Shown here in pieces: positions 1 through 64,000 of a stretch of 64,000 bases of DNA (positions are counted from its first letter, which is position 1; the number at the start of each line of letters is the position of its first letter). The DNA comes from Acidobacteriota bacterium (lineage in GTDB: Bacteria; Acidobacteriota; UBA890; WLXD01). The notes below the pieces were generated by a model. It did no database searches, was not told where the DNA came from, and worked only from the letters and a program-made list of their open reading frames with translations. The stretch covers positions 1,600,001-1,664,000 of the forward strand of contig CAXWPH010000015.1 of the NCBI GenBank assembly GCA_963666055.2, given 5' to 3'. Position numbers and translations under genes: made by a program.

Positions 1-832
1 CATCGTATCCGGTGAGGTGTGGACAATTGCACCAAACGACGCCCGGTAGGGGCGTCTTCAGCCACCAGCGGGCCCACGAGCCGCCGAGTATCTTGCGAGC
101 CTCACGGTCGAGACGCGTGAACTCGTCGTGCTCCTCGAACTCGAACCTCTCTGCCGCAGCCGTATCGACGTCGCCGAGCCTGAACACGGTGGTCAACATG
201 TATGTACCGCCGACGAAGTCGGCACCGGCGCGCACGGCCACATCGAGATCACCGGTAGCGTCGATCACCACGCCGCCGAGGATCGCCTGTCTACCCTCCT
301 TGGTGTCGCAGATCACGCCTTCCACCCGTCCGTCATTCATCACCGCAGCCGAAAACCATGAATGTAGGCGCAGACGCACACCAGTTTCGGCGACCATATC
401 TTCTGAGGCGCGCTTCCACGCTTCGGGGTCGAACGCCACGGCGTAGGTAATGGGTTGCGGACGGTCGCGCGAGTAGTAGTCGTACACGCCCCAACGCGAC
501 CACTTGCGCCACATCTCGGGGCTCGGTTGACGGTCCTCAGGAGGCGGGTATACCGCTAGGCCCATACGGTCCATGCGGTCGATGACCTCCTGGCAGATGC
601 CGCGGACCACCACCTCGGCGCCGTCGCACATGTCGTCGAGCACCAGCACCTGGCCCCCGGAGGCCAGGCCGCCAAGATGCGAGTAGCGTTCGAGAAGGGT
701 GACGCGTGCGCCGCTTCTTGCTGCCGCGACCGCCGCCGCCAGGCCGGCCGGTCCGCCGCCAACGACGACGACGTCACAGCGGTCAACAACCGGCGTGTGC
801 CGCGCCGGCTCTTCAATGAAATCCGAGGTCAT
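1..832 (-). CDS. FAD-dependent oxidoreductase (partial, runs off window start)
   Basis: Not in the ORF track. Manual translation from ATG at 832 (ATGA overlap with the permease stop) gives MTSDFIEEPARHTPVVDRCDVVVVGGGPAGLAAAVAAARSGARVTLLERYSHLGG, a Rossmann GxGxxG motif, and later VIDATGDLDVA; the frame stays open to the window edge. Confidence 0.85.
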   Translation of the reverse strand, partial: MTSDFIEEPARHTPVVDRCDVVVVGGGPAGLAAAVAAARSGARVTLLERYSHLGGLASGGQVLVLDDMCDGAEVVVRGICQEVIDRMDRMGLAVYPPPEDRQPSPEMWRKWSRWGVYDYYSRDRPQPITYAVAFDPEAWKRASEDMVAETGVRLRLHSWFSAAVMNDGRVEGVICDTKEGRQAILGGVVIDATGDLDVAVRAGADFVGGTYMLTTVFRLGDVDTAAAERFEFEEHDEFTRLDREARKILGGSWARWWLKTPLPGVVWCNCPHLTGYD

Positions 833-1575
833 GGCGCCGCGTCCCAGGTAACGATGCGCCGCTCGAGCCAGCTGATGAGGGCGAAGAACGCAACGGAGAA
901 GGCCGAGGCGAGCACCACCGAAGCGTACAGCAGCGGCGTGTCGAAGTTGTATGTCGCCTGGATGATGAGCGCGCCTAACCCCGCAGTGCTGCCGATCCAT
1001 TCGCCGACGATGGCGCCGATCACCGCTGTCGAGGTGGCGATGCGCAGAGAAGCGAACAGGTAGGGCAACGAATTGGGTAACCGCAACTTGAAGAACACTT
1101 CCCGGTCGCTGGCCGCCAAGACGCGCATTAGCTCCACCGAGCGTGGGTTCACCGACGACAGCCCACGCACCATATTCACCAGTGTCGGGAAGAAGCAGAT
1201 GAGCGCCGCGATAGCGATCTTGGGCTTCATGTCGTTGCCTAGCAGCAGCACCAGGATCGGCGCGATCGCGACGATCGGAATCGTGTTGATCACCACGGCT
1301 ATCGGAAAGAATGCGTCCTGCAGGGACCGTCTTTGGACGAAGGCGATGGCCAGTAGCACCGAGGCGAAGTTGCCCAGCAGGAACCCGGCCACGCTCTCGA
1401 CGGCGGTAGGTATCAGGTTGGCGAACAAAGTGCCCGCATCGCGCCACAATGTCTCTGCAACCGCCAGGGGCGAGGGCACCAGGTAGCTCGGTATCCGGAG
1501 CCACCAAACCGCGGCCGCCCAGGCGGCGAGTAGCGCGGCGGCGCTGAGCAATGGCAACCATCGTGCCGCCCTCAT
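829..1575 (-). CDS. NitT/TauT-family ABC transporter permease
   Basis: About 6 TM segments, FFPTLVNMVRGL and the EAA-like loop ending KLRLPNSLPYLFASLR; ATG at 1575 overlaps the upstream stop. Confidence 0.9.
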   Translation of the reverse strand: MRAARWLPLLSAAALLAAWAAAVWWLRIPSYLVPSPLAVAETLWRDAGTLFANLIPTAVESVAGFLLGNFASVLLAIAFVQRRSLQDAFFPIAVVINTIPIVAIAPILVLLLGNDMKPKIAIAALICFFPTLVNMVRGLSSVNPRSVELMRVLAASDREVFFKLRLPNSLPYLFASLRIATSTAVIGAIVGEWIGSTAGLGALIIQATYNFDTPLLYASVVLASAFSVAFFALISWLERRIVTWDAAP

Positions 1576-2378
1576 CCGCACTGCTCCAGCAAGGCTCGCA
1601 GCATTGCCGCCTGGTGCACGAACGGTTCGCTCTCCCGCACCGCAAGCCGGCGCGGCTCGGGCAGATCGGTGGTCGCGATGTCGAGAACCCGCCCCGGCCT
1701 GGCGGCGAGCACCAGCACTCGACGTCCCAGGAACAACGCCTCCGAGATACTGTGGGTGACGAACACGATCGTGGTGCCGGTCTTCTGCCAGATCTGCACC
1801 AGCTCTTGGTTGAGGCGATCGCGGGTGATCTCGTCGAGAGCACCGAACGGCTCATCCATCAGCAGGAGCCGGGGACCGGTGACCAGAGCACGCGCGATGG
1901 CGACTCGCTGGCGCATGCCGCCGGAAAGCTCGTGCGGTAGCGCCAACTCCCGATCGGCGAGGCCTACAAGCGTGAGTAGCTGCGACGGTGTCATGGCGTT
2001 GGCCGGCACGGCGCGCCGCGCTCCGACTTGCAGCGGCAGCTCGACGTTCGCCCGGACACTTCGCCATGGCAGCAGCGCATCCTCCTGGAACACGAAGCCG
2101 ATCTCCTTGCGCTCGCGAGCCGCCTTCGGCGGCTGCCCAAGCACTCGAGCGCTGCCGGACGTGGGGGCGACGAGGTCGGCAATGACGCGCAACAGCGTCG
2201 ACTTGCCACAGCCCGAGGGCCCGATCACGGTCAGGAAGTCGCCGGAGTCGATGGTCAACGACACGTCCTGAAGGGCAACGACGGACCCGCGGTCGCTGGT
2301 GAACTCGACGCTCACGTCCTCGAGTTCGACGATCGCCTGGCGTCGCCGCGGTGCGAACAGCCCGCTGTCAGCGTTCAA
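1572..2378 (-). CDS. NitT/TauT-family ABC transporter ATP-binding protein
   Basis: Walker A GPSGCGKST, signature LSGGMRQR, Walker B LLLMDEPF, FVTH; probable TTG start at 2378 after AAGGAG. Confidence 0.9.
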   Translation of the reverse strand: MNADSGLFAPRRRQAIVELEDVSVEFTSDRGSVVALQDVSLTIDSGDFLTVIGPSGCGKSTLLRVIADLVAPTSGSARVLGQPPKAARERKEIGFVFQEDALLPWRSVRANVELPLQVGARRAVPANAMTPSQLLTLVGLADRELALPHELSGGMRQRVAIARALVTGPRLLLMDEPFGALDEITRDRLNQELVQIWQKTGTTIVFVTHSISEALFLGRRVLVLAARPGRVLDIATTDLPEPRRLAVRESEPFVHQAAMLRALLEQCG

Positions 2379-2412
2379 CCTTGCTGCTCTCCTTGCCGCG
2401 ATCGGCTCCGTC

Positions 2413-3453
2413 TCACGCCGGTGCACCAAGGTGTGGGCGTGCGTCGCGGGTGGCGTCGAGGATGGCGCCGGATACCAAATCGTCCAGCCGCGGAGCCCGG
2501 GTGGAGAACTGCCCGAGTCGCGCGTAGGTCTCCAGCTGCTCGCTCCAGGTGTCCGGCGACATGCTGCCCCAGCCAAACTCGGCGGTGCGCTCGTTGAACA
2601 CATAGGGCATCTGGAGGCGGGCGGCGAGAATCTCGTCTTCGGGCCGCAGGATCGGATACTCATCGGTGAGCAACTCGACGGCGCGTTCCGGGTTACCGTG
2701 GACGAAGGCCCAGCCGCGGCCGCTGGCACGCAGGAACGCCGTGAGGACATCGGCGTCCTCGTCCAGCGTCCGGTGGGTAGCGTAGTAGGGCATGGCGTAC
2801 AACCGGATTCCGGCGTCCCAGAGCCGCATGGAGAGCTGGCGCCCACCGAGTGGTCGCAGCGATGCAGCGTTTGTCGCCCAGCCGGTGATCACGTCGACCT
2901 GTCCAGTGGCCAGGGGTACGAGCGAGGAGCCGACGACCTGCACTTCGAGCCGCGACGGGTCGATCTGATGTCGCGCCAAGAGCGCGTTGAGCAATACTCG
3001 GCCAGTGGGCTGAATACCTATCCGCTTGCCAACCAGATCGCCGGGCTCGTACACCGGGTTCTCGGGCAGCGAGAAGTAAGTGTACGGGTGCTCCTGCATT
3101 GCCACCGCGAAGCAACGAATCGGGATACCCTGCGAGACCGCCAGCATGATCGACGGACTAGATGTCGTCTCGCCAACCAGGTAGCGCCCCGAGGCGACGA
3201 TGGCCACGCCGTCGATGTTGGCTCCTCCGGGACGAATCCGGAAAGCGAGACCCTCCTCGTCGAAGAACCCCAGGCGCGCCGCCGCCACCTCGCCGAGTTG
3301 ATTGACCCCCACCAGCCAGCCGAGCTGCATCTCGACGATTCGGCGTCCGTCCGCCGTCGTTCCTGACGTTCCTACGCATGCCCCGAGCCCCAATCCGCCG
3401 ACGGCTGCGGCGCACCCATGCAGGAAAGCGCGCCTTGTCCGAGTGTTGCTCAT
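2413..3453 (-). CDS. ABC substrate-binding lipoprotein, NMT1/THI5-like
   Basis: Twin-arginine signal TRRAFL plus lipobox LGAC; GFFDEEGL, RPGG and DLVGKRIG motifs typical of NMT1/SsuA-type binding proteins. Confidence 0.8.
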   Translation of the reverse strand: MSNTRTRRAFLHGCAAAVGGLGLGACVGTSGTTADGRRIVEMQLGWLVGVNQLGEVAAARLGFFDEEGLAFRIRPGGANIDGVAIVASGRYLVGETTSSPSIMLAVSQGIPIRCFAVAMQEHPYTYFSLPENPVYEPGDLVGKRIGIQPTGRVLLNALLARHQIDPSRLEVQVVGSSLVPLATGQVDVITGWATNAASLRPLGGRQLSMRLWDAGIRLYAMPYYATHRTLDEDADVLTAFLRASGRGWAFVHGNPERAVELLTDEYPILRPEDEILAARLQMPYVFNERTAEFGWGSMSPDTWSEQLETYARLGQFSTRAPRLDDLVSGAILDATRDARPHLGAPA

Positions 3454-3551
3454 GGCGGCGAATCTATCGCCGTCCCTAGGTGCGGGACAACCAGCTGTCG
3501 AGGGGAGCTCGGAGCGTGGGTCTCCTGAGGCCCTTCCCTCGTCCTCCGAGA

Positions 3552-5369
3552 TCAGACGGCCGCCGCCTTCTCCTGCGCCGCTTCTTGGAGGCGTGACCGC
3601 AGGGCGTCGAGTTGCTGCGTCAGCGCTTCGGGGAGGCGCTCGCCGAACTGCTCGTAGTGCTGCTCGATCAACGGGATCTCCTGCTGCCAGCCGTCGATGT
3701 CGACGCGCAGCAGTTCCTCGAGATCGCTCCGCGCAAGGTCCATCCCGCTGACGTCCAGGGCGTCGGCAGTGGGCATGCGGCCGACGGGTGTGTCGATGGT
3801 TTCGCTGAGTCCGTCGCAGCGCTCGAACACCCACTTGAGGACACGCGAGTTGTCGCCGAAACCGGGCCAAAGGAAGCGGCGGTCGGCGTCACGGCGGAAC
3901 CAGTTCACGTAGAAGATCTTCGGTAGCTTGGCTGGGTCAGTCTTCGCTCCGAGACGCAGCCAATGGGCGAAGTAATCGCCCATGTGGTAACCGCAGAAGG
4001 GCAACATGGCCATTGGGTCACGGCGTACCTCGCCAACTTGCCCGGCGGCGGCAGCGGTCTTCGCCGACGACATGATCGAGCCCAGGAACGTGCCGTGCTC
4101 CCAATCGAAGGCCTCGGTGACCAATGGGATCACGGTTTCGCGGCGACCACCGAACAGGAAGGCGCTGATCGGCACTCCCGCCGGGTCCTCCCATTCCGGC
4201 GCGATCACCGGGCACTGGTGGGCGGGGGCGGTGAACCGGGCGTTCGGATGTGTCGCCGGCCGACCCGAGTCGGGCGTCCAAGGTCGTCGCAGCCAGTCGA
4301 CAAGCTCGGGGGGCGCTTCAGGCGTCATGCGCTCCCACCACGCGTCGCCGTCCGGGGTGAGGGCGCAGTTCGTGAAGATCGAGTTGCTCGCCAGCGACAG
4401 CATGGCGTTGGGGTTCGATTGGACGCTAGTACCGGGCGCGACGCCGAAGAACCCGGCCTCGGGATTGATCGCGTAAAGTCGCCCATCTTCGCCGAATTTC
4501 ATCCAGGCGATGTCGTCACCGATTGTTTCCACCTTCCAGCCAGGCAGCGTCGGGTTCATCATCGCCAGGTTGGTCTTGCCGCAGGCGCTGGGAAACGCGG
4601 CGGTGATGTATTTCGCGTCACCGGCGGGCGAGGTGAGCTTCAGGATCAGCATGTGCTCGGCGAGCCAACCGTTGTCGCGGGCCTGTACCGAGGCGATGCG
4701 CAGTGCATGGCACTTCTTGCCGAGCAGCGCGTTGCCACCGTAGCCGGAGCCGTACGACATGATCTCGCGGCTCTCGGGGAAGTGGGCGATGTACTTGTTG
4801 TCGGTGTCGCATGGCCAGGGCAGGTCTGGCTGTCGGTCGCTGGTGAGCGGGTAGCCGACGGAGTGCAGCCCGCTCACGAAGCTGTCGTCGTTGCCGAGCA
4901 CCTCGAGCACGGGAGTCCCCACCCGGGCCATGATGTGTAGGTTGCAAACCACATACGGCGAGTCGCTGATCTCGATGCCGATCTTGGAGATGGGGCTGCC
5001 GATCGGTCCCATCGAATAAGGGATCACGTACATCGCGCGTCCGCGCATGCAGCCTTCGTAGAGGCCTCGCAGCGTGGTGCGCATGTCGTCCGGATCGGCC
5101 CAGTTGTTGGTCGGTCCGGCATCTGTTTTCGACTCCGAACAAATGAACGTTTGATCCTCTACGCGCGCCACATCGGCGGGATCCGAGCGGCACAGGAAAC
5201 TGTTCGGGCGTTTGTCCGGATCGAGTCGGATGTACGTACCCGAATCGACCATGAGCTGGCTCAGGCGCTCGTATTCCTCTTGCGAGCCATCACACCAGAC
5301 AACCGTGTCCGGCTCGCACAGCTGTTGGACCTCGTCGACCCAGGCGTTGAGCTTGTCGTTGGTGGCCAC
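3552..5369 (-). CDS. pckG: Phosphoenolpyruvate carboxykinase (GTP)
   Basis: [60 protein letters not shown]. Confidence 0.97.
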
Positions 5370-5637
5370 GCGAAATCCTCGAATTGCGGTGTAGAACTCA
5401 GCAGGTTCCGGCTAGATGCCAGATCGGCATGCCGGAGATACGGTGAATTTAAACAGACAGGAACGCTGCGCGTCGCCCTCGGTCTGCTACTAGTCTGACG
5501 GTTGCAAAAATCTGTCGAGAGGTCGTCGACGACCAGACCTGCCGGCCGCGAGGCTCCCGACCCGCAGCGGTCGTGAGGCAAGCGCATCGTCTGGATGGCA
5601 AACTGCGTGCTCGAACCAGAGCCCCCGGAGCTACTTG

Positions 5638-7179
5638 ATGACCGAGTTGATACAACTGGACTCGCCGCGGCCGCCCAAATGGGCCAAGGTCATCGATCAC
5701 GATGTCTGTATCGGGTGCCACGCTTGCTCGACGGCGTGCAAGTCGGAGAATGCCGTTCCCCTGTCGGTGAATCGCACCTATGTGAAATATGTCGACGTGG
5801 GCGTGTTCCCGAACGCTCACCGAGCATTCCAGGTGACGCGCTGCAATCAGTGCGACAATCCGCCTTGCGCCACCGCTTGCCCGACCTCGGCGATGTACCA
5901 GAGGCCGGACGGCATCGTCGACTTCGACAAATCGATCTGCATCGGCTGCAAGGCGTGTATCGCTGCCTGTCCTTACGACGCTATCTTTATCAACCCGGAG
6001 GACCACGCGGCGGAGAAGTGCAACTTCTGCGCTCACCGACTCGATATCGGCCTGGAGCCGGCCTGTGTCGTCGTGTGTCCCACCGAGGCGATCCTGGTGG
6101 GCGACATGCACGATCCGACGTCGCGTGTCTCGCAGATCGTGCAGCGCGAGCCAGTGTCGGTACGGCGTCCAGAGAAGGAGACGGCGCCGAAGCTGTTTTA
6201 TACGGGTGCCACACAGGTCACACTCGATCCGCTGGCGGCTCAGCGCCCCCCGGGGGGCCTGTTCATGTGGAGCGAGCAGACTTCTGGTGGGCAGCACGTC
6301 GTCTCCGGTCACCCGGATCGCCCCAACAACGCTGCCGCCGCCATGCTGTCGTACGACATCCCGCACCAAATTCCGTGGGACTGGCGGGTGAGCGCCTACA
6401 CGTGGACCAAGGGGATCGCGGCGGGGAGCTATCTGGTAGCCGGGTTGGCGGTCCTGCTGGGCTTCCTCGAGGCTACTCACCCGCTGTGGCAGTGGGTCGC
6501 GCCGCTGGCTGCGATGGTCTTTCTGGCGATCACGGGCGGTTTGCTGATCGGCGACCTGGAGCACCCCAAACGCTTCTACTACATCTTCACGCGGCCGCAG
6601 TGGCGAAGCTGGCTGGTGAAGGGCGCCGTGATCATCACGGCGTACGCGGCTGTGCTAACGGGACATCTGATCTGTAGCCTGCTCGGCGCCTACCAGATCC
6701 AGCTGGGATTGCTGCTTCCGGGGTTGCCCTTGGCAGTGATGACAGCGGTGTACACGGCCTATCTGTTTGCCCAAGCGAAGGGCCGCGACCTGTGGCAGAG
6801 CCCGCTGCTGCCAGCGCACATGGCGGTGCAAGCGATGCTCGCCGGCGCCGCTGTGCTGCTGCTCTCGGCGACATTCGTAGCGATTCCCGCCGCCGCGCGG
6901 TCGATGCTGCTGGGCGTCTTGTGTCTGGCCTGCGGTGCACATCTCGCCATGGTCTGGGGCGAGGTGACGCTCACACACTCCACCGCCCACGCCGGTCTGG
7001 CGATCGAGGAGATGACCCGAGGACGCTACGCCTGGTATTTCCGCATCGGCCTGGTGCTGACATTCGCCGGGCTGCTGGCTCCGTGGTGGATGATCACCTC
7101 CGCGCTGGCGGCGCTGGCCGGCCTCCTGTTGCACGAGCACGCCTACGTTCAGGCGGGCCAGTCCGTGCCGCTCGCATGA
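5638..7179 (+). CDS. 4Fe-4S dicluster protein fused to a NrfD/PsrC-type membrane anchor
   Basis: Four Cys clusters (CIGCHAC..C, CNQC..PPC..CP, CIGCKAC..CP, KCNFC..C..CP) followed by about 8 TM segments with PWDWRVSAYTW and LIGDLEHPKRF (NrfD motifs). Confidence 0.9.
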   Translation: MTELIQLDSPRPPKWAKVIDHDVCIGCHACSTACKSENAVPLSVNRTYVKYVDVGVFPNAHRAFQVTRCNQCDNPPCATACPTSAMYQRPDGIVDFDKSICIGCKACIAACPYDAIFINPEDHAAEKCNFCAHRLDIGLEPACVVVCPTEAILVGDMHDPTSRVSQIVQREPVSVRRPEKETAPKLFYTGATQVTLDPLAAQRPPGGLFMWSEQTSGGQHVVSGHPDRPNNAAAAMLSYDIPHQIPWDWRVSAYTWTKGIAAGSYLVAGLAVLLGFLEATHPLWQWVAPLAAMVFLAITGGLLIGDLEHPKRFYYIFTRPQWRSWLVKGAVIITAYAAVLTGHLICSLLGAYQIQLGLLLPGLPLAVMTAVYTAYLFAQAKGRDLWQSPLLPAHMAVQAMLAGAAVLLLSATFVAIPAAARSMLLGVLCLACGAHLAMVWGEVTLTHSTAHAGLAIEEMTRGRYAWYFRIGLVLTFAGLLAPWWMITSALAALAGLLLHEHAYVQAGQSVPLA

Positions 7180-7186
7180 GGACACG

Positions 7187-10108
7187 ATGAACGACCTCGA
7201 GAAGCTGAACGAGCGGGTAAGCGCCGCGCGGCGCGAGGTCGAGGGGCGTGGCGAGACCTTTTATCCGGGCCCGAGTCGCATCCATCTGGCCAGCTTTCCG
7301 CCCAAGGAGCGGTGGGACGACTGGGTGGAGCTCGAGTCACGCGCCTGGCCTCGTCGTGAGGAACGTCACTACATGCTGGTACCCACGACCTGCTTCAACT
7401 GCGAATCGGCATGTGGGCTTCTCGCCTACATCGATCGAGACACCATGCAGGTACGAAAGTTCGAGGGCAATCCGGAGCACCCAGGTTCGCGCGGCCGCAA
7501 CTGCGCCAAGGGGCCGGCGACGCTTAACCAGATCACCGATCCCGACCGCATCCTCTACCCACTCAAACGTGTCGGCGCTCGCGGCGAGGGTAAGTGGAAG
7601 CAAGTGTCGTGGGACGAGGCCCTCAACGATATCGCCGGCCGCCTACGCAACACGATCTCGGAGAACCGCCACAACGAGATCATGTATCACGTCGGAAGGC
7701 CGGGTGAGGATGGCTTCACCGAGCGGGTGATTGCGTCGTGGGGGGTCGATGGCTACAACTCCCACACCAACGTGTGCTCCGCCGGCGCGCGCACCGGCTA
7801 CGCGCTGTGGTGCGGAATCGATCGGCCCAGCCCGGATCATGCCAACGCCGACGTGATGTTGTTGGTGTCGGCGCATCTCGAGACGGGCCACTACTTCAAC
7901 CCACACGCCCAGCGCATCACCGAGGCGCGTCGCCGCGGGGCCAAGCTCATCGTCTTCGATACCCGGATGTCGAACACCGCCACCCACGCCGACTATTGGC
8001 TGGCGAGTTACCCGGGATCCGAGGCGGCAGTGTTGCTGGCGATCGCCAACCATCTGATCAAGAACGAACTCTACGATCGCGAGTTCGTGCGTCGCTGGTG
8101 GAACTGGCAAGAGTACATGGTGAAGGAGCGTGCCGATGAGGCCGCTACCTTCGAGTCCTTCGAGACAGCGCTCAGGGGACTCTATGCCGAGTTCACTTTC
8201 GAGTTCGCCGCCCAGGAGTCGGGGCTCGATGCCGACGTTATCGCCGAAGTGGCTGCCGTGGTGGCGGGCGCCGGTACCCGGTTGGCCACCCACAGTTGGC
8301 GCAGTGCCGCCGCCGGCAACGAGGGAGGCTGGCAAGTGGCACGTACGCTGATGCTCCTCAACGCGCTGACCGGATCGGTGGCGACGCCCGGTGGTACCTA
8401 CCCGAACGCCTGGAACAAGTTCGTACCCCGGCCCATCCACGCACCGAGTCATCCCAAGACATGGAACGAGCTCAACTGGCCGCGGCAGTACCCGCTGTCG
8501 ATGTACGAGCTGTCGTTCCTGTTGCCGCACCTGATGCGCGAGCAGAACGGACATCTCGACGTCTACTTCACCCGCGTATATAACCCGGTGTGGACCAATC
8601 CCGACGGCTTTTCGTGGATCGAGATGCTGAGCGACGAGGCCAAGGTGGGCCTCTACGTAGCGCTCACGCCGACCTGGAACGAAACCGCTTACTTCGCCGA
8701 CTACGTGCTGCCGATGGGCCACGGATCGGAGCGTCACGACATTCACTCCTATGAGACCCACGACGCCCAGTGGCTGGGCTTTCGCCAGCCGGTGATGCGC
8801 GCTGCCCGCGAGCGTCTGGGTGAAGTCATCACCGATACCCGGCAGGTCAACCCCGGCGAGGTATGGGAGGAGAACGAGTTCTGGATCGATCTGACTTGGC
8901 GCATCGACCCCGACGGCGATCTCGGCATCCGCTGGTTCGCCGAGTCGAAAGCGCGGCCGGGCGAGAAGCTGACCGTCGACGAGTACTACGGCTACATCTT
9001 CGACAACTCGGTTCCGGGCCTGCCGGAGGCGGCCAAGGCCGAGGGCCTGACGCCGTTGCAGTACATGCGGCGCTACGGTGCCTTCGAGCTATCCGACCAT
9101 GTCGGCCCGCTGTACGAAGAAGAGGTCGCTGACGATCAGCTGGTCGATATCGGCGAGGACTTGTTCGGTCGCGTCTACACTGCGGCGCCCGCCCCGGCGC
9201 CCGACAACCTCGTGCCCACCGGCGTCCCGGACCCTGATGAGGAAGGTCGCCGCCCCGCCGGCGTGCGCGTCGACGGCGTCGTCCGGCGAGGCTTCCCGAC
9301 GCCGAGCGGGCGACTCGAGTTCTATTCATCAACGCTGGCGCAGTGGGGCTGGCCGCAGTTCGCGCTGCCCAACTACATTCGAAGTCACGTGCATCCCGAC
9401 AACCTCGACGACGGACAGGTGCCGTTGATCTCGACGTTCAGGCTGCCGGTGCAGATTCACACGCGCTCGGCCAACGCCAAGTGGCTCGACGAGATCGCCC
9501 ACACGAACCCCCTGTGGATCCACACATCACACGCCGCTGGTCTGGGGCTACGAACCGGGGACCTGGTGCGTGTCGAGACCGAGATCGGCTACTTCGTCGT
9601 CAAGGCCTGGGTTACCGAGGGGATCCGCCCCGGCGTCGTTGCCTGTAGCCACCATATGGGCCGTTGGAAGCTCCACGACGAAGGGCAGCGGCAGTTGATG
9701 GCCACCGTTGCCCTCGACCGTGAGGGCAGCAGTTGGGGCATGAGTCGTCGTCGCGCGGGTGGCCCGTACGAGTCCGACGATCCGGACACCCGGCGCATTT
9801 GGTGGACCGATGTCGGCGTGCACCAGAACCTCACGTTCCCGGTCCATCCGGACCCGGTGTCGGGCATGCACTGCTGGCACCAGGCGGTGCGCGTCATGCC
9901 AGCCAAGCCGGGCGACAGCTACGGCGACATCGCTGTCGATACCGAGCGCTCGCGGCGCGTCCACGAGGAGTGGCTGAAGAAGACCCGGCCGGCGGACGTG
10001 CATTCGCCGGACGGTACTCGGCGCCCGTTCTGGTTGGTGCGGCCGCTCAAGCCCTCACGCGACGTCTACGTGCTACCCGGCCGCGAGCCGGAGGTTGTGC
10101 CGTCGTAG
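7187..10108 (+). CDS. Molybdopterin (bis-MGD) oxidoreductase catalytic subunit, DMSO reductase superfamily
   Basis: FS0 motif CFNCESAC...NCAKG, RILYPLKR, SWDEAL, candidate Mo-ligand SHTNVCS, ETAYFADYVLP, TPSGRLEF and a C-terminal MGD-binding domain; GAGGA RBS. Confidence 0.92.
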   Translation: MNDLEKLNERVSAARREVEGRGETFYPGPSRIHLASFPPKERWDDWVELESRAWPRREERHYMLVPTTCFNCESACGLLAYIDRDTMQVRKFEGNPEHPGSRGRNCAKGPATLNQITDPDRILYPLKRVGARGEGKWKQVSWDEALNDIAGRLRNTISENRHNEIMYHVGRPGEDGFTERVIASWGVDGYNSHTNVCSAGARTGYALWCGIDRPSPDHANADVMLLVSAHLETGHYFNPHAQRITEARRRGAKLIVFDTRMSNTATHADYWLASYPGSEAAVLLAIANHLIKNELYDREFVRRWWNWQEYMVKERADEAATFESFETALRGLYAEFTFEFAAQESGLDADVIAEVAAVVAGAGTRLATHSWRSAAAGNEGGWQVARTLMLLNALTGSVATPGGTYPNAWNKFVPRPIHAPSHPKTWNELNWPRQYPLSMYELSFLLPHLMREQNGHLDVYFTRVYNPVWTNPDGFSWIEMLSDEAKVGLYVALTPTWNETAYFADYVLPMGHGSERHDIHSYETHDAQWLGFRQPVMRAARERLGEVITDTRQVNPGEVWEENEFWIDLTWRIDPDGDLGIRWFAESKARPGEKLTVDEYYGYIFDNSVPGLPEAAKAEGLTPLQYMRRYGAFELSDHVGPLYEEEVADDQLVDIGEDLFGRVYTAAPAPAPDNLVPTGVPDPDEEGRRPAGVRVDGVVRRGFPTPSGRLEFYSSTLAQWGWPQFALPNYIRSHVHPDNLDDGQVPLISTFRLPVQIHTRSANAKWLDEIAHTNPLWIHTSHAAGLGLRTGDLVRVETEIGYFVVKAWVTEGIRPGVVACSHHMGRWKLHDEGQRQLMATVALDREGSSWGMSRRRAGGPYESDDPDTRRIWWTDVGVHQNLTFPVHPDPVSGMHCWHQAVRVMPAKPGDSYGDIAVDTERSRRVHEEWLKKTRPADVHSPDGTRRPFWLVRPLKPSRDVYVLPGREPEVVPS

Positions 10109-10151
10109 CGCCAGGCGTCGGGCGTGTTGGGCACTGGCCGCGAGCTGTCAG

Positions 10152-11003
10152 GTGATCGAGCTGATTCGCGCGTTGGCGGTGCTGGCGGAGCCGCCATCCG
10201 AGGCGACGCCGCAGTTGGCCGAGCTCCTCGACCTGCCGTCTGTCCCCGAGCCGTGGCAGTACACCGATCTGTTCCTCGGACAGATGTACCCCTACGCTTC
10301 GGTGTATCTCGGGCCCGAGGGCATGCTGGGCGGGGAGGCCCGTGATCGCGTCGCCGGGCTTTGGCGCGCCCTGGGCGAGGAGCCTCCGTCTGAGCCGGAC
10401 CATCTGAGCGTCCTGCTCGGCCTGTACGCTCGCTTGATGGAGCTGGAGTCGGCAGCGACAGAGCGTCAGGCGCTGGCCTGGCAGCGCGCTCGCGCGGCAC
10501 TCCTCTGGGAGCATCTCCTGAGCTGGCAGGGAGCCTGGCTCCGCAAGCTGGAGCTGGTCGCTCCGCCCGCCTATGGTGCGTGGGGACGCGTCTTGGCTCG
10601 CACACTCCAGCACGAGGCGTCGGGGCTGACGCTGCCCGACGAGCTCCCGGTTCACCTGGTGCAGGCTCCACTACTTCCCGAGCCGCAGCAAGAAGGCGGC
10701 GAGGCGTTTCTCGAGGGCCTGCTGACGCCGGTGCGGTGCGGCTTCATCCTGACGCGCACCGACCTGGAGAACGCCGCCGCCGAGCTGCAGCTCGGGCTGC
10801 GCGCCGGCGAGCGTCGCTACGCACTGCGCGCCCTGATCGGACAGGATCGCGCCGCCACCCTGGGCTGGCTTGCCGAGTACGCGCGCCAGACGGCCGGGCA
10901 GAGCCCCGACAACCCTACCGCTACCAGCCCGATCGACGCGTTTTGGCGACAGAGAGCGCTCGCGTCGGCGACGCGCCTGGGGCAGGCGGCAACCTCAGCG
11001 TGA
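10152..11003 (+). CDS. TorD/DmsD-family molybdoenzyme maturation chaperone
   Basis: YTDLF, YPYASVYL, EPDHL and EHLLSW motifs; lies directly after the Mo subunit; GTG start inferred. Confidence 0.8.
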   Translation: MIELIRALAVLAEPPSEATPQLAELLDLPSVPEPWQYTDLFLGQMYPYASVYLGPEGMLGGEARDRVAGLWRALGEEPPSEPDHLSVLLGLYARLMELESAATERQALAWQRARAALLWEHLLSWQGAWLRKLELVAPPAYGAWGRVLARTLQHEASGLTLPDELPVHLVQAPLLPEPQQEGGEAFLEGLLTPVRCGFILTRTDLENAAAELQLGLRAGERRYALRALIGQDRAATLGWLAEYARQTAGQSPDNPTATSPIDAFWRQRALASATRLGQAATSA

Positions 11004-11068
11004 TCGCGCTGTGCGCCGCTTCTGCGGGTGCCGGACGGCAGTTCCGGCGGGCTGCTGTAACCCCTCGA

Positions 11069-12718
11069 CTAATCGATCCCGTGGAGCCGCTGCCAGGCCC
11101 CCTCGAATTCGTTGCCAGGTCGCCAGCGTGGCATCTCGTCGCCGTTGGCGACAACGCCTGCGGCACGGAAGACGATGCGCAGATCGCGCTCCAGGCCGGC
11201 CAGGTTCCACTCGTCGCGTACCTCGTCGGACACCTGGTGGTAGTGCGCCTCCTCGTAGGCAAGCGGATCGAACGGTAGCGGCTCGATGTAGTCGGACCCG
11301 GGATTGAGGAACAGCGCCGGAATGCCCGCCTTGGCGAAGTTGACCTGGTCGGATCGGTAAAAGCTGCCGGCAGACGGGTTCGGATCGCCGCGCACCACCA
11401 CCGTCTGCCCGTCGCCTACCGAAAACTCCGCCGCCGCGGCGCGTAGTGCATCACCTAGCTCGCTGGCGTCCTCGCCGATGACCGCGATGTCGGCGGTTAC
11501 ACCGAAGATCTGCGGCATGTCGATGTTGAAGTTGGCCACCATCGAGCTGCGTGGCACGGGTGGCTGGGCGACGAACCAGGCGCTGCCGAGCAGCCCGCTC
11601 TCCTCGGCCGCGCAGGCGAGGAATAGCAGCGACCTGCGTGGCGCTTCGTCCATGTTGGCGAACGCGTCGGCCAGCGCGACGATCGAGGCTACGCCCAGGG
11701 CGTTGTCCCAGGCGCCGTTGAACACCTTGTCGCCATCGAGCTCCGGGTTGGTACCCAGGTGATCGTAGTGGGCGGTGAACACGACGATTTGGTCGCGCAA
11801 GTCGGGATCGCTGCCGGGCAAGAAGCCGAAGACGTTCTCGGTGCTCAGGCGGCGCACGGTGGTGTCGAGATGGGCGCTCACCCGATAGCCCGTATCGACG
11901 GGTTCGAAGTCGCGCTGTTGCGCCAACTCGAAGAGCCCGGCCAGGTCGGTGTCGATCGCCTGAGCGATCTCGTCCGAGAGTTGCTCGTCGAGCCAGCCCA
12001 ATAAATCGACCTGATAGCCGGCGCCCGACAAATCGAGCGCGAAGTTTTCGCTCGACCCCGAGTACTGAACGACGCTGAACGGGTATGAAGCCGACGGCGT
12101 GGTATGCACCATCAGTGCGCCGGCGGCGCCAAGGCGCATGGCCTGTTCGAACTTGTACGACCAGCGGCCGTAGTAGGTGCGGGCCTCGCCGCCGAAAAGC
12201 TTCTCGCCGTTCTCAACTACCGGCGGGTCATTGTTGAGAAAGAGCAGCACTTTGCCGCTTACGTCGACACCCTTGAAATCGTCCCACCCGTATTCGGGCG
12301 CCTGTACTCCGTACCCTACGAACAGCAGTGGCGCCTCGTCGATGTCGACCGTGTCGCGTTGTGCCGACGACCAGAACGCGACGTTGCCGGTGTCGACAAG
12401 CTCCAGCTCGTTGCTCGCTGATGCGATGCGCAGTGAGGCCGTAGCGTCATCGCGCCGCATGCCAACCAGCCGTACTTCCTGGCGAAAAAGGCCTTCGATG
12501 GGCGACAACCCGACGTCCCGGAAACGCTGCTCGATCCAGCTCGTGGCCCGCGCTTCGCCCGGGGTTCCGGTGCCGCGCCCCTGCATGTCATCGGCCGAAA
12601 GTGCCCGGACGTCGTCGAGTACCACCGCAGCGCTGATTCGTTGATCGGGTGTTGTTGCAACGGTCGGAGTGCAGGCGATGGTGATTGCTAGAAACGAGAC
12701 GCCGATGGTTGCTCGCAT
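11069..12718 (-). CDS. M28-family metallopeptidase with PA domain, lipoprotein
   Basis: FTAHYDHLG, NGAWDNALG, AAEESGLLGS, NIDM, RSDQ, YHQVSD; signal ending TIAC. The upstream part of the listed ORF is spurious. Confidence 0.9.
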   Translation of the reverse strand: MRATIGVSFLAITIACTPTVATTPDQRISAAVVLDDVRALSADDMQGRGTGTPGEARATSWIEQRFRDVGLSPIEGLFRQEVRLVGMRRDDATASLRIASASNELELVDTGNVAFWSSAQRDTVDIDEAPLLFVGYGVQAPEYGWDDFKGVDVSGKVLLFLNNDPPVVENGEKLFGGEARTYYGRWSYKFEQAMRLGAAGALMVHTTPSASYPFSVVQYSGSSENFALDLSGAGYQVDLLGWLDEQLSDEIAQAIDTDLAGLFELAQQRDFEPVDTGYRVSAHLDTTVRRLSTENVFGFLPGSDPDLRDQIVVFTAHYDHLGTNPELDGDKVFNGAWDNALGVASIVALADAFANMDEAPRRSLLFLACAAEESGLLGSAWFVAQPPVPRSSMVANFNIDMPQIFGVTADIAVIGEDASELGDALRAAAAEFSVGDGQTVVVRGDPNPSAGSFYRSDQVNFAKAGIPALFLNPGSDYIEPLPFDPLAYEEAHYHQVSDEVRDEWNLAGLERDLRIVFRAAGVVANGDEMPRWRPGNEFEGAWQRLHGID

Positions 12719-12987
12719 GGCACCTGGGATGGGGGTGTCCGGGAAGTGAACGAAGCAGCCACTATACCCGTGTCGACGGTTGCCGTTGCAGTGAGCCGCG
12801 TCGCTGCCGGTTCCCCAGTTCGTCTGATTGGTTCCCTTGTCAGAGACGTCGGAGTGCGTATAGCGTCGGCTGCACCGCGCCACTTCGAGATCGATCTCAG
12901 CTGAGTTTGCGCCGTGCCGCTTGCCTGCGACTCGGGTCACCGCTTGGCAGGGCCATGCAACTCGGAACCTGGCCCGAGTCCCGGGTG

Positions 12988-15900
12988 CTAGGCGTCGGTT
13001 TCCAGCCGCTCGCGACACAGTTGGATATGCACGCGCTGCTCTGCTGTGCTCGGTATTCCACTTGCTCCTTCCCGCCAGGCGGCGCGTGCCGCCGCGTCTC
13101 GCCCCAGAGTCTGCAATGCCACACCGCGCCAATAGCGGCCACGTGCCTCGATCGGACGATGCGGCCGGCCGACGTTGAGATTGCGTGGGTAGGTGAGCGC
13201 CGCATCGAAATCCGCCAGGGCCGTTTCCGGGCTGCTGGCCTCGAGGCGTTGAATACCGCGCTCGATGTGCGCTTGATAGAAGATCTCGCGCGAGCCTGCA
13301 TCGCCTTCTCGCTGGGTGAATCGAGTGCCGGACAGCAGCGCGATGGCATCGTCGAAGCGCTCGACGTCGATGTACGCGCGAGCGAGCGTGAGAGTAACGT
13401 CCGCTCGGCGATTCGCTGCAGGCACGGATTCGAGGGCCGCCGCCGCCGCCGCCGGCTCGCCCTGTTCGATGCGCACGCGAGCCAGGTCGCGATACAACGT
13501 CTGGTCCTGCGGGCGGATCGAAACGGCCTCGGCGAGCAAGGCGGCGGCGCCCGCCAGGTCGCCATCGATGCGCCAGCGATAAAACGCCAGGCTGCGGCGC
13601 GCCGTGCTCAGATCGGGCGCCGACTCGACGACCGCGCGCCATTCACGCGCCGCGTCGTCGAGCCGTCCGAGGCCGGCGAGCAGATTGCCCAGGTACAGCC
13701 GCGCTCGTGCGTCGCCCGGGGCTCGGGCCAGCGCGTTGCCGAAGACCGAGAGCGCTTCGGTCCGCGACGGGAAGACGTATTCGGCACGGGCGGCGGCGGC
13801 ATCGCGCAGCCAACGTGCCGCTTGCGCATCATCGCCGACTTGGTCGAGGTAGTAGGACAGATAGTAAAGCGGCAGGGGCCGCCGCTCCGCAGGCGCGATC
13901 GTCGCCACCAGCGTCGCTTCCACGATGTTGGCTGCATCACGGTATAGACCGAGGTCCGCTAGGGCGACGCTGAGCTCGAGGAAAGCGAACTCCGGCTCGC
14001 CGACCCACTCCCGCGCCCGGTGCGCGAAGTCACGCAGGTGCTGATCGGAGCCCAGTGCCTGAATCACATGCGGGACGAGCCGTGTGCTGCCGGCGTCGAT
14101 GTTCCGTTGCGCCAGCGTCAGGGCACTCCGAAAGTCACCCGAGGCGTAGGTCGTTAGCAGGATCTGCTCGAAGAGTCGAGTCCAGTCCGCGCCGCCGGCG
14201 GATAACCCGGCGGTGAACGCTTGTGTCGCTCCGGCGTAGTCGCCCAGCCGGGCCCGTGCGCGGCCTGCGAGGCTGTATCCCAAAGCCGTCGTTCCCGTAC
14301 GCCGGACAGCCGTGTAGCCAGCAGCGAGGGCCTCGTCGATGTCGCCTTGACGGAGCCGCGCAACGCCCAGCTGGTACCAGGTCAGGCCATCGTCGGGGTC
14401 ACGCTCAATCGCCCTCGTCAACAGATCGACAGCGGTCTCGAAACGCCCCGCCTCGATCTCGAGGTCGCCAAGGGCCCGCAAGGTGAGCGAATGCCCCGCG
14501 TCCAGTCGCAGGGCATCGGCGTAGCGGGCACGAGCGCCCGGCCGATCGCCTCGCTTGTCGAGCTCGCGCCCAGCGCGATACGCGGCTTCCGCGGTAGGCT
14601 CCGGCTTGTCGCGCTCGGCAGGAATCTCGCGCCGCGGCACCCGCAGCGGCGACGAGTATTCCAGCAGAGTCTCCCCGTCGGCGTTGTCGATCTGGATTTG
14701 CAGACGGACCTCGCCCAGGCTGGCGCTGGCAAGGCCAGTTTGGACGACGAACGACTCCGTCCGGGCTGGCGACAGATCGAGCTGGCGACGCTCGAGGCGT
14801 CTGCCGCGCAGCTCTACTACGATCTGCGCACCCGGGATCGAGCGCGTAGAAGCGATACGCAGCTCGACACCCTCGGGATGGTCAAGGCGCTCGATAGCCA
14901 GATCACGCGTGGCGAACTCGAATCCCTGACCCAGACCATTGACCGGATACCAGGTCTCGCGCCATGACACTTCTTGCCCGGGCGCCAGCTGCCCAAAGTC
15001 AGCCTGGGTGGGCAAGGGTCCGCTCTGCACTTCGATATATGGTCCGTCCTCATCGGTAAGCACCGACTGCGCCACCAGGCCAGCGTCGGCCTGTCCCCAG
15101 GTCCATGCTTTCTTGCCCGGTAGCTCGTGGTGGTTGGCTACCTGGACGATGCCGAAGTCGCGGTCGACGTCGTAGGCTCCGAAGAAGTCGAACGCGACCT
15201 CATAGCCGAACACCGAGGTGGGCTCCGGATAGTTCCGCAGCCAGCTGAGGTCGCGCCCCTCGTGCATCGGCCAGCTGAAGAACTCGGTGCCCGAGTGGTC
15301 GGTGCCGAGGCTCATCGGATACACGAAGCGCGTGCCTGGGGTGTTCGGAAACGCCGTGTTGTTCCAGAAGTAATAGGGATGGAAATTATCGGTGGGATTA
15401 AACAGCCGGATCTGCTCGTCGAGGGCGCGAGTCTCGGGATGCAGAGTCAGCCGCACCTCCCATCCGGTACGGAAGTTCTGCTCGGTACTGCCGATCAGCA
15501 ACGCCGCGGACCCATCCGGATACTGCACGGGTACCACGTCGACGGGCGAGAAGCTGGTGACGGTGTGACCTTGCGGGCCACGGTTCCACTCGATACCGCC
15601 CGAGACCCAAGCGCCGCGAAGCGCGATATGGCCTGGCCGAATCACGTGGTTGCGGTAGAACATCTCCTCGCCGGTGACTTTGTCGAGGACCGACTGGATG
15701 CGGCCGCCGATTTCCGGCAGGCACATGACCCGCAGGTATTCGTTTTCGATGAACACGGCGCGATAGGTGCGATTCACGCGATCGGTGCCGAATCGATCCT
15801 GGGCCGTGTAGGGATAGATGATCGTCCTCTCGAGCTCGTAGAAGTGGGGGTTCACGTCGTCGGGGCCGAGTGGGTATGTGGGAATCTCGACCTCTGCGGT

Positions 15901-16035
15901 CCACGTTCGAACAGCGGCCGGCCGGCCAGCGGCACGCCCCTGAACGGCCTGTTGCTGACTCATTGCCGGTGCCGCGCTCGACGCGATTGCCAGCAAAGCG
16001 AACCCGGCGGTCAACTTGCGAGCCGGCCTGATCAT
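12988..16035 (-). CDS. DUF5107 domain + tetratricopeptide repeat protein, secreted
   Basis: IENEYLRVMCLPEIGGRI, SGGIEWN, PGKKAWTWG and YIEVQSG motifs followed by many TPR helices; signal peptide; ATGA overlap with the upstream gene. Confidence 0.8.
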   Translation of the reverse strand: MIRPARKLTAGFALLAIASSAAPAMSQQQAVQGRAAGRPAAVRTWTAEVEIPTYPLGPDDVNPHFYELERTIIYPYTAQDRFGTDRVNRTYRAVFIENEYLRVMCLPEIGGRIQSVLDKVTGEEMFYRNHVIRPGHIALRGAWVSGGIEWNRGPQGHTVTSFSPVDVVPVQYPDGSAALLIGSTEQNFRTGWEVRLTLHPETRALDEQIRLFNPTDNFHPYYFWNNTAFPNTPGTRFVYPMSLGTDHSGTEFFSWPMHEGRDLSWLRNYPEPTSVFGYEVAFDFFGAYDVDRDFGIVQVANHHELPGKKAWTWGQADAGLVAQSVLTDEDGPYIEVQSGPLPTQADFGQLAPGQEVSWRETWYPVNGLGQGFEFATRDLAIERLDHPEGVELRIASTRSIPGAQIVVELRGRRLERRQLDLSPARTESFVVQTGLASASLGEVRLQIQIDNADGETLLEYSSPLRVPRREIPAERDKPEPTAEAAYRAGRELDKRGDRPGARARYADALRLDAGHSLTLRALGDLEIEAGRFETAVDLLTRAIERDPDDGLTWYQLGVARLRQGDIDEALAAGYTAVRRTGTTALGYSLAGRARARLGDYAGATQAFTAGLSAGGADWTRLFEQILLTTYASGDFRSALTLAQRNIDAGSTRLVPHVIQALGSDQHLRDFAHRAREWVGEPEFAFLELSVALADLGLYRDAANIVEATLVATIAPAERRPLPLYYLSYYLDQVGDDAQAARWLRDAAAARAEYVFPSRTEALSVFGNALARAPGDARARLYLGNLLAGLGRLDDAAREWRAVVESAPDLSTARRSLAFYRWRIDGDLAGAAALLAEAVSIRPQDQTLYRDLARVRIEQGEPAAAAAALESVPAANRRADVTLTLARAYIDVERFDDAIALLSGTRFTQREGDAGSREIFYQAHIERGIQRLEASSPETALADFDAALTYPRNLNVGRPHRPIEARGRYWRGVALQTLGRDAAARAAWREGASGIPSTAEQRVHIQLCRERLETDA

Positions 16036-16772
16036 TTGAACACCATTGAGCGAAACACCTCCGGAACGTGAAAGCTCTCGGCGGGGACGGGTGACCACGC
16101 CGCCAGCAGCAGATCGCGGTGTGGGTCGCCGGGCCCGTGAGGTCGCTTGATCCGGAAGACGTTGAACCGCCAGCTGTCACCGGCGAGCGGCGGCAGCCGC
16201 ATGTCGGTGTCGGGAAGGGCCGCGAAGCCCGCCCACGGGAGCAGCGCGATCGCCGTCCAGCCGCTCCTGTCGCTGTCCCATGGTTGCACCGCGGTTCGCA
16301 GGCCTCGGAAGTCCCAATCCAGATCGCTCTGCTTGTCGGGATCGCCCCGCAACATGAGCAAGTCGCAGACGACGTTGGCCGGGCTGATCTCCACCTCGGC
16401 GTAGTTGCGACCGTCCCCGTCCGGGTCGATGAAGATCTCCACCACCTCCTCCTCCCACAGAGGGTCGTCGCGCCGTGTGTAGGTGTGCCACGGGGATGGG
16501 TCGTCGGCATCGAACCGTATCCAGAGCCCGTCGGCACTCCATAGGGCACGGAAGCTCGTGCTGTGGCGTGGCTCGCCCCAGACGATGGTCGCCGCCGGTG
16601 ACCAGGCAGCTTCGACACCGTCGAGAAGTTGCTGTGGCGTACTCGCAGCTGCTACGACGTGCAGCCCGGTAGGATGTTGGTTCAGCGCACTGGTCAGACC
16701 GAGTGCACCGGAAAGCCTCAGACCTCCGGTGGCTAGCAGAACGAGCTGGCTGGCAGGGAGGGTCATGGGCAT
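16032..16772 (-). CDS. Carbohydrate-binding family 9-like protein
   Basis: LWEEEVVEIFIDPDGDG..YAEVEISPAN, WRFNVFR, WSP..FHVPE; start approximate. Confidence 0.75.
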   Translation of the reverse strand: MPMTLPASQLVLLATGGLRLSGALGLTSALNQHPTGLHVVAAASTPQQLLDGVEAAWSPAATIVWGEPRHSTSFRALWSADGLWIRFDADDPSPWHTYTRRDDPLWEEEVVEIFIDPDGDGRNYAEVEISPANVVCDLLMLRGDPDKQSDLDWDFRGLRTAVQPWDSDRSGWTAIALLPWAGFAALPDTDMRLPPLAGDSWRFNVFRIKRPHGPGDPHRDLLLAAWSPVPAESFHVPEVFRSMVFK

Positions 16773-16889
16773 GCGGGCAGTCCGTCGCCGCCGTTGGGCA
16801 ACGGTAGGATAACGTGCTCCTGCCGCTCGATGGGGTGCTCGTGCGCCTCGAATGAAGATGCCGGTCGCGGCAAGACCGTGAGGTTCGAC

Positions 16890-18428
16890 ATGCGCTGGCG
16901 TTGCTCGATGTCCTGGGCGTTGTTGCTCACCTGTATGACGCTCTCCGCTGCCGCACAGACGAGCGGAAAGTTGGGGCCGGCGGTACAGGCCGCTCGTGCT
17001 TATCGAGCCGCGCACGAGATCGAGATCCTGACCGCCTACAGCGAGTTGTTGAAGCTCCCCAACTTCGGACGGGATCTCGAAGATAGCATCAGCGTGGCCA
17101 CGCATATCGCGGCCCAGCTCGAACGGCGGGGCGTGGCTGTGGAGTTGCTCACGCTGCCCGACGTGCCACCGCTCGTGTACGGCGAGATCCGTGTGCCTGG
17201 CGCCACCCGAACGCTCGGAATCTACGTTCACTACGACGGCCAGCCACCCGCCGGCCTGGACTGGGTACACGGCCCCTACGAGCCTGTTCTGTATACCGAC
17301 CGCATGGACCGGGGCGGAAAGCCGCGCCCCATGCCGGCCGCCGGCGAGCCGGTCGATCCGAGCTGGCGCATCTACGCGCGCTCCGCCTCCGACGACAAGG
17401 CGCCGATTTCGGCATTGCTCACCGCGCTGGACGCGTTGCATGCCGCCGACATGCCGTTGACCTCGAACGTCAAGTTCCTGTTCGAGGGTGAGGAGGAGAT
17501 CGGATCAGCGCACCTGCAGGAGTATCTCGAGACCTACCGTGATCGCTTCGACGTCGACCTGTGGCTATTTTGCGACGGTCCGGTACATCAGAGCGGCTTG
17601 CCGCAGATCGTCTTCGGTGTACGCGGCGTTACCGGGCTCGATCTGACCGTCTTCGGGCCGGCACGCCCGCTCCATAGCGGCCACTACGGCAACTGGGCGC
17701 CGGTGCCAGGTCAGATGCTGGCCGAGTTGATTGCCAGCATGAAGGACACCGACGGAAACGTCACCATCGACGGGTTCTACGACACCGTCGAGCCCCTGGG
17801 ACGCCAGGAGCGCGAGGCGCTCGATCGCCTCCCTGACATCGACGCCGAGCTGCGGCGCGATCTCGGGCTGGGGTGGACCGAAGGCGACGGCAGCCTGAGC
17901 GAGCGCCTGCTGCTTCCGTCGCTCACCGTGCGCGGCCTGCGTAGCGGTGACGTCGGCATGCAGGCGCGCAACGTGATCCCCGACCGGGCGGAAGCGGCGC
18001 TCGGCGTGCGGCTGGTGAAGGGAAACGACCCGGGCGCCATGCTTGATCGGGTCGAGGCGCACATCCGTGACCAGGGGTTCCACATCGTCCGCGAGGAGCC
18101 CGATCTCGCAACCAGGTCGCGGCATCGGCGGCTGGTCATGGTCGCCCGCCGGGGCGGGTATCCCGCGTCGCGCACCGACATGGGCTTAGCGGTGGTCGAG
18201 GAGATCATCGATGCGGTTCGCGCCGCCACCGAGCAGGAGGTGCTGCTGGTGCCGGCGCTCGGTGGCTCCCTGCCGCTCTATCTGTTCACTGACTTGCTGG
18301 CGGCGCCGGCAGTGATTCTTCCGATCGCCAACGCCGACAACAACCAGCACGCCTCCAACGAGAACATCCGCATCGGCAACCTCTGGTACGGCGTTGATTT
18401 GTACGCCTCCTTGCTGACCATGCGATGA
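16890..18428 (+). CDS. M20/M25/M40-family metallohydrolase (peptidase), secreted
   Basis: YVHYDGQP, ARSASDDKAP, EGEEEIGS, LHSGHYG, NQHASNEN. Confidence 0.9.
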   Translation: MRWRCSMSWALLLTCMTLSAAAQTSGKLGPAVQAARAYRAAHEIEILTAYSELLKLPNFGRDLEDSISVATHIAAQLERRGVAVELLTLPDVPPLVYGEIRVPGATRTLGIYVHYDGQPPAGLDWVHGPYEPVLYTDRMDRGGKPRPMPAAGEPVDPSWRIYARSASDDKAPISALLTALDALHAADMPLTSNVKFLFEGEEEIGSAHLQEYLETYRDRFDVDLWLFCDGPVHQSGLPQIVFGVRGVTGLDLTVFGPARPLHSGHYGNWAPVPGQMLAELIASMKDTDGNVTIDGFYDTVEPLGRQEREALDRLPDIDAELRRDLGLGWTEGDGSLSERLLLPSLTVRGLRSGDVGMQARNVIPDRAEAALGVRLVKGNDPGAMLDRVEAHIRDQGFHIVREEPDLATRSRHRRLVMVARRGGYPASRTDMGLAVVEEIIDAVRAATEQEVLLVPALGGSLPLYLFTDLLAAPAVILPIANADNNQHASNENIRIGNLWYGVDLYASLLTMR

Positions 18429-18537
18429 GGCGGTCGGGGGCCAGCATTGCGGGCAACTCCGTCGGAACCGACACGTAGGTGGGATGATCGACGATGTCGA
18501 CATGGATGGAATCGGGTCGCGCAACTCTCCCACTGCA

Positions 18538-19437
18538 TCAACCCCGGCGGATCTGCTCCCACTCTTCCACGGTTCGCGGCCAGTCTTTCTTGAGCAGCTG
18601 CGACAACACCCTGTCGGCGTACACCTGGCCGTCGGTCTGGCAGGTGGCGCAGTAGTTGGTCTCGCGGCTGCTGTAGATGATGCGCTGCACCGGATCGCCG
18701 CAGCGCGGACAAGGCTCACGGTAGCGTCCGTGGACCGCCATCTCGGGACGAAAGGCGGTTACCTTCCGTGGGAACCCATCGCCGGCCTGACTTCGGAGCC
18801 GTTCGGTCCAGTCGGTCAGAACGGTGATCGTGCTGGTGTGTAGGTCCTCCACTTCCCGGTCGGAAAGCCGCGAGGTCCAGCTCAGCGGCGACAGGCGTGC
18901 GTGGTGGAGGATCTCGTCGGAGTAAGCATTTCCGATTCCAGAGAACAGTCGCGGCGAGGTCAGTGCCCGCTTCAGGGTGTGGTTCTCGGACCCCAGCCGG
19001 GTTGCGAAATCGCCGAGGCTGCATTCCAGAATCTCGAGACCCCCGGGATCGTGCTCGGCAAGCGCCTCGCGTCCGCGCACGACGTGCAGCGATGCACGCT
19101 TCTTGGCACTCGCCTCGGTCAGCACCAGCGTGCCGCTGGAGAAATCGAAGGCCGCCAGCCCGACCTTGGCGGGTACGCGGGCGCCGGCGTCGTGCCAGCG
19201 GAAGCGGCCGGCAACCATCAAATGGACCACCGGAAACAGATCGTCCCGTAGCGCGATAACGATTCGCTTGCCGATGCGCTCGACGCCGACCACGACCTTG
19301 CCGTAGGTTTCCATGACCGGAGGGTCGAAGGTGCGCAACAGGAATGGACTGGCGAGGCGCACACCAGCAAGCGTTTCGCCTGTGATCCTGCGCTCCAGGC
19401 ACTCCACATAAACGATCACATCGGGCAACTCGGGCAT
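18538..19437 (-). CDS. Fpg/Nei-family DNA glycosylase/AP lyase
   Basis: N-terminal MPELPDV, RIGKR, HLMVAG, H2TH motif SGIGNAYSDEIL, zinc finger CPRC...CATCQ. Confidence 0.92.
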   Translation of the reverse strand: MPELPDVIVYVECLERRITGETLAGVRLASPFLLRTFDPPVMETYGKVVVGVERIGKRIVIALRDDLFPVVHLMVAGRFRWHDAGARVPAKVGLAAFDFSSGTLVLTEASAKKRASLHVVRGREALAEHDPGGLEILECSLGDFATRLGSENHTLKRALTSPRLFSGIGNAYSDEILHHARLSPLSWTSRLSDREVEDLHTSTITVLTDWTERLRSQAGDGFPRKVTAFRPEMAVHGRYREPCPRCGDPVQRIIYSSRETNYCATCQTDGQVYADRVLSQLLKKDWPRTVEEWEQIRRG

Positions 19438-19521
19438 CGAGGGCAATGTTCGCATGCCGGCGACACAACCGGCTTGGTTGTTACCCGTCAACGCCGTGGA
19501 GAACAGGATGACCGGGCGGTC

Positions 19522-20676
19522 ATGAACGCTCCCTTGATAGCTGTCGTTCTGACCGGCGGCGGCGCGCGCGGCGCCTACCAGGCGGGAGTGCTTGCCGGCA
19601 TCGCCGATCGCGCCCGTTGTGAGGTTTACTTTCCGATCGTCACGGGAGTTTCGGCGGGAGGGATCAACGCCGCGGCGCTCGCGGCTAGCCGTGCCGGGTT
19701 CGATGCCGCCACGCTCGAACTGCGCGAGGCGTGGCTGCAGCTCACCACCGACAACGTATTCCGCTCCAATTTCCGTACCCTGGCCTGGAGCGCCTTGTGC
19801 TGGATGGGCAAGATCGGCAGCGGCGGGACACTGCCCGTCGACCTGCGGGGCCTGCTGGATACGGCGCCCTTGCGCAACTACCTGGCTGCGATAATCGATT
19901 TCGACGGTGTCGCAGACAATATCGCGGCGGGTCGCCTGCAGGCGTTGGCGCTGTCGATGACTGAATATTCCACTGGCCGCACGGTGACCGTCGTGCAGGC
20001 AACCGAGCAGGTGCGCGACTGGAAGCGCGCCAGACGCCTTTCGGAGCGCAGCCAAATCACCGTCGACCACGTCATGGCTTCGGCAGCCTTGCCGGTGGTC
20101 TTTCCGGCCATCCAGATCGGTGACGATTACTACGGTGATGGCAGCATCCGCCAGTCGGCGCCACTTTCGCCGGCTATTCACCTCGGTGCCGACCGCATCC
20201 TGGCGATCTCGGTGCGCTATTCTCCAGCGCCGCACGAGCGCATCCAACCGCAGACCGTCGGTTACCCACCGGCGGCCCAGATCCTCGGGATGATTCTGCA
20301 CGGCGTGTTCATCGATGCGCTGGAGGACGACGCCGAGCGTCTACAGCGCATCAATCGCACCTTGGAAGGGGTGCCACCGGGGACCGAGCTCCGGGATCAC
20401 CTCCGCCCGATCGAGATACTGCTGCTGCGGCCGTCGCGGGATCTGGGGAAACTGTCGGCCGGCCTGGTCAACGAGCTGCCGCGGCCGCTGCGACTGCTGG
20501 CGCGCGGCCTCGGTGCGTCGCGAACCACCACACCAGACTTCCTCAGCTACCTGTTGTTCGAGCGGCCCTATATCGAGCGGCTAATGGAGCTCGGCTTCGA
20601 GGACGCCCGAGCGCAGTGGGACAACATCGAGCCGCTGGTTGCTGGCGATCTCAGCGTCAGAGCTCCTCGACGATGA
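19522..20676 (+). CDS. Patatin-like phospholipase
   Basis: GGGARGAYQAG oxyanion motif, GVSAG nucleophile, DGS catalytic Asp. Confidence 0.9.
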   Translation: MNAPLIAVVLTGGGARGAYQAGVLAGIADRARCEVYFPIVTGVSAGGINAAALAASRAGFDAATLELREAWLQLTTDNVFRSNFRTLAWSALCWMGKIGSGGTLPVDLRGLLDTAPLRNYLAAIIDFDGVADNIAAGRLQALALSMTEYSTGRTVTVVQATEQVRDWKRARRLSERSQITVDHVMASAALPVVFPAIQIGDDYYGDGSIRQSAPLSPAIHLGADRILAISVRYSPAPHERIQPQTVGYPPAAQILGMILHGVFIDALEDDAERLQRINRTLEGVPPGTELRDHLRPIEILLLRPSRDLGKLSAGLVNELPRPLRLLARGLGASRTTTPDFLSYLLFERPYIERLMELGFEDARAQWDNIEPLVAGDLSVRAPRR

Positions 20677-20759
20677 CCTTGGCATCGCCCTCGTCGCTCT
20701 TCCTTGATCTCGCCAGCAAGACCCACCCGCCAGACCCATCAGAGTTTTTCAGCACCCTG

Positions 20760-22433
20760 CTAAAGCTCGAAACGCTTGAGCCGCTCGACGATGTGGTTGC
20801 AGGCGCGAACGGTCAGCGCCATGTAGGTGAGCGACGGATTCTGACACGCCGAGCTGGCCATGGCGCCGCCATCGACGACGAACAGATTCTCGACGTCGTG
20901 GCACTGGTTGTAGCCATTGAGCACCGACGTCTTCGGATCGCGGCCCATGCGCGTCGTCCCCATCTCGTGGATGCACAGCCCTGGTGGCGTGCCGACTGCG
21001 TTCATCCTGATGTCCTTGGCGCCGGCGGCCTCGAGCATCTCGGCGGCCTGCTCGGCGGCATCACGCTGCATGACGAGCTCGTTCTCGCGCCAGTGCATCT
21101 GGATGCGCAGCACGGGAATACCCCAGGCGTCGACCACATCGGGATCCAGCTCGACGTAGTTGTCCTCGTACGGGAGGCACTCACCCCACGCTCCGAGGCT
21201 CATACGCCACGGCCCGGGTCGGCTCATCGATCGCTTGAAGTCGGCGCCAAAGCCCGCCTCACTCATGCCGCGATTCCAGTCGAGGCGTGCGGCGCTGCCC
21301 TGGTACCCGTAGCCGCGTAGGAAGTCGGGGTGTTGATCCCAGACGTTGCGGAACCGGGCTATGTAGACGCCGTTGGGCCGATGGCCGAACGTCGTGCGGT
21401 CGGTCCAACCGTCGAAAGTCCCGGAGGCGCCGACGCTCATCGTGTGATCCATCAGATATCGGCCGAGCGCACCGCTCGAGTTGCCGAGCCCGTCAGGGAA
21501 CGTCGGGTTGGCGGAGTTGAGCAGAATTCTTGACGACTCCAGCGCTGCAGCCCCGAGCACTACCACCCGCCCCTTGAACTCGATTGACTCGCCGCTTTGG
21601 CGATCGATGATCAGCACGCCGGATGCCTTGCCGTTGGCGTAGGTGACATGGCGCACGACGCTGTTGGGTCGAAGCGTCATCTTGCCGGTCGCCGCCGCTG
21701 CGGGCAGCGTGGCGTTGAGGCTACTGAAGTACGACTTGGTGATGCAGCCGCGGTGGCAGGGGCCACAGTAGTGACAGGCGGCACGGCCGTTGTGATCTTG
21801 GGTGAGCACGGCGCTGCGACCGGGCGTCAGCACCCGTTTGCCGCCCCAGGCATTGCCGATCACGGCGCGCACGTGTTCCTCGACGCAGTTCAGTGGCATC
21901 GCCGGCAGGAACTGGCTGTCCGGTAGCTGGTCGAGCCCTTCCGCCTGGCCGCTGATGCCGGCGAAGCGCTCGACGTGGTCGTACCAGGGCGCCAGATCTG
22001 CGTAGCGTAGCGGCCAGTCGATACCGAATCCGTCGCGTGTCGCAGCGCCGAAGTCGATGTCCGACAGGCGGTAGCTCTGCCGCGCCCACATGATCGACTT
22101 GCCGCCGACCTGGCGGCCCCGAATCCACAGGAAAGGCTTGCCGTTGGCCTGTACGTAGGGGTTGTCGACGTCGTCGACGAAGAACTTCTCGGCGGATTCG
22201 TCGCAGGCGTAACATTCCTTCTGGACGGCCTGGCGCTCCGACTGCTTGCGGCGGTCGCGGAGCCCACGAAAACGCTTGGCAAACGGCGGAACGTGCTCTA
22301 CATAGTCGCGCTCAGGAACAATCATCGGGCCGGCCTCGAGCACCAGAGTTTCCAGCCCGGCTTCGCTGAGCTCCTTGGCCGCCCAACCTCCGGTGATTCC
22401 GGTCCCGACGACGATCGCGTCGTAGACCTTCAT
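20760..22433 (-). CDS. GMC-family flavoprotein dehydrogenase, large subunit
   Basis: VGTGITGG, GRQVGGKS, CHYCGPCHRGC, HEMGTTRMG, CQNPSLTYMAL. Confidence 0.92.
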   Translation of the reverse strand: MKVYDAIVVGTGITGGWAAKELSEAGLETLVLEAGPMIVPERDYVEHVPPFAKRFRGLRDRRKQSERQAVQKECYACDESAEKFFVDDVDNPYVQANGKPFLWIRGRQVGGKSIMWARQSYRLSDIDFGAATRDGFGIDWPLRYADLAPWYDHVERFAGISGQAEGLDQLPDSQFLPAMPLNCVEEHVRAVIGNAWGGKRVLTPGRSAVLTQDHNGRAACHYCGPCHRGCITKSYFSSLNATLPAAAATGKMTLRPNSVVRHVTYANGKASGVLIIDRQSGESIEFKGRVVVLGAAALESSRILLNSANPTFPDGLGNSSGALGRYLMDHTMSVGASGTFDGWTDRTTFGHRPNGVYIARFRNVWDQHPDFLRGYGYQGSAARLDWNRGMSEAGFGADFKRSMSRPGPWRMSLGAWGECLPYEDNYVELDPDVVDAWGIPVLRIQMHWRENELVMQRDAAEQAAEMLEAAGAKDIRMNAVGTPPGLCIHEMGTTRMGRDPKTSVLNGYNQCHDVENLFVVDGGAMASSACQNPSLTYMALTVRACNHIVERLKRFEL

Positions 22434-23050
22434 TGAGACTCCTCCAGAACACGACAAGGATCCCACTCGCCGGGAAGGAAGTTGTGCCGCAGCTCCTCGG
22501 TCATCCCCACCTCGGAGGTGAAGTACCCGACCAGCGTCCAGCGCTTCAGCTGGTAGAAGAAATGCTTCGGTGCGCTGGGCTCGGGCCGCTCGTCGGCGTC
22601 GTACGGGTCGTAGTCAGCAGCCCGGTCGGCGGCCAGCAACTCGGCTACCTCGTCGTCCATCGAGGCAGTGATCTCCACCTGTTGCGAGCTGCTGCACTGC
22701 ACGAATGAAGTGCCGAAGCTCGCTTGTGCGCGGTGCTCGAGATCGTTCATCCCGACGAGGAACGCATCGCGCTCCTCGTCCTCCATCCAATCCGTCAGCA
22801 GCGTGTCAATGAACTCCGTAACGCCCGCACCGCTGGCGCCGGGAGTGTCGGTGGCGGGAATGATGATCTCCGCGAGTACCCGTAGCGACCGCGCCTGCGC
22901 AGGCGTCAATGTCCCCAACGGTGTTGGCGCGGTGGACATGGTCTGCCGAACCGTCTGACCCAACTCGAGCAGATGGTTGAACGAGGCGGCGCCAAGCAGC
23001 GGCGTCGCTGCGACCGCGGCGAACGCCTGCAGCGCGTCACGACGATTCAA
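22430..23050 (-). CDS. Gluconate 2-dehydrogenase subunit 3 family protein (Tat-exported partner)
   Basis: NRRDAL twin-Arg, IIPATDTPGA..AGV..FID, GYFTSEVG; TTG start after GGAGG; stop overlaps the GMC start. Confidence 0.85.
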   Translation of the reverse strand: MNRRDALQAFAAVAATPLLGAASFNHLLELGQTVRQTMSTAPTPLGTLTPAQARSLRVLAEIIIPATDTPGASGAGVTEFIDTLLTDWMEDEERDAFLVGMNDLEHRAQASFGTSFVQCSSSQQVEITASMDDEVAELLAADRAADYDPYDADERPEPSAPKHFFYQLKRWTLVGYFTSEVGMTEELRHNFLPGEWDPCRVLEESQ

Positions 23051-23190
23051 GCTCGCCTCCTTGCGAATTACGGTGGGTTGCGCACAATAGGCGCCGCAAC
23101 AAGTATCACGGACCGCCGCGCGCGGTCCATAGGAGACACGCTCGGCGCGCCAGGCACACCGTGGCAAGCCGGCAGGTGAGGGCAACCGAG

Positions 23191-24747
23191 ATGATGCAGC
23201 GAACCATTCTTCGCGCGGTGCTGGGACTGGCTCTGGTGGCCAACGGCTGCGCCGCACCGGCTGACGTCGACAGCGTGCTGTTGGTAAACGCCCGGCTGAT
23301 TGATGGCACCGGCGCTGCGGCGCGCGATGCGGCGGTCAGGATCCTCGACGGGCGTATCGCGGAGGTGGGCAATCTCACGGCGCTGAACGGCGAGCAGCTC
23401 GTTGACCTCGAGGGTCTGGTGCTCGCTCCCGGCTTCATCGACACTCACAGCCACCACGACTGGGGAATCTTCGAGCGTCTCGAGGCGCGGGCGGCGGTGA
23501 GCCAGGGGATCACCACGGTGATTGTCGGCAGCGATGGTGGCTCGCACTATCCGCTCGCCGATTTCTATGCGGCGCTCGAGAAAACGCCGCCGGCCATCAA
23601 CTTTGCCTCGTACTCGGGTCACAACACCGTGCGAGCGCATGTGCTCGGCGACGACTTCCGGCGACCGGCGACCGACGAGGAGATCGCGCAGATGCAAGCG
23701 ATGGTGCGTGCCGACATGGAGGCAGGCGCGCTCGGTCTCTCCGCAGGCCTCGAATACGATCCGGGGATCTACTCAGATCCCGCCGAGGTAATCGAGCTGG
23801 CGTCGGTTGCGGCCGAATACGGCGGCCGCTATATCAGCCACATTCGAAGTGAGGATCGTTATTTCGAAAAGGCGATCGACGAGATCATCGAGATCGGCCG
23901 GCAGGCTGGTCTTCCGGTGCAGGTGTCGCACATCAAGCTGGCGATCAGGAGCCTGTGGGGACAGGCTGACCGGATCCTCGCCAAGCTCGATGCCGCCCGC
24001 GTCGAGGGCATCGACATCACCGCCGACATCTATCCGTATCCGTACTGGCAGTCGACGCTCACGGTGCTGTTTCCAGCGCGTGACTTCGAAGACCTCGCCG
24101 AGGCGCGGCGCGTGCTGGACGAGATCGTCCCCGCCGACGGTGTGCTGGTGACCACATTCGCGCCGCAGCCAGACTACGCCGGCAAGACCTTGACCGAGAT
24201 CGCTGCGCTGCGTGGCGAAGAGCCCGCCGTCGCCCTGCTGGCCTTGATTCACCAAGCCGAGGAAATGCAAGTGGCGCTCAACGATACCGACGAAGAGAGC
24301 CTGAACGTCGAGAGCATGATCGGCACCAGCATGATCGAATCGGATATCGAGGCGCTCATGCGCTGGCCGCACGCCAACTTCTGCACCGATGGGGCGCTGG
24401 CCGGCGCTCACCCGCGAGGTTTCGGCAGCTACACTCGCGTCCTCGGCCGCTACGTGCGCGAACGAGGCGTGATGTCGCTCGAGGAGGCGGTACACAAGGC
24501 GAGCGGCCTGGCCGCCGATCACATGGGCTTGTCGGATCGTGGGCGAATTGCGCCAGGAATGTGGGCCGATCTGGTGGCGTTCGATACAGAAGCTGTGATC
24601 GATCGGGCGACGACGGACGATCCGCAGGCCGTGTCGCTGGGAATCAGCCGCGTATGGGTGAACGGCGAGCTCGTTCAGTCCGTCGATGGCTTGACGGACG
24701 CCCACCCCGGCAAAGTGCTCAGGCGCGCCCGCGGCGCGATCGAATGA
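23191..24747 (+). CDS. N-acyl-D-amino-acid deacylase (D-aminoacylase) family amidohydrolase, lipoprotein
   Basis: PGFIDTHSH, QGITT, SHIRSE, SHIK, HPRGFGSY, GRIAPGMWADLV; lipobox ANGC. Confidence 0.88.
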   Translation: MMQRTILRAVLGLALVANGCAAPADVDSVLLVNARLIDGTGAAARDAAVRILDGRIAEVGNLTALNGEQLVDLEGLVLAPGFIDTHSHHDWGIFERLEARAAVSQGITTVIVGSDGGSHYPLADFYAALEKTPPAINFASYSGHNTVRAHVLGDDFRRPATDEEIAQMQAMVRADMEAGALGLSAGLEYDPGIYSDPAEVIELASVAAEYGGRYISHIRSEDRYFEKAIDEIIEIGRQAGLPVQVSHIKLAIRSLWGQADRILAKLDAARVEGIDITADIYPYPYWQSTLTVLFPARDFEDLAEARRVLDEIVPADGVLVTTFAPQPDYAGKTLTEIAALRGEEPAVALLALIHQAEEMQVALNDTDEESLNVESMIGTSMIESDIEALMRWPHANFCTDGALAGAHPRGFGSYTRVLGRYVRERGVMSLEEAVHKASGLAADHMGLSDRGRIAPGMWADLVAFDTEAVIDRATTDDPQAVSLGISRVWVNGELVQSVDGLTDAHPGKVLRRARGAIE

Positions 24748-26462
24748 GCTGCGGATCTTCACGAGGGCCGGAGATCATTCGCGGTCGCCAGCAGTGCGAC
24801 GTATGCATCGTGGGCTCCGGGGCCGGGGGCGGCATGAGTGCGAAGGTGCTCGCAGAGGCCGGCGCGCAGGTCGTGATGCTCGAGGCCGGGGGGGCGTGGG
24901 ACGCGGCCTCGGACTCCGCCATGCTCAGGTGGCCGTATGAGTCGCCACGACGCGGTGCCGCAACGCCGGAGCGCCAGTTCGGCGAGTTCAACGCCGGGCT
25001 CGGCGGTTGGTCACTTGATGGCGAGCCGTACACCGTCGCCAACGGCGACGCGTTCGACTGGTTTCGGGTACGCATGCTCGGCGGCCGGACCAACCATTGG
25101 GGTCGGATCTCGCTGCGCTTCGGCCCCGACGACTTCAAGGCACGGAGCGTCGACGGCCTCGGCGACGACTGGCCGATCTCCTACGACGACATCGCCCCCT
25201 ATTACGACAAGCTCGACCGTTTGGTCGGCTTGTTCGGGTCGCTCGAGGGCCGCCACAACGATCCCGACGGAATCTTCCAACCGCCGCCCGAGGCTCGCTG
25301 CTGGGAGAAGCTGATCCAGCGGGCTTGTGTGGGGCTCTCGATTCCCTGCATCCCAGCACGGATGTCGATTCTCACCAAGCCACACAACGGTCGCCCCGCC
25401 TGCCACTACTGCGGCCAGTGTGGTCGCGGTTGCGGAACTCACTCCAACTTCTCCACACCCTCTGTGCTATTGCCTCCGGCCCTGGCTACCGGGCGGCTCG
25501 AGGTGGTGACCCAGGCGATGGCGCGCGAGGTAACCGTCGACGGACAGGGCCATGCCAACGGCGTTGTCTATGTTGACAAGCGCACCGGCCGTGACGAACA
25601 CGTGCGCGCCCGCGTCGTGGTGTTGGCAGCGAGCGCCTGCGAGTCGGCACGGCTGCTGTTGAACTCGACGTCCGGCTTGTTTCCCGACGGGCTGGCGAAC
25701 TCCAGCGGTGTGGTGGGCAAGTACCTGACCGATACCACCGGCACCAACGTGGCCGGCTTCATCCCCGCGCTGGCCGCGGGTGTACCGCACAACGAGGACG
25801 GTGCGGGCGGTGCCCATCTCTACATGCCGTGGTGGCTCGACAATCGACAGCTCGACTTCCCGCGCGGCTACCACATCGAGATCGGGGGTGGCCGGGACCT
25901 GCCATCGTACGGGGTCATGGGCGGCATTCATCGCTACCCAGGCGGCGGTGGGTACGGGCGCGACCTCAAGAACCTGTATCGCGATTACTACGGCAGCACC
26001 GTCGGTTTCGCGGGCCGCGGCGAGATGGTCCCGAACCACAGCTGCTACTGCGAGATCGACCCTGAGGCGGTCGATCGCTGGGGAATTCCGGTGCTGAAGT
26101 TCCACTTCGAATGGAGCGACCACGAGCTTCGGCAGGTGCGACACATGCAGGAGACCTTCCGCGAGATCATCGATGCCATGGGCGGTACGCCGCTGACGCC
26201 GATGCCGGATGAGTCGGAGGGGTACGGTATCCAGCCCGGGGGGCGCATCATCCACGAGCTCGGAGTGACGCGCATGGGCGAGTCCCCGAGCAGCTCCGCG
26301 CTCAACTCTTTTTGCCAGGCGCACGACGCCCGCAACGTATTCGTCGCCGATGGCGGCCCGTTCGTGTCGCAGCCCGACAAGAACCCCACGTGGACGATCC
26401 TCGCGCTGGCCATGCGGACCAGCGAGTACATTGCCGATCAGCTGCGTCAGGGCAACCTTTGA
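24744..26462 (+). CDS. GMC-family flavoprotein dehydrogenase, large subunit
   Basis: VGSGAGGG, RMLGGRTNHWGR, CHYCGQCGRGC, IIHELG, KNPTWTILAL; ATGA overlap. Confidence 0.92.
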   Translation: MSCGSSRGPEIIRGRQQCDVCIVGSGAGGGMSAKVLAEAGAQVVMLEAGGAWDAASDSAMLRWPYESPRRGAATPERQFGEFNAGLGGWSLDGEPYTVANGDAFDWFRVRMLGGRTNHWGRISLRFGPDDFKARSVDGLGDDWPISYDDIAPYYDKLDRLVGLFGSLEGRHNDPDGIFQPPPEARCWEKLIQRACVGLSIPCIPARMSILTKPHNGRPACHYCGQCGRGCGTHSNFSTPSVLLPPALATGRLEVVTQAMAREVTVDGQGHANGVVYVDKRTGRDEHVRARVVVLAASACESARLLLNSTSGLFPDGLANSSGVVGKYLTDTTGTNVAGFIPALAAGVPHNEDGAGGAHLYMPWWLDNRQLDFPRGYHIEIGGGRDLPSYGVMGGIHRYPGGGGYGRDLKNLYRDYYGSTVGFAGRGEMVPNHSCYCEIDPEAVDRWGIPVLKFHFEWSDHELRQVRHMQETFREIIDAMGGTPLTPMPDESEGYGIQPGGRIIHELGVTRMGESPSSSALNSFCQAHDARNVFVADGGPFVSQPDKNPTWTILALAMRTSEYIADQLRQGNL

Positions 26463-27118
26463 TGAGCCAACGTCCTTCCCACCCGTCCCGCCCGCCAGTG
26501 CCGTCGGCCGCCCTCGACACGACGGACATCAGTCGCCGTCAGGCGCTCGGTCTGCTCGCATCGGCAACCGTGGGCTTTGCCTGGTCACCCGCTCAGGCGG
26601 TGCTGGCGCACGAGCGCGCTGCCGTGGCGCTGCAGCATGCCGCTGCGGCCGGTAGCTCGTACGCGCCGCGCTTCTTCACGGTGCATGAGCTGGCCACGGT
26701 TCGACAGCTTACCGACATGATCATCCCGGCCGACGAGCGCTCTGGCAGCGCTACCGACGCCGGCGTGCCCGAGTTCATGGACTTCATGATGATCGACCAA
26801 CCGGAACGTCAGGTGGCTATGCGCGGCGGGCTGGCGTGGATCGATCACCAAGCACAGGAGCGCTTCGGGCAACGCTTCGTCGACTGCACCTCGATGCAGC
26901 GCGAGCAGCTCCTCGACGACATCGCGTGGCCGGAGCGCGCCCCCCGAGAGCTTCGCCACGGGGTGGCGTTCTTCAATGCGTTCCGTGATCTCACCGCGAC
27001 CGGCTTCTGGACCAGCAAGATGGGCGTCGAAGACCTCCAGTACATGGGCAACGAGTACGTCTCACGCTGGAGCGGGTGTCCGCCGGAACAACTACGCAAG
27101 CTCGGGCTAATCGACTGA
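26462..27118 (+). CDS. Gluconate 2-dehydrogenase subunit 3 family protein
   Basis: SRRQAL twin-Arg, IIPADERSGSATDAGVPEF, GFWTSKMG..DLQYMGN. Confidence 0.85.
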   Translation: MSQRPSHPSRPPVPSAALDTTDISRRQALGLLASATVGFAWSPAQAVLAHERAAVALQHAAAAGSSYAPRFFTVHELATVRQLTDMIIPADERSGSATDAGVPEFMDFMMIDQPERQVAMRGGLAWIDHQAQERFGQRFVDCTSMQREQLLDDIAWPERAPRELRHGVAFFNAFRDLTATGFWTSKMGVEDLQYMGNEYVSRWSGCPPEQLRKLGLID

Positions 27119-27169
27119 GCGGGTGGTCGTTGCGGTCCGGTCCCTCCTGCAACGTCACCGTACTGATGA

Positions 27170-27505
27170 TCAGGAGCACCGGTCGGCAAGCGGCAGCCGG
27201 TGCCGCCGCCAACGCGACATGTGGCCGCGCAGCAGGCGAACATCTACGCCACGGTGCTCGAGAAGCTGGCGCGCTAGCCAGGCCCGTGGCCCCAGCTCGC
27301 AGTACGCGACGATCTCCGGTGCGTTCTCCAGTGACTCGGCAGTCGACGCCAGCAGTGCCCTCCAGAGCGGCGTGCGCCGGGCTCCAGGCAGGTGGCCTCG
27401 GCGATACTCCCAACGAGATCGCACGTCGAGAATGACCGGCTCCCCTTGTCCGCCAAGGCGTTCGAGCAACTCCTCTGGATCGATATCGGGCGGTGAGTTG
27501 CGCAT
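27170..27505 (-). CDS. Rhodanese-like sulfurtransferase
   Basis: ILDVRS..EY..GHLPGA, active-site loop YCELGPRA, LLRGHM..W. Confidence 0.8.
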   Translation of the reverse strand: MRNSPPDIDPEELLERLGGQGEPVILDVRSRWEYRRGHLPGARRTPLWRALLASTAESLENAPEIVAYCELGPRAWLARQLLEHRGVDVRLLRGHMSRWRRHRLPLADRCS

Positions 27506-27633
27506 GACAGTACGGTCCCGGCTGACGTGATAACTTCTGCCTCCGACCTTGGCTGGCGCCCGGGTAGGAGTGCGGTCGGGGTCCACTATACCCGTATCTA
27601 CCGCGGCCAGCGGGTACCTGGAGAAGCGAGCCG

Positions 27634-28611
27634 GTGGAGATCCTCGACGACATTCTGGGCGCGCTCGGCGACACGCCGTTGGTGCGCCTGCGGCGCTTCT
27701 GGCCGCAAGGTGCCGAGCTCGTCGCCAAGATCGAATCGTTCAATCCTGGATCGAGCGTCAAGGACCGCATCGGGCCGCCGTTGATCGCCGCCGGTGAAGA
27801 GTCTGGAGAGCTGCAGCCGGGCGGCACGATCGTCGAGCCAACCTCCGGGAATACCGGCCTGGGCCTGGCCATGGCCGCTATTCTCAAGGGCTACCGGATG
27901 GTCTGTACCGCGGCCGACAAGATTCCCAAGGAAAAGGTGGCGCTGCTGCAGGCCTTCGGTGTGGAGGTAATTCTCTGCCCTACCGAGGTAGATGCGGACG
28001 ATCCGCGCTCCTACTACAAGGTCGCCGAGCGACTGCGCGACGACGAAGGCGCTTATCTTCCCTACCAGTACTACAACCAGGCGAACCCACAGGCCCACTA
28101 CCTCACTACTGGCCCGGAGATCTGGCGCCAAACTGATGGGCGCATCACTCACTGGGTCACTGGAATGGGCACCGGCGGCACGATCAGTGGCACCGCCAAA
28201 TACCTGAAGGAACAGAACCCCGATGTTCAAGTCGTCGGCGTGGACACGGTGGGCTCGATCTACGCCTACTACAAAGAACACGGCAAGATGCCGCCGCAGG
28301 AGCAGATCCACCAGTACCTTATCGACGGGATCGGCGAGGATTTCATGCCCGAGACTGTCTGGTGGGACTACATCGACGAGGTGATCACAGTGGATGATTC
28401 GGCAGCCTATCGCGCCGTCCTCGAGTTGGCCCGCAGCGAGGCCATCTTCACCGGTTCGTCCGGGGCGGCAGCGGCTGTCGGGGCGCGCCGCGTCGCACGC
28501 AGCGCCGCGGATGACGCGCTGGTGGTGACCTTGCTTCCTGACTCCGGTGAGCGTTACCTGTCGAAGCTGAACGATACGTGGATGCACGAGCACGGGCTGC
28601 TGGACGACTGA
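27634..28611 (+). CDS. Cystathionine beta-synthase / cysteine synthase family PLP enzyme
   Basis: NPGSSVKDRIG (PLP Lys), EPTSGNTG, GMGTGGTISG, GIGEDF, PDSGERYLSK. Confidence 0.92.
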   Translation: MEILDDILGALGDTPLVRLRRFWPQGAELVAKIESFNPGSSVKDRIGPPLIAAGEESGELQPGGTIVEPTSGNTGLGLAMAAILKGYRMVCTAADKIPKEKVALLQAFGVEVILCPTEVDADDPRSYYKVAERLRDDEGAYLPYQYYNQANPQAHYLTTGPEIWRQTDGRITHWVTGMGTGGTISGTAKYLKEQNPDVQVVGVDTVGSIYAYYKEHGKMPPQEQIHQYLIDGIGEDFMPETVWWDYIDEVITVDDSAAYRAVLELARSEAIFTGSSGAAAAVGARRVARSAADDALVVTLLPDSGERYLSKLNDTWMHEHGLLDD

Positions 28612-28685
28612 GCCGGACTGCTCCTGGCCATTCCAGTAGTGTCTGAACCCCGGACGCTCTAGGATCGCGCCGTTTCCGCCACGAC

Positions 28686-28833
28686 CTAGCGGGCAGTGTT
28701 GGAGGTGTGGCGGGCCTGGCGACAGGGTCTTGTGGGGCGGAGGCAGGGAGAAAAGGAGGAGGCGATGGCTACCCCATCCTTGACGACGAACGACGTGGCG
28801 TACGCCCGCAACACACCCACCACGGCCTGCTAG
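28686..28833. mobile_element. CTAG-bounded palindromic element (MITE-like), internally deleted copy of the 58950-59228 element
   Basis: Aligns by eye with the left half of 58950-59228 (GGGCCTGGCGACAGGGTCTTG...GGAGGCGATGG.TACCCCATC..GACGACGAACGACG) and ends in CACCACGGCCTGCTAG. Confidence 0.8.
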
Positions 28834-28844
28834 GAAAGGTGCTC

Positions 28845-30137
28845 ATGCCGAGTGGCCTCAGTGGGAGCCTGGCAGCGACCCTGTTCGCCGGAGGCGTGCC
28901 CGCGGCGCTGGTTTTCATTGCGTTGCTGACGCTACGCCGCCGCTATCCGGCGATGCGGGCACTCGGGCTGCCGGCGTCTTTGCTCACCTTTGCGCTCGGC
29001 GTCGCGGTTGCCAACGTGTTGGGTGTTGGCGATATGGACCGCGGCGGTGGCGTGCTGGCGGCGGTCGTTTCGTTCTTCCTCATCGTGGTGGTGATTCGCG
29101 GCGTCATCTACTTCGGCTACGAGGTGCTGCTGAGGCGTCAATGGGACATCGAGGTGCCGCCGTTGTTGCCGCGCGTCACCCGCTTCTTTATCTACGCCGT
29201 ATCGGGCGTGATGATCGTTTCGGTGGCGTTTCCGGATGACAATCTCGGCCCGCTGCTCGCTACCAGCGCCGTTACGTCGTTGGTGTTGGGTCTTGCGCTG
29301 CAACCGATCCTGACGAACTTCTTCGCCGGCGTGGTTATCGCGCTCGAACGTCCGTTCCGCATCAACGACTGGATCCAGGTCGGCTCACACGAGGGGCGGG
29401 TAACCCAGATCACCTGGCGGACGACCTCGATCCGTACGCGCCAGAACGATACGGTCATTTTCCCCAACGCCAACATGGCGCGGGAGACCCTCACCAACTA
29501 CCTGTATCCGCACCCGCTGCACATGTCGAGAATCTATGTCGGGGCCCACTTCCTGACGCCGCCACACAAGGTCAAGGCAGCGATGCTCGCGGCCGCCAAC
29601 CAGGTCGAAGGGGTGTTGGATCGGCCGAGCGCCGAGGTCTACCTAACCAATTTCGACGACAGCTCGATCACCTACGAGCTACGCGCCTGGATCGATGACA
29701 TGGGCCCATTGCGGCGCATCGAGAGCGCGCTACGCACCCAAATTTGGGAGCAGTTCCGGCGCAACGATATCGTCATCCCGTTCCCGATCCGCACGCTCGA
29801 GATCGCGCCGCGCGGTAGCGCGACGCGTGAGCCGGGCACGCCGCCGCCAGCCAGACTGGTGGTAAGCGAGGGGCCTGGTCGCGGCGTCGCGCTCGAGCTT
29901 GCCGACGGCGAGGTTGTGGTCGGCCGCGACCCTGAGTGCGACCTGGTCATATCGGACCCCACAGCCAGCAAGAGACACTTGAGCATCGTGTGGGAAGATG
30001 AGGCGTTCCATGTGCGAGACCTCGATAGTACCCACGGCACCCGGCTCAACGGTGAGCCTGTGGACACCGCCCCGTTGAGTGATTTCGACAAGCTGCAGGT
30101 CGGCGCAGCAACGCTAGTGATCGAGATCGATGACTGA
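28845..30137 (+). CDS. MscS-family mechanosensitive channel with C-terminal FHA domain
   Basis: N-terminal TMs; MscS core LGLALQPILTNFFAG..ERPFRINDWI..EGRVTQITWRTT..IFPN, IVIPFPIR; then FHA VVGRDPECDLVISDPTASKRH..VRDLDSTHGTRLNG. Confidence 0.88.
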   Translation: MPSGLSGSLAATLFAGGVPAALVFIALLTLRRRYPAMRALGLPASLLTFALGVAVANVLGVGDMDRGGGVLAAVVSFFLIVVVIRGVIYFGYEVLLRRQWDIEVPPLLPRVTRFFIYAVSGVMIVSVAFPDDNLGPLLATSAVTSLVLGLALQPILTNFFAGVVIALERPFRINDWIQVGSHEGRVTQITWRTTSIRTRQNDTVIFPNANMARETLTNYLYPHPLHMSRIYVGAHFLTPPHKVKAAMLAAANQVEGVLDRPSAEVYLTNFDDSSITYELRAWIDDMGPLRRIESALRTQIWEQFRRNDIVIPFPIRTLEIAPRGSATREPGTPPPARLVVSEGPGRGVALELADGEVVVGRDPECDLVISDPTASKRHLSIVWEDEAFHVRDLDSTHGTRLNGEPVDTAPLSDFDKLQVGAATLVIEIDD

Positions 30138-30720
30138 GCTACCCGAGCAGATTGGTGACTATCGCGTCGAGGCGCGGCTGGACAAAGCCGGGCACAGCGG
30201 AGTCTACAAAGCGGTCGGCTCGAGTGGGCAGGTGTTGGCAATCAAGCTGTACCCGACCGGGGAGCCCGATGTCCTGCGCGCTCGACGCCTGGAGATCCTG
30301 ACGGCCACGAGCGAGCTCGATCAAGAGAACGTCGCGCGCGTGCTCGACAGCGGCGAGCACGAGGGCCGCGTGTACGCGGTGATGGAATTCGTTCGGGGGT
30401 CGTCGCTCCGCAAGGTATTGGCACACCGCCGGCTCGATCCGCGCGACGTCATCGAGGTGTTGCGCGGCACCGCCAAAGCACTCGCCTACGCGTATGGCAA
30501 AGGCCTGCCGTGCGACGGCGTCGCCCCCGACCGCATTCTCGTCCACGGTGAAGGGCACGCTGTGGAAGGTCCCGCGCAAACACCTCGATGGTCGGCGATC
30601 GAGCCGGTGGCGCCAGTGGGCATGGATTCGGGCTCTACCGCCCGTTGTTGCTCCGGGTACCGCACCATCACGCGCACGTCGTCCCGGCCTCGCTGGATAC
30701 GCTGGGCCTCCTCGCCGTAG
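30130..30720 (+). pseudogene. Degenerate Hanks-type Ser/Thr kinase-like protein, truncated at about 30641
   Basis: IGDYRVEARL, VLAIK, ENVARVLDSG, VMEFVRGSSL, ALAYAY. Kinase-like sequence stops where the antisense strand of the RND gene begins. Confidence 0.7.
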
Positions 30721-32988
30721 AACGCTTGTCGCACTTGGCGGCCGAGGTCGGACAGGGTCAGACCGAGGATCTCGGCCTGCGGCTTGATGTCGAGCTTCAA
30801 CTCGCGCTTGCCTTCCAGGAACGTGTCGCTGATCCCGTAAACGCTGTCGTAGCCCTCGAGCCGGCCCTTGAGCATATCCGCAGCCGCGGTAAGCGCGTCG
30901 AGATCGAGGCCGGTGAACCGCACATTGATGTCGTCTCCGACCGAGAACAACGAGGCCGTGACGTTGACCCGCACGGCGTCAGGGATCGTCCCGGTAAGGT
31001 CTCGCCAGCGGTTCGCGACCCACTCGCTCGAGACCGTATCGCGGCTCTCAGCGGGGGTGAGCTCCACGGTCACCTCGGCAAGGTGGGCCGTCGAGCCGCC
31101 AATCTCGACGTCGCCGAACCCTGAGCGCTGGGCTGCCTGCATGGGCTGGGCGCCGATCGCCGCGAACGTATGCACGAAGACGTCGCTGCCGAACTCGTCG
31201 ATGATCTCCTGCCGCAGGCGCTCGGCGCTGTCTTCGATGTGTTGCACGGTCAACGAAGTGACCTCTACCGGCGTGCCCTGCGGCATCGTCAGCGACATGA
31301 TGACGAAGTCGGCTTCGATATCAGGCATGAAGATGAACCGCACGAAGCCTGCGCTGACCAGGCCCAGGGTAACGAGCAATGTCGCTACGCCGACCGCGAC
31401 GGTGAGATAGCGCCAGCGCAAGCCGATTTGCAGGGCCGGTTCGTAGACGCTGTCGATGAACCAGCGCAGTTCTGCGGTGATCTTGCGCTGGAGCCGGAAC
31501 CACACACCGCGCTGGTTAGCTGTGTGGCGCCGTCGATGCGACAGGTGCGCTGGCAGGATGAACAGGGATTCCACCAACGAGAACGCCAGGCACGAGATCA
31601 CAATGAGCGGCGCCGTGGACATGATCTTGCCGATCACGCCGGGCACGCCCAGCCAGAGGCGCGAACGCGGCCATGCTGGTGAGAATGGCGAATATCACTG
31701 GCTTCGATACCTCGCGGGTACCCTCGATCGCGGCGCGCAGCGGATCGTCGTGCCGTTGCTGGTGCGTGTAGATGTTCTCGCCTACCACGATGGCGTCGTC
31801 GACGACCATGCCGAGTACCAGGATGAAGGCGAATAGCGACATCAGGTTTACCGAGACATCCATCGCCGGCATCAACCAGATAGCGCCGAGGAAGCTGACC
31901 GGGATGCCCAAGCTCACCCAGAACGCCAGCCGCAAGCGCAGGAATAGAGCGAGAGATAGGAACACAAGCGCAAACCCCACGCGGCCGTTGCGGAGCAGCA
32001 TGTCGAGGCGATCTCGCAGCACCCGTGATTGATCCTGCCAGGTGGTTAGCGTGATGCCCTCCGGCACCCGGTGACGCGCTGTCTCGACGTAGCGGCTGAC
32101 CGCACGCGACACGTCGAGGGCGCGCTGCTGACCAGTTCGGTAGACCTTGACGAGCATCGCCGGCTTGCCGTCGAAACGTGAGATCTGGTCGGTGTCGGCG
32201 AAGCCGTCAACCACGGTGGCGACATCGCCTAGCTGCAGGTGGGTTCCATCCGGCCGCGTCAGTAACGCCAGCCTGTCGAACTGATCCCCTGTATAGGCCT
32301 GCCCCATGGTGCGTAGCAGGATCTCGCCGCCGGCGGTCTTGACCGAGCCCCCGGGCAGGTCGATCGACGAGCGTCGCACCGCGTTGGCGATGAAGTCGAA
32401 GGTGATGCCGTGCCGGCGCAGTGAATCTTCGGAGACCTCGATCGTCACCTCGTAGGGGCGCGCGTTGGCGATCTCCACCTGAGTGATCTCGGGTAACGCC
32501 GCGATCTCGTCGCGCACGCGTTCGGCCAGGTGCTTGAGGGAGAGCTCATCGGTGTCGCCGAAGATCGCCACGTCGACCACCTGCCGACGGTTCGTGAGCT
32601 CGCGAATAATCGGTTTCTCGGTTTCCTGTGGGAAGGTCTCGATAGCATCGACGCTGGTCTTGACGTCGTCGAGAACCTTACGCGCGTCGGCGTCGATCTC
32701 GAGCTCGATCATGACGGTGCCGATGCCCTCCGCGGCCGTGGAGGTGAGCTGCTTGATGCCGTCGATGCCCTGGACCGCCTCCTCGATGCGTACGTTGACT
32801 CCCTGCTCGACCTCTTCGGGCGCGGCCCCCAGATAGCGCACGGTTACCTGGATGAGGTCGAGCGCGAACTCCGGAAACACCTCCTGTGGAACCCTGCCGA
32901 CGGTCATCAGACCGGCGCCGAGAACGAACACCATGAGCAGGTTGGCAGCGACGCGGTTGCGCGCGAACCAGCCGATGGCGCCGTTCAT
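30641..32988 (-). pseudogene. AcrB/AcrD/AcrF RND efflux permease, frameshifted (31653) and 3'-truncated
   Basis: NRVAANLLM, LGMVVDDAIVVGENI, AILTSMAAFAP; continues in another frame as GVPGVIGK..FSLVESLFILPAH..GRDDVRVMVRYP, then stops without the second TM bundle. Confidence 0.85.
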
Positions 32989-34052
32989 CGGCCCAACTGG
33001 CCGGCGCCCGCCCGATCAACGCCCCGCGATTCGACCCGTACCACCATGCCGTCGGTCACCGCGTCCAACGCCGACAGCACGACCCGCTCGCCATCATGCA
33101 GCCCGGATCGCACCACGAGAGTGTCACGCGTGGCTCGCAGGATCTCGATTTCGCGGTAGCGCAAGCGCTGTTGCTCATCGACCACGAGCACGCGGCCGTC
33201 AACACGTACTGCGGCGCGCGGTAGCAGCACGACATCGCTGACCATTGCGCCTTCGATCTCGGCCCGTACGTACATGCCCACCGCGAGCGGCGGGCGCTGT
33301 CGATCAGCGCCGCGTCCGTACGGATTCCGCACCTGGGCAACGGCATGGACCATGCGGCTCGATGGGTCGATCTCGCCCTCCGTTCGCACCAGGCGTCCCT
33401 GCCACTCGTGTGTCTTACCGGCGAACTCGGCGCGCAACGTGACGCGCGGCCCAGCGCGCTGGGACTCCCCCCGATATACCAGCGGCAGCTCTGCCAGGAA
33501 GGCGAGCTCGCCGTCGGGCAGCGGTAGCCGGATCTCGGCGAAGTCGATAGCGTAGATGGATCCCACGGCTGCCCCGGCGGCAACGAACTGGCCCACGTCG
33601 ACTGTCTTTTCGCGCACGCGGCCGGCGTAAGGCGCACGCAGCTCGGTGCGTTCGAGGTTGCGCTCCGCTTGCCCCAGGTTGGCTTGGGCAGCCGCTAGCG
33701 CCGCGCGGGCGTTCTCGAGCTGCGGCACGTGGGCAGTCAATGCTGACGCCGGTCCCTCGCCCAGTTCTTGCCATTCGCGCACCGCGATCTCGGCCTCCGC
33801 CTGGGCTTGCGCTTGGCGCAGCCTGGAGGCCGCAACCTCGGCGCGAGTGCCAATGCGCGCTTGCTCGTAGTCGTGTGCATCGATGCGCAGCAGCGGCGCG
33901 TCGGCCTCGAAAAAGCCACCGGACACGAAATCAGGGGATACCCATTAGCACTCGCCCAGAGACCTCGGGCACAACGCGGCTCTCGGTCCGCGGGCGCACC
34001 GTACCCTGGCTCTCGACCACCATGCGGTGCTCCTGCCGACCTGGCGCCTCAT
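32985..34052 (-). pseudogene. RND periplasmic adaptor (MFP), with internal deletion and frameshift
   Basis: SQGTVRPRTESRVVPEVSGRV and LERTELRAPYAGRV..VDVGQFV lie in different frames (extra base at 33945-33946). The ATG at 34052 is out of frame with them and no N-terminal TM anchor is present. Confidence 0.8.
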
Positions 34053-35512
34053 CGCTGGCTCTCCGAATCGGTCTCGGTCGAGGTGGTTGTGGTCTCGGCA
34101 TAGGTGCGGTCGACGTGGAATCCGCCCCCCAATGCCAGATACAGATCAACACGGTTGTCGAGACGCTGGCGGCGCGCGGCGAGCAACGCGCTCTCGGCAT
34201 CGAAGGTGCGGCGTTGCGCCTCGAGCACGGTCACGTAACCCTCCAGGCCGTTTCGATAGCGCTCGTTGGCGAGACGCTCGGCGGCGCCCGATTGCTCCGC
34301 CGCAGCTTCTAGCTGGCCCACCTGGTCGGCTAGCAGCGTCTCCGCTGCCAACGCGGACTCAACCTCGGCGTAGGCGCGCAGCGCCGTTCCTACATAGACG
34401 GCGGTGGCCTCGTCGATGCCGGCCTGTGCCACATCGACTCCGGCGCGCAGCCGGCCGCCCTGGAGCAGTGGTGCCACGAGGTTTCCGACCAGGCTCCATA
34501 CCGAAAAATCACCCTTCACCAAGTCGCCCAGCTGGTTGCTCGATGTGCCACCGGACGCGGTCAGGCTCAGTCGCGGATAGAGGGCAGCGCGTGCTCCGAG
34601 GAGCCGCTGATCAGCTGCTACGAGTCGGCGCTCGGCGGCGGCCAGGTCGGGCCGACGTGCGACCAAATCCGCCGGCAGACCAGACGGCACTGCCGCGGGC
34701 GTGTCGATCAGCGTTGCCGGGAACTCGAACTCGCCGCCGGGATAGACGCCAAGCAGTACCTGGAGCTGGCGGCCGGCAGCGTCGAGTTGCCGGTGCCGAG
34801 CCAGCAGCGTGGCGCTAGCTCCTGCCGCCCGCGCCATCGCCAAGCGTAAATCAAGCGGCGGGCGAACGCCGCGCTCGAATCGCGCCCGTACCTGTTCGGA
34901 CGACCGTGTGAAGCTGCTTACGGTGCGCCTGGCAAGATCGACCTGCTGCTGGCCCTCGGCCACCGCAAACCACGCCTTGGAGGTCTGCGCGGCGATCGAC
35001 AGTAGAGCGCCAGCGTAATCGGCTTCGGTAGCCTGGTAAGTGGCGAGACCCTCCCGCGCCCGGGCGCCGAGACGGCCCCAGAGGTCGGCCTCCCACGATA
35101 GCTCGAGCGAGACGCCGTAGTTGGTCGATGTGGTGGTGAGAACGCGGTCGTCGTTGCCGGGAATCGGAAAGCCAACGAAGTTCTGCTTGCGGCGCGCACC
35201 CAGGGCGCTGGCACCGAGTTGCGGGCGCAGATCAGCGCCAGCGATTCGCGCGGTGGCCTCGGCGCCCGCCACACGTGCGGCCGCGGCCAGGACATCGGTG
35301 TTGTACTGAAGGGCTTGCTCCACCGCCGCGGCCAGGCCGTGTTCGCCAAAGTCCAACCACCAGCTGGCACTGACGGCGATGGGCTCGACAGGCGCGTCGC
35401 GGCCGAACGCCGGGGGCACCGCGAGACCCGTTGTTGGCTTGGTGGAGTTGGGGGTGGAGACGCAGCCGACAGCAGCCAGGAGGACGACCGCGGCGATGGC
35501 GAGTCGATTCAT
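34049..35512 (-). CDS. NodT/OprM-family outer membrane efflux lipoprotein
   Basis: Lipobox AVGC, WWLDF, SWEADLWGR, GLPADLVARRPDLAAAE, LYLALGGG. Confidence 0.93.
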   Translation of the reverse strand: MNRLAIAAVVLLAAVGCVSTPNSTKPTTGLAVPPAFGRDAPVEPIAVSASWWLDFGEHGLAAAVEQALQYNTDVLAAAARVAGAEATARIAGADLRPQLGASALGARRKQNFVGFPIPGNDDRVLTTTSTNYGVSLELSWEADLWGRLGARAREGLATYQATEADYAGALLSIAAQTSKAWFAVAEGQQQVDLARRTVSSFTRSSEQVRARFERGVRPPLDLRLAMARAAGASATLLARHRQLDAAGRQLQVLLGVYPGGEFEFPATLIDTPAAVPSGLPADLVARRPDLAAAERRLVAADQRLLGARAALYPRLSLTASGGTSSNQLGDLVKGDFSVWSLVGNLVAPLLQGGRLRAGVDVAQAGIDEATAVYVGTALRAYAEVESALAAETLLADQVGQLEAAAEQSGAAERLANERYRNGLEGYVTVLEAQRRTFDAESALLAARRQRLDNRVDLYLALGGGFHVDRTYAETTTTSTETDSESQR

Positions 35513-36204
35513 CGGGAGGGTGCCTGCGGCGTTGCCGCGCCGCTATCGAGCAGTTCGGAGACGAGCTCGAAATCTGCTGGAGCGCGCATTCCGGCAGTGG
35601 CGAACGCGACTAGCGAGTGGAGCACCTCGTCGCTCTGCGGCTCCGCCGTCGAGCACAGGCTGGGGATCTGCTGGCACCAGCAGAACGTGTGGGCCAATGA
35701 GCCGATGCAGTAGTGCATGCGTCGCGTGATCTCGTAGGAGCTCACCGTGGGCAAGGCACGCGCGAAGGCGTCGTGGAAGCGATCACGGACAGTCTCGAAC
35801 TGCTGCATGAAGAGCTCGTGGATCGAGTGGTTGGGGTCGGCATAGACGCGGCTGACTACACGCATGTAGCGCTCGCCGGCGTCGCCCGACTGGTGGCGCA
35901 TGTGGAACGGCGGCTCCAGCCAGGCCCAGAGGATCTGCTCCAGCTGTACCGGATGGTCGCTGCCCTCGGCCTCCAACTCTGAAAGCATCTGTAGCCGGCG
36001 GTCGTTCATAGGCTGGAATCGGCGCTCGAATACTGCTGCCAGCAACGAGTCCTTGCTGCCGAAGTGATAGTTGACGGAGGCTAGGTTGGCGTTGGCCAGT
36101 GCGGTGACGTCGCGTAACGATGTCGCCGTGATGCCCTTATCACCGAACAGTTGCTCGGCGGCGTCGAGTAGGCGGTCCTTGGTGGTGGTCGTGGTCGTGG
36201 TCAT
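35509..36204 (-). CDS. TetR/AcrR-family regulator, PsrA-like
   Basis: RLLDAAEQLF..TSLRDVT..NLASVNYHFGSKDSL; first gene of the efflux operon. Confidence 0.9.
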   Translation of the reverse strand: MTTTTTTTKDRLLDAAEQLFGDKGITATSLRDVTALANANLASVNYHFGSKDSLLAAVFERRFQPMNDRRLQMLSELEAEGSDHPVQLEQILWAWLEPPFHMRHQSGDAGERYMRVVSRVYADPNHSIHELFMQQFETVRDRFHDAFARALPTVSSYEITRRMHYCIGSLAHTFCWCQQIPSLCSTAEPQSDEVLHSLVAFATAGMRAPADFELVSELLDSGAATPQAPSR

Positions 36205-36211
36205 CGCGTCC

Positions 36212-36232
36212 GGGGGGGGGGGGGGGGGGGGG
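36212..36232 (+). repeat. G21 homopolymer (poly-C on the coding strand, 7 nt before the TetR ATG)
   Basis: Directly visible run of 21 G. Confidence 0.95.
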
Positions 36233-36293
36233 TAAGGGTCTGGCGTCCGGGCTGGTACTTGCCGGTGGTGTCACGATGGGAGAGCTGAGACCG

Positions 36294-36322
36294 TTCAAAC
36301 GTTCGTATGAATCATACGTATG
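36294..36322. promoter_or_regulatory. Probable TetR (PsrA-like) operator, overlapping palindromes
   Basis: TTCAAACG-TT-CGTATGAA inverted repeat overlapping CGTATGA-A-TCATACG and CATACGTATG, about 90 bp upstream of the TetR gene; resembles the CAAAC-Nx-GTTTG type PsrA box. Confidence 0.65.
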
Positions 36323-36566
36323 GTCGACTAGCCCGGCAAGTCGTCCGCACTTGCCAACGCCGGGGACGGCAGAGAAGTAGCGCGGTGCGCGTCGCAGCCG
36401 CTAGCGACGGTCCGACTCGCCCGCTGCGGCGGACGGAACGCGAGCAATCGTCGGCGCGAAATGAAACGTCGGCCGTCGAAGCTGCGTATAACTTGGCAGG
36501 GTCGAGTGCGTTTCGCGGCGGGCGACCCAGCCTGCCAGCGCACCGCGGCCCCCCACGGAGGATCCC

Positions 36567-37364
36567 ATGCTCGGTAGTCTGGCGCGGATTTTCGGCCTGG
36601 GGCGGTCCGCACGGACGCCGGAATTTACCGTATCTTCCGGCGCGGGCGACGGCGACTCGGCCGATGGACCGATGATTCGACTACGCGGAGTCGAGAGGGC
36701 ATTCGGCAGCGGTGCTTCGCGCACCGTCGCCCTGGAGGGCGTCGATTTGGAGATCGAGCGCGGTGAGTTTGTCGGCGTTGACGGACCGTCCGGCAGCGGC
36801 AAGACCACGCTACTTTCGATTCTCGGCCTCCTGGACACGCCAACTGCGGGCAGCTACCTGCTGAATGGGCGTGCCGTCGAGGACATGCCCGCCGCCCAGC
36901 GTGCGCGTACGCGCAACCGCGAGATCGGGTTCATCTTTCAAAGCTTCAACCTGATCGGCGACATGACCGTAGTCGAGAACGTCGACCTCCCGTTGAGCTA
37001 CTTGGGCTTACCCGGTGGTGAGCGGCGCGACCGGGTTCGGGAAGCCTTGGAGCGTGTCGGTATGGCGTCGAAGGCGGGCTCCTACCCGAGCCAGCTCTCA
37101 GGCGGGCATTAACAACGGGTCGCCGTTGCCCGGGCGGTGGTTGGTGAGCCGCAGATCCTGCTGGCCGACGAGCCCACCGGCAACCTCAACTCGGAAGAGG
37201 CCAGCGTGGTGATCCAGATGTTGGCCGAGTTGCATGATGCCGGATCGACGATCTGCCTGGTCACCCACGATCCCAGGTGGCGGGAGGTTACGCGGCGAAC
37301 CGTGCACCTTTTCGACGGTTGCGTTGTTGAGCCGGCGGCGGGGCCTGCAGCGCCGATTTCCTAG
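36567..37364 (+). pseudogene. LolD/MacB-type ABC ATP-binding protein with an in-frame TAA
   Basis: GPSGSGKTT, RNREIGFIFQSFNLI, LSGGH-TAA(37110)-QRVAVARA, then LLADEPTGNL and VTHD in the same frame. Confidence 0.85.
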
Positions 37365-37373
37365 CGGTTGGAG

Positions 37374-37862
37374 CTACGATCCCAGCCGCGCGCCTCGTGG
37401 CGCCTGGATCAAATCACCGTCGCGGAGGATCAAATCCGGCTCGTACACGTCGTGGCCCCAATCCTGCGGCGGTTTGGGGCCACGGGCGGCGTCGGAACCG
37501 AGCGACGCGAGCACGAAGTGCTTGCCGTCGGTGTGGTAGACCCATGCCGTCCCCCACGGATCGGTGAGGCTGAGTCCCCTCAGGCTCTTCTCGAGCTCGG
37601 CAATGGATTCGGCGTATCGCCCGGTGCGCAACAGGTATGCCGTGTTCGCCTTGCCGATCGTCGTCATGTCGGCAAGCGTCTTGCTCTGGTTGACGCGATC
37701 GCGAAGCTCCCCGGACAGCGGATTCGACAGGCTGAGGCCATCCTCACCCCCGTAGTACATGTTCGCCGACATGGTGATGCCGGCGCTCATGCCGAGGGTC
37801 ATCAGCATGCCGAGCAGCACGCTGTATGAGGTTGCGCCGCGGTGGTTGCTAAGGCAGGGCAT
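37374..37862 (-). CDS. Type II secretion GspG-like pseudopilin
   Basis: Hydrophobic N-terminal helix after RG; GRY, DPWG..WVY and LASLGSD motifs. Confidence 0.65.
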   Translation of the reverse strand: MPCLSNHRGATSYSVLLGMLMTLGMSAGITMSANMYYGGEDGLSLSNPLSGELRDRVNQSKTLADMTTIGKANTAYLLRTGRYAESIAELEKSLRGLSLTDPWGTAWVYHTDGKHFVLASLGSDAARGPKPPQDWGHDVYEPDLILRDGDLIQAPRGARLGS

Positions 37863-38351
37863 GGGATCGTTCCCTCCTGGCGTCAGGCCAAATCCGACCT
37901 TAGCAGCGTCGGAATGGAGGCCAAAGCCAATTGCGGCCGCGACGGTGTATCCACCGACGCCAACCCCCGTAGCGCCTGCCTGGGGAGCGCCCCAAGTGGG
38001 TCGCCACGGGATAGTGCAAGCTCGCTTGCCGTAACCGATGCCCCGGCGGCAGTTTCCGCAAGAGCTCGGAGAATATCGTACTAACGAGCAGCCTGAAGAA
38101 GATGGCCGCGGGGGTCGCGCAAGGCTCCACTGCGCGCCGGTGGTCACGTCACTGTCGTTGCGGCGCTTCCGCCTGCCCCGGAGTGGGTGGAGCTGGCAAC
38201 GGCGTGCGTAGTGGCGGCGTCGCCGCTGGGCTTCGCGACGGTGCTGGACGCTCGTTCGGGCGGTGGGCGCCGACGCTGACACGCGACGTCTCGGCAGTCT
38301 CGTTGCACGGCCGAATTGCAGTATGGACTCGATGCCGCGTATGGTGCTCGC

Positions 38352-40643
38352 ATGAAGCCGTACTGGAGACCGGTTTGGCTGGCGGCGGTGATCCTCGCGG
38401 CAACGACGTTGACGACCTCGACGTCGGTAGCGGGAGTCGCCGTCGCGCAGCAGGCTAGCCCGACAGGCTCCGACCACTCCGCAGCGTCAACGACCGGGTT
38501 CCGGTGCGCTTTCGCCGAGACCACCATCACCACCTCGGCGGATCTGCACTGCATGGAGCTGTTTCCAACGTTGCGAGCTGGCGATGCGCGTGGCCTGGTC
38601 GAGCTCGGGCGGGTGCGCTCACCCTTTGGCATCGCGGTAACAGTCGAGGGCCGGCAGCGCTATCGCCTCACCCTGCTCATCGAGGGGCTGCCGGATCCCT
38701 CCGAGCTCGGAGCCGCGGCCTACGTCGCCTGGGTCACTACGCCATGGCTGGATCCGGTGACTCGACTTGGCGAGGTGCGCAACGGGCTCACCGATCTCGG
38801 CGAGGTCGCCCACAACAAGTTCTGGATCTGGATCAGCGCGGAGGTGTCGCCCGACGTCACGACTCGAGACGGAAAGTTGGTCTTGCGCGGCAGATCGCCG
38901 AGCTCGCGCATGAGCCCCGAGGACCTGATCACTCAGGCACCGTTGGCCTTGGTAGCGGCGGACGGCGCCGTTGGACACGGTGGTGACCATGCCGCCGGAA
39001 TGCGCATGAGTGCCCCGGCGCCGCCGATGCACCCGGCTGTACCGATGATTCCGGGTGTGGCCGCGTTGCGCCCGGAGGTTACGCCGTGGCTTCCCCCGGT
39101 AGCGGATCCTGAAGCGGTGCCGCTGGCCATACCAAGCCAGATCGTCCGTTTGGGTGACGGCGGCACGCTCGATCTCGAGGCTGGCCTTGTCCGCCGGCAG
39201 CTGGGCGGTCGCACCTATTTCATGTACGGCTTCAACGGTCAGATACCCGGCCCGCTGATCCATGTTCCGGAGAAGGCGACGATTTTCGTCAACTTCGAGA
39301 ATCAGACCGCCTTGCCGACCGCGATTCACTGGCACGGGGTGCGTCTCGACAACCGCTTCGACGGCGTGCCCGGGGTGACCCAAGACGCCATTCTTCCAGG
39401 CGAGAGCTTCCGGTATCAGGTGTATTTCCGCGACGCGGGAATCTACTGGTACCACCCTCACCACCGCGAGGACATCGCGCAGGACCTGGGGCTGTACGGC
39501 AACATGCTCGTCGACCCGGCAGCGGGCAACGCCTACGGGCCGGTGAACAGCGAACAGGTGCTCATGCTCGACGACCTGCTGCTCGGCGAGCAGGGCTTCG
39601 TACCCTATGGCACCGAGTCGGCCAACTTCATGCTTATGGGGCGGTTCGGCAACATGCTGCTGGTGAACGGCGAGCCACAGTACGAGCTCGAGGCAATGCG
39701 TGGCGAGGTGGTTCGCTTCTTCTTCACCAATGTTGCCAACACGCGTACGTTCAACCTGAGCTTTCGTCCCGAGGGCGGGGCCAGGCCTCTCCCCATGAAG
39801 GTGATCGCCACCGATGTGTCGCGATTCGAGCGCCAGGTGTGGGCCGACAGCCTGGTCATCGCGCCGGCCGAGCGCTATATCGTCGAAGTGCGCTTCGCGG
39901 AGCCTGGTCGCGTACGCATGGTCAATGTGGTTCAAGGAATCAACCACCGCGCCGGCACGTTCTTTACGGAGTCCAAGGAGCTCGGAGTCGTACGAGTGAG
40001 CGACGATCGGGTCGACGTCGACCTCGCCGAGAGTCACGCGATGCTGCGCGTCAACGACGACATCACGACAGAGATCGGAGCTTACCGCGACCACTTCGAT
40101 CGCCCGCCGGATCACCAGCTGGTCCTGCGGCTGGAGGCCGGGGAGCTACCCCTCGTTGTCGATCAGCTGATGGCTCTCGACCGCGTGTACTTCAACCCGG
40201 CGGAGTGGGCCGGGACCATGCCGATGATGAATTGGGTCAGCACCGGCGAGCGGATCCAGTGGTTGCTGGTCGACCCGAATACTGGCAACCGAAACACCGA
40301 CATCGACGACTGGAAGTTCCAGGTCGGCGACGTTGTCAAGATCCGCATCACCAACGACCGGGGCTCGTTTCACGCCATGCAGCATCCGATCCATTTCCAT
40401 GGGCAACGCTTCCTCGTACTGCAACAGGACGGCGTTCCGAACGACAATCTGGCGTGGAAAGACACCGTGCTGCTGCCGGTGGCGTCGACCACCGATCTAC
40501 TATTGGAGCTGTCCAACCCGGGGCGGTGGATGGTGCACTGCCACATCGCCGAGCACCTGGAATCGGGCATGAAGATGGTTTTCACGGTCGACGGCGATGC
40601 CCCGGTGAAACCAACGGCGCAGATCTCGCATGATCCCCACTAG
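38352..40643 (+). CDS. Multicopper oxidase (three-domain) with N-terminal extension
   Basis: All four Cu motifs: IHWHG, WYHPH, HPIHFHG, HCHIAEHLESGM; signal peptide. Confidence 0.93.
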   Translation: MKPYWRPVWLAAVILAATTLTTSTSVAGVAVAQQASPTGSDHSAASTTGFRCAFAETTITTSADLHCMELFPTLRAGDARGLVELGRVRSPFGIAVTVEGRQRYRLTLLIEGLPDPSELGAAAYVAWVTTPWLDPVTRLGEVRNGLTDLGEVAHNKFWIWISAEVSPDVTTRDGKLVLRGRSPSSRMSPEDLITQAPLALVAADGAVGHGGDHAAGMRMSAPAPPMHPAVPMIPGVAALRPEVTPWLPPVADPEAVPLAIPSQIVRLGDGGTLDLEAGLVRRQLGGRTYFMYGFNGQIPGPLIHVPEKATIFVNFENQTALPTAIHWHGVRLDNRFDGVPGVTQDAILPGESFRYQVYFRDAGIYWYHPHHREDIAQDLGLYGNMLVDPAAGNAYGPVNSEQVLMLDDLLLGEQGFVPYGTESANFMLMGRFGNMLLVNGEPQYELEAMRGEVVRFFFTNVANTRTFNLSFRPEGGARPLPMKVIATDVSRFERQVWADSLVIAPAERYIVEVRFAEPGRVRMVNVVQGINHRAGTFFTESKELGVVRVSDDRVDVDLAESHAMLRVNDDITTEIGAYRDHFDRPPDHQLVLRLEAGELPLVVDQLMALDRVYFNPAEWAGTMPMMNWVSTGERIQWLLVDPNTGNRNTDIDDWKFQVGDVVKIRITNDRGSFHAMQHPIHFHGQRFLVLQQDGVPNDNLAWKDTVLLPVASTTDLLLELSNPGRWMVHCHIAEHLESGMKMVFTVDGDAPVKPTAQISHDPH

Positions 40644-40656
40644 CACAGTAGGAGCC

Positions 40657-42066
40657 ATGACCAAGCCACTGCTTGTCGCCATAGCAACCGTCGCTCTTAT
40701 CGCCGCAGCGTCGACGCCCCAGGAGCTCTCGGAGGAAGTGCTCGAATACGTTGCTGTGCGGGCCCCGGAAGTGGCGCTGACCCACGTGCGGGTGGTAGAC
40801 GGCACCGGTGCGCCGGCGATGGAGGATCAAACGATCCTCATCCGTAACGGTCGCATTGCCGCGGTCGGCGACGCCGACTCCATTGATGTGGGATCTGAGG
40901 TCGAGGTGGTGGAGCTGCACGGTCACACGGTGATCCCCGGCCTCGTCGGGCTACATGACCACAGCTACTACACGACATCTCGACGCGCCGTGCAGATGAG
41001 CTTTACCGGACCACGCCTGTACTTGGCCGCCGGGGTGACGACGATTCGCACCACCGGCAGCGAGTATCCGTACGCCGAGATCAACCTCAAGAAGGCGATC
41101 GAGGCGGGACAGGTGCCGGGACCGCGGATGTTCGTAACCGGCCCTTACCTCACCGGTGATCAGGGCTCCATGAACATGGCGCGGCTGTCGGATCCTGAGC
41201 ACGCGCGGCGCGTTGTGAGCTACTGGGCCGAAGAGGGTGTCGACTGGTTCAAGGCCTACACGTGGATCAGCCGCGACGAGCTCGCAGCGGCGATCGACGA
41301 GGCCCACAAGCACGGCATCAAGGTGACCGCTCACCTGTGCTCGGTGAGTTTTCGGGAGGCGGTCGAGGCGGGCATCGACAACATCGAGCACGGTCTTCTG
41401 ACCAACAGCGACTACGACGAGACGCGCTCACCCGACGCCTGCTCCAGCAACCTCATGCAGAGTGTTACGGAGCTCGATCTCTCGAGCGAGGAAGTAGAAA
41501 CTACCTTCAGAGAGATGGTTGCGGCTGGCGTTCCAATGACCACCACACCGGTGGTGTACGAGATGTTCGTCAAGGGTCGCACCGAGCTCGACCCGCGGGC
41601 TCGCGAGGCGCTCGCGCCTGGAGCGCTCGAGGAAGTCGTCGCCGCGGCGGCGCGCATCGAGGAGAGCGGTTCGATCGCGCCCGAGCTGTTCTTGAAGGCG
41701 CTGCAGTACGACTACAAATTCGTCGAATCCGGTGGCGTGCTGGCGGCGGGAGTCGATCCGACCGGCTACGGTGCGGCGCTGCCGGGCTTCGGCGACCAGC
41801 GCAATTTCGAGCTCCTACTCGAGACCGATTTCACCCCAGTTGAAGCGATACAGATCATCAGCGCCAACGGCGCCAAGGTGCTCGGCATTTACGATGAGGT
41901 CGGTTCCGTGGAAGTCGGAAAGCAAGCCGATTTGGTGGTGCTCCATGGCAATCCCGTCGCCGACCCGCGCGACATCCGCAACGTAACGCTGGTCTTCAAG
42001 GAGGGGGTCGGTTACGACGCCGCCAAGCTGATCGAGTCGGTGCGCGGACTGGTCGGCATTCAGTGA
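40657..42066 (+). CDS. Secreted amidohydrolase-family protein
   Basis: PGLVGLHDH, AGVTTIR, FKAY, VTAH, IEHG, GSVEVGKQADLVV; GGAG RBS. Confidence 0.88.
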   Translation: MTKPLLVAIATVALIAAASTPQELSEEVLEYVAVRAPEVALTHVRVVDGTGAPAMEDQTILIRNGRIAAVGDADSIDVGSEVEVVELHGHTVIPGLVGLHDHSYYTTSRRAVQMSFTGPRLYLAAGVTTIRTTGSEYPYAEINLKKAIEAGQVPGPRMFVTGPYLTGDQGSMNMARLSDPEHARRVVSYWAEEGVDWFKAYTWISRDELAAAIDEAHKHGIKVTAHLCSVSFREAVEAGIDNIEHGLLTNSDYDETRSPDACSSNLMQSVTELDLSSEEVETTFREMVAAGVPMTTTPVVYEMFVKGRTELDPRAREALAPGALEEVVAAAARIEESGSIAPELFLKALQYDYKFVESGGVLAAGVDPTGYGAALPGFGDQRNFELLLETDFTPVEAIQIISANGAKVLGIYDEVGSVEVGKQADLVVLHGNPVADPRDIRNVTLVFKEGVGYDAAKLIESVRGLVGIQ

Positions 42067-42170
42067 CGGCCCGTATCACGTTCCTGGTTCGGGCCGGGTT
42101 GCATTCTTCTGGCTGGGCCCGTAGCTTCCGGGCATCGGAAACCAATGTAGCTAGTGGCAGCGGGCTGGCA

Positions 42171-42575
42171 ATGAAACACGCCCACAAGCGCCTCGACAAC
42201 CAGCGGTTTGATCATCGCATTCTGGCGGTGTTCGTAGCTCTGGCAATTCTGACCCTGCTCGCAGCTGCACGAACCACGAGGCACTTGCGCCTGACCGGCA
42301 GCGCCCCCGAGCAGGACGCCGCGCTCGAAGCGTCGCCTGCCGAGATCCGTCTCTGGTTCTCGCTGGAACCGGAGCTGGCGATCAGTCGCATCAGCCTGAG
42401 CTGCCACGATACGGAGAAGCTCGGCGAGCTGCACGCCGGCGACGAGAACTCGCTCTATATCGAAGTCGAGAGCGATCTGGAACCCGGCGGCCACACCGTC
42501 GTTTGGCGCACTTCGAGCGGCGACGGCCACCCGATCCGGGGTACGATACCGTTCAGCACGCCGTTGGCTCGCTGA
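42171..42575 (+). CDS. CopC-family copper-binding protein
   Basis: Signal, then mature H-L-R-L..SAP, P..IRLWFS..PE, VVWRTSSGDGHPIRG. Confidence 0.82.
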   Translation: MKHAHKRLDNQRFDHRILAVFVALAILTLLAAARTTRHLRLTGSAPEQDAALEASPAEIRLWFSLEPELAISRISLSCHDTEKLGELHAGDENSLYIEVESDLEPGGHTVVWRTSSGDGHPIRGTIPFSTPLAR

Positions 42576-42677
42576 GCGAGCCGACGGGCGTCGAGGCCCC
42601 GCGCCATAGCCTGCACGCAAGCCGCAATCTGCAATACACTGGATCTCATCATCCTTGCTCCAAACTGTGAGGCGCCC

Positions 42678-43575
42678 GTGAGTCATCGCCCGTCCCGGAT
42701 CCCTGTTGTCGCCCTTGCGCTCCTCATCGCGGTCTCCGTAGTCACCCCGGCGCCTGTCGCGGCACAGAGCAAGGTGCGCGTTGCGGTGAATGAACTTCGA
42801 CAACAACAGCACGTGGGGCTACTGGGGTGACAGTCTGGGAGCAGCCGCGGCCGACGAGCTTGCCACCCAGTTGGTGCGGTCGGGCCGTTTCACGGTGATC
42901 GAACGCCGAGAGCTCGAGGCGATACTCGCCGAGCAGGACTTCGGCGCTAGCGGACGCGTCAGCGCTTCGTCGGCAGCCCAGATCGGCAAGGTCCTAGGAG
43001 CCCAGCTCATGATAACCGGCTCGATCACGCAGTTCTCGGTGGCGAGCAAGCGTGTCGGCATCGGCGGCATTGGCGGGCGCTTTACCGAGGCGGAGAGCAT
43101 TGTCGACGTGCGCGTGGTGAACACCGTAACCAGCGAGATCTTGGTGGTGGCTGAGGGCAAGGGAAAGAAGCGCCTCGGTGGTATCCACGTCAACAACGTC
43201 AGCTTCGAGCAGGAGTTCGACGTGGGTCTGGCCCAGGCAGCGCTCCGCCCGGCGATCGAGGAGGCGGTTGAGGAGATCGTCGGTCAGGCACAGAGCTTCG
43301 AGGGACTCAAGCCGGTGATGCCGCCGGCCAGCATCGTCGGAACCCGCGGCAGCGACTACTACATCGATCGCGGTCAGAACTTCGGCGTTGCGGTCGGTCA
43401 GCAGTTCGCCGTCATGCGTGTCGTCGACGAGATCAAGGATGCGCAGGGCAACGTGCTCGATCGGATCACCGATCGCGTCGGGCTGCTCGAGGTCACCCGC
43501 GTGCTCGGGCAGTCGGCCGTATGCCGGCTCGTCGAGGGCTCTGCCGCCGAGGGCGATTCGCTAACTGCGCAGTAG
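42678..43575 (+). CDS. CsgG/HfaB-family protein with C-terminal FlgT-like beta domain (apparent +1 frameshift at 42789)
   Basis: GRFTVIERREL..ILAEQD, AAQIGKVLGAQLMITGSITQF, VDVRVVNTVTSEI. The signal peptide and KVRVAV are in another frame from GTG 42678. Confidence 0.75.
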
Positions 43576-43618
43576 TCGACCGCGATTGCTCGGTCGGCGT
43601 CGGTCAGGAGGCTGCCCG

Positions 43619-44587
43619 GTGCGCAGTCAGCTCGCTGTTGCGTTGTTTCTGGTAGCGTGCGTAGGCACGTCGTGCGCCAACCTCCGGGTCGCTGAGCCAC
43701 CAACCGGCGGGCCGGGCGCCACGCGGCCCTCATTCGCGGCCCGCGAGCCTGTCCGCGTCGTCATCATGTGCGCCGTCCAGTCCGAGCTCGAAAAGTTGCT
43801 GGTGGCGTCGCGCATAGACGCCACCCGCGAGCTCGCTGGCCGGACGCACCACGTGGGCAACCTCGAGGGACACCCCGTGGTGCTGTTGCTTGCCGGCGTC
43901 AGCATGGTCAATGCGGCGGCCGCGACGCAGGCGGTCATCGATCACTTCGAGGTGGGAGCGATCATCTTCTCGGGTATCGCCGGCGGAGCGAACCCTGGCT
44001 TGAACATTGGCGATGTGACCGTTCCGGCACGCTGGGGCCAACATCAGGAGATGGTGTTCGCCCGCCATACGCCCGATGGCTGGGATACTGGCGGTCGCGC
44101 CAACGAGTTCACCAACTTTGGCATGATGTTCCCGCGCGGGCAGCTGCTGCCGGGGGCACAGATCGACTCACAACGTGGCGAGCGACGTTTCTGGTTCTCG
44201 GTTGACGAGCGCATGCTGGCGCACGCCCGCGAGCTTGCCGGAGAGTTTGTGCTGAAGCGCTGCGCCGGCTCCGGCGAGTGCCTCGACAAGACGCCGCGTC
44301 TGGTCGTCGGTGGCAACGGCGTGTCGGGGCCGACCTTCCTCGACAATACTGCCTTCCGCGAGTGGATCTGGGACACCTTCGAGGCCGACGCGGTGGATAT
44401 GGAGACGGCCGCCGTGGCTCAGGTGGCGGCACTCAACGGCACGCGATTTCTGGCCTTTCGCTCGCTATCAGACTTGGCCGGGGGCGCAGCGGGAGGTAAC
44501 CAGATTCGAACGTTCAGGCGCCTGGCGGCCGACAACTCTGCCACCGTCCTGCTGCGGTTCTTGCGCCGCTGGCGTGGTGTCGACTAG
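43619..44587 (+). CDS. 5'-methylthioadenosine/SAH nucleosidase (PNP_UDP_1 family), lipoprotein
   Basis: GVSMVNAA, FSGIAGG, GDVTVP, VDMETAAVAQVA, FRSLSDLAGG; AGGAGG RBS; lipobox GTSC. Confidence 0.87.
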   Translation: MRSQLAVALFLVACVGTSCANLRVAEPPTGGPGATRPSFAAREPVRVVIMCAVQSELEKLLVASRIDATRELAGRTHHVGNLEGHPVVLLLAGVSMVNAAAATQAVIDHFEVGAIIFSGIAGGANPGLNIGDVTVPARWGQHQEMVFARHTPDGWDTGGRANEFTNFGMMFPRGQLLPGAQIDSQRGERRFWFSVDERMLAHARELAGEFVLKRCAGSGECLDKTPRLVVGGNGVSGPTFLDNTAFREWIWDTFEADAVDMETAAVAQVAALNGTRFLAFRSLSDLAGGAAGGNQIRTFRRLAADNSATVLLRFLRRWRGVD

Positions 44588-44861
44588 TGGCCTGTAACAG
44601 ATGATCGTTGCAACTCGTGGTGGCGAAATGGGTGCGGATGCCAGGCGCGACGACGAGACGATGTTTGCCCATCGTGGAGGAGGAGCAACGCCGCAGACGG
44701 GCCGATTTCGCCGCCATCCTGCGGACAGATGGGCAGTTGCGGGCGATCTCGGCGTTGCGCCTCGTCGACGATGCCCACTGCATCGCCCTCCTCGCCGCGC
44801 CTTGATCTCACCCGTAAATCCCATCTGCCATATGCAACGATCATCTGTTACAGGCCACTGG
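44584..44861. mobile_element. 278-bp palindromic element (MITE-like) with ~29-bp terminal inverted repeats
   Basis: CTAGTGGCCTGTAACAGATGATCGTTGCA ... TGCAACGATCATCTGTTACAGGCCACTGG; two internal hairpin arms; no credible ORF. Confidence 0.85.
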
Positions 44862-44863
44862 TG

Positions 44864-46033
44864 ATGTCGTCGCCCATCGAGGTGGGCGTGCTGGCGCTCG
44901 CTGTTGCTACATGCCTGGCCTGGGCCGCCTTCGCGATCGATGTGCTCCGCGGACGCGGCACGATGAGCTTCGTGCGCGACATGCCGGTGCCCGACGCTGA
45001 GACGCTGGCTGCCCTGCCGCGCGTCAGCGTTATCGTGCCGGCGCGCAATGAGGTCGAGATGGTTGAGCCCGCCCTGCGCTCCGTACTGAATCTCGACTAC
45101 CCGGATCTGGAGGTCATCGCCGTTGATGATCGGTCTGACGACGGCACCGGCAGTGTGCTCGACGCGATGGCCGCTTCGGATTCGCGGCTGAAGGTGATCC
45201 ACATCACCGATCTGCCAGTGGGTTGGATCGGCAAGAACCACGCGTTGCAGCGCGGCGCGGAGATGGCGTCCGGTGAGCTGCTGCTGTTCACCGATGCCGA
45301 TGTCCTCTTCGAGCCCACCGTGCTGGTGCGCGCCGTCGGCCAACTCGTCGCGCACGGCTACGATCACCTGACCATGCCGGCCGATATCCGCGTTGCGAGC
45401 GCGCCCCTCGAGTTGTTCATGGCCACCTTCGCGCTGCTGTTCAACGGCTACTTCCGACCCTGGCGAGTCAGCGATCCGCGGAGCTCCGCGGCGGTGGGGT
45501 TCGGTAGCTTCAACCTGGTACGACGAGGGGCCTATGAGCATGCCGGAACACACGCGGCGTTGGCGATGGATCCGCTCGACGATATGCGGTTGGGAGTCAA
45601 CCTCAAAGCAAGCGGGGCAACGCCTCACTGCGCCGTCGCTGGTTCTTTTCTGCGCCTCGAGTGGTACCCGAGTTTGGCAGCGGCGTTCCGAGGGCTGGAG
45701 AAGAACACGCTGGGCGCGGTCAACTACTCGGTGCTGTTGCTCGCGGCTGGTGGCCTGGCGCAGACCGTCATGGTGGTGTGGCCGTTTGTCGCCATCTGGG
45801 TGACCGCCGGTGTGACGCGATGGTTGAACGTCACCGCGGTGGCAACGATCGTGGCGATCCAGATAGGCATGCTGAGAGAGACCAGCTTGCGGCTTTGGAC
45901 CGTTCCGTTGCTGCCGTTGGGGGTGCTTCTCGCGCAGGCATGTTTCGCCCGAGCTGCGGCGCTGGCGCTGTGGCGCGGCGGCATCTACTGGCGCGGCACG
46001 TTCTACCGGCTGGATGATCTGAAGGGTGCATGA
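44864..46033 (+). CDS. Family 2 glycosyltransferase, membrane-bound
   Basis: VSVIVPARNE, VDDRSDDGT, GWIGKNHAL, LLFTDAD, LDDMRLG; N- and C-terminal TMs. Confidence 0.9.
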   Translation: MSSPIEVGVLALAVATCLAWAAFAIDVLRGRGTMSFVRDMPVPDAETLAALPRVSVIVPARNEVEMVEPALRSVLNLDYPDLEVIAVDDRSDDGTGSVLDAMAASDSRLKVIHITDLPVGWIGKNHALQRGAEMASGELLLFTDADVLFEPTVLVRAVGQLVAHGYDHLTMPADIRVASAPLELFMATFALLFNGYFRPWRVSDPRSSAAVGFGSFNLVRRGAYEHAGTHAALAMDPLDDMRLGVNLKASGATPHCAVAGSFLRLEWYPSLAAAFRGLEKNTLGAVNYSVLLLAAGGLAQTVMVVWPFVAIWVTAGVTRWLNVTAVATIVAIQIGMLRETSLRLWTVPLLPLGVLLAQACFARAAALALWRGGIYWRGTFYRLDDLKGA

Positions 46034-46102
46034 ACGGCCCGGTCACCCTCTCGGGCGATCCTGGGCCGCGCTGGCTGTCGTAGCGACTGCGCTTGGCGGA
46101 GC

Positions 46103-48157
46103 TTACTCAGGCCCGTCGGCGTCGGCGTCAGCATCGGGCTTCAAACGCACCGCCCACAGACCGGAGTTGTTGTCGGCGAAGAAGATGTGCCCCTTGTGGG
46201 TCATCGTGCCCCAGGTACGGCGCGCGTTGGGCTTGAAGCCCTGTGGGTCGTCGGCCAGGAAATAGCCGATCTCACGTCCCTGCCGGTACAGGTCGCCGAG
46301 CAGCTCACCGGAAATGTCGACGACGCGCAGCCCGGCGTTGTAGTAGGCGATGTAGAGGGTGTCGCCGTCCACCCAGAAGTTGTGGGTGCCGCCGAACGGC
46401 ACCTGGTAGCGGGCCACCTCGCGCGGGTTCTCGAGATCGTCGAAGTCGATGAAGTGGATCCAGCCGGCGGCCTGCACCGGTGGCCCCTCGAAGCGATCCA
46501 GACCCATCGGGTTGCGCTCACGCGGGAAGGCCTCGTCGCCGGCGATGACGTAGAACTTGCCGCTCGAGCTCTTGAAAGGCCAGGCGGCGTGGTTCCAGCC
46601 GCTCGGATACGCGTACCGCGCCATTTCCACAGGGCTCACCGGAGAGCCCCCCATGCCGCCGCCACCGACGTCGACGAGGATCACCCCGTCGTCCCAGTTC
46701 GACGACACCGCAACTCCGTCGATCACCCAGACGTCGTGAATCGATCGGCCTGGCGAGTCGAGCTCGAACCGCCCGACACGATAGGGATTGCGCGGATCCT
46801 CGATGTTGAGGACGTCGTAACGGCGTCCGCCGGACAGGGCGTAGATGTGATCGTCGTGTATGTAGACGTTGTGCACCCCACCGGTCATCTGGTCGTCGTA
46901 CCGCGCTAGCACCTTGACCCCGTCGCGCGGGCTCGAAACGTCGAGGATCACCAGTCCGTTGCGGCGGTCCGAGGCGCCCTCGCGGCTGATCACCGCAATG
47001 CTCCCGTCCTCGGACACCTTGACGTCGTTGACGGTGCGGGCGTCGACCTTGACCATGTCGATGAGCTGAATGTTGCGTGGGTCGGTGACGTCCCAAACGT
47101 AGGCGTGCCCGGCGGCCCCCCACGTCCCGGTGATGGCATAGTCACCGCCGTCTGGGGCCTCCCAGACCCACAGGTCGGAGGTCTTACGATCGGCGACGCG
47201 CCCGTGTCCGACCAGCTCGATATCACGCCGTACGTTGCGCGGTGTCGCCACCACGGTCGTCGATGCCCAGTGCTGGCCGGCCGTCGCCAGGATTGTGTAC
47301 TCACCCGGGAGGTCGGCGACAAAACGCCCGTCAGCCGTAACCAGCCCGGAGGGCGGCTCCCCGAGACCGTGCTGATCGGTGCGGGCGCGGAACGCATACA
47401 CCACCGGCATTTCCGGCACCGGGTTGCCGTCGCCGCCGAGTGGCGTGGCCTCGAGGTGAACCACCTCGCCGGTGCGTACCTCGCTGGCGCTCGATGTCAT
47501 CCGCAGCGACGCCGTGGGATCGGCTGAGACGCGCACCTCGATGCTGTCGCGCACCTCCTCGGCACGCGCTGTGACCATTGCGGTGCCGCGGCCGACGAGC
47601 CGCATCGACCCGACGTGGTCGATCTCGACAACCGAGGTATCGCTGCTCTCGAGCACCGGCGAGATGTCGGTGCGGCTGGTGCCCGACACGTCAGCAGCTT
47701 CGAACTCGGGACGTACGGTGGTGCCGATGTAATAGCGCCCGGGCATGCTGGTGAAGGCGATGGAAGCGAGCGGCGGCACCGGCACGTGTACGGCGACAAC
47801 GGCGCGCAACGCGTCGTCGTCGCGGCGCGGGTCCACATCCGGCGAGCTGGGGACGATGGCCACTACTTCCACATCGCCCGGCTTGTACGCCTCGATCGTG
47901 CCAGCGGGGTTGACGCCGACGCGGCGCCGCGCTCGCGACACATAGACGATCTGTACGTCGTCCAATACGTTGCCGTCGCCGTCGCGCACCACCGCAGTGA
48001 CCTGAGCGGCGCTGCCGACCTCGATCGTGACCTGCTCGGGGTTGACCTCGATACTCGCCGGCGGTGGCGTTGCCTCTTGAGGGTCGGCTTGCATCGACGC
48101 GGTCAACGACAGCAGGGCAACGACCAACAATGGGGCAACACGTGCGGTGCGGTTCAT
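46103..48157 (-). CDS. Secreted Ig-like (Big_2) + LVIVD-repeat beta-propeller protein
   Basis: Signal peptide; SIEVNP..IEVG and LESSDTSVVEID Ig repeats; repeats VWDVTDP, LVILDVSSP, LRVVDISG, several with a His (VHN, IHD, NHA, THN). Confidence 0.75.
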   Translation of the reverse strand: MNRTARVAPLLVVALLSLTASMQADPQEATPPPASIEVNPEQVTIEVGSAAQVTAVVRDGDGNVLDDVQIVYVSRARRRVGVNPAGTIEAYKPGDVEVVAIVPSSPDVDPRRDDDALRAVVAVHVPVPPLASIAFTSMPGRYYIGTTVRPEFEAADVSGTSRTDISPVLESSDTSVVEIDHVGSMRLVGRGTAMVTARAEEVRDSIEVRVSADPTASLRMTSSASEVRTGEVVHLEATPLGGDGNPVPEMPVVYAFRARTDQHGLGEPPSGLVTADGRFVADLPGEYTILATAGQHWASTTVVATPRNVRRDIELVGHGRVADRKTSDLWVWEAPDGGDYAITGTWGAAGHAYVWDVTDPRNIQLIDMVKVDARTVNDVKVSEDGSIAVISREGASDRRNGLVILDVSSPRDGVKVLARYDDQMTGGVHNVYIHDDHIYALSGGRRYDVLNIEDPRNPYRVGRFELDSPGRSIHDVWVIDGVAVSSNWDDGVILVDVGGGGMGGSPVSPVEMARYAYPSGWNHAAWPFKSSSGKFYVIAGDEAFPRERNPMGLDRFEGPPVQAAGWIHFIDFDDLENPREVARYQVPFGGTHNFWVDGDTLYIAYYNAGLRVVDISGELLGDLYRQGREIGYFLADDPQGFKPNARRTWGTMTHKGHIFFADNNSGLWAVRLKPDADADADGPE

Positions 48158-48403
48158 TGCTCGATCCGGGTTGGGACGGAAGGGGGCAATCGATGCCTAG
48201 ACTCTGCCATGCGCGATCGCCAAAGTCGCGACCTGTCGGGATGTCGCCGGCGTGCCTGACGGCGGTCGTGTAAAGAAGCGTCAAGACCAGGAAAAGAACG
48301 TGCGAGGCAGCGTTTTTTGCGTTGTTCGGCGGTCGGTCGATCGCTACAGTGAATTGGACGCACGCGCGCCGCTCCAGGTCGCCGTCCGCCCCTGTCAGAG
48401 GCC

Positions 48404-50737
48404 GTGAAGATACTTGACGAACACGCTAGGCCGCGCCGCGATCTCCGCTTCTGCTTGGTGATACTCGCGAGTACGGCGCTGACGCTCTTGGTGATGTCTG
48501 CGCCAGCCTTGGCTGTGCCTCAGGATGGAGGCAGGCAGCAGCGTGACGAGGCAGCGCAGGAGCTTCTCGAGGCTCTCGAAGCTGCCACCGATCCGATCGC
48601 GGTCAAGTCGGCACGTGCGGCAACCCCCGAGGAAGAAGCCGAGATCGGGCAGGGCGGCAAGCGAATGGTGGCCACGGAAGCGCCGGTGGCCCCCCGCATC
48701 GACGGCTGGGTCGACGACGACGTGTGGGCGCTGGCCGAGGTGGTGACCGACTTCTTACAACGCGAGCCCGTAGAGGGCGGAGTTCCCACACAGCGCACCG
48801 AGGTGCGCATCCTGTTCGACGATAAAAACCTCTATATAGGCTTCGTGATGTACGACGACGAGCCCGGCCGCGTCGTCGCCTCCGACCTGCGCCGCGACAG
48901 TCGTCTGGAGACCGACGACAGCATCGCGGTGCTGCTCGACACGTTCCACGATCACCGTAACGGTTTTCTGTTCCGCGTCAATGCGCTCGGCACCAAATAC
49001 GACGCGACGGTACAGGGGGAGCGCAACGTTAACTCCCGCTGGGACGAGAGGTGGGAGGCTGCCGCCAGAATCACGCCGAATGGCTGGGAGGCGGAGATGC
49101 AGATCCCCTTCAAGGCGCTGAGGTTCGACGCCGGTGCGCATATCTGGGGCATCGATTTCAACCGCGAGATCCGTCGTACCAACGAAGAGGTCAACTGGAG
49201 CAACTACCGCCGCGGCTTCAACTTTCGTGACATCTCGCAGGGTGGTCACCTGCTCGGTCTGCGAAGCCTCGCGCTCACCGGTCGCTACCGGCTCAAGCCC
49301 TACGTGGCCGGTGCCTACACGGCGCTCAACGCGACCGATTCGCCGCTGACCGACGGTAGCGGCGACTTCGGCATCGAGGACTTCAAGGTCCAGATTACCC
49401 CCAACCTGACGGCAGACCTCACGGTCAATACCGATTTTGCCCAGGTTGAGGACGACGAGGAGCGTGTCAACCTGACGCGCTTCCCACTGTTCTTTCCCGA
49501 GCGCCGGGAGTTCTTCCTGGAAGGGTCCGACAAGTTCGATTTCGGTGGCGGCGGAGGGCGCGGCCGCGGCGGACCCAGCTCGCTGCTCTATCACTCGCGC
49601 AACATCGGATTGTTCGATGGAAGCCCGGTCACCATGCGGTACGGCGCCAAGCTGACCGGCAAGATAGGGAACACAAGCATTGGCTTTATCAACGCCCAGA
49701 CGGGCGACAGCGCCGAGCTCGACTACGTCGGGCGCAACCACACGACGCTGCGTTTGAAGCAGGACATCCTCGAGCGCTCCTCGATCGGCCTGATCTTGAC
49801 CAACGTCCAAGACGATGGGGCGCACAATCGCGTTGCTGGATTCGACGCCAGCTTCCGCTTCTTCGATCACATGAGCGTGCGCGGCAATATCGCCCAGGCG
49901 CGAGACTCCGAGGTCGGGCGCCCGCAATATGTCGGTGCCTTCGACGCCGGCTGGGACAGCGACCTGTGGAGCGCCCAAGCGAGCTACAGCTACGCCGATC
50001 CCGACTTCGTCACCGACATGGGCTTCATCCGGCGGCGCGACATGATACGGCAGAATTATCGTCTCGGCTGGAAGCCTCGACCCAGCTGGTCGTGGATGCG
50101 GCAGATGATGTTCTTTGGCGTGGTCGAGTACATCACCGATACCGCCGGTAACCCCGAGACCCGGGAGCACACGTTGTGGACACGCTATCAGCTGGAGTCG
50201 GGTGACTCGGCCAGCATCATGGTGCAGCGTTCCTTCGAACGAATTCGGGAGCCGTTCGAGGTATCAGATCAGGCGGAGATCAGCGTCGGCGACTACACCA
50301 ACAACGAGTGGAGAGCGTCGTTCGAGTCGTATCGGGCGCGGCGGCTCAGCGGCCGCGTCAACGTCAGCGGCGGCGGGTTCTTCGACGGCACCAGGCGTTC
50401 GTACGGCGGCAGCATGACGATGCGCTTCAACGAGAAGCTGTCGCTGTCGCCGCGCTACGACCTCAACCGCATCGAGCTACCGACTGACGCCTTCGACACC
50501 CACCTGGCGAGCATGCGAGCGTCGTACAACTTCAGCGATCGGTGGCTGACCAGCGCGCTGGTGCAGTACAACAGCATCGCCGACCGACTGTCGATCTTCG
50601 CGCGGCTGAACTTCATCCACCGGACCGGCGACGACCTGTTTCTGGTCTACAAGTCGACGGTGCGCTACGATCCGGAGTTCTACGGCCAGATGGACCAGGC
50701 CGTGATCGCCAAGATGACGCGGTCGTTCGACTTCTAG
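48404..50737 (+). CDS. CBM9-like + DUF5916 outer-membrane protein
   Basis: PRIDG..DD.W, LDTFHD.RNG, WEAEMQIPFKALRF, TVNTDFAQVE, LFFPERREFFLEG; beta-strand C-terminus ending in F. Confidence 0.82.
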   Translation: MKILDEHARPRRDLRFCLVILASTALTLLVMSAPALAVPQDGGRQQRDEAAQELLEALEAATDPIAVKSARAATPEEEAEIGQGGKRMVATEAPVAPRIDGWVDDDVWALAEVVTDFLQREPVEGGVPTQRTEVRILFDDKNLYIGFVMYDDEPGRVVASDLRRDSRLETDDSIAVLLDTFHDHRNGFLFRVNALGTKYDATVQGERNVNSRWDERWEAAARITPNGWEAEMQIPFKALRFDAGAHIWGIDFNREIRRTNEEVNWSNYRRGFNFRDISQGGHLLGLRSLALTGRYRLKPYVAGAYTALNATDSPLTDGSGDFGIEDFKVQITPNLTADLTVNTDFAQVEDDEERVNLTRFPLFFPERREFFLEGSDKFDFGGGGGRGRGGPSSLLYHSRNIGLFDGSPVTMRYGAKLTGKIGNTSIGFINAQTGDSAELDYVGRNHTTLRLKQDILERSSIGLILTNVQDDGAHNRVAGFDASFRFFDHMSVRGNIAQARDSEVGRPQYVGAFDAGWDSDLWSAQASYSYADPDFVTDMGFIRRRDMIRQNYRLGWKPRPSWSWMRQMMFFGVVEYITDTAGNPETREHTLWTRYQLESGDSASIMVQRSFERIREPFEVSDQAEISVGDYTNNEWRASFESYRARRLSGRVNVSGGGFFDGTRRSYGGSMTMRFNEKLSLSPRYDLNRIELPTDAFDTHLASMRASYNFSDRWLTSALVQYNSIADRLSIFARLNFIHRTGDDLFLVYKSTVRYDPEFYGQMDQAVIAKMTRSFDF

Positions 50738-50780
50738 GACACTAACCGCTACCCGACCCCCCACTCGCGAGCCTGCTCAC

Positions 50781-52409
50781 TTGTCTCGAAACCCGCTCGC
50801 TCTGCGCGTCCTCCTTGCTTGTGTCCTGCCCTTGGCGGTGGTGCGCTGTGCCTCGAGGCCGGCGCCCGTATTGACGCCGGTGCCGCTCGGCGACGGCCCC
50901 TCGCTGGTGGTGGTAATCGCCATCGACCAGGCGCGCTACGACTATCTGGTGCGCTTCCGGTCGTTCTTCACGGGCGGGCTCGCGCACTTGCTCGACAACG
51001 GTGCGGTGTTCACCAACGCACATCAGAACCATTCGATGACGGCGACGGCGCCAGGGCATGCGACGATCGCTACAGGACTCGAGCCGGCGCACTCGGGCAT
51101 CGTCGGCAACAACTGGTACGACCGACAACGGAACGTAGAAGTTTACTCGGGCGGGCCGGCGGCACAGCGGTCGCCTTTGCTGCTGCAGGGGACGGCGATC
51201 GGCGACTGGATGAAAGCGGCTGATCCGCGCTCGAAGGTATTCACTGCCAGCCTCAAGGACCGCTCGGCGATCATGCTGGGTGGTCAGGGCGCCGACGGGG
51301 TCTTCTGGTACGACGGTCGCTATGGCTCTTGGACGAGCAGCAGCTACTACGGGGGGGCGCTTCCTGATTGGCTCGTCGACTTCAACCGAGAGCGACGGCT
51401 CGACCGCTTCTACGGTACCGCCTGGGAGCCGCTGACCGACGAGCCCCGCTGGGCCGAGGTAGATGTCGAGCATCTCGACACCGGGGCTTTTGCGCGCCGC
51501 TTCCCGCACGTGCTCGGTTGGTCGAACCCCGAGCCGAGCTCAGTGTTCTACGAGCGGATTCCGAACAGTCCGTGGGGCGACTGGTACCTGGCTGAGATGG
51601 CCGAAGCCTTGATCGTCAACGAGGATCTCGGGGCCGATGGCAGCGTCGACCTCCTTGGTCTGGCGTTCTCCTCGCTCGACTACGTTGGGCACACGTATGG
51701 GCCCAACGCCCCGGAGGTTCTCGACGTGCTGGTGCGACTGGATCAGCGCCTCGGCGAGCTGCTGGAGTTCATTGACGAGCGTATTGGCCTCGACCACGTG
51801 TTGTTGGCGTTGAGCGCCGATCACGGTGTTCAGGTAATGCCCGAGTACCTGGCGTCTCGTGGGTTGGAGGGCCAGCGGCTGAACGGTGAGGATCTGCTCT
51901 GCGTCCAGCAGGCGGGCGAGCGGCTCCGCGAGAAACTCGGCGACCAGGAATGGATCGAGTGGACCTACTACCTCGACGAATCGGTGATCGCGCGGCAGCA
52001 GCTCGACAAGGCGGATGTGGAGGCGGAGCTCGCCGCAATTCTCAGCGCCTGTGCCGCGGTCGAGCGCGTTTGGACCTCGGCCGAGTTGATGGACGATCGC
52101 CCTACCGCCGATCTGCAGACGCAGCGATACCGAAACAACTACTTCGCGGGTCGGAGTCCTGACCTGGTCGTCCAGTACCACGACTACTTTCTGGACGATC
52201 AATCGATGGGCACCACTCACGGAACGGTGTTCGATTATGACTCCCACGTACCGATGATCGTGGCCGGGCCGGGCGTTGTCGCTGGCGAGCACGACGAGCG
52301 CGCCGCGACAGCAGATCTCGCCCCGACACTGGCGGCCCTGCTCGGCATCGAGCCCCCTGCCGGCCTGGACGGCCGCGACCTCAGCGCCCAGCTGCGCACG
52401 GGGCACTAG
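50781..52409 (+). CDS. Alkaline phosphatase family protein (PafA / type I phosphodiesterase-like)
   Basis: IAIDQAR, TAPGHATIATG (Thr nucleophile), SLKDR, DYVGHTYGP, SADHG, THG..YDSHVP. Confidence 0.9.
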   Translation: MSRNPLALRVLLACVLPLAVVRCASRPAPVLTPVPLGDGPSLVVVIAIDQARYDYLVRFRSFFTGGLAHLLDNGAVFTNAHQNHSMTATAPGHATIATGLEPAHSGIVGNNWYDRQRNVEVYSGGPAAQRSPLLLQGTAIGDWMKAADPRSKVFTASLKDRSAIMLGGQGADGVFWYDGRYGSWTSSSYYGGALPDWLVDFNRERRLDRFYGTAWEPLTDEPRWAEVDVEHLDTGAFARRFPHVLGWSNPEPSSVFYERIPNSPWGDWYLAEMAEALIVNEDLGADGSVDLLGLAFSSLDYVGHTYGPNAPEVLDVLVRLDQRLGELLEFIDERIGLDHVLLALSADHGVQVMPEYLASRGLEGQRLNGEDLLCVQQAGERLREKLGDQEWIEWTYYLDESVIARQQLDKADVEAELAAILSACAAVERVWTSAELMDDRPTADLQTQRYRNNYFAGRSPDLVVQYHDYFLDDQSMGTTHGTVFDYDSHVPMIVAGPGVVAGEHDERAATADLAPTLAALLGIEPPAGLDGRDLSAQLRTGH

Positions 52410-52446
52410 GCCGTAGTGGAAGTGTGGCGAGCCGGCCAGCCGGCTA
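52406..52446. repeat. Remnant left end of the CTAG-bounded element
   Basis: CTAGGCCGTAGTGGAAGTGTGGCG matches the left terminus CTAGCAGGCCGTGGTGGAAGTGTGACG at 58950; lies between two convergent TAG stops. Confidence 0.7.
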
Positions 52447-52722
52447 CTCGTTGCTCCAGGAGGTGCGAGTTGGAAGCGACTGAGTGCAGTTGATGCGCTC
52501 GGTCATGCCGGTCGCCAACGTCGAGCAAGCCATCTCGGCGGCGGTGCGGATCGCTTCCTCGTGCGTCATGCCCGAGGCGACGCGACACTCGGTACGGCCC
52601 TTGAACGTGAAACAGATCTCGCCCGTGACCTGTGCGAGGCCGATGCTCGAATAGACGATCAGCGCCAGCAGGCCGGCGACGAGCACTCCGACCGCGACGA
52701 ACAAGCCCCTGCGACTGCCCAT
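52444..52722 (-). CDS. Small membrane-anchored hypothetical protein with 4 Cys
   Basis: 92 aa, N-terminal TM, ICFTF..EC..AC..INC; fills the gap between flanking genes. Confidence 0.65.
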   Translation of the reverse strand: MGSRRGLFVAVGVLVAGLLALIVYSSIGLAQVTGEICFTFKGRTECRVASGMTHEEAIRTAAEMACSTLATGMTERINCTQSLPTRTSWSNE

Positions 52723-52813
52723 TGCCCGATGATACAGTCAACTCGCTCCCAGCAACGGCTGGTGTCTTCGGTGCGAATGGTAGCCGACGTCTCCGGCGAC
52801 CACGGATGACCCG

Positions 52814-54253
52814 ATGCGCAAGACTCTTACAGTGCTGCTGCTGTTGGCCACCCTCCCCGCCACGATTGCCGCGCGTCTGCTGCCGGCGGAAGACGATACC
52901 TGGGGGAGGTTTCGTGGCCCGAACGGCTCGGGCGTAGTAGAGACCAGTGCACTGCCGACGAGGTTCGGCCCCGACACCAACGTCATCTGGAAGACCGAGC
53001 TGGCGCCGGGCCACTCGTCGCCGATTCTCTCGGCGCGTCGGATCTTCTTGACCGCGACTGACGGCGATCGCTTGCTGACCATGGCGCTCGATCGCGAGAG
53101 CGGTGAGGTTTTGTGGCAGCGCGAGGCCCCTCGGCCAAGAGCCGACTTCTTCGACAATCGTAACAACGCGGCCTCGCCGAGCCCCGCGGTGAGCGATGGG
53201 GCCATCTTCGTGTTCTTTCCCGACTTCGGCATGCTGTCGTACACATTCGAGGGCGAGGAGCGCTGGAGCGTGCCGCTCGGGCCGTTCAACAACATCTATG
53301 GAATGGGCGCATCGCCGGTTGTCGTCGACGACAAGGTGATCCTCGTGTGCGACCAGAACGTCGGATCGTTCATGCTCGCGGTGCACAAGGATACCGGCGA
53401 GATCCTCTGGAAGGTCGAGCGGCCCGAGGCCAAGAGCGGGCACTCCACGCCGGTGCTGTGGGAGTCGCCGGAGGGCAAAACGCAACTGATCTTGCCAGGC
53501 TCCTTCTTGCTCGACTCCTACGATCCGGACACCGGCGAGAAGATCTGGTGGGTGCGTGGCCTCTCGTTCGAGATAAAGTCGACGCCGGTGATCCTGGACG
53601 ACGTCGCGTACATCAACGGGTACGGAGCGCCGATCAACCAGCCCGGGAATCAGGTCTTCCTGCCTTCTTTCGCCGAGGTCGTATCGCAGCGCGACGCCGA
53701 TGGCGACGGCGTCATCAAGGCCGATGAGATGCCTCGGAACCGCGCTCGAACTTGGTTCTATCTCGCCGATCTGGACGTCAACGATACGCTCGATGCGGAC
53801 GAATGGGCCTACCTGCGGGCAGCGCTGGAGAGCCGCAACGGCATGTTGGCGATTCGTCTGGGTGGCAGTGGTGATATGACCGACGAGAACTTGATCTGGG
53901 AGTACAACCGCTCCGTCCCGCAGTTGCCATCGCCCCTCATCTACAACAACGTCCTGTACATGGTGAACGACGGCGGCATCGTCACGTCGTTCGATCCGCA
54001 GACCGGCGAAGTGATCGCACAAGGACGTCTCAAGGGCGCGGTAGACCAGTACTACGCGTCGCCGATCGCCGCCGACGGCAAGGTCTTCATGCTGTCGGAG
54101 CTCGGCATGCTCTCGGTGCTCGAGCCGGACGGCGGCCTCGAGCCGATCACCGTGTCGGATCTCGACGACCTCTGCTACGCCACCCCAGCGATCGCCGACG
54201 GTCGAATCTACGTGCGCACCCGCGGCACGCTCTACGCGTTCGGGTTGAGCTGA
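52814..54253 (+). CDS. PQQ-binding-like beta-propeller protein with EF-hand insert
   Basis: WGRFRGPNGSG, NVIWK, GHSSP, GASPV, YASPI, YATPAI; EF-hand loops DADGDGVIKADE and DLDVNDTLDADE. Confidence 0.85.
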   Translation: MRKTLTVLLLLATLPATIAARLLPAEDDTWGRFRGPNGSGVVETSALPTRFGPDTNVIWKTELAPGHSSPILSARRIFLTATDGDRLLTMALDRESGEVLWQREAPRPRADFFDNRNNAASPSPAVSDGAIFVFFPDFGMLSYTFEGEERWSVPLGPFNNIYGMGASPVVVDDKVILVCDQNVGSFMLAVHKDTGEILWKVERPEAKSGHSTPVLWESPEGKTQLILPGSFLLDSYDPDTGEKIWWVRGLSFEIKSTPVILDDVAYINGYGAPINQPGNQVFLPSFAEVVSQRDADGDGVIKADEMPRNRARTWFYLADLDVNDTLDADEWAYLRAALESRNGMLAIRLGGSGDMTDENLIWEYNRSVPQLPSPLIYNNVLYMVNDGGIVTSFDPQTGEVIAQGRLKGAVDQYYASPIAADGKVFMLSELGMLSVLEPDGGLEPITVSDLDDLCYATPAIADGRIYVRTRGTLYAFGLS

Positions 54254-54304
54254 AGTTCCAGCTCGACCGTGTGGCTGTTGTTAGAGTCGGTGGTCTCGTA
54301 GCGG

Positions 54305-54329
54305 ATCGCCAGCGGCCGTCGCTGGCGAT
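54305..54329. terminator. Hairpin between convergent genes, possible terminator
   Basis: ATCGCCAGCG-GCCGT-CGCTGGCGAT perfect 10-bp stem; no U-tract. Confidence 0.4.
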
Positions 54330-54378
54330 GAAGCGCTCTCGCGATCCGGCCTGCTAGGCAGCTTGACGGACCGGCTTC

Positions 54379-54705
54379 TTAATCGGCCCGCAAGGCTACT
54401 ACCGGGTCGACCGCTGAGGCACGAATCGCCGGGAGCCAGCTCGCCACCAGGGCGACCAACCCGAGCATCGCCGCCACGCCCGCGTAGGTAGCCGGGTCGG
54501 TGGTGTCGACCTCGTACAGCAGTGAGGTCAACACGCTGCTGGCCGCGATGGCCGCCACCAGGCCGACGGCAATCCCCACGATGGCAAGAACGAGACCCCG
54601 ACGGACGACCATGGCCTGGACGCTTCGGCGCGAGGCTCCCAGCGCAATGCGCACGCCGATCTCCTGCGTGCGCTCGCTGACGACGTACGAGATCACGCCG
54701 TAGAT
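54379..54705 (-). pseudogene. C-terminal fragment of an FtsX/ADOP-type ABC permease
   Basis: IYGVISYVVSERTQEIGVRIALGA...SWLPAIRASAVDPVVALRAD; everything upstream of IYG is replaced by unrelated AT-richer DNA. Confidence 0.85.
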
Positions 54706-54734
54706 GGTGGGTGCTCCTGAATGTTCTGCAATAC

Positions 54735-54778
54735 GGCTATATAGGATCCTAGGTTTCAATCTAGGATCCTATATAGCC
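54735..54778. repeat. Perfect 18-bp inverted repeat with 8-bp spacer
   Basis: GGCTATATAGGATCCTAG-GTTTCAAT-CTAGGATCCTATATAGCC. Confidence 0.95.
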
Positions 54779-54867
54779 ATTTCATAGCAGCCCGCTAGCC
54801 GAGGTGGCGCGGCTCCGGCTCGTCGGAGCGGAACCCCGCGGATGAAATCGCGCCTGCCTCGAGCTCC

Positions 54868-55911
54868 CTACGCCACCTCTCGGAGTATCGCCCCGGAGGC
54901 GAACCCGGCGCCGAAGGCGACGTCGATCTCGATCCCAAGCCGCGATGCGCCGTTAGCTCGCGCGTTGGGATCGAGGTACCCAAGCGGGATCGACGCAGTC
55001 GACGTGTTGCCGAAATGCACGATCCCGTTCGTGTACACCCGCTCGAGCGGCATCCCGAGCTTGCTGGCAACGCTTTCGATAATGCGTAGGTTTGCCTGGT
55101 GCGGATAGACGAAGCTGACGTCGTCGAGGCTGACCGGGTCGGGATTGTCACGATTGTACTTCTCGACCACGGTGTGGATGTCGTTGACCATGGTGCGCAC
55201 CGCCACGCCGTACACCTTGCGGCCGCTCATGTGCAGATAGGGACGGACACCGGTCTGCTTGTTGGAGAACGGCTCGGGCGAATCCGCGGTCCACTGCGTT
55301 TCAAGTACCGGGTCGGAGTACAGGTAGTCGCCGTAGCGTCCGTCGGCGTGGGTGTGAATCGCCAGGATTCCGCCGCGATCCACCTGGCGCAGAACCACGG
55401 CGCCGGCCCCGTCGCCCAGCAAGACGCAGGTTCCGCGGTCCGTCCAGTCGGTAATGTGCGACAGGCCGTCCACACCGATCACCAACGAGATCAACTCATC
55501 GCCGTCGCGCACCTTCGAAACCCAGATCTTGTTGTACGCTTCCTCGACCGCATATATGAAGCCGGCACAGCCGGCAGATACGTCGGCGGCCGATGCGTTG
55601 AAGGCGCCGATTGCCGCCTGCACCTGGGTGGCCAGACTCGGGAAGCGCGCCCAGGTGTTTACCCCGACGCGGATGTCGCCAACCTGCTCTGGCGTGACCC
55701 CGGCGTCGTCAAGCGCCTGCCGGGCGGCGGCCACCGCCATGTCGAGGATGGTCTCGTCCGCTGCCAGGATGCGGCGCTCACGAATGCCCGTGCGCCGCTG
55801 GATCCACTCGTCGGTGGTGTCGATGATTCGTTCGAGGTCGTTGTTGGTAAGGACTGTGGAAGGCACGTAGGCACCGAAGCCCACGTAGCCGATGGAAAGA
55901 TCCGGCTTCAT
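54868..55911 (-). CDS. fabH: 3-oxoacyl-ACP synthase III
   Basis: DTTDEWIQRRTGIRERR, SAGCAGF, GDGAGAVV, PHQANLRII, GNTSTASIP (Cys-His-Asn triad). Confidence 0.92.
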   Translation of the reverse strand: MKPDLSIGYVGFGAYVPSTVLTNNDLERIIDTTDEWIQRRTGIRERRILAADETILDMAVAAARQALDDAGVTPEQVGDIRVGVNTWARFPSLATQVQAAIGAFNASAADVSAGCAGFIYAVEEAYNKIWVSKVRDGDELISLVIGVDGLSHITDWTDRGTCVLLGDGAGAVVLRQVDRGGILAIHTHADGRYGDYLYSDPVLETQWTADSPEPFSNKQTGVRPYLHMSGRKVYGVAVRTMVNDIHTVVEKYNRDNPDPVSLDDVSFVYPHQANLRIIESVASKLGMPLERVYTNGIVHFGNTSTASIPLGYLDPNARANGASRLGIEIDVAFGAGFASGAILREVA

Positions 55912-56051
55912 GTCGGGCCTGTACCGGGGCGCACGAGTCGCCCTCGGTTGGTTTACCGCGCGGAATGAGAGCATGGCGCGGATGATGGAGGGGTCGGAAA
56001 GTAAGAAGTATGTACTGGAGGTTCCTACCCTTTGCGCCTGGCTGTCAATAG

Positions 56052-57101
56052 CTAGCGCACACCGGTCTCAAACTCGACGGCGAGCTTCACGTCTTCCTCC
56101 GACCCCATGTAAAGGGGTACCCGCTCGTGCAGCTCGGTAGATTGCACATCGAGGATGCGCTCGGTCCCGGTTGAAGCCATACCGCCGGCCCGCTCGATGA
56201 TCATTCCCATGGGGTTGGCCTCGTACATCAGACGCAGCTTGCCGCCCGGAGCGTTGTGCGTAGCCGGGTACATGAAGAGTCCGCCATAGAGCAGCGTACG
56301 GTGCACGTCGGCGACCATCGAGCCGATGTAGCGTCCCGAGTACGGTCGCCCCGTCGACGCGTCGTCCTCCTGGAGATAGTCCAAGAATCGACGAGTGCTT
56401 TCGAAGAAGATGTTCCGATAGCCCTCGTTGGTGCTGTAGATGCTGCCCTTCTTGGGGATCTCGATATTCGGATGCGAGAGCAGAAACTCGCCGATGCTCG
56501 GGTCCAGCGTAAAGCCGCTGACGCCGTCGCCGGTGGTGTAGACCAACATGGTGCTCGAACCGTAGAGGATGTACCCGGCTGCCACCTGCTCGGATCCCTT
56601 GCGCAGTAGATCCACCAGGCTGCCATGTCCCGGCTCGGTAAGCCGACGGTAGATCGACCAGATCGAGCCGATCGATACGTTGGCGTCGATGTTCGATGAC
56701 CCGTCCAACGGATCGAACAGCAGCACGTAATCACCGGTGGCGAATTTGTCTGGAATGGCGATCGGCTCGTCGGCTTCCTCCGAGCCCATCAAACACAGCA
56801 TGCCACCGTGATCGAAGTTCTTGATAAAGCACTCGTTGGCGAACTCATCGAGCTTCTGCACCCTCTCGCCTTGGACGTTCGTTGTCCCGGTCTCGCCGAC
56901 GATGTCTACCAGGCCCGCCTTGTTGACCTCGCGGGCGATGAGCTTGCCGGTGAGCGCGATGTCGTAGAGCAGTCGCGTCAAGGTGCCGGTGGCGTCGGGA
57001 TGCTGTGTCTGGCGATCGAGAACGTGGCGCTCGATCGTGACGATTTGGTTGGGCCGCGTGACGATCGGCGTCTTCACTGCTGCGGCCGGGCGGCTGGGCA
57101 T
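56052..57101 (-). CDS. fbp: Fructose-1,6-bisphosphatase class 1
   Basis: [48 protein letters not shown]. Confidence 0.96.
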
Positions 57102-57256
57102 GAGGTTCCTCCGAGCGTCTGCTGACGCGGGACACTCTACGCTGCGGATACGTGGTCAGCCTAATTCTCGCCTGCCGACGGCTGAAATCAAGCGCGGCGG
57201 CCCGTCTCATCTCTTGCAGGACAGTTGGGCATGCCCCTGCAGGAGCCCTGATACCG

Positions 57257-57622
57257 ATGGTGAGCTCGTTCGTCGTTGCCCGTCGCCGCATCGCGCAGTG
57301 CCGTATTTGTCTGGAGCGAGATGCCAGCTTGGGGATCATCCCGGCAGCGGCGCAAGCGGACGTCGACCGGTGCTACCTGGCGGTGGCGACCATCCTCGAC
57401 GATGCACGAGGCGAGATCGAGGCGGCAGGACCCCGCTTGGATCGGGATGGGATGTTCCGCGAGGAATTCATCGGTGGATGCCTGGTATTGGCCCAGTGCA
57501 TGTTCCGCGCCATGTACAGAGAGGCCTGCCCGCTGGCGTTGCGCCGGGTTGCAGGCTGCCTGTGCGCCCAGGCGCGCGGTCTGAAGGGGTACCTCTGGGC
57601 GCGCCTGGAGCGTGTCGCGTAA
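57257..57622 (+). CDS. Cys-rich hypothetical protein
   Basis: 121-aa ORF with host-like codon usage and CAGGAG upstream; no recognised family. Confidence 0.45.
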   Translation: MVSSFVVARRRIAQCRICLERDASLGIIPAAAQADVDRCYLAVATILDDARGEIEAAGPRLDRDGMFREEFIGGCLVLAQCMFRAMYREACPLALRRVAGCLCAQARGLKGYLWARLERVA

Positions 57623-58604
57623 GGCCGAGCGACCTCATCTCGGGAGGCAATCGATCGGTCGAACCGGCATACTGGGCGCCATGTTCGCAGCCGCAGATAT
57701 CCGCACCCCCAGGGCGCATCGCCGATCGCGTACTGGCGGCCTGGTGCTGGTGATCGGTGCCTGTGCCCTGGGCTGCACGAGCGCGCCAGACAGCGGCGAT
57801 GGGCCGCCGCCCGGCAGCGTAGATTTGCCGGTGGCCGCCGTCAGCGCCCCGCCGGCGGTGCTCGTCGAATCCGATCCCGCGGCGAGCCACCAGACCGGCC
57901 GCGCACCTCGCATCCAGACCTACGAGGTGGTGCGCAGCTATCCACACGATCCGGAAGCGTTTACTCAGGGGCTCGTATTTCACCGTGGCCATCTCTATGA
58001 GGGCACCGGGCGCCGCGGCGAATCGTCGCTTCGAAAGGTCGAGCTGGAGACCGGTCGGGTGCTCGAATCCGCCGACTTACCACCGATGTTCTTCGGTGAA
58101 GGGATCGCTATCCTCGGCCAGCGCGTCTATCAGCTCACCTGGCAGTCCGGCACAGGTTTCGTCTACGACCTCGAGAGCTTCACTGTCGTGGCGCAGTTTC
58201 GGCAGTTCACCGAGGGGTGGGGGCTGACCCACGACGGCAAACAGCTCATCCTGAGTGACGGGAGCTCGCGGATCTACTTCCTCGATCCCGGATCGGTCGC
58301 TCCAGTGCGGCAGATCGAGGTGCGCGATCAGGGGCGCCCAGTAGACTTGATCAACGAGCTCGAGTACATAGACGGCGAGATTTACGCCAACGTCTGGCAT
58401 AGCAACGACATCCTGCGGATCTCTCCTCGCACCGGCGAGGTGCTCGCACGGATCGACATGTCGGGCATTATTGACGCAGAGCTAATTGGCGATCCCGAGG
58501 CGGTGCTCAACGGCATCGCCTACGATGCGGCGAGCCGACGGACGTTCGTCACCGGCAAGCTCTGGCCGCGACTCTTCGAGGTGCGGTTCATCAGCCAGCG
58601 CTGA
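57612..58604 (+). CDS. Glutaminyl-peptide cyclotransferase, lipoprotein
   Basis: PHDPEAFTQGL, FGEGI, EGWGLT, SDGS, INELEYIDG.IYANVW, VLNGIAYD, TGKLWP; lipobox ALGC; start uncertain. Confidence 0.92.
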   Translation: MSRKAERPHLGRQSIGRTGILGAMFAAADIRTPRAHRRSRTGGLVLVIGACALGCTSAPDSGDGPPPGSVDLPVAAVSAPPAVLVESDPAASHQTGRAPRIQTYEVVRSYPHDPEAFTQGLVFHRGHLYEGTGRRGESSLRKVELETGRVLESADLPPMFFGEGIAILGQRVYQLTWQSGTGFVYDLESFTVVAQFRQFTEGWGLTHDGKQLILSDGSSRIYFLDPGSVAPVRQIEVRDQGRPVDLINELEYIDGEIYANVWHSNDILRISPRTGEVLARIDMSGIIDAELIGDPEAVLNGIAYDAASRRTFVTGKLWPRLFEVRFISQR

Positions 58605-58661
58605 CCTCCGGGTGACGCCGGCTGAAACCAGTGGTGCTCGCCCGCATCGGGCGTTCGCAGC

Positions 58662-58913
58662 TCAGATCGAGCCCTCGGTCTTGGCGAACGAGGAGTCCTT
58701 GTCGCCGCCAAACCGATACCCGCCGCTGAAACCGATCTTCTTGTGCTCGATCGCAATCACCTGCGAGCTGTTGAGCACCACGGTCGCTTGCTCACCCTCG
58801 ATCGAGGCGGCCTTGCGTGGCAGTAGCTCGACGAACCTGCCATCGCACAGGAAGCGCGCATCGTCCGCCTCGATGACGGTGTCGTCGGTGAGCTCGATCT
58901 CATAGCGCGCCAT
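58662..58913 (-). CDS. Small hypothetical protein
   Basis: 83 aa with strong GC3 bias; TAAAAT hexamer 8 nt before the ATG. Confidence 0.6.
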   Translation of the reverse strand: MARYEIELTDDTVIEADDARFLCDGRFVELLPRKAASIEGEQATVVLNSSQVIAIEHKKIGFSGGYRFGGDKDSSFAKTEGSI

Positions 58914-58949
58914 GGGTCAAGATTTTACCAGGCGGTCACAAGGGCGGAG

Positions 58950-59228
58950 CTAGCAGGCCGTGGTGGAAGTGTGACGGGCCTGGCGACAGGGTCTTGCGAG
59001 GTGGAGGCAAGGAGAGAGAAGGAGGCGATGGTTACCCCATCGTCGACGACGAACGACGCAGTATACGCGCGCAACCCCCTGTCGCCCAAAGGGTTACGGC
59101 GATTCGGGGCCATCTGCAGCGTTGGCCTTCCTCGACGATGGCTAGGGCATCGCCAGTGTCAGGCCGCCTTGCATCTGGCCCCAACTCGCCGCAACCAGGC
59201 CCGCCACACTTTCACCACGGCCTGCTAG
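58950..59228. mobile_element. 279-bp palindromic element (MITE-like) with ~34-bp terminal inverted repeats
   Basis: CTAGCAGGCCGTGGTGGAAGTGTGACGGGCCTGG ... CCAGGCCCGCCACACTTTCACCACGGCCTGCTAG; two internal hairpin arms. Confidence 0.88.
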
Positions 59229-59371
59229 CGCAGGTTGCCTGGTGTCCTCGGCGCGCGACGAACGACCACTACGGCGAGCTCGCGCCGTAGCTCGACCGCC
59301 GTCCGGATGACCGTCCAGCCCGACCAGAGCGCCAGCGCAGCGAGCGACAGAGGGATGATTTGATCCAGCAT
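59225..59371 (-). CDS. 48-aa single-TM peptide
   Basis: MLDQIIPLSLAALALWSGWTVIRTAVELRRELAVVVVRRAPRTPGNLR; AAAGGA RBS 7 nt upstream. Confidence 0.5.
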   Translation of the reverse strand: MLDQIIPLSLAALALWSGWTVIRTAVELRRELAVVVVRRAPRTPGNLR

Positions 59372-59388
59372 CTGCAAGTCCTTTGAGT

Positions 59389-59431
59389 CCCGGGTCGTCG
59401 AGCTCCCCGTGCTCCGGCTCGACGACCCGGG
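59389..59431. other. Perfect 15-bp stem-loop
   Basis: CCCGGGTCGTCGAGC-N13-GCTCGACGACCCGGG, followed by TTTC on the + strand. Confidence 0.8.
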
Positions 59432-59641
59432 TTTCGTAGTCCGTTTTCCCGTTCCTTGTCGTGTTAGACGCGTGAGCAACGGGTTCGGTTGCTCTCGGTA
59501 TCTACTTATTCGCTCGAACGACCGTAGAAGTTTCAGTTTGTGTGACGATGACCTTCGAATATGCGCAACTATCGGGTCGCGACCTGTCCGGATGGCGCGT
59601 AGCGTAGGCTCTTCGATGACAACAAGCGCCGAGGGGATTCG

Positions 59642-60484
59642 ATGAGCGCAGACTATCGCCGCATCCAGGAAGCCATCCGATATGTGCGGTTTCATGCCGA
59701 CGAGCAGCCGCAACTGGACGATGTGGCAGCTCATGTCGAGCTTAGCAAGTTCCACTTCCAGCGCCTGTTCCGGCGCTGGGCCGGCGTGTCGCCGAAGCGC
59801 TTCCTACAGTTCGTTACGGTGCAACACGCCAAGCGGCTGCTGCGAGAGTCGGCGTCGGTGCTCGAAGCGTCTCTCGAGACCGGGTTGTCGGGACCGTCCA
59901 GGTTGCACGACCTGTTCGTCAGCGCCGAGGCGGTGACGCCCGGTGAATACAAGTGGGGCGGCGCCGGTTTGGAGCTGCGGTTCGGCTTTCATGAATCCGC
60001 GTTCGGAGAATTCTTGATCGCTACGAGCGACCGGGGTATTGCAGCGCTAGCGTTTACCGATGCCCGGGGGCATGAGGCGGCCGTCGACGATCTTGCCTCC
60101 GACTGGAGCGCGGCGGCGTTGTTGCGCGACGATGCTGGCACGGCAGCGGCAGCACGCCAGGCATTCGCGTTCGATCGGGCCGATCGACCGCCGCGGCTGT
60201 TGCTACGCGGCACCAATTTCCAGATCCAGGTTTGGCGGGCGCTGCTGGCCATTCCGCCAGGAGCGGTCGTTTCGTACGGCGACGTGGCGACGTCGATCGG
60301 TCGGCCTGCCGCGTCGCGCGCCGTTGCCAGCGCCATCGCCAGCAACAGGATCGCCTGCCTGATCCCCTGTCATCGCGTGCTCCGTGCCAGTGGCGACTTC
60401 GGTGACTATCGCTGGGATCCGGCGCGCAAGGTTGCCATGCTCGGTTGGGAGGCGGCACACCTGGAGGTCGCCGTGCATGCCTGA
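59642..60484 (+). CDS. AraC-HTH + methylated-DNA--protein-cysteine methyltransferase (Ada-like, no N-terminal Zn domain)
   Basis: SKFHFQRLFRRWAGVSPKRF, GTNFQIQVW, RAVASA, active site IPCHRV. Confidence 0.9.
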   Translation: MSADYRRIQEAIRYVRFHADEQPQLDDVAAHVELSKFHFQRLFRRWAGVSPKRFLQFVTVQHAKRLLRESASVLEASLETGLSGPSRLHDLFVSAEAVTPGEYKWGGAGLELRFGFHESAFGEFLIATSDRGIAALAFTDARGHEAAVDDLASDWSAAALLRDDAGTAAAARQAFAFDRADRPPRLLLRGTNFQIQVWRALLAIPPGAVVSYGDVATSIGRPAASRAVASAIASNRIACLIPCHRVLRASGDFGDYRWDPARKVAMLGWEAAHLEVAVHA

Positions 60485-61886
60485 CACCGAGCTGGCGGCG
60501 GCGTTGCGACGCCTGCGCCAGGTCGCGGAGGCAATGAACGAGCAGGTCGCCGATGGCCCGGTTTCCAAGTCGCGCACCGTGGCCGACGTACGCGCCCGGA
60601 TCGATGGTCTCTTCGATCTTGCCGAACCGACCTCACCCGACGAGCTAGTCGAACGGGTTGTCGAGCGGTTGGCGGCCGACACCGTGCAGGTCACTCACCC
60701 GCGCTACTTCGGGCTCTTCAACCCCGCTGTTCCGCCGATCACGGTGGTCGCGGATGCCCTGGTGGCGATGTTCAACCCACAGCTTGCTGCATGGGAGCAT
60801 TCGCCTGCGGCTCAGGAGATGGAGCGCCTGGTGCTCGGCGCGCTGGGACGGCTTGTCGGCCTGGAGCTCGACGGCGGCATGGCCCACTTCACCAGCGGTG
60901 GCGCCGAGGCCAACGGTACCGCGACGCTGGCGGCGCTGGTGGCGGCGTTCCCGGCTCTGCCTGCGACCGGACTGCGAGCGCTGCCGGCGCAACCAACGCT
61001 CTATCTTTCCGGGCAAGGTCACGACACCTTCTTGAAGATCGCCGTTGCCTGTGGGCTGGGCCGGAAGGCGGTGCGGCGTGTCCCGGTTGACGACGACTTC
61101 CGCATGGACGTGGCGGCGTTGCGCGATCAGCTGCGCCGAGACCGAGCCCGCGGTGAGCAGCCGTTTCTGGTGGTCGGGACCGCCGGCACGACATCGACGG
61201 GAGTGATCGACCCGCTCGAGTCGATCGCCGAGGTGGCGAGCGAAGAGCGTCTCTGGATGCACGCCGACGCCGCCTGGGGCGGTGGTGCGCTCCTGTCGGA
61301 GCGCCTCCGACCGGCGCTTGCCGGCATCGACGCGGCTGATTCGATCACCTGGGACGCGCACAAGTGGCTATCGGTGCCGATGGCCGCCGGTATGTTCTTC
61401 AGCCGCCGTCCCGCCGCCGTACGCGCCGCGTTCGACGTCCACGCGACGTATGTGCCGCCCAGTCCCGAAGGCGCTGACGATCCCTATACGGTGTCGTGGC
61501 AGTGGAGCCGTCGGTTCATCGGCCTGAAGGTGTTCATGGCTCTGGCCGAGGTCGGGCTGCAGGGCTACGGGGAGCGCGTCGAGCATCAGGCGGATATGGG
61601 CGATCGCTTGCGACGACGATTGCGGGAATCCGGCTGGTTGCTGTGCAACCGTACTCCGCTGCCACTGGTGTGCTTCAGCCATCCGCAGATCGAATCCGGC
61701 CACACCACCGCGCCCGAGGTGGTGGCGCGGGTCATCGCCTCGGGGCAGGCTTGGGCCTCGACGATTCGCCTGCCCACCGGCGCGGAGGTCATTCGCGCCT
61801 GCGTCTGCAACTATCGCACCAGCCCCGAAGATATCGATGCCACCGTGCGTGCGTTCGACAGCGCGCTACCGATGACCGATGGCTAG
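60477..61886 (+). CDS. Group II PLP-dependent decarboxylase (aromatic amino acid / diaminobutyrate type)
   Basis: HPRYFG, FTSGGAEAN, GTAGTTSTG.IDPL, HADAAWGG, DSITWDAHKW, QWSRR. Confidence 0.9.
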   Translation: MPDTELAAALRRLRQVAEAMNEQVADGPVSKSRTVADVRARIDGLFDLAEPTSPDELVERVVERLAADTVQVTHPRYFGLFNPAVPPITVVADALVAMFNPQLAAWEHSPAAQEMERLVLGALGRLVGLELDGGMAHFTSGGAEANGTATLAALVAAFPALPATGLRALPAQPTLYLSGQGHDTFLKIAVACGLGRKAVRRVPVDDDFRMDVAALRDQLRRDRARGEQPFLVVGTAGTTSTGVIDPLESIAEVASEERLWMHADAAWGGGALLSERLRPALAGIDAADSITWDAHKWLSVPMAAGMFFSRRPAAVRAAFDVHATYVPPSPEGADDPYTVSWQWSRRFIGLKVFMALAEVGLQGYGERVEHQADMGDRLRRRLRESGWLLCNRTPLPLVCFSHPQIESGHTTAPEVVARVIASGQAWASTIRLPTGAEVIRACVCNYRTSPEDIDATVRAFDSALPMTDG

Positions 61887-61918
61887 CGGCAGGCCGCACT
61901 TCCACCACGGCCTGCTAG
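61883..61918. repeat. 36-bp minimal derivative of the CTAG-bounded element
   Basis: CTAGCGGCAGGCCGCACTTCCACCACGGCCTGCTAG; each terminal CTAG holds the stop codon of a convergent gene. Confidence 0.8.
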
Positions 61919-62244
61919 GGCTCCTCCTCGGGTAGCCAGCGGTGGCAACCCATGTCGACGCGTCCGTCGCTCCCGAAGCCCACGCCCTCGCCCTCGAGCC
62001 GCTGTCGCTGGCGTCCGGGGGACGTTCCCGCGACGCGATCCGTCGAGCACTCTCCGCGCACGTTCACCACGCGGTGCCACGGAACGTCGTCCGGACAATC
62101 GTGCATGGCCCAGCCGACGGCACGCGGTGTCAGCGGTCGGGTGTGGAGCGCAGCTACCTGGCCGTAGTTCATTACCTTTCCAGAGGGAATCTGGCGCACG
62201 ATGTCCCATACCTCGTGCCAGGCGCTGGTCTCACCGTTGTTCAC
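61915..62244 (-). CDS. Alkyltransferase-like (ATL) MGMT-family protein
   Basis: VRQIPSGKVMNYGQVA, RAVGWAM, VPWHRVVN (Trp in place of the acceptor Cys), LEGEGV; GTG start after GGGAGG. Confidence 0.87.
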   Translation of the reverse strand: MNNGETSAWHEVWDIVRQIPSGKVMNYGQVAALHTRPLTPRAVGWAMHDCPDDVPWHRVVNVRGECSTDRVAGTSPGRQRQRLEGEGVGFGSDGRVDMGCHRWLPEEEP

Positions 62245-62272
62245 CGACCGGGCTTGCCTCCCGTTGCGCCTG

Positions 62273-64000
62273 CTAGCGCTCGGCCTTGAGTGCCGGCAGG
62301 AGCGGTACGCGCAACGCTCCAATTACCGCTACCAAACTTGCCAGCATGCCGACCACGAGCACGGCGGCAAGCGTTGGCAACAGGGCGCCCCACGGCAGCT
62401 CGACGGCAGCCAGGGCAAACCTCGGGGCAATTGCCAGCAACGCCGATGCACTGCCGATCAGCGTGCCGATGGCGAGGAGAAAGGCGTTCTCGGCAAGCAC
62501 CATGCGAGCCAGAAAGGCGCGCCGAAATCCGAAGGCGCGCAGAGTGGCGAGCTCGCCGCGCCGCTCGATCACGTTGCGTACCAAGACAACTCCGAGGCCG
62601 ATCGTACCGAGGAGCAACCCCAGTCCCCCGAGTGCCTGGAATGTCGACAGGTAGGTGTTCTGCACGACGAGGAAGCCGGCGATCCGGTCGGCCGTCCGCG
62701 TGGCGTCGAAGCCGAACCGTTCGAGACGGTCTTCCAGCGAGGCCGCAACCTCGACGTCACGCCCCGCGGGCGCGTCGATGAGGAAGTACGAGAAGCCACT
62801 TCGGCCGGGAAAATAACGCAGTAGGTTGGCTTCCGAAATCAGCAACTCGCTCTGGAAGATGCTGTCCTGAACAGTGCCTACCAACCGCAGCCTGAGCTCC
62901 TCGCCGCGCTCACCCTCGATGATCAGCTCGCCATCGACCGGCAATTTGAGAATCCACTGCATTGAGTTGGCGTCGCCGATAGCTGGAATCACCCCCGGAC
63001 CCAGGTCAGCGCGGAGCAGCTCCCAGGGGTTGGGGCTCGCTTCCAGCTCAGCGCTCAGCGCGGCGAACCGAAAGCCGCCCTGATCGATTAGCTCGTCCGT
63101 TGCCCCGAGCAACCGCGGCCGGCGCGGCTGATACAGGTTCAGGCAGCTGGCGTCGTCCCCTGGAACCAGCCGAAGCTGGGTGATCCGCACATCTTTCAGC
63201 CGCGCCTCGGCAGTTGCGTCAAAGCCCAGATCAAAGCGTCCGGCGACGTCGTTGAGGTTCTGATGTATTGGTACGTCGGCCATTGCTATGAGGTCGTAGC
63301 CGCCTGCGCCCTCCTCGATGACATGTGCTTCGCGGGCCGGGTCGCGGGTGTTGCCGGCCACCGTGACGATGACGAAGCACGCCGACGCTACCAGCGCCAC
63401 GCTGAGGATGCTGCGGTTCGGGCTCCACGAGCTGTTTCGAATCGCCATGCTGATCGCCGCGAAGCTGGAGCTCCTGACGCGCCCGCGCGCCCGCCGACAC
63501 CAAGTTGCGAAGGCCGCCAATCCGGCGGTCAGCAGTAGCGCGCCAATTCCGAAAGCGATTCCCGGGTTAGACGCTTGATCGCCGGCGAGCGCGTACGCCA
63601 GCAGACCGATCGCAGCGGCGAAGCACAGCGGGGCCAGCCAACCACGGCGCCGGCGCTGGCCAACGGTGGCGGCAGGCATCCTGGTCACACCGGCCAGCAA
63701 TCGGGTTGGTGGCAATCGACGCAAGCGCCGCACGGTGATCCATATCGAGCCGACCACCGCGAAGGAAGAGATGGCAAACCCGATGACCAGCGTGGCCGGC
63801 AACACGTGCAGATACAGTAGCGGCGAGCCCACCGCCGCCAACCAGATCGTCCGCAAACCCCAGAGCATGAGCTTTCCGTACAACACCGCGGCGACCAATC
63901 CGGCGACGCCGCCCAACGCTGCGATCGCCGCTCCCTCAGCCAGGAACTTTTGCCGTACCTGTCTCAGTGGGTAGCCGACTGCTAGCAGCAATCCGATTTC
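62273..64000 (-). CDS. FtsX-like ABC permease (partial, starts beyond the window end)
   Basis: EIGLLLAVGY at the window edge; second FtsX domain LVRNVIERRGELATLRAFGF and PLLPALKAE. Confidence 0.88.
   Translation of the reverse strand, partial: EIGLLLAVGYPLRQVRQKFLAEGAAIAALGGVAGLVAAVLYGKLMLWGLRTIWLAAVGSPLLYLHVLPATLVIGFAISSFAVVGSIWITVRRLRRLPPTRLLAGVTRMPAATVGQRRRRGWLAPLCFAAAIGLLAYALAGDQASNPGIAFGIGALLLTAGLAAFATWCRRARGRVRSSSFAAISMAIRNSSWSPNRSILSVALVASACFVIVTVAGNTRDPAREAHVIEEGAGGYDLIAMADVPIHQNLNDVAGRFDLGFDATAEARLKDVRITQLRLVPGDDASCLNLYQPRRPRLLGATDELIDQGGFRFAALSAELEASPNPWELLRADLGPGVIPAIGDANSMQWILKLPVDGELIIEGERGEELRLRLVGTVQDSIFQSELLISEANLLRYFPGRSGFSYFLIDAPAGRDVEVAASLEDRLERFGFDATRTADRIAGFLVVQNTYLSTFQALGGLGLLLGTIGLGVVLVRNVIERRGELATLRAFGFRRAFLARMVLAENAFLLAIGTLIGSASALLAIAPRFALAAVELPWGALLPTLAAVLVVGMLASLVAVIGALRVPLLPALKAER

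Follow-up and report, generated by a model that had tools for sequence, protein, structure and literature searches.

A putative single-strand fold inside two CTAG-inserted MITEs of an Acidobacteriota genome, carried by an arm found in about 11 phyla

MITE interiors are usually regarded as dispensable filler between the ends. One point of comparison for the two elements reported here is RUP of Streptococcus pneumoniae with IS630-Spn1, which is also non-coding, has about 100 copies, IS630-like termini and a TA-centred target, and was assigned by end similarity (PMC2229807). RUP is, however, 107 bp long and tied to one transposase family, and the sections of that report used here mention nothing like a core common to elements of different IS families. 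In the Bacillus cereus group, the repeat bcr1 is mobile as well, and compensatory changes maintain its cruciform-like fold, which consists of two stem-loops; but it is ~155 bp long, has 5-bp direct repeats, occurs in Bacillus only and is transcribed; no IS630- or IS1182-like ends are reported in the sections drawn on, and bcr1 is set apart here by description only (PMC3184786). attC sites behave like our elements: they have a strand-specific single-stranded fold whose unpaired parts are rich in purines, they favor G·T, and they preserve structure over sequence (PMC5027507, in part). Unlike our elements, which have DDE-type ends and a duplicated target, attC sites are recombined by IntI, flank gene cassettes and carry a GTTRRRY core. 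REP sequences and REPINs, associated with RAYT, are dispersed intergenic palindromes too, but REPs measure 20-40 bp and have a tetranucleotide foot (PMC3116915, PMC3733652, both in part).

The window, that is, the whole stretch of 64,000 nucleotides analyzed here, contains element 1 (44584-44861, 278 bp) and element 2 (58950-59228, 279 bp), at the positions and with the lengths originally predicted. Both are flanked by ordinary chromosomal genes. In support of the prediction that they are non-autonomous mobile elements, they occur in many copies, have empty counterpart sites and duplicate their target. This genome holds 9 near-full copies of family B (element 1) and 89 of family A (element 2), and the two families occur in 20 and 23, respectively, of 41 genomes of relatives. 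Empty orthologous sites in relatives (genome G001 for element 1, G002 for element 2) hold a single CTAG or CTAA; at the sequence level, duplications of 2 bp (TA) and of 4 bp (CTAG) are indistinguishable. Elsewhere in the genome, 8 of the 89 family-A copies are nested in the tip CTAG of arm B of another family-A copy. Four runs of contigs revealed no empty allele, and loose contig ends accumulate at 58950 and 59228. Short, non-coding, dispersed in many copies, with terminal inverted repeats, fixed ends, a target duplication and an empty site, the two elements have the attributes of bacterial MITEs, and both are real multi-copy MITEs.

The terminal inverted repeats of the two elements differ, as predicted (30 nt at 97% identity in element 1, 35 nt at 94% in element 2). 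In element 2, the first 21 nt of the left repeat (58950-58983, plus strand) match an IS1182-like IS of relative genome G011 at 20 positions, and the right repeat (59195-59228, minus strand) matches the end of the same IS at 21/21. This IS is 1505 bp long and present at no fewer than four loci of G011, a genome that also has the family-A MITE. The best match of its protein is the IS1182 profile (E = 2.5e-46), with a score of 158.6 bits that lies below the family cut-off of 270 (IS families were compared using NCBIfam NF033551, NF033581 and NF033545). In element 1, a gene of the phosphorylase family that lies upstream (43586-44587) has its TAG stop within the CTAG of the left repeat (44584-44612, plus strand). 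The right repeat (44833-44861, minus strand) ends in CTGG, and a GT2 glycosyltransferase ORF then starts with ATG at 44864. The description of both elements as CTAG-bounded therefore holds for element 2 and for most of family B (7 of 9 copies have CTAG at the right end) but not for the right end of element 1 itself. The element 1 end matches IS630 of relative genome G007 at 22/30 positions and a resident IS630 on contig C6 at 19/30, while the end of a sister family reaches 24/30 with IS630 ends.

Of autonomous ISs, one with ends identical to the right end of element 2 and IS630 copies with similar ends were found, but tblastn detected no relative of the IS1182-like transposase in this assembly (95.7% complete). 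Consistent with the prediction, there is no transposase in the window, as judged from a scan of 17 ORFs and from genome-wide searches for DDE_3, DUF772, DDE_Tnp_1 and Y1_Tnp that gave no match inside it. A resident IS5 was rejected as a partner because its ends differ, and the long end-to-end pair inspected on contig C4 surrounds an ORF of 769 aa without resemblance to a transposase by eye. IS1182/IS5- and IS630-family ISs share terminal sequences and the CTAG target with our elements but not the arm, which is absent from all 11 IS loci searched; the core is therefore not a deletion remnant of those ISs. Both elements are very probably MITEs moved by DDE transposases, likely in trans. The suggested recognition by shape is not supported as far as the transposase is concerned, since the sequences of the ends are those of usual IS termini, IS1182-like in one case and IS630-like in the other; the shape is that of an interior cargo common to both elements.

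Each element encloses two arms, with a purine-rich fold on the strand given for each. Arm A of element 1 (44614-44718, plus strand; model score 81.6 bits) has its core motif from 44641, 57 nt off the end, and arm B (44724-44831, minus strand) scores 93.6 bits. Between them lies a 3-bp mini-hairpin with a TCC/GGA stem and, from the sequence, a GNA triloop (44717-44725, minus strand). The corresponding parts of element 2 are arm A (58980-59086, plus strand; 83.5 bits; core motif at 59008, 58 nt off the end), a CCC/GGG mini-hairpin (59085-59093, plus strand) with the loop AAA here and GAA in most of family A, and arm B (59092-59198, minus strand; 104.5 bits), whose tip carries CTAG. The arm-base stems quoted in the original prediction, the CGATG-N6/7-CATCG tip on all four arms, the recurring motifs and the inversion of arm B relative to arm A are all present. 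The accompanying statement that the elements do not share sequence goes too far. Globally aligned to the reverse complement, they agree at 66% (201 of 305 columns), with a score of 26 against a best score of -98 among 200 shuffles, and blastn aligns them at 69.5% over 105 nt. Folding z-scores are -10.2 and -8.6 (0/200 shuffles as good). The single two-armed fold proposed for both elements is the minimum free energy (MFE) structure of element 2, but for the plus strand of element 1, folded as a whole, the MFE structure is a rod, its two arms being paired with each other. We accepted the intra-arm fold because covariation supports it, not on energy alone.

The alignment used for covariation comprised 40 arms of ~105 nt. 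In this set, 91% of cells are paired versus 70% after shuffling, compensatory pairs number 26 of 36, and the covariation score is 0.51 versus 0.16 for shuffled and at most 0.13 for slid controls. One non-canonical position is C·A in 24 arms and A·G in the other 16, the swap holding in 40/40; the lone pair flanked by tandem G·A pairs is C-G in 27 and G-C in 10; and G·T occupies 85 cells against 22 for A·C. We then considered a further 80 GTDB loci, chosen by a pattern that leaves the tested positions free and matched by the model in 79 cases. Here, the non-canonical position is CA in 60, AG in 19 and AA in 1 (swap in 79/80), and the lone pair is CG in 62, GC in 16 and GG in 2. The counted sequences are kin, so that these counts exceed the number of independent events. 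In RNA, the exchange of C·A and A·G is a textbook isosteric swap, a point against the arm acting as DNA. Selection on a folded single strand, as foreseen in the original prediction, is supported by the non-canonical covariation and the strand asymmetry, and more strongly than the original prediction could show; it is highly probable that the arm is under such selection.

Could the symmetry have arisen without selection? The core might be a neutral palindrome that merely fills the interior, its symmetry maintained through gene conversion or hairpin repair and its inheritance due to end capture, and paired terminal positions do vary in a linked fashion among family copies, as expected of conversion. 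Conversion gives Watson-Crick symmetry, however, and can preserve neither the G·A tandems nor a C·A to A·G swap for which none of the 80 GTDB loci has a C-G intermediate. Constant spacing and motif conservation across phyla are likewise beyond it. This explanation is largely refuted and, in our estimate, very improbable.

Granted selection on the fold, the arm may act as DNA or as RNA. Under the latter alternative, the MITEs would still be DDE-moved, but the arm would be transcribed, by read-through or from an internal promoter, into a protein-binding RNA rod that contains sheared G·A pairs and either shields the transcript or renders insertions tolerable. With RNA energy rules, the MFE structure of the purine strands is the covarying one; DNA folding parameters yielded no G·A stems and were uninformative. 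Stop codons host many copies (50 of 89 in family A, by a crude ORF test), and ERIC and bcr1 fold or act as RNA (PMC2229807, PMC3184786, both in part). Moreover, family A is biased in this genome, 64:35 relative to genes pointing in, which counts for RNA, and 58:31 relative to GC skew; the bias of this family can be assigned neither to replication nor to transcription. One-arm copies tell a different story: they show no orientation preference relative to flanking genes, and their purine strand is not favored on the read-through strand (6 versus 9; 8 versus 10). They also lack a GC-skew strand bias in two single-contig genomes (31:35 and 15:19, with skew taken from 20 samples of 20 kb per genome), which leaves a lagging-strand hairpin model unsupported. 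A GNA triloop is central in 18 of 23 families, and in the TCC/GGA variant of this hairpin the register of the triloop survives while that of UNCG is lost; the three such cases are kin and amount to about one event. Constant spacing to a DNA end has no obvious rationale for RNA. Finally, the motif has about as many private mutations as the remaining columns (0.39 singletons per motif column versus 0.44 elsewhere, p = 0.59), which points to selection on the element rather than on the locus; against this reading, the depletion of shared variants in the motif is weak (p = 0.09). With copies being dispersed insertions of this kind, the stand-alone ncRNA family once proposed is not supported. Since the triloop register and the one-arm copies unoriented to genes count for DNA, we lean slightly towards the selected arm acting as DNA, and consider the RNA alternative possible but rather unlikely.

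About 11 phyla have the arm, within elements of ~167 bp that carry it once or of ~279 bp that carry it twice. Its motif lies 55-60 nt from the end in 52 of 77 cases versus 23 of 400 random control sites. Cores are not sorted by end type in the core tree, and the AU test rejects a single clade for IS630-ended cores (p = 0.009). The tree is poorly resolved, its starred branches forcing only one change, and 7 of 38 rows were left out as near-copies or because ends were mis-cut or misclassified. That the arm is kept across phyla while ends vary could also mean that it is itself mobile and that, as with REP or attC, an enzyme acting on single strands (a tyrosine recombinase or HUH enzyme) recognizes its shape, with the IS-like ends as bystanders. 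In line with this, an arm variant on contig C14, 105 bp long and bounded by CTAG, lacks an IS-like end and also occurs there as a short tandem array, and attC sites show a matching purine-strand preference (PMC5027507, in part). Yet all intact copies are bounded by the termini and not by the arm, the ends are identical to those of a true IS, and the duplication is typical of DDE enzymes. A RAYT or Y1 HUH gene, another suggested partner, is absent from this genome (0 matches to PF01797; 95.7% complete). We regard mobility of the arm itself as improbable.

Three further copies occur in the window. One, which is truncated and belongs to a third family, C (20630-20763, minus strand; 79.7 bits), joins another IS5/IS1182-type end to the same arm; its end contains the stop of a GMC oxidoreductase gene. 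An internally deleted family-A copy of 148 bp retains arm A only (28686-28833, plus strand; 39.5 bits), and a 36-bp family-A remnant flanked by two CTAGs (61883-61918) lies at the stop of a pyridoxal decarboxylase gene.

Rfam 15 gave no match at the gathering threshold, and the sub-threshold matches (microRNA precursors) are generic long hairpins. Viral contigs gave no match with a strict pattern; none of 11 matches to a loose one is hairpin-like by eye. In PLSDB, blastn found no match for element 2, and the 88 Ralstonia matches of element 1 cover a 48-nt stretch and are likely due to chance, the one inspected being without the element. Full-text searches of openly accessible papers found no description of the core. 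We view the elements as a variant of the known MITE class with a widespread folded module in the interior.

Taken together, we put at about one in two the probability that these are gene-less CTAG insertions moved in trans whose shared ~105-nt arm, folded as single-stranded DNA, makes the copying of the element more successful. The likely movers at CTAG would be DDE transposases, IS1182-like for element 2 and IS630 for element 1. The element would fold back, as a cruciform or an exposed single strand, and both termini would pair into an end-to-end stem. G·A-rich internal loops, at constant spacing from the cut site, might then be bound by a putative protein, probably a host factor and neither of the two transposases; the two-arm form would provide each strand with one working arm at its 5' end. 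Occasionally, the ends may be swapped for those of an active CTAG/TA-targeting IS, with the core retained. More tentatively, the arm could be a transposase-independent booster, a single-stranded DNA structure that a conserved host protein recognizes at a set distance from the end and that enables unrelated DDE transposases to move a tiny element efficiently; end swapping across at least 11 phyla would then have produced a superfamily defined by shape and not by enzyme. The interior arm is the part conserved across phyla and two unrelated transposase families, and its structural signature needs a folded single strand. This would imply an unrecognized step or host factor in the spread of short elements, and may bear on why some MITEs vastly outnumber their parent ISs.

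The two elements of the window, at the originally predicted positions 44584-44861 (element 1, family B) and 58950-59228 (element 2, family A), are MITEs. Near-full copies of both are dispersed in the host genome, 9 for element 1 and 89 for element 2 (window copy counted in each), along with numerous truncated ends. CTAG is present at the copy start in 9/9 and 77/89 cases, respectively, and at the copy end in 7/9 and 83/89. Although the original prediction had both window elements bounded by CTAG, element 1 terminates in CTGG instead. Matches occur in 20 (element 1) and 23 (element 2) of 41 genomes of relatives. In one relative (G002), the locus corresponding to element 2 carries no insertion and has a single CTAG; in another (G001), the element 1 locus is likewise empty, with CTAA, which is the stop of the upstream gene. 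Eight of the 89 element 2 copies are nested inside the CTAG of their own family's arm tip. In contigs from four runs, element 2 shows a depth excess of ~100-fold or more, and loose contig ends occur at 58950 and 59228. Taken together, these observations strongly support mobility. A short hydrophobic ORF (59225-59372, minus strand) terminates at the CTAG that bounds element 2 on the right; its stop is also found at the empty G002 site.

The terminal repeats of the two elements are 30 and 35 nt long, and the predicted arm-base stems and four tip hairpins are present in the sequence. Folding z-scores (-10.2 and -8.6) lie far outside those of shuffles. The proposal of one fold shared by unlike sequences did not survive in its second half, as the two sequences prove to be homologs once one of them is reverse-complemented (66% identity in a global alignment; score 26 versus -98 for the top shuffle). 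In the lowest-energy fold of the element 1 plus strand, arm A pairs with arm B, and the two-arm fold therefore required comparative support.

Such support comes from the ~105-nt arm, the core of which, from its substitution pattern, is under structural selection. In 40 non-redundant arms, base pairing holds in 91% of cells versus 70% in shuffles, and 26 of 36 pairs have changes on both sides, the structure being drawn from the same arms on which it was scored, which favors it. The covariation signal collapses in slid controls. The most telling part of the structural evidence is non-canonical. Tandem G·A pairs are kept in 37-39 of the 40 arms, the lone pair they flank flips between C-G and G-C, and one position is occupied by C·A in 24 arms and by A·G in the other 16. 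GTDB was scanned with a pattern in which the lone pair and the C·A/A·G position were unconstrained, giving at least 117 loci. The 80 matches listed contain kin and repeats of one genome, and one was apparently already in the alignment. In these 80, the C·A/A·G position is CA in 60, AG in 19, AA in one and C-G in none, the lone pair is CG in 62, GC in 16 and GG in two, and the covariance model matches 79. G·T exceeds A·C by 85 to 22, so it is the purine-rich strand that folds.

In favor of an arm acting as RNA, RNA energy rules reproduce the fold, and the C·A/A·G swap is isosteric in RNA. In favor of DNA, one-arm copies show no preferred orientation relative to read-through transcription (6 versus 9 and 8 versus 10, by crude ORF calls), and in 18 of 23 families the mini-hairpin at the center is capped by a GNA triloop, which is stable in DNA; a TCC/GGA variant retains the GNA register and loses the UNCG register, its three examples being kin. 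A lagging-strand model is disfavored by the lack of orientation of one-arm copies to GC skew (31:35 and 15:19); family A in the host genome is biased (58:31). Among the 89 family-A copies, singleton mutations are as frequent in the motif as elsewhere (0.39 versus 0.44 per column), and this fits, with limited power, selection on the element's propagation rather than on each locus.

The ends of the two elements trace to two IS families that are unrelated to each other, an origin strongly supported by terminal similarity. In a relative (G011), an IS of 1505 bp has termini identical to element 2's right end in 21/21 positions. IS1182 is the best-matching profile for its 472-aa protein, yet below the cut-off. 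G011 also harbors element 2's MITE family; no relative of this transposase was found among the assembled host sequence. The element 1 end matches an IS630 end of another relative (G007) in 22/30 positions and the sole host IS630 in 19/30; a sister family reaches 24/30. A third family is also represented in the window (20630-20763), and its end agrees with a different IS5/IS1182-type end in 22/30 positions. The arm was found in 0/11 IS loci. Loci L170 and L262 combine the same two-arm core with a third end type resembling the resident host IS5, and L147, L184 and L212 have further end types. A single-copy IS5-type transposase on host contig C2 (402,460-403,525) has ends unrelated to the two elements. 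At L069, L071, L073 and L075 (G007) and at host C6:346,365, one CTAG is common to a MITE copy or remnant and the end of an IS630; ends could plausibly be swapped through adjacency of this sort. The 5.1-Mb G007 genome, with at least 150 DUF772 transposase and 43 IS630-type matches, has undergone a large IS burst.

In a sample of 121 genomes of the phylum, 38 contain matches to the covariance model. By record title, the GTDB loci among the matches listed presumably represent Acidobacteriota, Planctomycetota, Myxococcota, Desulfobacterota, Spirochaetota, Bdellovibrionota, Verrucomicrobiota, Omnitrophota, Methylomirabilota, Pseudomonadota and Gemmatimonadota, lower taxon names being assigned to their phyla. 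With both ends located, 20 of 40 loci are one-arm forms of 163-174 bp and 20 span 242-344 bp; 38 distinct two-arm elements span 271-290 bp. The spacing is strongly supported: a YTAR end lies 55-60 nt upstream of the core motif in 52/77 loci versus 23/400 random sites. In a weakly supported tree of 31 cores, with end types called from first bases rather than via each partner IS, each main end type requires 4 changes, and the AU test rejects a single clade for IS630-ended cores (p 0.009). Arm variants at host C14:532,900-583,200 (L368, L370-L372), L193:2162-2288 and L232:491-613 are longer by ~9-10 bp, close to one turn of the helix, in the stretch that separates the lower loop motif from the tip; their cores measure 70-73 nt, against 51-55 in the other arms. 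One is a CTAG-bounded 105-bp unit without an IS-like end, and another forms a short tandem array (period ~114 bp). The host genome yielded long-arm variants nowhere outside this C14 segment, which may be an island or a foreign join. A weak 39-nt resemblance to arm A at 14722-14760, not matched by the covariance model, is probably a chance likeness or a very old remnant.

RUP (PMC2229807) and bcr1 (PMC3184786) are the closest known systems, together with integron attC (PMC5027507) as a works-like model. Rfam gave no match for the elements, and a literature search, with ISfinder, subscription papers and supplements outside its scope, returned no description of the core. This kind of MITE is itself known; a conserved cargo crossing families appears to be undescribed. 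Most likely, these are MITEs moved by DDE transposases of differing families and carrying a module that, we infer, folds as single-stranded DNA. A putative factor would bind the folded module at a fixed distance from the element end, and this may improve propagation under different transposases. At L280 (G002:C8:1284640-1285160), an element of family-A type sits within a family-B element, at the tip of its arm B; such nesting is how the two families physically meet.
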